From: an uncultured virus (IMG/VR IMGVR_UViG_3300002038_000007)
Taxonomy: Duplodnaviria; Heunggongvirae; Uroviricota; Caudoviricetes
Length of the DNA stretch: 20,000 nt
IMG/VR virus record: IMGVR_UViG_3300002038_000007
Direction: 5' to 3' (one strand)
The position numbers and the translations under genes were made by a program. Positions 1 through 20,000 of the stretch are shown here, piece after piece. How positions within the stretch are numbered: the stretch's first letter is position 1; each line of letters opens with the position of its first letter. The notes beneath the pieces are model-generated. The model saw only the letters and a list, made by a program, of their open reading frames with translations. It made no database searches and was not told where the DNA came from.

Positions 1-35
1 CTTTTGGAGCCGAGCTTGGCGAGCGAAGCATTGGC

Positions 36-620
36 GTGATGTTCTTTTGGTATGCCAGCTTTTTTGTTGCCGAGATGATCTTGATTGTCCTTGGTGTCTA
101 TATTGCCATTCTTTGGGTGCAGATAATATTAGGTGCGATTGCCACGATCCTTTCGATTTTTGCTCTTCTTCGAAACATCAACAAGTCGGCCCTTAGGCAA
201 GTAGAGCTCGCCGAATTGACCGCGGCGGCTGCCAATAAGATTGATCGGGACGACAAAAAAGCGAAGATTCTCCGTGACCCTCTTGCTGCCGCAAAGCAGA
301 AGAAGAAGCTTGCCGAGCTCGCCGACAAACATCAGGCGATGATGATCATGACCATCGTTGATTTTTTCCTGGCGATTTCCCATGGGGTTGCTTGCGTCTT
401 ATTGTTGGGGGATGGCCACGGCCTTTGGGTTGACGTGCTCGCCAGCTTCACGTTTTTAGCGACCGGGTTTTGGATGACCATCCTCGGCCACACCACGGGC
501 TATGGTAATCCAGGACACCATCCCGACGAGCCCAATGACCACGCTGTTCGTGCAGAGCCAAGGTCCTCTGTGACACAGCTCTTGCTAGAGGCGCGCAAAC
601 GGCGCGAGGAAGGCTTGTGA
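36..620 (+). CDS. Hypothetical multi-pass membrane protein (true start may lie upstream of the window)
   Basis: ORF with about 4 hydrophobic segments separated by a charged helical loop; start uncertain at the window edge. Confidence 0.6.
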   Translation: MMFFWYASFFVAEMILIVLGVYIAILWVQIILGAIATILSIFALLRNINKSALRQVELAELTAAAANKIDRDDKKAKILRDPLAAAKQKKKLAELADKHQAMMIMTIVDFFLAISHGVACVLLLGDGHGLWVDVLASFTFLATGFWMTILGHTTGYGNPGHHPDEPNDHAVRAEPRSSVTQLLLEARKRREEGL

Positions 621-666
621 AGCCTTAGCCAATTGACCCAGTCACCGAGCGGAGTAAAATACTGTT

Positions 667-1005
667 ATGGAAGAAAATAATGATCTCACTCTTCAGGGCC
701 TGTTCCTGGCTGTTGGCGGCATAAAAAAAGAGGTCGTTGCCTCCTTGGCTAAAATAGAGGGAACGTTGGCTGCCCATACCCTAAGCCTGGCCGGTATGAA
801 CAAGCGACTTGTCCGCATCGAAGAGCAGTTGTCGAGCGCTCACGATGAACGGCAGGCCATGCGCGATGCTATCGATGCCCTCCCTTGCTTTAGCCAGGTC
901 AAGGGGGTGGAGGATGGACAAGGCAAGTTGGCTGCCGAGATCCGGAAGACCAGCAACAAAGTCGCCGATCTAAAAAGAAGAGTTGGCGAATTGGAAAAGG
1001 CTTGA
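667..1005 (+). CDS. Hypothetical coiled-coil protein
   Basis: GGAG upstream of ATG; heptad-like charged helix; stop overlaps the next start (TGATG). Confidence 0.7.
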   Translation: MEENNDLTLQGLFLAVGGIKKEVVASLAKIEGTLAAHTLSLAGMNKRLVRIEEQLSSAHDERQAMRDAIDALPCFSQVKGVEDGQGKLAAEIRKTSNKVADLKRRVGELEKA

Positions 1006-1313
1006 TGGCTGGTGGCAAGCGGCGAAACGAAGCTTTGCGTGGTAAATCGTGCCCGACATGCAAGGCTGTTCTTGACGCGGCTGCCGCGGGCGACGGATCG
1101 GATAAGGAGCCTCAGCCAGGCGATGTAACGGTTTGTTTTAGGTGCGGCGCGGTGCTCCAATTTATGATTGGTCTTGCCCTAATACCGGCGCCTGATAATG
1201 TCTTGGTTGAGTTGGCTGGCGACGAGAGTTTCAAAAGAGCGCTATCCATTCAACAGGAGATATCAGAAGCAATTAGAAAAAAAGAAAAGGGGCCGAAGCC
1301 CCTCCTCTTCTGA
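1005..1313 (+). CDS. Zinc-ribbon hypothetical protein
   Basis: CPTC and CFRC Cys pairs; translationally coupled to the upstream ORF. Confidence 0.65.
   Translation: MAGGKRRNEALRGKSCPTCKAVLDAAAAGDGSDKEPQPGDVTVCFRCGAVLQFMIGLALIPAPDNVLVELAGDESFKRALSIQQEISEAIRKKEKGPKPLLF
1277..1303 (-). terminator. Rho-independent terminator of the parMR operon
   Basis: Minus strand reads AGGGGC-TTCG-GCCCCT (C-UUCG-G tetraloop) followed by a T-rich tract, about 25 nt after the parR stop. Confidence 0.85.
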
Positions 1314-1329
1314 CATTCATTAGACGTTC

Positions 1330-1563
1330 CTAATCTAAGGCCCCTGCCAGATCGATCTTCGCCGCCTCGACCTCTTCAGTGGCGGCGATCGGCGGCTTCC
1401 CTGCTATGAACTGCTCAACACACACAAACTGATGGGCACCAAGCGTTTGGAAGTGCTTCAGGAGCTTTGCCCAATCACGCTCGTCGATTTGGTCAAGCAA
1501 CCGGCAGACAGTTCGATCGCCGACCTCATCAAGCGTGACGGTAACTCGACGTTTCTTAGCCAT
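1330..1563 (-). CDS. parR: ParR/StbB-like centromere-binding adaptor (ribbon-helix-helix)
   Basis: KKRRVTVTLD...DRTVCRLLDQI resembles the N-terminus of plasmid R1 ParR (StbB); overlaps the parM stop; small size. Confidence 0.75.
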   Translation of the reverse strand: MAKKRRVTVTLDEVGDRTVCRLLDQIDERDWAKLLKHFQTLGAHQFVCVEQFIAGKPPIAATEEVEAAKIDLAGALD

Positions 1564-2554
1564 GGGCACCAGCCAGCATCAAGAAGCCTCGGAGATTGGC
1601 GCTGACCGGGTTCTCCATAACCACGATGGTGGGGCCGCTGATGTGGTTTTTCAGCTCAGCACCAGGGTAGATAGCGCCTCCGCCGCTTACCAATATAGTG
1701 TCGATGTTTTTCAATGACCCCAAGCACCCGGTTGCGTCGGTGACGATGTCTTTGGCGATGGTGTCAGCATGCCTTTTGGCAATGTCGCTAAGATCGACCG
1801 TCGCGCCCCACTTTTCGAAGGATGTTTCGCCGTTTCGGAACGCCTCGTCGATTTGAGAAGGAGACACCTCAAAGTCGTAAGAGGTAGCTACCTCCTTGGC
1901 AACTGCCTCACAAACGGCTCGCATCGCGGCCTCGGTTGACGTGGAGTGATCAAGGTTGACTTTCCCACGAACGATCAGCGCAATGTCCGTGGTGCCGTAG
2001 CCAATGTCGATGACAAGCAGACGTTGGCGCTTAAGATCATCGGCGTGATCTTGAAAATAGAGCGCGCCGCTGCCGAGCGGCTGATTAGCGACCAGGACGT
2101 CATCGACGGTGAATTCCTGCCCTCGGATTTCGAATGTTCCAGCGAATGCCGCCTTCAGGTATTCCTTGGCCGGTGAGTTGAACTCTCTTGTTGGCAGCCC
2201 AAGCACCATCTTGCTGATTCTCGGCTCACCAAGACGGAAGAGCGTTTCGAGGTAGAGAGCGTGATAGTCAGGGGACACCGCAAACATCGCGCCTTGGTGA
2301 CGCACATGCTCAGTTCCGTCAGGCTCAAAGCCGGCGTAATACGGCACACCCTCAACGCTCAGCGGTTCGTCTTTCTCGCCAGAGAACCCAGCATTGACCC
2401 GTTTGGCAGGGGCCGCGCCGCTAGGCATCCACAAGAGGTCACCCGCCTTCCCATCAGCCATCACCATGGCCTTGGTGCTACCATAGCCAATGTCCGCGGC
2501 GGCGGTCACGACGCTAGGGGCTGCATTCGATCTGATCTTAGTAACTGCTGCCAT
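1556..2554 (-). CDS. parM: ParM/StbA family actin-like plasmid segregation ATPase
   Basis: Actin-fold motifs ADIGYGSTK, LGLP, NQPLG, IDIGYGTTD, VSGGGA and SANLRGF; 332 aa. Confidence 0.93.
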   Translation of the reverse strand: MAAVTKIRSNAAPSVVTAAADIGYGSTKAMVMADGKAGDLLWMPSGAAPAKRVNAGFSGEKDEPLSVEGVPYYAGFEPDGTEHVRHQGAMFAVSPDYHALYLETLFRLGEPRISKMVLGLPTREFNSPAKEYLKAAFAGTFEIRGQEFTVDDVLVANQPLGSGALYFQDHADDLKRQRLLVIDIGYGTTDIALIVRGKVNLDHSTSTEAAMRAVCEAVAKEVATSYDFEVSPSQIDEAFRNGETSFEKWGATVDLSDIAKRHADTIAKDIVTDATGCLGSLKNIDTILVSGGGAIYPGAELKNHISGPTIVVMENPVSANLRGFLMLAGAHG

Positions 2555-2571
2555 CGTATATTCCTTTTTGT

Positions 2572-2672
2572 TGACGGATGATCACTTTTTGATCATTCAA
2601 TGAACCGAACATGAGCTGTATGAGAGGTCATTCAAGCGTGTGCGGCTCATTTGTTGATAATTGGTCACCTTT
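2572..2672. promoter_or_regulatory. Candidate parC centromere / par promoter region
   Basis: Directly upstream of parM; degenerate TGATCA-like units with TGA at 2579, 2590, 2601 and 2612 (11-bp period), and more copies at about 2625, 2644, 2655 and 2662. Confidence 0.45.
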
Positions 2673-2701
2673 TTAGCTTTCGCAAGGAAATAATCGGTCC
2701 A

Positions 2702-2720
2702 ACCTCAAATAAATTGAGGT
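2702..2720. promoter_or_regulatory. Palindromic operator candidate
   Basis: ACCTCAA-ATAAA-TTGAGGT perfect 7-bp inverted repeat between the divergent parM and XRE genes. Confidence 0.45.
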
Positions 2721-2799
2721 AAACAGCTTTTATTGAAGGTATATGGGGTTAAAATGCATATTCCTTGCCAAAATTGCGTTTATCTGGAATAAAGAGAGG

Positions 2800-3096
2800 A
2801 TGATTGTTACCAGAGAGATGATTGCCGCCGTCCAGCACGGCTTGGGCCACACCAACCGTAGCCTCTCCGCCCTGACGAGAGAGCGCTGTGCGGCAGGGCT
2901 GGGGCCGTTTGTTTCGGCCGAAGCAATATCTGGTTTCCTTAAAGCAGGTTATCCCGGCACTGATATAAAAGGATCGCTCCGGGATACGTTGATTGAGGCG
3001 CTGGTGGCTGAAGGGGGGCGGTTTGTTGCGCAAGACACAGTATTCGTTCCGAAAGGGGCTTTGGCCGCGGGAAGGGGCAGGAAAACCTCTAAATAA
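2800..3096 (+). CDS. XRE-family HTH transcriptional regulator
   Basis: MIVTREMIAA..LG......VSAEAISGF....TLIEALVAEGGRFV follows the pattern of small alphaproteobacterial XRE proteins (MIT..QIRAAR..LG...VS..TI..FE...ALE..GV.F); ATG 2800 chosen as start. Confidence 0.65.
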   Translation: MIVTREMIAAVQHGLGHTNRSLSALTRERCAAGLGPFVSAEAISGFLKAGYPGTDIKGSLRDTLIEALVAEGGRFVAQDTVFVPKGALAAGRGRKTSK

Positions 3097-3449
3097 TTAA
3101 GGCAAGGAGGAATTTTAAAGAGGATCGCGTAAATAAATAGAGAAAAATGTATATAGAGGCAGCTTGCAACCAATGTTATCTCGTTGAAATAAAAGAAAAC
3201 ACGGCCAATTCACTACTAGCAGTAAAATAATACGTTTTCCGACAGGTTTTTACAGTTGAAAAACGACGATGTTATGAGTTACACATGAATCATCAGACAA
3301 CAAGCTGTTGTCACTATGAAAAAAGAAGCGACGTAGGAGAGAAGCGTCAGATGCGAGGATGAGGAGCCAGGGTTTGTAACCGCCCTGGCTCCCCACCACT
3401 AAAAGGCGGCCGGGACGCCGCCTTAACACCACACGCGGAGCTATCGCGC
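3097..3449. other. AT-rich intergenic region with several inverted repeats; candidate oriT/oriV and relaxase-operon leader
   Basis: Non-coding and AT-rich 3097-3320; IRs at 3296-3312, 3363-3392 and 3403-3424; immediately upstream of the relaxase-like gene. Confidence 0.5.
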
Positions 3450-4448
3450 ATGGCCTTGGAAGGTTTCGCCGAAAAACACATCGGCGGCAAGAGTAAACGG
3501 GTTTTTGGACGACCGTTTGAAGGCGACGCCCACGCAAATGGGTTGTTGGCGCTTCATCGCCTTGGGCCGTCGTTGCCTCGGCATTTTGCCGATCACGCGG
3601 GCCTGAAGGTCAGCTCGGTCGAACGACGCATTCTCCCAGCCTATGCCAAACGAGACATCCCTCTTGTCAAGTCAGTGCCTTTGACTGGCACTGGCGTTGG
3701 CACTGGCGGTCGGCCGGTCCTTCTCTACGCTCTCACCAAATACGGCTATAATGAGTTGCTGGAATGCGCCAACGCCAATTGGCCAGAGGAAGAGCCGGAA
3801 GCCGCACTTGGCCATTTCATCAAGCCTCCTGACCATGTCCGGTGGAAGCTAACCACTGATCATGATCTTGTCACACGGGATATTTTACTAGCTGCGGATC
3901 GAGATGCTCGGCATCTAGTTGGCACCCGCTTGATCGATCAAGTGCCAGAGTTTCGCCACTGGGGAGGCAAGCCATCGCCAACGGCGATTATGACCCCCCT
4001 TGATCGTCGCATGAAGCCAGACGCCGCCAATGTGTTGCAGCGCGGAAATATTTCCTTTGCCGATGAGATAGAAATCGATCTAGGCACCGAAGCGCTGGTG
4101 ACCAACAATCCTGATCGGGTTTTTGAGACGATTGAAGGCAAGATAAGGTCCTATTGGAGCGTGCTCGCTGCTGGTCTGGTCAAGGCCAAGTACCAGGTTG
4201 AAAGCCCGATCTTTCGGGTTCTATTTGTGACGACCAGCTTAGCTCGAGCTAAGCACATCGCGGAACTTGTTGCTGATCTTGCTAGTGAGGGAGCTCTGGA
4301 AAGTCTTGTTGCTGGCAACATGGAAGTCACCCCCCACGACATCTTTTTGGCAACCACCATCGAGCAGGCCAAGGCGGCGTTTTTTGATAACCACTGGATC
4401 AAGCCTGATCTTTCAACAACAGCTCTTGCCGAAAGGGCGGTGTCATGA
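3450..4448 (+). CDS. Replication-relaxation (Replic_Relax, PF13814-like) PD-(D/E)xK relaxase
   Basis: N-terminal wHTH-like region ending YALTKYG; HDL motif; KPDA...EIEIDLGTE...KIRSY and FRVLFVTTS..RA motifs typical of this family; GGAG RBS. Confidence 0.8.
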   Translation: MALEGFAEKHIGGKSKRVFGRPFEGDAHANGLLALHRLGPSLPRHFADHAGLKVSSVERRILPAYAKRDIPLVKSVPLTGTGVGTGGRPVLLYALTKYGYNELLECANANWPEEEPEAALGHFIKPPDHVRWKLTTDHDLVTRDILLAADRDARHLVGTRLIDQVPEFRHWGGKPSPTAIMTPLDRRMKPDAANVLQRGNISFADEIEIDLGTEALVTNNPDRVFETIEGKIRSYWSVLAAGLVKAKYQVESPIFRVLFVTTSLARAKHIAELVADLASEGALESLVAGNMEVTPHDIFLATTIEQAKAAFFDNHWIKPDLSTTALAERAVS

Positions 4449-4819
4449 CCGTCGCACGGATTACTTTCAGAAGCAGGCCTAGAACACGGTTTGTCATCAA
4501 GTGGCCCTTTCTCTACGGCTTTTGGGCGACGACAACGCTCAAGCTTGATGTCCCTGATCGCTACGCCGATGAGATGTTTGTCCAAGGTCACAACAAGACC
4601 ACGCTGTGCGTTGTGAAAGCTGGATTCGGCGGCAGAATGATTCGGGTCACGCTCAAAAAACTTATGCGGAAACGAGGCCTTAAACTTTGGGCATGGAGAG
4701 AAGCCACGCTGTGGCTCGCCATTCGAGCGATCGATACTGCGCTCGATAAAAAAAAGCAGGAGCTTGACGGGCAGCGCTTCAGTGAGACGGCAACTGACAT
4801 TGGCCGAGAGATCACGTGA
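4445..4819 (+). CDS. Hypothetical basic protein in the relaxase operon
   Basis: ATGA overlap with the relaxase and GTGA/ATG overlap with the ATPase. Confidence 0.65.
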   Translation: MTVARITFRSRPRTRFVIKWPFLYGFWATTTLKLDVPDRYADEMFVQGHNKTTLCVVKAGFGGRMIRVTLKKLMRKRGLKLWAWREATLWLAIRAIDTALDKKKQELDGQRFSETATDIGREIT

Positions 4820-6762
4820 TGGCGATCAACTGGCTAAAAAAACAGTTTTTAGGAAAAGCACGGACGGTCGTTGTAGCACCAGACGTGACGTCGTCAGTCT
4901 CATTGAACGATGGTGAGTGGCCGTACAAAAAGGCCGACCTCGAAGAGATCAAGACGCGCCTTGCTTTTGTTGCCTATAAGGCCGCTTGGAAAAGACCGCC
5001 AAAGGCGGAAACGCACCAAGCACTTTTGCCGTTCGCTGATTTTCTTATTGATCGATCAGGCATGTTCGTGAAAAGCCCAAAGGGCCAGGCGGCGCTAACT
5101 GCTAGGCAATATCGATATGAGGATGGGCGTTGGATGAAAGCATCCATCCAGTTGCTTAAGTTGATCTTCTGCGAATTGCCGAAAGAGCTTGGCGTCGACC
5201 ACATGGGCATCGAAGTTCATGCTTGGGCGCTCTCAAAGAGTCCAACCAAGCTTGTTAAAAAGGTCGCTGGTTTTATGGCCGAAGAGGGCGGCCCGGCAAC
5301 TGGCGTTATGCAGACGTGGCAAGATTCGACGATTCTTCGAATGCGCGAAGTCAAGGGCGTTGAACTCCGTCACCTTCCTGACCTCAGTACAGCCTTCCCA
5401 GCTTGGCGTGATCGGCACGCAACGGATTTGATGGACGAGTCTTTTAGAGGTTCGCCATTCAAGGAACTGCTAGAGCTCTGGGTACCGATCACAATCCCTG
5501 ATGAGGCAACCCGAACTCACATCCACGGTATGGGACCAACCGGGTGCGGCAAGACCACTTTCAATGAAGCAACCATCCTTAAGCATATCGGCAAAAAAGG
5601 CATGGTCCTATTTGACACCAAAGGCGGTATGGCCGCACGACTTATTCGCCATTCAGGATCCGCAGAACACATCCTTGAAGTCAACTTTGACCATGAAGAT
5701 CAACGGCCCTTGTTTAACCTCTTGCAGCCAGCGATCGGCGGCAAGCCGAATAAGGTTGCAAAGACGCTGAAGTTTATCTTGGCCGGCTTTGGCGTCGAGC
5801 TAACTTCCCTGCAAGAGATTGTCTTGGAGCTAGCCGTTAAAATTGCCGTGACGGTTCCTAACGCGACCATCTCGACTTTGGTCAAGGTGCTGACCAATGA
5901 AGGGTATGCCCAGCGTTACGTGGTGAATTGCTCGGAAGATGACCAGGAGTGGTTCGCGTCTCAGTATGACAGCACCAGATGCCAGGCCAGGCGCGATGAG
6001 CTTTTAACCAAGCTTGGCGCGATTAAAAATGCTGAAGAAATGAACGGACTGTTCAACGGCGATCGCAACACCCTCGATATCAAAACGCTCTTGGATAGCA
6101 GAAAGCTGGTGATCTTCACCATCAACAAAGAACATTTCCAGGAATACACCCAGATCATCAGTCGCGCCGTGATCAACAGCATCAATGCAGCGATGTGGAA
6201 GCGCGACATGCCGATCGGCGATCAACCGCTCTGGATCATCTTTGTTGATGAGTTGCGTGATGTCATCGGCAGCCTTGATGATAGCTTGATTGAGCAGATT
6301 GCTGACCAGGGCCGCGAGCGTGGCGTTTGTTTGCACTTCACCCATCAGCGGCTCAAGCAAATGAGCACAGCTATCCAAGACGCTATTTTGAACAACGCTT
6401 CGGTGAACTTTTACGCCAATATCGATCCAAAGGAAGCCAAATGGCTTGCCGATCGTATGGGCTGCAAGTCAACCGACATGCTCAACATCCGCAAGGATGA
6501 CACTTACCTTTATTTTTGCCTCTCGATCAAAGGCTATGCCCACGCTAGCAAGTCTCGAATCAGATGGAATCACGTCAAAGGCCGAAAGGCGCTCAGCGAA
6601 GCTGCCATGGGCAAGCAACGCGACGCACACAAGGCTTATTGGGCATCGGTTAATGGCCGTTCTGTCCAGCTCTCCAGCGGAGAAAAAACACCTCTTCGCG
6701 TTATAGAAAATCCGGCCACGATCGAGGGCGAAAATATTATTTCCCTCCCCTGGAGCGAATAG
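4816..6762 (+). CDS. HerA/TraD/TrwB-like (type IV coupling-type) P-loop ATPase
   Basis: RTHIHGMGPTGCGKTT Walker A; LFDTKGG; IIFVDE Walker B; GRERGVCLHFTHQRLKQ arginine-finger/Q motif; no obvious N-terminal TM helix. Confidence 0.85.
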   Translation: MMAINWLKKQFLGKARTVVVAPDVTSSVSLNDGEWPYKKADLEEIKTRLAFVAYKAAWKRPPKAETHQALLPFADFLIDRSGMFVKSPKGQAALTARQYRYEDGRWMKASIQLLKLIFCELPKELGVDHMGIEVHAWALSKSPTKLVKKVAGFMAEEGGPATGVMQTWQDSTILRMREVKGVELRHLPDLSTAFPAWRDRHATDLMDESFRGSPFKELLELWVPITIPDEATRTHIHGMGPTGCGKTTFNEATILKHIGKKGMVLFDTKGGMAARLIRHSGSAEHILEVNFDHEDQRPLFNLLQPAIGGKPNKVAKTLKFILAGFGVELTSLQEIVLELAVKIAVTVPNATISTLVKVLTNEGYAQRYVVNCSEDDQEWFASQYDSTRCQARRDELLTKLGAIKNAEEMNGLFNGDRNTLDIKTLLDSRKLVIFTINKEHFQEYTQIISRAVINSINAAMWKRDMPIGDQPLWIIFVDELRDVIGSLDDSLIEQIADQGRERGVCLHFTHQRLKQMSTAIQDAILNNASVNFYANIDPKEAKWLADRMGCKSTDMLNIRKDDTYLYFCLSIKGYAHASKSRIRWNHVKGRKALSEAAMGKQRDAHKAYWASVNGRSVQLSSGEKTPLRVIENPATIEGENIISLPWSE

Positions 6763-6764
6763 CC

Positions 6765-7169
6765 ATGCGCAACGTATCCCCCTACCTCGTTGCCCTCATC
6801 GTTTATGCTGGCCTGCACAGTCTTGTTAACCCGTTGCCAGGCGCGGATTGGGTAACGGTCAGATGTCAGCATCTTGGATGCAGCCCTAATGACGTCGCCT
6901 TTTCGCGAGCGTTGCTGATCTGGTTTGGGTTCAGTCTTGTGACCGTCATCGTTTTTGGTCTTTTGCTCCTATTCAGGCATTTCTTGTTGTTCGTGTTGCT
7001 TGTGACGGTAGCTGGCGGGGTGAGCGTTTTGGTGATGGGCCTTGCAACAAGCGCTGGCGACAACCTAGCGTTTTATCGTGGCGTGAGCTGGATGCTTGGG
7101 TCGTTCTTGATGATCATGGGAGCGCCTGTGACCATGGCCGCTTCTCGCTTTGGGAGAGCGCGTCGATGA
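6765..7169 (+). CDS. Hypothetical multi-pass membrane protein
   Basis: About 4 hydrophobic helices; 2 nt after the ATPase stop; ATGA overlap with the next gene. Confidence 0.75.
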   Translation: MRNVSPYLVALIVYAGLHSLVNPLPGADWVTVRCQHLGCSPNDVAFSRALLIWFGFSLVTVIVFGLLLLFRHFLLFVLLVTVAGGVSVLVMGLATSAGDNLAFYRGVSWMLGSFLMIMGAPVTMAASRFGRARR

Positions 7170-7798
7170 TCTTCGTTACAGATGCGGTTATCAAAAACCT
7201 GATCACGATCGCTATTCTTGTGATTGCAGGGTTTGCTCTAGGCGCATTGCTTCGCCGCATGAAAAGCGCTGCCGAGAATTATTGGCTGACGCCGGGGATT
7301 GCTGAGCTGACACCGTGGATGCCAGAACCAGGCAGGCCACTGAGGCCTGATCGGTTATGCCCGCGCATGACGGCGGTGTGTGACAATGGCGAAGCCGGCA
7401 TCCGCTGGATGAGGTGTCTCAACCTTATAACAGTCGGCGCTTGGGTAGTGTTTGTTCGGCGAGCAATCGGCGTCAGTTACGATGTCGAGACGATCGTTGG
7501 CGCTGCCTTTTCGTTTAGCCTGTTGAGCACCATCACCACAGCCAGTTTTTTTGTTACGCGAGCTCTGGTTCGTAGTGAGCGGCTTATGTTCGTATCCGGC
7601 AAAGATACTGTTTCTGGCATGTATGATGACTGGCCGAGTTTGGCTACTGCTCCTTCCGACGCTGATTTCATCAATGAGTCAGAGTCAGAGATCGATCGGC
7701 CCGCAAAGCCCAATGGCGAGACTCGCGTATTCACAATCCCAGGCGAAGGTGATTTCAATTCTGATCAATGCGAGGGCGATCAATGGGCCGCGAGATAA
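7166..7798 (+). CDS. Hypothetical membrane protein with acidic C-terminal tail
   Basis: About 3 TM segments; coupled to neighbours. Confidence 0.75.
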   Translation: MIFVTDAVIKNLITIAILVIAGFALGALLRRMKSAAENYWLTPGIAELTPWMPEPGRPLRPDRLCPRMTAVCDNGEAGIRWMRCLNLITVGAWVVFVRRAIGVSYDVETIVGAAFSFSLLSTITTASFFVTRALVRSERLMFVSGKDTVSGMYDDWPSLATAPSDADFINESESEIDRPAKPNGETRVFTIPGEGDFNSDQCEGDQWAAR

Positions 7799-8370
7799 GC
7801 ATCAGTCGCGCGCGATATCTAGCGACGGAAACTGAGAAAGCGTGCGCATCAAAACTACCTCGTCCGACCGGCGAGATTGATGATATTGGCGGTCCTATCC
7901 CCTGGCAGATTAAGCACCTGCCCATGATGATCGTTGGCGGGGTTGTTGCCATCGTTTTGGTTTTAGCAACCGTGATTGGCGTCATGGTGATGAATGCCAA
8001 TAGCCAAGACGGCGCAGCATCACGCCAAGTCGACCAGTCGCTTAAGCTGGCTGAGAAGTCGCTTGAGGTGGTCGAAAAGATGGTCGAGGCCAATCGAGAA
8101 AAGGATCTTAAACAAGCGGAGCTGGATAAGGCGAGAGAGGCAGCAAGGACTCGCGCTGAACGTCGTGTTGAGAAAGAAGAGAGTGGCGGCTTTTGGGTAT
8201 GGATGCCTCTTCTCTTGGCTGCCGCGCTGTTTGTTATCGTTTCCGCGCAGTTTAACAATCTTTGGGGTGCTGGGATCGCGCTTATGATCCTTGGTTTTAT
8301 TGTGGTCATAGGGATGATCCCTGGCGCTGCCAAAGTGGTTGGGTTTGTTATGACAGGCGGCGGCGGATGA
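7783..8370 (+). CDS. Hypothetical membrane protein (TM, coiled coil, 2 TM)
   Basis: GAGGG RBS before ATG 7783; hydrophobic segments flank a charged helix; ATGA overlap with the VirD4-like gene. Confidence 0.75.
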   Translation: MGREISISRARYLATETEKACASKLPRPTGEIDDIGGPIPWQIKHLPMMIVGGVVAIVLVLATVIGVMVMNANSQDGAASRQVDQSLKLAEKSLEVVEKMVEANREKDLKQAELDKAREAARTRAERRVEKEESGGFWVWMPLLLAAALFVIVSAQFNNLWGAGIALMILGFIVVIGMIPGAAKVVGFVMTGGGG

Positions 8371-10199
8371 CTGGTGCTTGGTGGAGGCGACTGCGCGAAC
8401 GACAGGCGGCAAATCGTGAGCTTGGCAAGGCCTCAGAAGGCGGTGAGCAGGGCGCTTTTGAGCCTGGCCGCAAGGATGCACTTGCTCCTTACAAGGGGAA
8501 GAACGGCAAGGGCGGCTGGACTGTGGGCAAGACCCATGAATCCTATGTCAAGAAGGGCGCGAAACGGGAGTGGCTGACGACCGAGGAAGAGCGTCACATT
8601 GCGATGATTGGCAATACCCGTGCTTGGAAAACGGTTTCTCAACTGGCTTATCACATCGCAAGGAGCCCAACCAACAAGGTCGTGTTTGATCCCAAGTGCG
8701 AATTCTATCTCATGTTCGCCAAGGTTTTGGCAGCAAAGGGGTGGAAGGTTCATCTGTGGGATCCGTTCTTGAAGGCGGCGACGGAGCTTGGCGTGCCTAG
8801 GGCGCCGTTCACCACGGACTACAACCCCTTTCTCGACATGGCGAACACTGAGCTTGGCGCATTTGATCCTGGCTTGCCGAACCGCATTACTGAATTGGTC
8901 AACCTGATGGTCTCCCTTGGCAAGGAAGGTAAAGATTCCGGTATGCAGTTTTGGAACATCAAGACCAAGGAGGTTGTTTCAGCCCTTTGGGCATTTGGCT
9001 TGATCTACCGTGATAAAGAGGCTGAGGCAGCTTATGATGAGGCTGAGGCAGCGCTTGAGGCAGGCGATGAAGACGCGCTTACCAATCAGCACCTCTGGGA
9101 TTTGATCGCCAAGAGAAACATTCTGTTTGCTTCTGAATTTCCCAATCTTGATCTTGAAGATCAGATCTCTCTTTTGGAAGAGATGGCGAACATTAAGGAA
9201 ACGCTCAAAGCCGAAGCAGAGGAAGCCGGCATGGAGCTATTTTATCCGTCAGTCGTCGACATGATTGTAAAGGGAGCCAAGACCGGTCTTCGCCTTGCAA
9301 AGGACGACGGCGCGATTGGCGGTACCGTTTTCAACAGCCTCTTAGATATGATCAGCGCGTCATTTGAATGGATCGACAGTCCAGTCCTGAAGCATCACTT
9401 GCGTGGCTATGATCAAAACTTTCATCCTTCCATGCTCAAGACAGAAGAAAAGGTCATCCTGTTTGCGGTAATCCCTGAAGAAAACATGGAAAGTCATGGT
9501 GCTTACATGCGCATGGCGTTTACCTCGATCGTCGACAGCGTGATGAAAACCCCATGGGGCACGAAGACCCTTGATGATGGTCGAAAGGTGCCGATCAAGC
9601 GCTACAAGATCGATCTTATTTGCGAAGAAATCGCGCAGTGGGGTCACATGAAGGCCTTGAAGCGAGCGCTTGGCATGGGGGCTGGCAAGGGGCTCCGCGT
9701 TGTTGTTGTCTTGCAAAATATGTCGTCACTGATCGACGTTTATGGCAAAGCGCTATGGGAGTTCCTAATTGCCAATAGCTATCAGATTTTAATTGGCGGC
9801 GGTGACAATGAGACCGGCGAATACTTCTCAATTAAGAGCGGCAAAACCAGAGCTCGGAATCTAAAGACCAAAAAGCGATCGGGCGAGATGGTTCCCGTTT
9901 ATACCATCGATATGCTTTGGAACACAGTGCATGAAAGCCGCAACACCGGGCTATTGTGCGAGAACGGGAAAGAGTTCATTGAGTTTGAAAAAATCAGGTA
10001 TTACGACGAAGCCGAATCCGGCCTGAAAAAGTACATCGACTACACCCCGCATCCTGATCATGTGACCGACGACGACACGGCGCCCAAACGTCATGTTCCG
10101 CGAGAGCTTCTTGCTCACAGCAAGGGGGAGATCAATGGCGGACCCCGTCACATGCAGTTCGGCGGCGGCGGGCAAAAGCAAATAGAAACCCACCACTAG
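8367..10199 (+). CDS. VirD4/TraG-like type IV coupling protein with degenerate Walker motifs
   Basis: RHIAMIGNTRAWKT, VVFDPKCE, DPF...YNPF, FW, LICEEIAQWG, GAGKGLRVVVVLQNMSSLIDVYG and DNETGEYFSIKSG match the VirD4 layout; ATG 8367 overlaps the upstream stop. Confidence 0.8.
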   Translation: MTGAWWRRLRERQAANRELGKASEGGEQGAFEPGRKDALAPYKGKNGKGGWTVGKTHESYVKKGAKREWLTTEEERHIAMIGNTRAWKTVSQLAYHIARSPTNKVVFDPKCEFYLMFAKVLAAKGWKVHLWDPFLKAATELGVPRAPFTTDYNPFLDMANTELGAFDPGLPNRITELVNLMVSLGKEGKDSGMQFWNIKTKEVVSALWAFGLIYRDKEAEAAYDEAEAALEAGDEDALTNQHLWDLIAKRNILFASEFPNLDLEDQISLLEEMANIKETLKAEAEEAGMELFYPSVVDMIVKGAKTGLRLAKDDGAIGGTVFNSLLDMISASFEWIDSPVLKHHLRGYDQNFHPSMLKTEEKVILFAVIPEENMESHGAYMRMAFTSIVDSVMKTPWGTKTLDDGRKVPIKRYKIDLICEEIAQWGHMKALKRALGMGAGKGLRVVVVLQNMSSLIDVYGKALWEFLIANSYQILIGGGDNETGEYFSIKSGKTRARNLKTKKRSGEMVPVYTIDMLWNTVHESRNTGLLCENGKEFIEFEKIRYYDEAESGLKKYIDYTPHPDHVTDDDTAPKRHVPRELLAHSKGEINGGPRHMQFGGGGQKQIETHH

Positions 10200-10208
10200 G
10201 AGAATGGA

Positions 10209-10409
10209 ATGAAAGAAGATCAAGGCGTGATTCGGTCCAAAGAGAAAGTCTGGGATCCAAGCACGCAGAAATGGGTTGTGATCAAGCAGAAGCACAAGGT
10301 CACGCCCGGACAGGTCGGCGCAGTTACAGCCGGCATTCATGGGCAGCAAATCCCGCCGCCCCAAACTGAAAAGCCGAAGCCTCGGCGGATCAGAACCCTT
10401 TTTGGATAG
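10209..10409 (+). CDS. Small basic hypothetical protein
   Basis: AGGAG RBS; in operon; Pro/Arg/Lys-rich C-terminus. Confidence 0.7.
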   Translation: MKEDQGVIRSKEKVWDPSTQKWVVIKQKHKVTPGQVGAVTAGIHGQQIPPPQTEKPKPRRIRTLFG

Positions 10410-10418
10410 GAGAGAGAG

Positions 10419-10742
10419 ATGGTTGCAGCACACAAAACAAGAGAGACCAGCGCCGCATGTCCTGGTGGCAATTGCCCACAAGTTCGACACGTGAACAAGA
10501 ACCGCAAGCCCGCGACGTCGACCCCGGAGTCACCTTCGAAGCCAACGCCCCCCGCGGTGGCGCCCACGCCAGACCCCAAGATCAGGATGCAAGCGGAAGC
10601 CCAGCAAGCTCTTGCTAGCACTCTTGCTGCAATCAATCGTTCGCGAGCGGCACAGAAAGAGCCACCGATGACGATGAAGGAGCTGGTTAGCACCCCAGCG
10701 CCAACCCAGAAACCCGCACCTAAGCGGCCGGGCGTCGGCTGA
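10419..10742 (+). CDS. Pro/Ala/Lys-rich hypothetical protein
   Basis: AGGAG RBS; low-complexity; ends KPAPKRPGVG. Confidence 0.7.
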   Translation: MVAAHKTRETSAACPGGNCPQVRHVNKNRKPATSTPESPSKPTPPAVAPTPDPKIRMQAEAQQALASTLAAINRSRAAQKEPPMTMKELVSTPAPTQKPAPKRPGVG

Positions 10743-10744
10743 CC

Positions 10745-11383
10745 ATGCCGCGCCGTCGCACCAGATACAGGTCAAGGAAACGGGTTCCGTTTTGGCAGCG
10801 CCGATCAAGGCGCGCGAGCGGGTTTGAGGTTCTTTGGTATCTGGTGCTCGGCATGGCATGGCTCATCGTAGCGTTGATCAAGGCTCTATGGCGGCTGGCT
10901 CGACGGTATAGAACAAAAGGACAGCCAACCGCCCTTATCACCGGCAAGAGAACGACGTCAGACCTCCGTAAAATGCCAGAATGGTGTGAGCACTACAGAT
11001 CGGCGAGATCAGCTTTCGTGTTCACCTGCGATCAGGTGCTCGGACCAGAAAATCTGCGCTGCGCCTGCTGTCAAGTTACCTTCAAAGTAAGAGGGCGTCG
11101 CGGGTTTCACGTAGATCATATAAGGCCCGTCGCCACACACCCTCATCTGAGTTTTGACGTCACCAATTTTCAGCTGCTTTGCAGCCATTGCAACACGAGG
11201 AAGCGGGCCAACCAACCACTCACGCCGGAGCGGCGATCAAAGAAGCTTGTGCTTGCGTTGGAACGCGAACGTCGCGAATGGCTGAGAAGGCATGGCGACG
11301 TCGATCCCATTTATAAGCTGCTCGATGCTCACGAAGTCGAGCCGGGCAGTTGGGCAACTCAAAAGGAGAAAGGATATGGCTAG
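10745..11383 (+). CDS. HNH endonuclease with Arg-rich N-terminus and one transmembrane helix
   Basis: CACC...HVDHIRP...NFQLLCSHCNTRK HNH zinc motif; hydrophobic stretch VLWYLVLGMAWLIVALIKALW. Confidence 0.85.
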   Translation: MPRRRTRYRSRKRVPFWQRRSRRASGFEVLWYLVLGMAWLIVALIKALWRLARRYRTKGQPTALITGKRTTSDLRKMPEWCEHYRSARSAFVFTCDQVLGPENLRCACCQVTFKVRGRRGFHVDHIRPVATHPHLSFDVTNFQLLCSHCNTRKRANQPLTPERRSKKLVLALERERREWLRRHGDVDPIYKLLDAHEVEPGSWATQKEKGYG

Positions 11384-11864
11384 AAAACCAGGTGTTATCA
11401 AAAAGCTGTGGCGTGCAGGCAAGGCCGATTTAGCGCGCACCAATACCAACTTTCGAAAATTCACGACAGAGCAAAACAGGAAAAAGCGGGTGCGGCCCGT
11501 TAGCCAAGCGGAGGTTGCGGTCAAGGCGCTTCCTGAATTGATCAAAGGGACAGCGAATGACATTCGCGCCTATGCGCAAAAGGCGAGAAACTTGATGGGG
11601 AAGAAGCCCGTGGTGACGCCGCCAGCCCCAAAGGCCAAGCCAGCCAAAAAGCCCAATCTTTATGAAAGAGGGCTACAGCGGCACAGCAATAACCCTGTTC
11701 AAACTTCCGGCAAGGACATCATTGCCAAACAAAAGGCAGCGCACGAACAAGAGATTGCGGTCCGACGAGCCAAGGCGGAAGAGGCGCTGAAGAAAGTCGC
11801 CAAGCCTGCGGCTAAACCTAAGCCGGCAAGGAAGCCTGTGGGTGCAATCAAGGTTCCTGCATAA
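11376..11864 (+). CDS. Highly basic Lys/Ala/Pro-rich hypothetical protein
   Basis: AGGAG/AAGGA RBS before ATG 11376; KAKPAKKP and KPAAKPKPARKP repeats; TAATG coupling to the next gene. Confidence 0.75.
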   Translation: MARKPGVIKKLWRAGKADLARTNTNFRKFTTEQNRKKRVRPVSQAEVAVKALPELIKGTANDIRAYAQKARNLMGKKPVVTPPAPKAKPAKKPNLYERGLQRHSNNPVQTSGKDIIAKQKAAHEQEIAVRRAKAEEALKKVAKPAAKPKPARKPVGAIKVPA

Positions 11865-12607
11865 TGGACAGCGCAGCAATTGAAGAGGCGCTTAAAGCTA
11901 ATCGCAAAGCGCTCCGCCGCGCGAAGGTCAGCCGCCAGCGCATCAAGGTGACGCCACATGCTCTTATTCTAACGCTATCGATCTTTGCTATAGCTGTAGG
12001 GGCGGTAGGGGCTTTTGTTTGGCCAAAGGCGACTGATACGCGGGGCTACTCATTAGAGGCAATCAACGCGCAAGCCCTTGATCGTCGTGGGCAAGAGATC
12101 GAAGCCTGGCCGGCGTTTTCGATCATCAACGTTAAGCCCTTTCCGCCTGAGTCAGACGTTGATCTTGTGCTCGTTGTAGGTGGGGGCACTTTTCAAGCGG
12201 CTGTTGCTAACAAAGGAGAGCTGATCTTAGAGGATGGTGAAATCAGCATCGAAGATGCGGATACAATTGAAGTGCTAGGTACGCGACGGGTAGGTCGCGG
12301 AACGAAAGGCCCCTCCCTACTTTTTGGTTTTTTGCCAAAGCCGTTGCGCGCCTTGGCGGCAATACCCTTGACACAAGGCAGCTTAATAAACCTCGAAGAA
12401 GCTGCCCGATCGACAATAACGGGGTTCCCGATCTTTATCGTTCCAGATGCAGATCGGCTTCTTTTTAATGACAGCAGTGTTGACAAGATCGAACGTACCA
12501 AATCGGGACTCGTCGTGACCTTTAGCGACGGATTCACAGGCTTAGATATAGCATTCATGTTGCTGATGGGCGTTGGCTTAATTGGCGTGGGGAGATCGTT
12601 TGTATGA
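11864..12607 (+). CDS. Hypothetical membrane protein (two TM helices flanking a probable extracytoplasmic domain)
   Basis: Hydrophobic helices near both termini; overlaps neighbours. Confidence 0.75.
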   Translation: MDSAAIEEALKANRKALRRAKVSRQRIKVTPHALILTLSIFAIAVGAVGAFVWPKATDTRGYSLEAINAQALDRRGQEIEAWPAFSIINVKPFPPESDVDLVLVVGGGTFQAAVANKGELILEDGEISIEDADTIEVLGTRRVGRGTKGPSLLFGFLPKPLRALAAIPLTQGSLINLEEAARSTITGFPIFIVPDADRLLFNDSSVDKIERTKSGLVVTFSDGFTGLDIAFMLLMGVGLIGVGRSFV

Positions 12608-13272
12608 TTGTTGCTGAGCATGCGGCTAGAAATCTTGGCGAGGTCTCGCAACTCAATGCAGCCAAGCGAGCCTTGATGCGCGGCGCGTCCAATGTCGAAG
12701 CCTACAACAAGTTCAAATGGTATGCTGATGAGAACGGCATCATGAAGAGACCGCTATCCAACAACGGGGTGACGATTGCCCCGCCCAAAAGAGGGGAGGT
12801 CAAGCGGCTTAACCAGGTTATCAATCACCCTGCGTTTTTTAGGGCCATACCGGATGCCGGCCGCTGGACAGCGAGCGTGCGTCCTCTTGGTGGCGGTGTT
12901 CAGGGCATGGCCCAGCCGTGGCGACGGCATATCACCTTGTCACCACGCGCTGCTCAGGATCGCTCAACGTGGCTGCACGAAGCTACCCATGCGGGGCAAG
13001 CCGCCCAACGACTTCCTCGAAACGACCGGGGGACCAACCCGAGAGCTGCAGGGAGCTTCGCCGCCTATCAGGGTCAGCTTGGAGAACATGGTGCGCGCGT
13101 ATCAGGTGCGGCTATCTCCCCTGCACAAAAAGCCCAGATCATGATGAAGCGGGTTAGGGGCAAGCCAAGGGTCCGATTTAAGCCGCCGCCAGCCGCCGCC
13201 CCTAACAAAAAACGACCCTTGCCACCGCAACAGCAAAGGCCATCAAAAAATCTGCCGAGGCCTGGTCAATAA
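12604..13272 (+). CDS. LPD23-like / zincin-like (HExxH) metallopeptidase domain protein
   Basis: WYADENG, LNQVINHPAFFRAIPD, STWLHEATHAGQ, RGTNP and YQGQLGEHGAR resemble the LPD23-plus-metallopeptidase pattern of polyvalent proteins. Confidence 0.65.
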   Translation: MIVAEHAARNLGEVSQLNAAKRALMRGASNVEAYNKFKWYADENGIMKRPLSNNGVTIAPPKRGEVKRLNQVINHPAFFRAIPDAGRWTASVRPLGGGVQGMAQPWRRHITLSPRAAQDRSTWLHEATHAGQAAQRLPRNDRGTNPRAAGSFAAYQGQLGEHGARVSGAAISPAQKAQIMMKRVRGKPRVRFKPPPAAAPNKKRPLPPQQQRPSKNLPRPGQ

Positions 13273-13291
13273 AATCGAGGAACATGGGAGG

Positions 13292-13327
13292 AACCGGAAC
13301 GCCGTGACTAAACGCAGCGTTCCGGTT
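13292..13327. terminator. Hairpin between convergent operons (probable terminator)
   Basis: AACCGGAACGC...GCGTTCCGGTT 11-bp stem just after the operon end. Confidence 0.7.
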
Positions 13328-13382
13328 TGATTCTGACTAGGTGATAACTTTCGAAATCGGCGCTGATTTTGCGGACCTCTTC

Positions 13383-13919
13383 TTATTCAGATTTTTGAGT
13401 CAATTCCCAGCCGCGGGCTTTCGCGATCGCCTCGGCCAGATCGAGCTTAGCCAGGCTTTCTTTGCAAAGAGGGCAATCTTTGCCACGGGTGTGATTTTGC
13501 CAGTGCTGCCGAGCTTCGTCGATATAGAAGTTGCGGCAACCGGCTTTGATAAAGATTCCGCTCTTATCTAAAAATGCGTGGTGTGGCCAGCCATCTTGCC
13601 GGTAGCCAAGGTCAATAAACGTATCTGGCAGGTTTGTCTCGCGCAGGTTTGCCCCGCGCAGGTTTGTCTCGCGCAGGTTTGCCCCGGACAGGTTTGCCCC
13701 GGACAGGTTTGCCCCGGACAGGTTTGCCCCGTCGAGGTTTGCCCCGGACAGGTCCCCGTCGAGGTTTGCCCCGGACAGGTTTGCCCCGGACAGGTATGCC
13801 CCGGACAGGTTTGCCCCGCGCAGGTTTGTCTCGCGCAGGTTTGCCTTCTCCGTCTGGCTTAGATCGGCATAAGGCGTCCCGCCTAGGAGTATTCCTAGAA
13901 TAGCGCTGATGTCAGTCAT
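13383..13919 (-). CDS. Pentapeptide-repeat protein with phage-type C-terminal domain
   Basis: About 15 A(N/Y)LxG-type repeats; C-terminal R.DG...IKAGCRNF..EAR.HW pattern seen in phage pentapeptide proteins; start ATG 13919 with AAGGGA RBS. Confidence 0.88.
   Translation of the reverse strand: MTDISAILGILLGGTPYADLSQTEKANLRETNLRGANLSGAYLSGANLSGANLDGDLSGANLDGANLSGANLSGANLSGANLRETNLRGANLRETNLPDTFIDLGYRQDGWPHHAFLDKSGIFIKAGCRNFYIDEARQHWQNHTRGKDCPLCKESLAKLDLAEAIAKARGWELTQKSE
13629..13845. repeat. 15-bp tandem repeat encoding the pentapeptide units
   Basis: Units such as CAGGTTTGCCCCGGA and CAGGTTTGTCTCGCG in tandem, with one 12-bp unit. Confidence 0.9.
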
Positions 13920-14154
13920 GTTGTTGTTCCCTTTTTTCAAGATGAGTTTGAGCGTTCTCGACGATGCGCATTAACAGCATGTAGTTGGCATAGCCAATCT
14001 TTGCTTCAGAGCTGGCGCGAGCCCAACAATTTAAGGATTGAGCAGTGATCCCCATACAGGCGGCGAGTTCCCGCCTTGACAGCCCAGTCCTTCGATAAAG
14101 AGATAGAATTGCCGATTTGGGCGGCCTTTCCCATTGTCTAGCATCAATGCTCAT
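13912..14154 (-). CDS. XRE/Cro-like HTH protein
   Basis: RRTGLSRRELAACMGITAQSLNCWA HTH; GGAG RBS; overlaps the pentapeptide gene. Confidence 0.8.
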   Translation of the reverse strand: MSIDARQWERPPKSAILSLYRRTGLSRRELAACMGITAQSLNCWARASSEAKIGYANYMLLMRIVENAQTHLEKREQQHD

Positions 14155-14175
14155 AACGATTCTCCAAAAAAGATG

Positions 14176-14217
14176 ATATATTGATTTTATAGATAAAAAA
14201 CAAATTCATCAATATAT
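14176..14217 (-). promoter_or_regulatory. Sigma70-type promoter overlapped by a 10-bp inverted repeat
   Basis: Minus strand TTGATG(14212-14207)-17 nt-TAAAAT(14189-14184); IR ATATATTGAT(14176-85)/ATCAATATAT(14208-17). Confidence 0.65.
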
Positions 14218-14245
14218 TTTTTTTCACAAATAGCGAATTTTTATC

Positions 14246-14275
14246 TTGACCAACCGCAAGTAGATCGTTTAGGTT
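14246..14275 (+). promoter_or_regulatory. Putative promoter for the rightward accessory operon
   Basis: TTGACC-18 nt-TAGGTT, about 30 nt upstream of the ORF at 14305. Confidence 0.45.
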
Positions 14276-14304
14276 CGGATTATCACATTTTTGGAGAGAA
14301 GTTC

Positions 14305-14460
14305 ATGGCTAAGCGACGTTCACAAAAGATCAGGCGAGCTCCCGCTCCGACTGTCAGCAAATACGCAGCGAAGGGGCCTTCTTACAAATACAAGACGGTC
14401 CCGTCAGGCCCTTGTCGTCGTGCTGTGGCTGAACGGACTCAAACGGAAAGCCGGTCATGA
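14305..14460 (+). CDS. Small basic hypothetical protein (51 aa, below the ORF-track cutoff)
   Basis: GGAG RBS; MAKRRSQKIRRAPAPTVSKYAAKGPSYKYKTVPSGPCRRAVAERTQTESRS; ATGA overlap with 14457. Confidence 0.65.
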   Translation: MAKRRSQKIRRAPAPTVSKYAAKGPSYKYKTVPSGPCRRAVAERTQTESRS

Positions 14461-14831
14461 CTAGCGCGTTCAACTTTACCGTTGCCGCCATCGTCGCTGG
14501 GATCTTGGGCGTCGCTGTTTTTGATGATGCTTTGTCAGCCGAAGCGGATAGCCACCAAGACGCTGTGAATCATGCGGCCGTTCTTGTTCAGGATCATATC
14601 CCAGAGTGCGACGCCAGTAGCGGGGAGTCAGTCGAGGCGTGGTTTTGGTGCATTGGCGATGTATACGACTTTGCGCTTTATGAAGCCGGCATTACCAAGA
14701 CCATGGCTCCGGCTCTTTCCGATCAACTCGCCAAGATTGGTTCGCTTTACGACGAACAATCTGTGACGTTCACAGAGACCGCCGAACGCATGCAAAATGC
14801 GATTGCGACCGCCTTAGCGTCGCCAAGATAA
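14457..14831 (+). CDS. Hypothetical exported protein
   Basis: N-terminal hydrophobic signal/anchor; acidic mature part with two Cys. Confidence 0.7.
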   Translation: MTSAFNFTVAAIVAGILGVAVFDDALSAEADSHQDAVNHAAVLVQDHIPECDASSGESVEAWFWCIGDVYDFALYEAGITKTMAPALSDQLAKIGSLYDEQSVTFTETAERMQNAIATALASPR

Positions 14832-14889
14832 AAATAGAACGATTTCAGGAACGCCTTTTTACCTTTCCCTTTATCGAGAGTGACAACCT

Positions 14890-15588
14890 ATGAAATACCT
14901 TCCTCTGGCTCTTAGCCTTACCTGCGTTGCAGCAATCCACGCGCATGGCGCAGAGCTTCTCGACCCGATCAATGCGACGGACACCAGCTATTGCATTTCA
15001 TGCGCGCAAGAAGACGCTGGCTATGATGCCAGATATCAAGCTGGCCGCGCACAAGAGTCCATTGGCATTCTCGATGCTAACGACCGCACCATCAACCGCG
15101 ATCTGATTGCCGCCGAAAAGGCGATTGCCGCACTGACGACGGAAAGTCAGCAACGTTTCGCCCAAACCGAGCAGACGATTGCTCGCGAGGTACGTCTCGG
15201 GAATGAGCGTCTATTGGCCATCGAAACTGTCTTGAGCACGCCGTCAACGCCGGCTGGTACTGTCCATGCCATCAACAGGCACGATCAGCGCCTATCGGCC
15301 CTTGAAGGCGGCCTTGCGGGCTTGCGTGACGATCTCGACAATATCGACCAAGCATCGCGGCGCCGAGACGCCAGTCTTGCGGCCATGCCGGATCTACACA
15401 TTGATGACGGCGACCGCGTTGCCATCGGCCTTGGTCTTGGCGAGTCAGGAGGGGAAGCGGCTTTCGGGCTTGGGGCCGTGATCAAGAGTCGTTTCGAGCG
15501 GCAAACGGTTTTTGTTGCCGCCAAGGCCGGCACTGACGCCAGTTTCAACGAACATGCTATCAAGGCGTCCGTCAATCTGAGCTTCTAA
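14890..15588 (+). CDS. Small trimeric autotransporter-like protein (YadA anchor domain)
   Basis: Signal peptide MKYLPLALSLTCVAAIHAHG; coiled-coil stalk; ASLAAMP linker; four Gly/Ala-rich beta-strands; C-terminal VNLSF. Confidence 0.75.
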   Translation: MKYLPLALSLTCVAAIHAHGAELLDPINATDTSYCISCAQEDAGYDARYQAGRAQESIGILDANDRTINRDLIAAEKAIAALTTESQQRFAQTEQTIAREVRLGNERLLAIETVLSTPSTPAGTVHAINRHDQRLSALEGGLAGLRDDLDNIDQASRRRDASLAAMPDLHIDDGDRVAIGLGLGESGGEAAFGLGAVIKSRFERQTVFVAAKAGTDASFNEHAIKASVNLSF

Positions 15589-15629
15589 CACGGATCCCAG
15601 CGTCTTAACTTTTCCTTAAACCTTTGCCT

Positions 15630-15673
15630 GTAGTCTCCACCCATCGACATAAACCTAGATGAGTGGAGACTAC
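15630..15673 (+). promoter_or_regulatory. Stem-loop sequestering the RBS of the 15676 ORF
   Basis: GTAGTCTCCAC(15630-40)/GTGGAGACTAC(15663-73) perfect 11-bp stem plus CATC/GATG; GGAG lies inside the stem. Confidence 0.65.
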
Positions 15674-15675
15674 CT

Positions 15676-16182
15676 ATGACCGCCCAATCCAACGCTTCTT
15701 CCCAGCCGGAAAAGCTACAGATTGTCGGAACTGCGTTTCACGAGGGAAAGACAATCGGATACAGCATGTACCTTGGCAAAAAGAAGATCGGCAGCATCAC
15801 CAAGCCGGACGGCGAAAGCAAGTTTATCGCTCGCATTGGATCCGTAACAGGATCACACATCGTCCCGTCAAAAGCCGCCACCATTGCCTGGCAAAAGCTT
15901 TTTGAGCGTCCATCATTTGATGAATATGGCTACCGCAAGCCAATGGCTATCCCAGCGGCCATAATGGCAAGCAACCGCGTGACTTGTCGTAATGCAGAAT
16001 ATGATGCAGACGGCCGTGTAGCCTATGCTGAGGTCTATGTGGGCGATCGAAAGGCCGGTACTGTCAGGCGATATCAAAACCGCTACCTTGCGATGATCGA
16101 GGATGTGGAACGAGCAGCCATCACTCCGGTAACTGCCGCTCAATTGGCATGGATCAATGCTTCAGAAAACAAAAGAGCGTGA
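15676..16182 (+). CDS. Hypothetical protein with two tandem homologous domains
   Basis: YLGKKKIGSI...IVPSKAATIAW vs YVGDRKAGTV...ITPVTAAQLAW. Confidence 0.75.
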   Translation: MTAQSNASSQPEKLQIVGTAFHEGKTIGYSMYLGKKKIGSITKPDGESKFIARIGSVTGSHIVPSKAATIAWQKLFERPSFDEYGYRKPMAIPAAIMASNRVTCRNAEYDADGRVAYAEVYVGDRKAGTVRRYQNRYLAMIEDVERAAITPVTAAQLAWINASENKRA

Positions 16183-16361
16183 TGATGACATTTATATTTT
16201 CACTGTTCTTTCTTTTGATTGCCATGATAAGCCACAAGGCCTCTTCCATGGCATGGGACGAAGGCGATTACTTTAGCTCCGGAGTCTATCTTGTGATTTG
16301 CGCTGTTAATGTGGCTGTCATCATCGGGGCAACATCCATCAAGCCTCTTTGCCACCTTTAA
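16182..16361 (+). CDS. Small two-TM membrane protein
   Basis: Two hydrophobic helices; coupled to the upstream stop (TGATG). Confidence 0.6.
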   Translation: MMTFIFSLFFLLIAMISHKASSMAWDEGDYFSSGVYLVICAVNVAVIIGATSIKPLCHL

Positions 16362-16364
16362 CAA

Positions 16365-16398
16365 TGCACGGCCGTAGGCTACGGTTTGCGGCCGTGCA
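16365..16398 (+). other. Stable intergenic RNA hairpin
   Basis: TGCACGGCCGTAGGC-TACG-GTTTGCGGCCGTGCA; 15-bp stem including G-U pairs; C(UACG)G tetraloop; no U-tract. Confidence 0.65.
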
Positions 16399-16417
16399 AC
16401 AACTTATTCTGTAGGCA

Positions 16418-16726
16418 ATGGAAAACGATACAGGGTTCACCAACCACGCAAAAGACCAAGCAATCAAAAGATTTGGTAGCTGCCAACCACTCATTGCCGC
16501 CAAAGAAGCACTCACTAATGGTGCGGCCCGCATGATCGAAACGAAAGGAGCGCGCTGGGGGACGAATTACCGCTTTCGACACGAGGGTAAGCTGATCGAA
16601 TTTGTGGTCGACAATAACTGCATTATAACCATTTTTCCCGTCGATAATAGAAAGCGAATACGCACAGACAAGCGGAAATTTTATGGTGGATCCAAGCGCA
16701 AAGGGATGCGCCTAAAAAATGTTTGA
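16418..16726 (+). CDS. Hypothetical protein, possibly DUF4258/RelE-like RNase fold
   Basis: FTNHAKDQAIKR N-terminal motif and FVVD..CIITIFP strand pattern; basic tail. Confidence 0.5.
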   Translation: MENDTGFTNHAKDQAIKRFGSCQPLIAAKEALTNGAARMIETKGARWGTNYRFRHEGKLIEFVVDNNCIITIFPVDNRKRIRTDKRKFYGGSKRKGMRLKNV

Positions 16727-16731
16727 TTATC

Positions 16732-16763
16732 TTCTTGACTAAGGCTCTTAGAGCCGTTATACA
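16732..16763 (+). promoter_or_regulatory. Promoter with internal palindromic operator (copy 1, upstream of ardC)
   Basis: TTGACT-17 nt containing GGCTCT-T-AGAGCC-TATACA. Confidence 0.75.
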
Positions 16764-16815
16764 TAATCACATCATCAATTGGCACATCGGTGCCGCCTTG
16801 CATAAGGATTAGATC

Positions 16816-17775
16816 ATGACGAAGACGTCTTCTCGCCCAGCCAAAGATCTTTACAAGACCGTTACCGACTCGGTGATTGCTGACCTTGAGACCGGAACGG
16901 CGCCATGGGCAAAGCCTTGGGTTAAGGTTCACGGCCGCTCTCTTCTTCCTTCCAACGCCAGCACAGGCCGATTTTACACAGGCATTAACATCCTTCTTCT
17001 TTGGGCCGCGGCAAGCGCAAGGGGTTACGAGAGTCACGCATGGCTGACATTCAAACAGGCTAAAGAGCTTGGCGGCGCAGTTCGGAAAGGTGAAAAATCG
17101 GTCGAATGCATCTTTGTTTCTCGCTGGGTGCCCGAAAAAGAAAAATCACGAGCAGAAGAAGCTGGCGAAGATGCCCGCACCTTTTCTCTCCTTAAGTCAT
17201 TCCGCGTTTTCAACATTGCTCAAATTGATGGGCTTCCGGATCGCATTATGACCGCTGATGCAGTCAGCCTTCCGGAGGCTCAAATTATAAAGGAAGGCGA
17301 AGCCTTTTTGAGAGACTCTGGCGCCGTGATCCAAAACGGTGCTGATCGGGCATGTTACTATCATGCAAGCGATCGTATCGAAATGCCTGCGCACAACCAA
17401 TTCAAGAACCAGATCGACTATTACCCAGTGGCCTTGCATGAGCTCACTCATTGGTCGGGACACGGGACTCGCTGCGCTCGCGACCTCAGCGGTATCAAGG
17501 GCGATGATGCCTACGCCAAAGAGGAACTGGTCGCCGAAATGGGCGCCGCGTTCCTTTGTGCTCGCCTTGGTATCCAGCCAACCTTGCGTCATGCTGACTA
17601 CATCGCTTCCTGGCTTAAGGTGCTTAAGGACGACAAAAAAGCTGTTGTCAAAGCAGCAAGCGCCGCCAGCAAGGCAGCTGATTATCTCTGGGAACTGCAT
17701 GACCAAGCCATCCAGGCCGATGATGCGGCCGACGCTCACGACTTGGCCGATGTTCAAATGAACAAAGCCGCTTGA
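16816..17775 (+). CDS. ardC: ArdC antirestriction ssDNA-binding protein with zincin-like metallopeptidase domain
   Basis: PWAKPW, NASTGRFYTGINILLLW, WLTFKQAKELGGAVRKGEK, VFNIAQIDGL, HELTHWSGH and YAKEELVAEMGAAFLC motifs; AAGGA RBS. Confidence 0.93.
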   Translation: MTKTSSRPAKDLYKTVTDSVIADLETGTAPWAKPWVKVHGRSLLPSNASTGRFYTGINILLLWAAASARGYESHAWLTFKQAKELGGAVRKGEKSVECIFVSRWVPEKEKSRAEEAGEDARTFSLLKSFRVFNIAQIDGLPDRIMTADAVSLPEAQIIKEGEAFLRDSGAVIQNGADRACYYHASDRIEMPAHNQFKNQIDYYPVALHELTHWSGHGTRCARDLSGIKGDDAYAKEELVAEMGAAFLCARLGIQPTLRHADYIASWLKVLKDDKKAVVKAASAASKAADYLWELHDQAIQADDAADAHDLADVQMNKAA

Positions 17776-17787
17776 TTGGAGCAAATC

Positions 17788-18021
17788 ATGAGACTCAAAA
17801 AATTCGAACCCAAGGATATCGAGAAAGCCCAGCGAAAGCTGGGCCTATCCCAGGTTAGGTTTGCAAATATCTTAGGTTACACGTCCAGTCGCCGCATTCG
17901 AGAGCTCCGTGATGGCGACAGAACTCTAGGCAACTCCACCACGATCTTGCTGCATTTGTATCTAGGCAATGTGACGATCGGTGAGTTGAAAAAAAGCGGT
18001 ACAAAGATAGTTCTTGACTAA
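17788..18021 (+). CDS. XRE/Cro-like HTH regulator
   Basis: RKLGLSQVRFANILGYTSSRRIRELRDG HTH; GGAG RBS before ATG 17788. Confidence 0.8.
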   Translation: MRLKKFEPKDIEKAQRKLGLSQVRFANILGYTSSRRIRELRDGDRTLGNSTTILLHLYLGNVTIGELKKSGTKIVLD

Positions 18022-18042
18022 GGCTCTAAGAGCCGGTATAAC
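18011..18042 (+). promoter_or_regulatory. Promoter with internal palindromic operator (copy 2)
   Basis: TTGACT-17 nt containing GGCTCT-A-AGAGCC-TATAAC; near-identical to 16732-16763. Confidence 0.75.
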
Positions 18043-18092
18043 GTCATTATCAGATCAACACAGCACCACGGCGCGATGATGGAGATGGGAAG

Positions 18093-18302
18093 ATGGCTAA
18101 GATGGTTTTGCATAGGAAGAGTTTCGAAGAGTTCACGCCAACGCAGATAATTGCTTCTGGAGACGGCCGCTGCATTGAGATGGAGGTAAGCCCAACTAAG
18201 CCAATCGAAACCAATGTTACGTTCTACGTTTATGCCAATGGGCGTCGTCTTCATCGTGGCTTAGATTTCGACAAGGCTATCGAGATTTTCAACGCCTCCT
18301 AA
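18093..18302 (+). CDS. Hypothetical protein
   Basis: GGAG/GGGA RBS; follows the promoter at 18011. Confidence 0.7.
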   Translation: MAKMVLHRKSFEEFTPTQIIASGDGRCIEMEVSPTKPIETNVTFYVYANGRRLHRGLDFDKAIEIFNAS

Positions 18303-18343
18303 CCCCTTCACCACAGGCACAGCGGTGCCGCCAGCGATGGAAA

Positions 18344-18655
18344 ATGAAAATGACCACAGTAACCTTTAAAGGAAAAATCAGAACAAGACATTATGCGGAT
18401 GGCGCATTTGCCTATCAATATATAACAGTCCCTTCGATTAATTCTTCGCATTATGACAAACAGGATTTTTTCGAACACCCTAAGCTAGCCGCTATAGCCA
18501 ATAGCGATCTTATGAAGCCGGCTATCAACAAGATGGTAAAAACAAAGCTTTTCCCAAATTTAATAACGACGAAAGAACTTCGTTTAGATCGGATTCCAGA
18601 TGGCGTGAACGTTGATGCCTCTGGATTTTTGGCCACAGTTACGGTTGATTTGTGA
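18344..18655 (+). CDS. Hypothetical protein
   Basis: ORF in a co-oriented run of small genes; AT-richer than its neighbours. Confidence 0.7.
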   Translation: MKMTTVTFKGKIRTRHYADGAFAYQYITVPSINSSHYDKQDFFEHPKLAAIANSDLMKPAINKMVKTKLFPNLITTKELRLDRIPDGVNVDASGFLATVTVDL

Positions 18656-18861
18656 TGTACCGCATCATTGCTCCGGCCAACCTTCTAGAAGACGCCCATG
18701 TTCACGGCTATTGCGGCGAACCCATTGCCGCCGATCGCGAGCATAGCCAGGCTTATGTCGATATCCGTTCGGACGAAGCTACGGCGGCCATGGTGTTCCT
18801 AAAGAACAAAGCTGCGTTTCGTGGCCAGCCTGAGCCTAAGCTTGAAAGGCACATGTCATGA
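18652..18861 (+). CDS. Hypothetical protein
   Basis: Overlaps both neighbours (GTGA/ATGA). Confidence 0.65.
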   Translation: MMYRIIAPANLLEDAHVHGYCGEPIAADREHSQAYVDIRSDEATAAMVFLKNKAAFRGQPEPKLERHMS

Positions 18862-19256
18862 TTACCATCGGCAGCGATACCCACGACAGCAAAGGTCTCT
18901 ACAACCAAGATCAACTCCACCACCGCCCTTTCGATGATGGCCAGCTTAGGGATTTTGACCGCGACACCGAAGATCGCATTCGATCCACCGTTGAGGCCCA
19001 TGCATGCGCCAGCTACCACGAAGGCTTTGAGGCTGGAGAGAAGGAAGAGCGAGAGCGTTATGATGAAGAGCTCCGGGCTGATCTTGTAGAGATGCTTGGT
19101 GAAATGTCGTGTCAGCTAAGGGACGGTAATCTTTCCGCTGCAATCGACCAAGTTAAGGGATTTGTCGACAACCTTTGTTTTGATACGGCGAAGGAAGTTT
19201 CCGAATTGAGCGCTGCACTTGAAACCCATGAGGCTCTTGCCGAGAAGGTGTCTTAG
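18858..19256 (+). CDS. Acidic hypothetical protein
   Basis: ATGA coupling; Asp/Glu-rich helical sequence. Confidence 0.7.
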   Translation: MITIGSDTHDSKGLYNQDQLHHRPFDDGQLRDFDRDTEDRIRSTVEAHACASYHEGFEAGEKEERERYDEELRADLVEMLGEMSCQLRDGNLSAAIDQVKGFVDNLCFDTAKEVSELSAALETHEALAEKVS

Positions 19257-19258
19257 CC

Positions 19259-19495
19259 GTGACCGATAAAATCAAAGAGACCACCACGCGGCTCAACGAC
19301 GTGATCCTGTTCGCTGGCCAGCCTATGCGGCGATCAACAGTCTATGGCTTGATCAAGGATAGCTCGATCGAGAGCAAGCGCCACTTGGTGACGGATGCAG
19401 TCGCCCTTGAAGGCGTCAAGCCGATCGATGAAGATGCCCTATGGGAGAGCGTCAATGCGCTGATCGCCGAAGGGGCCGCACTCAAAGCAGCTTAA
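19259..19495 (+). CDS. Hypothetical protein
   Basis: GTG start with AAGGTG RBS, 2 nt after the upstream stop. Confidence 0.6.
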   Translation: MTDKIKETTTRLNDVILFAGQPMRRSTVYGLIKDSSIESKRHLVTDAVALEGVKPIDEDALWESVNALIAEGAALKAA

Positions 19496-19616
19496 CCTCC
19501 GGCAACTGGCTGTCTATCTCTCGCGCGAACAGCAGGAGCGATTAGCCGATTGGCTTTATCCTGATTGTGACGACGGTACGCTATCATTAAGAAAGCCGTA
19601 GATCCTCGAATAACGA

Positions 19617-19841
19617 TCAGTCCTTACCCGCTCCCACATTCAAACGATGAATTTCAAGCAACAGCTTCATTGCAACACGGGCCGGCCCAGTCGGCGAAAC
19701 GCGGCTTTTCGATCCATGAGCCTGCTCCCAACGCCACACCGTATTAGCTGACGTCTCTAGCCTTCCCGCAAACTCTACCTGGCTAAGCCCCAACTCATTC
19801 CTGATCGCCGCAACATCAAACGCTTCCGATTTCTTCGGCAT
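19617..19841 (-). CDS. XRE-family HTH repressor (HigA/MqsA-like HTH)
   Basis: AAIRNELGLSQVEFAGRLETSANTVWRWEQ...PTGPAR; AGGAG RBS 8 nt before ATG 19841. Confidence 0.85.
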   Translation of the reverse strand: MPKKSEAFDVAAIRNELGLSQVEFAGRLETSANTVWRWEQAHGSKSRVSPTGPARVAMKLLLEIHRLNVGAGKD

Positions 19842-19877
19842 CGTCACTACTCCTATCTGATCATAACAGGCATCATA

Positions 19878-19962
19878 CGACGTAATGTAGAAAACGGTCG
19901 AGAGAAAAATCTACATTATGCAAAAATAACCATTGACACCCTACATTATGTCGAGTTATAAC
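19878..19962. promoter_or_regulatory. Three related operators and a rightward sigma70 promoter
   Basis: CGACGTAATGTAG(19878-90), CTACATTATGCAA(19911-23), CTACATTATGTCG(19941-53); TTGACA(19933-38)-18 nt-TATAAC(19957-62). Confidence 0.75.
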
Positions 19963-20000
19963 AAGAACACGGTCAACGCGGATATACCGCAGCGACAGCC

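Follow-up and report, generated by a model that had tools for sequence, protein, structure and literature searches.

An operon with a MOBC-like putative relaxase and two anchor-less coupling-type ATPases is probably a plasmid mobilisation module

We describe an operon of 13 genes that is probably the DNA-processing and coupling (Dtr) or mobilisation operon of a plasmid, likely from a proteobacterial diderm host, and that would need a channel encoded elsewhere. Its distinctive features are a putative relaxase of a rare type and a pair of coupling-type motors without membrane domains; genes for three small membrane proteins lie between the two motor genes. The operon does not appear to be a new mating machine complete in itself. 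An earlier sequence-only reading had proposed an undescribed minimal machine for transfer or mobilisation; the DNA-transfer character of the operon stands, but neither self-sufficiency nor an undescribed layout is supported: a relaxase with a coupling protein of its own is already known from MOBC1 modules, and that of CloDF13 needs a helper type IV secretion system (T4SS). Throughout, the window is the whole stretch of DNA that was analysed, 20 kb in length.

MOBC is the least studied class of relaxases, and few plasmids encode a coupling protein of their own. The operon is a natural experiment on two questions: whether a coupling protein can obtain its membrane anchor in trans, and how a mobilisable element comes to fit a mating channel that is not its own.

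Layout of the operon

Thirteen co-oriented ORFs are tightly packed on the plus strand between 3450 and 13272 (Table 1). The junctions span -16 to +9 nt and are, in order from g1 to g13, -4, -4, +2, -4, -16, -4, +9, +9, +2, -8, -1, and -4 nt. Three starts were reset to better-supported codons: g6 to 7783 (its ORF opens at 7768, and the later start has the better ribosome-binding site), g7 to 8367, and g11 to 11376. ATGA overlaps link g1 to g2 and the stop of g6 to the start of g7, and a GTGA overlap links g2 to g3; starts and stops overlap tightly from g3 to g7, which suggests co-translation. Plus-strand ORFs of at least 100 aa cover 97.7% of 3450-13272; in 200 shuffles the mean coverage was 9.3% and the highest 34.3%. 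The longest ORF in the region has 649 codons, and the longest in any shuffle has 241. The closing hairpin has arms at 13292-13302 and 13317-13327 (11 nt, 100% complementary) and no T-run; its fold of -27 kcal/mol (z = -4.08) was equalled in 0 of 200 shuffles. The near-overlapping gene array and terminal hairpin noted in the sequence-only reading are both present.

Table 1. Genes and hairpins of the operon, by position in the window
Feature	Length (aa)	Coordinates	Strand	Description
Two GC-rich hairpins		3360..3424	+	26-90 nt upstream of g1; inverted repeats and fold energy
g1	332	3450..4448	+	MOBC/Replic_Relax-like putative relaxase; N-terminal winged helix, C-terminal nuclease-like core
g2	124	4445..4819	+	Basic, pI 10.6; no family
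g3	648	4816..6762	+	Coupling-protein-like (TrwB/TraD-type) P-loop ATPase, no anchor; ~230-aa N-terminal domain
g4	134	6765..7169	+	About 4 hydrophobic helices (hydropathy); no family
g5	210	7166..7798	+	N-terminal membrane helix, more hydrophobic stretches, acidic C-terminal tail; pI 4.9; no family
g6	195	7783..8370	+	One helix, coiled-coil stretch, two C-terminal helices; no family
g7	610	8367..10199	+	VirD4/TraG-type coupling ATPase without N-terminal membrane domain; altered Walker A
g8	66	10209..10409	+	Basic; AGGAG ribosome-binding site; no family
g9	107	10419..10742	+	Basic, Pro/Ala-rich, probably disordered; no family
g10	212	10745..11383	+	Membrane-anchored HNH endonuclease by sequence
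g11	162	11376..11864	+	pI 11.2, Lys/Ala/Pro-rich; ORF opens 11292; no family
g12	247	11864..12607	+	Hydrophobic helix or helices at each end, ~165-aa domain in middle; no family
g13	222	12604..13272	+	HExxH (HEATH) metallopeptidase-like protein; basic Pro-rich tail
Closing hairpin		13292-13327	.	Between convergent genes, 3' of g13

A putative relaxase and a candidate transfer origin

The first gene encodes a Replic_Relax-like protein, in line with the sequence-only reading, although its match to Pfam Replic_Relax (PF13814; E 4.8e-4, 20.7 bits) falls under the 25.3 cut-off. Only 1 of the 4 members of the g1 clade matches this family at E <= 0.1. Residues 162-321 of g1 align with a protein of a Sulfitobacter plasmid (BLASTP E 2e-5, a pairwise match only) across a PD...ExD.GTE core; the plasmid protein is a bona fide Replic_Relax member (Pfam E 1.8e-16). 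Within the core, D191, D205, E206, and E208 are invariant across the 4-member clade. At the other end of the protein, residues 25-115 match MarR/PadR winged helices, with Z up to 7.3 and an rmsd of 3.5 A over 81 residues. Foldseek gave the same winged-helix matches, and both fold searches, run on a low-confidence model (pLDDT 58), returned matches that cover the winged-helix part alone. A winged-helix/HTH N-terminus is also reported for MobC-like relaxases (PMC3357382). We regard g1 as a putative relaxase that would nick DNA.

Upstream of g1, an AT-rich spacer (3097-3350) precedes the two GC-rich hairpins. Their inverted repeats lie at 3360-3372/3383-3395 (13 nt, 92%) and 3403-3410/3417-3424 (8 nt, 100%). 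The fold of 3350-3440 reaches -44.2 kcal/mol (z -5.13), and 0 of 200 shuffles were as good; 3360-3424 is a candidate oriT or regulatory site. The small basic protein g2, which has no match in Pfam, NCBIfam, PHROGs, or PADLOC, is a possible relaxosome accessory.

Two coupling-type ATPases without membrane anchors

The claim of a HerA/TraD-like coupling-type ATPase is supported for g3, which matches Pfam TrwB_AAD_bind at 21.2 bits (cut-off 20.5) and TraG-D_C at 18.5 bits. Its Walker A and B motifs are intact, with G242, G244, K245, D477, and E478 invariant in the family alignment. A Kyte-Doolittle scan found no hydrophobic segment in g3, and so no N-terminal transmembrane domain; in the wider g3 family, a hydrophobic segment N-terminal of Walker A is present in 26 of the 81 members that could be tested. 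A profile of 24 family sequences scores R388 TrwB at 28.0 bits (E 4.3e-8, Z = 1000), VirB11 at 8.2, and VirB4 at 1.6, and TrwB_AAD_bind occurs in 46 of 57 scanned relatives. The VirB4 family (PF03135 / AAA_10) is absent from g3 and from all 57 of these relatives; with the profile scores, this argues against g3 being a VirB4. Foldseek placed TrwB, DndH-C, VirB4, and HerA at the top, all on a weak model. The protein also matches the PADLOC defence-system ATPase model mad8 (E 9.5e-12), HerA weakly, and phrog_5156 (E 1.9e-18); tblastn against 50,697 phage records gave no match. On the Sulfitobacter plasmid, a g3-like ATPase (24.7% identity, E 7e-23) adjoins the bona fide Replic_Relax gene, in a set of small gene, ATPase, and relaxase only.

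The second ATPase, g7, is a clear type IV coupling protein (T4CP), as the VirD4-like label of the sequence-only reading implied. It matches Pfam T4SS-DNA_transf (PF02534) at E 2.7e-21 (76.4 bits vs a cut-off of 20.1) and TraG-D_C at E 1.7e-13 (51.1 bits vs 22); its match to a CD1115-family VirD4-like model (E 1.7e-21) is under the cut-off. With a g7 profile, TraG-type T4CPs from small mobilisable plasmids of alphaproteobacteria score 56.5-69.5 bits, and TrwB scores 24.2 bits. By hydropathy scan, neither g7 nor its 3 relatives have N-terminal membrane helices (4 of 4 clade members without). The Walker A of g7 reads GNTRAWKT, with W replacing G and the lysine kept, and departs from the canonical GxxxxGK[ST]; ATP hydrolysis by g7 may consequently be lost. 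The relatives read GPTRSGKN, GSTRCGKT, and GATRSNK, the last with N at the position of the W, so that 2 of the 4 clade members are non-canonical, and Walker B is CEE in g7 vs CDE in the relatives. Homologues of g7 at 48-50% identity are full length and retain the catalytic lysine and Walker B. Between the two ATPases of the operon, hhalign detects only a remote relationship (82%, E 1e-5), in a match confined to the surroundings of the P-loop.

Membrane, basic, and accessory proteins

Kyte-Doolittle membrane segments are present in g4, g5, g6, and g12. The first three are the three consecutive membrane proteins of the sequence-only reading, real by hydropathy and of no recognised family, and g12, with hydrophobic helices at both ends, corresponds to its further two-helix membrane protein. 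The comparison of g4 with R388 VirB2 is not significant (E 1.3), and its best named cluster in the Atlas, YWFCY at 0.82, is a chance-level score; the best Atlas scores of g12 (0.77) are to unnamed clusters.

The anchored HNH protein and the basic proteins are likewise found. In g10, the HNH domain (Pfam HNH E 1.7e-8; phrog_144 HNH E 7.2e-11; PtuB-like HNH models, best E 1.1e-9) is accompanied by a hydrophobic segment at residues 24-52. The pI of g8, g9, and g11 is 10.5-11.2, and Pro, Ala, and Lys together make up 41-43% of g9 and g11. The 'LPD23-like peptidase' was not reproduced: beyond its HExxH motif, g13 has weak matches only, to DUF6782 (E 0.019) and phrog_13543 (E 2e-4).

Channel genes, host, and replicon context

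A search by sequence, which can overlook remote homologues and which covered a 20-kb window out of a 77-90 kb replicon, found no VirB/Tra channel family in the 13 operon proteins or in the scanned flanking and antisense ORFs. In the scanned ORFs of the window, we found neither the mating-pair-formation set (VirB2/3/5/6/8/9/10, VirB11, and VirB4) nor any counterpart of an outer-membrane component, a pilin, VirB4, VirB6, or VirB8-10. Comparison of 9 small or membrane proteins with R388 VirB2/3/5/6/8/9/10 by phmmer gave no similarity (best E 1.3). The earlier description of the operon as lacking VirB genes thus holds for all ORFs scanned in the window, with 57-70 kb of the replicon outside it. 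The operon proteins have no signal peptide, lipobox, or outer-membrane features, and no gene in the window can be recognised as a replication initiator.

The flanks provide a plasmid and conjugation context, with a ParM-like gene and ArdC matches (E 2.6e-40 and 1.3e-47). An ORF at 14890-15588 combines a signal peptide with a weak match to the YadA-like outer-membrane anchor. Together, the ParM-like, ArdC, and YadA-like genes point to a plasmid of a diderm host.

Among 5.8 billion proteins, the whole clade has no more than 4-5 members. The longest contigs that carry homologues of g1, g3, and g7 have identical sizes, 17,886 and 24,828 bp, and this agreement in size, rather than inspection of the DNA, suggests that the three genes occur together on at least 2 further contigs.

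Proposed mechanism and alternative explanations

In the reading that we favour, g1, with its winged helix and putative restriction-endonuclease-like core of the MOBC/Replic_Relax kind, would recognise and cut the transfer origin, probably the hairpin region at 3360-3424. As the hexameric TrwB/TraD-like ATPase type that habitually accompanies such relaxases, g3 would be the dedicated coupling protein or DNA pump (the MobB role), and g7, as a second coupling protein of the VirD4/TraG type, would dock the substrate on a type IV secretion channel. Both ATPases lack a membrane domain, and the proteins encoded between them, g4-g6, would probably hold both at the inner membrane. From the absence of channel genes within 20 kb, we infer that the channel (VirB4, VirB6/8/9/10, and pilin) would be supplied by the rest of the 77-90 kb replicon or by a co-resident conjugative element. 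The basic disordered, membrane HNH, two-helix, and HExxH proteins among g8-g13 may provide accessory or co-transferred functions.

The operon could instead be a composite, with g1-g3 as a MOBC mobilisation module, g7 as a decaying or co-opted remnant, and g4-g6 and g8-g13 as unrelated cargo on a shared transcript. We consider this unlikely. The three-gene set of the Sulfitobacter plasmid, the missing membrane domain and non-canonical Walker A of g7, and its remote relation to g3 are as a composite would predict, and an additional MOBC relaxase with a second T4CP is known on other plasmids (PMC9709138). Yet the full-length g7 homologues, which keep the catalytic lysine and Walker B, on contigs that match those of the g1 and g3 homologues in size, point to selection on the set, and the overlaps from g3 to g7 suggest that these genes are translated together. 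A role outside conjugation, either in plasmid replication or segregation or in membrane-associated defence or exclusion by a nuclease and a HerA-like ATPase (g10 and g3), seems quite improbable. The lack of a recognisable replication initiator in the window leaves room for the former, the mad8 and weak HerA matches of g3 and the PtuB-type HNH matches of g10 are in keeping with the latter, and the phage counterpart of a relaxase-translocase operon has no known role in its published description (PMC3357382). However, only 2 of the 13 proteins match defence models, other MADS or Septu components are absent, g7 is a clear T4CP, and ArdC and the MOBC-type pairing are both hallmarks of conjugation.

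It is highly improbable that the operon is a self-contained export machine without VirB proteins, in which g3 replaces VirB4, g7 couples MOBC-nicked DNA, and g4-g6 with g12 form a new inner-membrane channel. Such a machine would employ two distinct motor ATPases and four unassigned membrane proteins of one translationally coupled operon; within 20 kb there is no known channel gene, and the fold of g3 matches VirB4 about as weakly as TrwB. The g1/g3/g7 trio also probably recurs on contigs down to 17.9 kb, where space for a full T4SS is limited. Against this, the g3 profile prefers TrwB to VirB4 and the VirB4 domain is missing from all scanned relatives; the host looks diderm, yet the operon encodes no signal peptide, lipobox, or outer-membrane features; most of the replicon (57-70 kb) lies outside the window; and the known MOBC1 analogue depends on a helper T4SS (PMC7431656).

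Relation to known systems

Of the systems known, the MOBC1 mobilisation module of CloDF13 comes closest, and the phage 'DNA translocation operon' is also near. CloDF13 carries the relaxase MobC and its own coupling protein MobB, needs a helper T4SS, and is mobilised by the T4SS of R388 (PMC7431656). As described there, it shares with our operon a Replic_Relax/MOBC-type relaxase, a plasmid-encoded coupling-type ATPase, and a module without a mating channel. Unlike CloDF13, which has one ATPase, the operon has two, both without a membrane domain, and it also includes genes for three separate membrane proteins and another six genes. According to the same source, MobB stripped of its membrane domain is non-functional, and that domain has three helices, the same number as g6, encoded just upstream of g7 (PMC7431656). 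No sequence similarity to the CloDF13 record was detectable, and the mob ORFs of that record gave no Pfam match.

The 'DNA translocation operon' of Bacillus phage 0305phi8-36 and SPO1, described from bioinformatics only (PMC3357382), likewise has a MobC-like relaxase that carries an HTH at its N-terminus, next to an anchor-less VirD4-like translocase, and encodes membrane-binding proteins separately; it differs in being phage-borne, in a monoderm host, and with one ATPase. The pairing of MOBC with the VirD4 family recurs in streptococcal IMEs of class 8, where Rel_PF13814/MobC and a canonical VirD4 form a compact module (PMC5357655). These elements, as presented there, are integrative, belong to monoderms, encode a serine integrase, and have one coupling protein; the present element is a plasmid that has two ATPases and additional membrane genes. 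Two T4CPs are reported for 120 of 623 T4CP-carrying IncA/C plasmids (PMC9709138).

The nearest annotated relatives of g7 are TraG/VirD4 proteins of small alphaproteobacterial mobilisable plasmids (such as Paracoccus p2 and Aminobacter pcAMD1; about 22% identity, E 1e-11 to 1e-6), which sit in Dtr modules beside a relaxase, MOBQ or Ti-type. These T4CPs have 1-3 N-terminal hydrophobic segments, in a crude Kyte-Doolittle scan that may merge helices, and an APTRxGK motif, whereas g7 lacks any such segment and its motif is GNTRAWKT.

Plasmids of Sulfitobacter and Methylomagnum with g3-like ATPases, one of them beside a Replic_Relax gene, are typed as 'non-mobilizable'. Given this typing and the sub-threshold Pfam score of g1, mobility prediction for plasmids of environmental bacteria likely under-counts elements of this kind.

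Operon architecture

Thirteen consecutive plus-strand ORFs (g1 to g13, numbered in gene order) fill positions 3450-13272 of the window. The sequence-only reading of a tightly packed 13-gene operon with a closing hairpin at 13292 is borne out by gene junctions, ORF coverage, and hairpin folding. Three starts were reset: g6 to 7783, where a GAGGG ribosome-binding site is found; g7 to 8367, which creates an ATGA overlap with g6 and from which the N-termini of all 4 clade members align; and g11 to 11376, the better-supported codon. The junctions then measure -4, -4, +2, -4, -16, -4, +9, +9, +2, -8, -1, and -4 nt. Plus-strand ORFs of at least 100 aa cover 97.7% of the operon region, against a mean of 9.3% and a maximum of 34.3% in 200 shuffles.

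The closing hairpin has perfectly complementary 11-nt arms (13292-13302 and 13317-13327), folds at -27 kcal/mol (z -4.08), lacks a T-run, and separates the operon from a convergent pentapeptide-repeat gene. Two further strong hairpins (3360-3424; z -5.13) lie upstream of g1. A consensus scan for promoters and terminators did not rise above the level of shuffles (7 hits where 8.1 were expected; 18 where 14.7 were), and Rfam gave 0 matches across the window.

Two coupling-type ATPases

In the first ATPase, g3 (648 aa), the Walker A and B motifs are both intact, and a hydrophobic segment is absent. Close proteins number 5, g3 included, among 5.8 billion clusters; a profile search extends the family to 5,507 remote relatives at E <= 1e-3. 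A domain scan covered 57 relatives drawn from the best 150: 46 carry TrwB_AAD_bind, often with DUF87/HerA, 5 carry only DUF87, T4SS-DNA_transf, or TraG-D_C, 6 carry no family, and none of the 57 carries a VirB4 family. A 24-member family profile scores 28.0 bits against R388 TrwB (E 4.3e-8, Z = 1000), 8.2 bits against VirB11, and 1.6 bits against VirB4. We read g3 as a probable coupling-protein-like ATPase, not VirB4, because the family profile leans toward TrwB and the relatives' domains agree. A fold search with a weak model (pLDDT 60.7) lists TrwB, DndH-C, VirB4, and HerA together, without discrimination. By a crude hydropathy test, a hydrophobic segment precedes Walker A in only 26 of 81 testable family members; a missing membrane anchor thus appears common in the family. 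A tblastn search with g3 against phages returned no match.

The second ATPase, g7 (610 aa), matches T4SS-DNA_transf (E 2.7e-21) and TraG-D_C (E 1.7e-13), and by these domains is clearly assignable to the VirD4/TraG-type coupling proteins. Its nearest annotated relatives are type IV coupling proteins (T4CPs) of small alphaproteobacterial plasmids, adjoining MOBQ or Ti-type relaxases; these have 1 to 3 N-terminal hydrophobic segments (crude Kyte-Doolittle scan) and the Walker A motif APTRxGK. The membrane helix is absent from g7 and its 3 close relatives. Their Walker A motifs are GNTRAWKT in g7 (residues about 82-89) and GPTRSGKN, GSTRCGKT, and GATRSNK in the relatives; the conserved glycine ahead of the catalytic lysine is Trp in g7, Asn in 1 relative, and Gly in the other 2. 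The two ATPases align around the P-loop (hhalign, 82%, E 1e-5), and their kinship appears to be remote only.

A putative relaxase and the remaining proteins

The putative relaxase g1 (332 aa) has a sub-threshold Replic_Relax match (20.7 bits; cut-off 25.3), and the other 3 clade members give no match at all. Its alignment with a bona fide Replic_Relax protein, encoded on a Sulfitobacter plasmid, reaches E 2e-5 over the PD...ExD.GTE core, whose acidic residues are invariant across the clade. In a low-confidence AlphaFold model (pLDDT 58.4), residues 25-115 form a winged helix of the MarR/PadR type (Z up to 7.3); MobC-like relaxases are reported to have this architecture (PMC3357382). The MOBC relaxase class corresponds to Replic_Relax (PMC5357655). 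Searches among plasmids gave no tblastn match for g1, and the Sulfitobacter protein as query recovered itself only.

A Pfam family at E <= 0.01 was assigned to 4 of the 13 operon proteins. The hydrophobic proteins g4, g5, g6, and g12 match no family even at E <= 5, and 9 small or membrane proteins showed no resemblance to R388 VirB2/3/5/6/8/9/10 or TrwA (best E 1.3). In the protein atlas, g12 reaches 0.77, to unnamed clusters, and the best named cluster for g4 is YWFCY, with a chance-level 0.82. A complex prediction for g6 with g7 scored 0.00 and returned no answer. g10, an HNH nuclease, carries a membrane helix at its N-terminus and matches HNH models in PADLOC; g8, g9, and g11 are basic, the latter 2 rich in Pro, Ala, and Lys. 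The "LPD23"-like peptidase once proposed for g13 was not reproduced: the protein has a HEATH motif and weak metallopeptidase-type matches.

Proposed mechanism and alternatives

The best-supported reading is that of a MOBC-type DNA-processing and coupling operon. Here, g1 would recognize and cut an origin, for which the hairpins at 3360-3424 are the obvious candidate. g3 would serve in a dedicated coupling and accessory role, like MobB, the coupling protein of CloDF13, and g7 would act as the VirD4-type interface with a type IV channel. From their position and start/stop overlaps, g4-g6 may give both ATPases their missing membrane attachment. Because nothing in the operon would cross the outer membrane of a diderm host, the channel would be encoded elsewhere and supplied in cis or in trans.

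The same consideration bears on the earlier proposal of an undescribed minimal transfer machine without VirB genes. Its core, a transfer-type operon with 2 coupling-type ATPases, is upheld by the family evidence for g3 and g7; its self-sufficiency is not, and a VirB-less machine working alone is the least probable account. A role outside transfer, in replication or defense, is very unlikely. Its main support is the HNH nuclease together with the match of g3 to the PADLOC defense model mad8 (E 9.5e-12), alongside one to HerA; however, PADLOC matches are confined to 2 of the 13 operon proteins, g3 and g10. The Walker A variation in the g7 clade suggests relaxed selection on ATP binding, as judged from the motif. 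A composite, in which a MOBC module is joined by a co-opted or decaying T4CP and by cargo, is rather unlikely.

Known systems offer parallels for the parts of the MOBC-type reading. In CloDF13, MobB depends for its function on a membrane domain of three helices, and the R388 channel is used (PMC7431656); in the CloDF13 record, the mob-region ORFs have neither a Pfam match nor similarity to the window. In a phage "DNA translocation operon", a MobC-like relaxase occurs with a VirD4-like translocase that lacks an anchor and with separately encoded membrane proteins (PMC3357382). Two T4CPs are reported on 120 of 623 T4CP-carrying IncA/C plasmids, 9 of the 120 pairing a VirD4/TraG-group with a TrwB/TraD-group protein (PMC9709138). 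What is unusual is the combination in a single operon: 2 different coupling-type motors, both anchor-less, with 3 private membrane proteins between them, in a clade that is itself very rare.

Conservation and relatives

Homologues are few, at 50-60% identity for g1, 45-57% for g3, and 48-50% for g7. For each of the three, they include entries with longest contigs of 17,886 and 24,828 bp, and these matching lengths suggest that the trio occurs together on at least 2 further contigs. Alignments of g3 or g7 found no related DNA in species-representative genomes, JGI metagenomes, or IMG/VR contigs, nor did that of g1 in IMG/VR contigs; the operon had no megablast match among 72,556 plasmids.

Three genes stand in a row on the Sulfitobacter plasmid: a small one, one for a 699-aa g3-like ATPase that has a single N-terminal helix, and a genuine Replic_Relax gene; therefore, the pair of g3 and relaxase is the old core, and g7 and the membrane genes are the addition. 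g3-like ATPases lie on 2 plasmids typed "non-mobilizable" (NZ_CP081110, 10970-14355; NZ_AP019788, 231-1367). That the Sulfitobacter ATPase adjoins a genuine Replic_Relax gene on such a plasmid suggests that mobility typing misses the module.

Flanking genes and host

Features of the window outside the operon
Feature	Position	Strand	Details
Three co-oriented ORFs without family, left edge	3-1313	+	edge-cut multi-helix membrane protein; coiled-coil protein; zinc-ribbon-like protein
Small ORF beside ParM-like gene	1330-1569	-	
ParM/ALP-type actin-like gene	1556-2554	-	ALP_N E 3.9e-16; phrog_691 E 4.2e-41; partition gene
Pentapeptide-repeat protein	13383-13940	-	downstream of, convergent with operon
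Antisense shadow of pentapeptide-repeat gene	13578-13862	+	QVCPG repeats
Small Xre/MqsA-like HTH gene	13912-14154	-	around ArdC
AT-rich nested inverted repeats	14169-14246		17-nt arms 82%; 9-nt arms 100%
ORF, 232 aa	14890-15588	+	signal peptide, coiled coil, weak YadA-like C-terminal anchor, final Phe
ArdC anti-restriction/zincin gene	16816-17775	+	E 2.6e-40 and 1.3e-47
Small Xre/MqsA-like HTH gene	17776-18021	+	around ArdC
Small Xre/MqsA-like HTH gene	19617-19847	-	around ArdC

The main hint of a diderm host is the 232-aa ORF, with its signal peptide and weak YadA-anchor match. The best tblastn matches of ArdC, ParM, and g7 are all proteobacterial, and ArdC is about 50% identical to sphingomonad plasmid copies. 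Among sequencing runs, a single DNA run contains the stretch; it bears the label of an algae metagenome and may be the source, and no RNA run was listed. The 232-aa ORF resembles a miniature, trimeric-autotransporter-like adhesin, here carried on a plasmid.

The ParM-like gene also reaches E 6.7e-31 with the PRTRC protein D model, a score below cut-off; the window showed no further PRTRC component. The pentapeptide-repeat protein is not recognizable as a Qnr: Qnr, MfpA, and PipB models match only far below their cut-offs. The inverted repeats occupy the divergent intergenic region between the minus-strand HTH gene at 13912-14154 and a plus-strand gene at 14457-14831, and may serve as an operator or as a further origin-like site. 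ArdC, the HTH genes, and many small ORFs without family form an arrangement that resembles a plasmid leading region.

The ORFs at the left edge may form the end of a separate operon extending past the window. Identical protein copies are recorded on contigs of 77,447 and 90,356 bp; therefore, 57-70 kb of the replicon lies outside the window.
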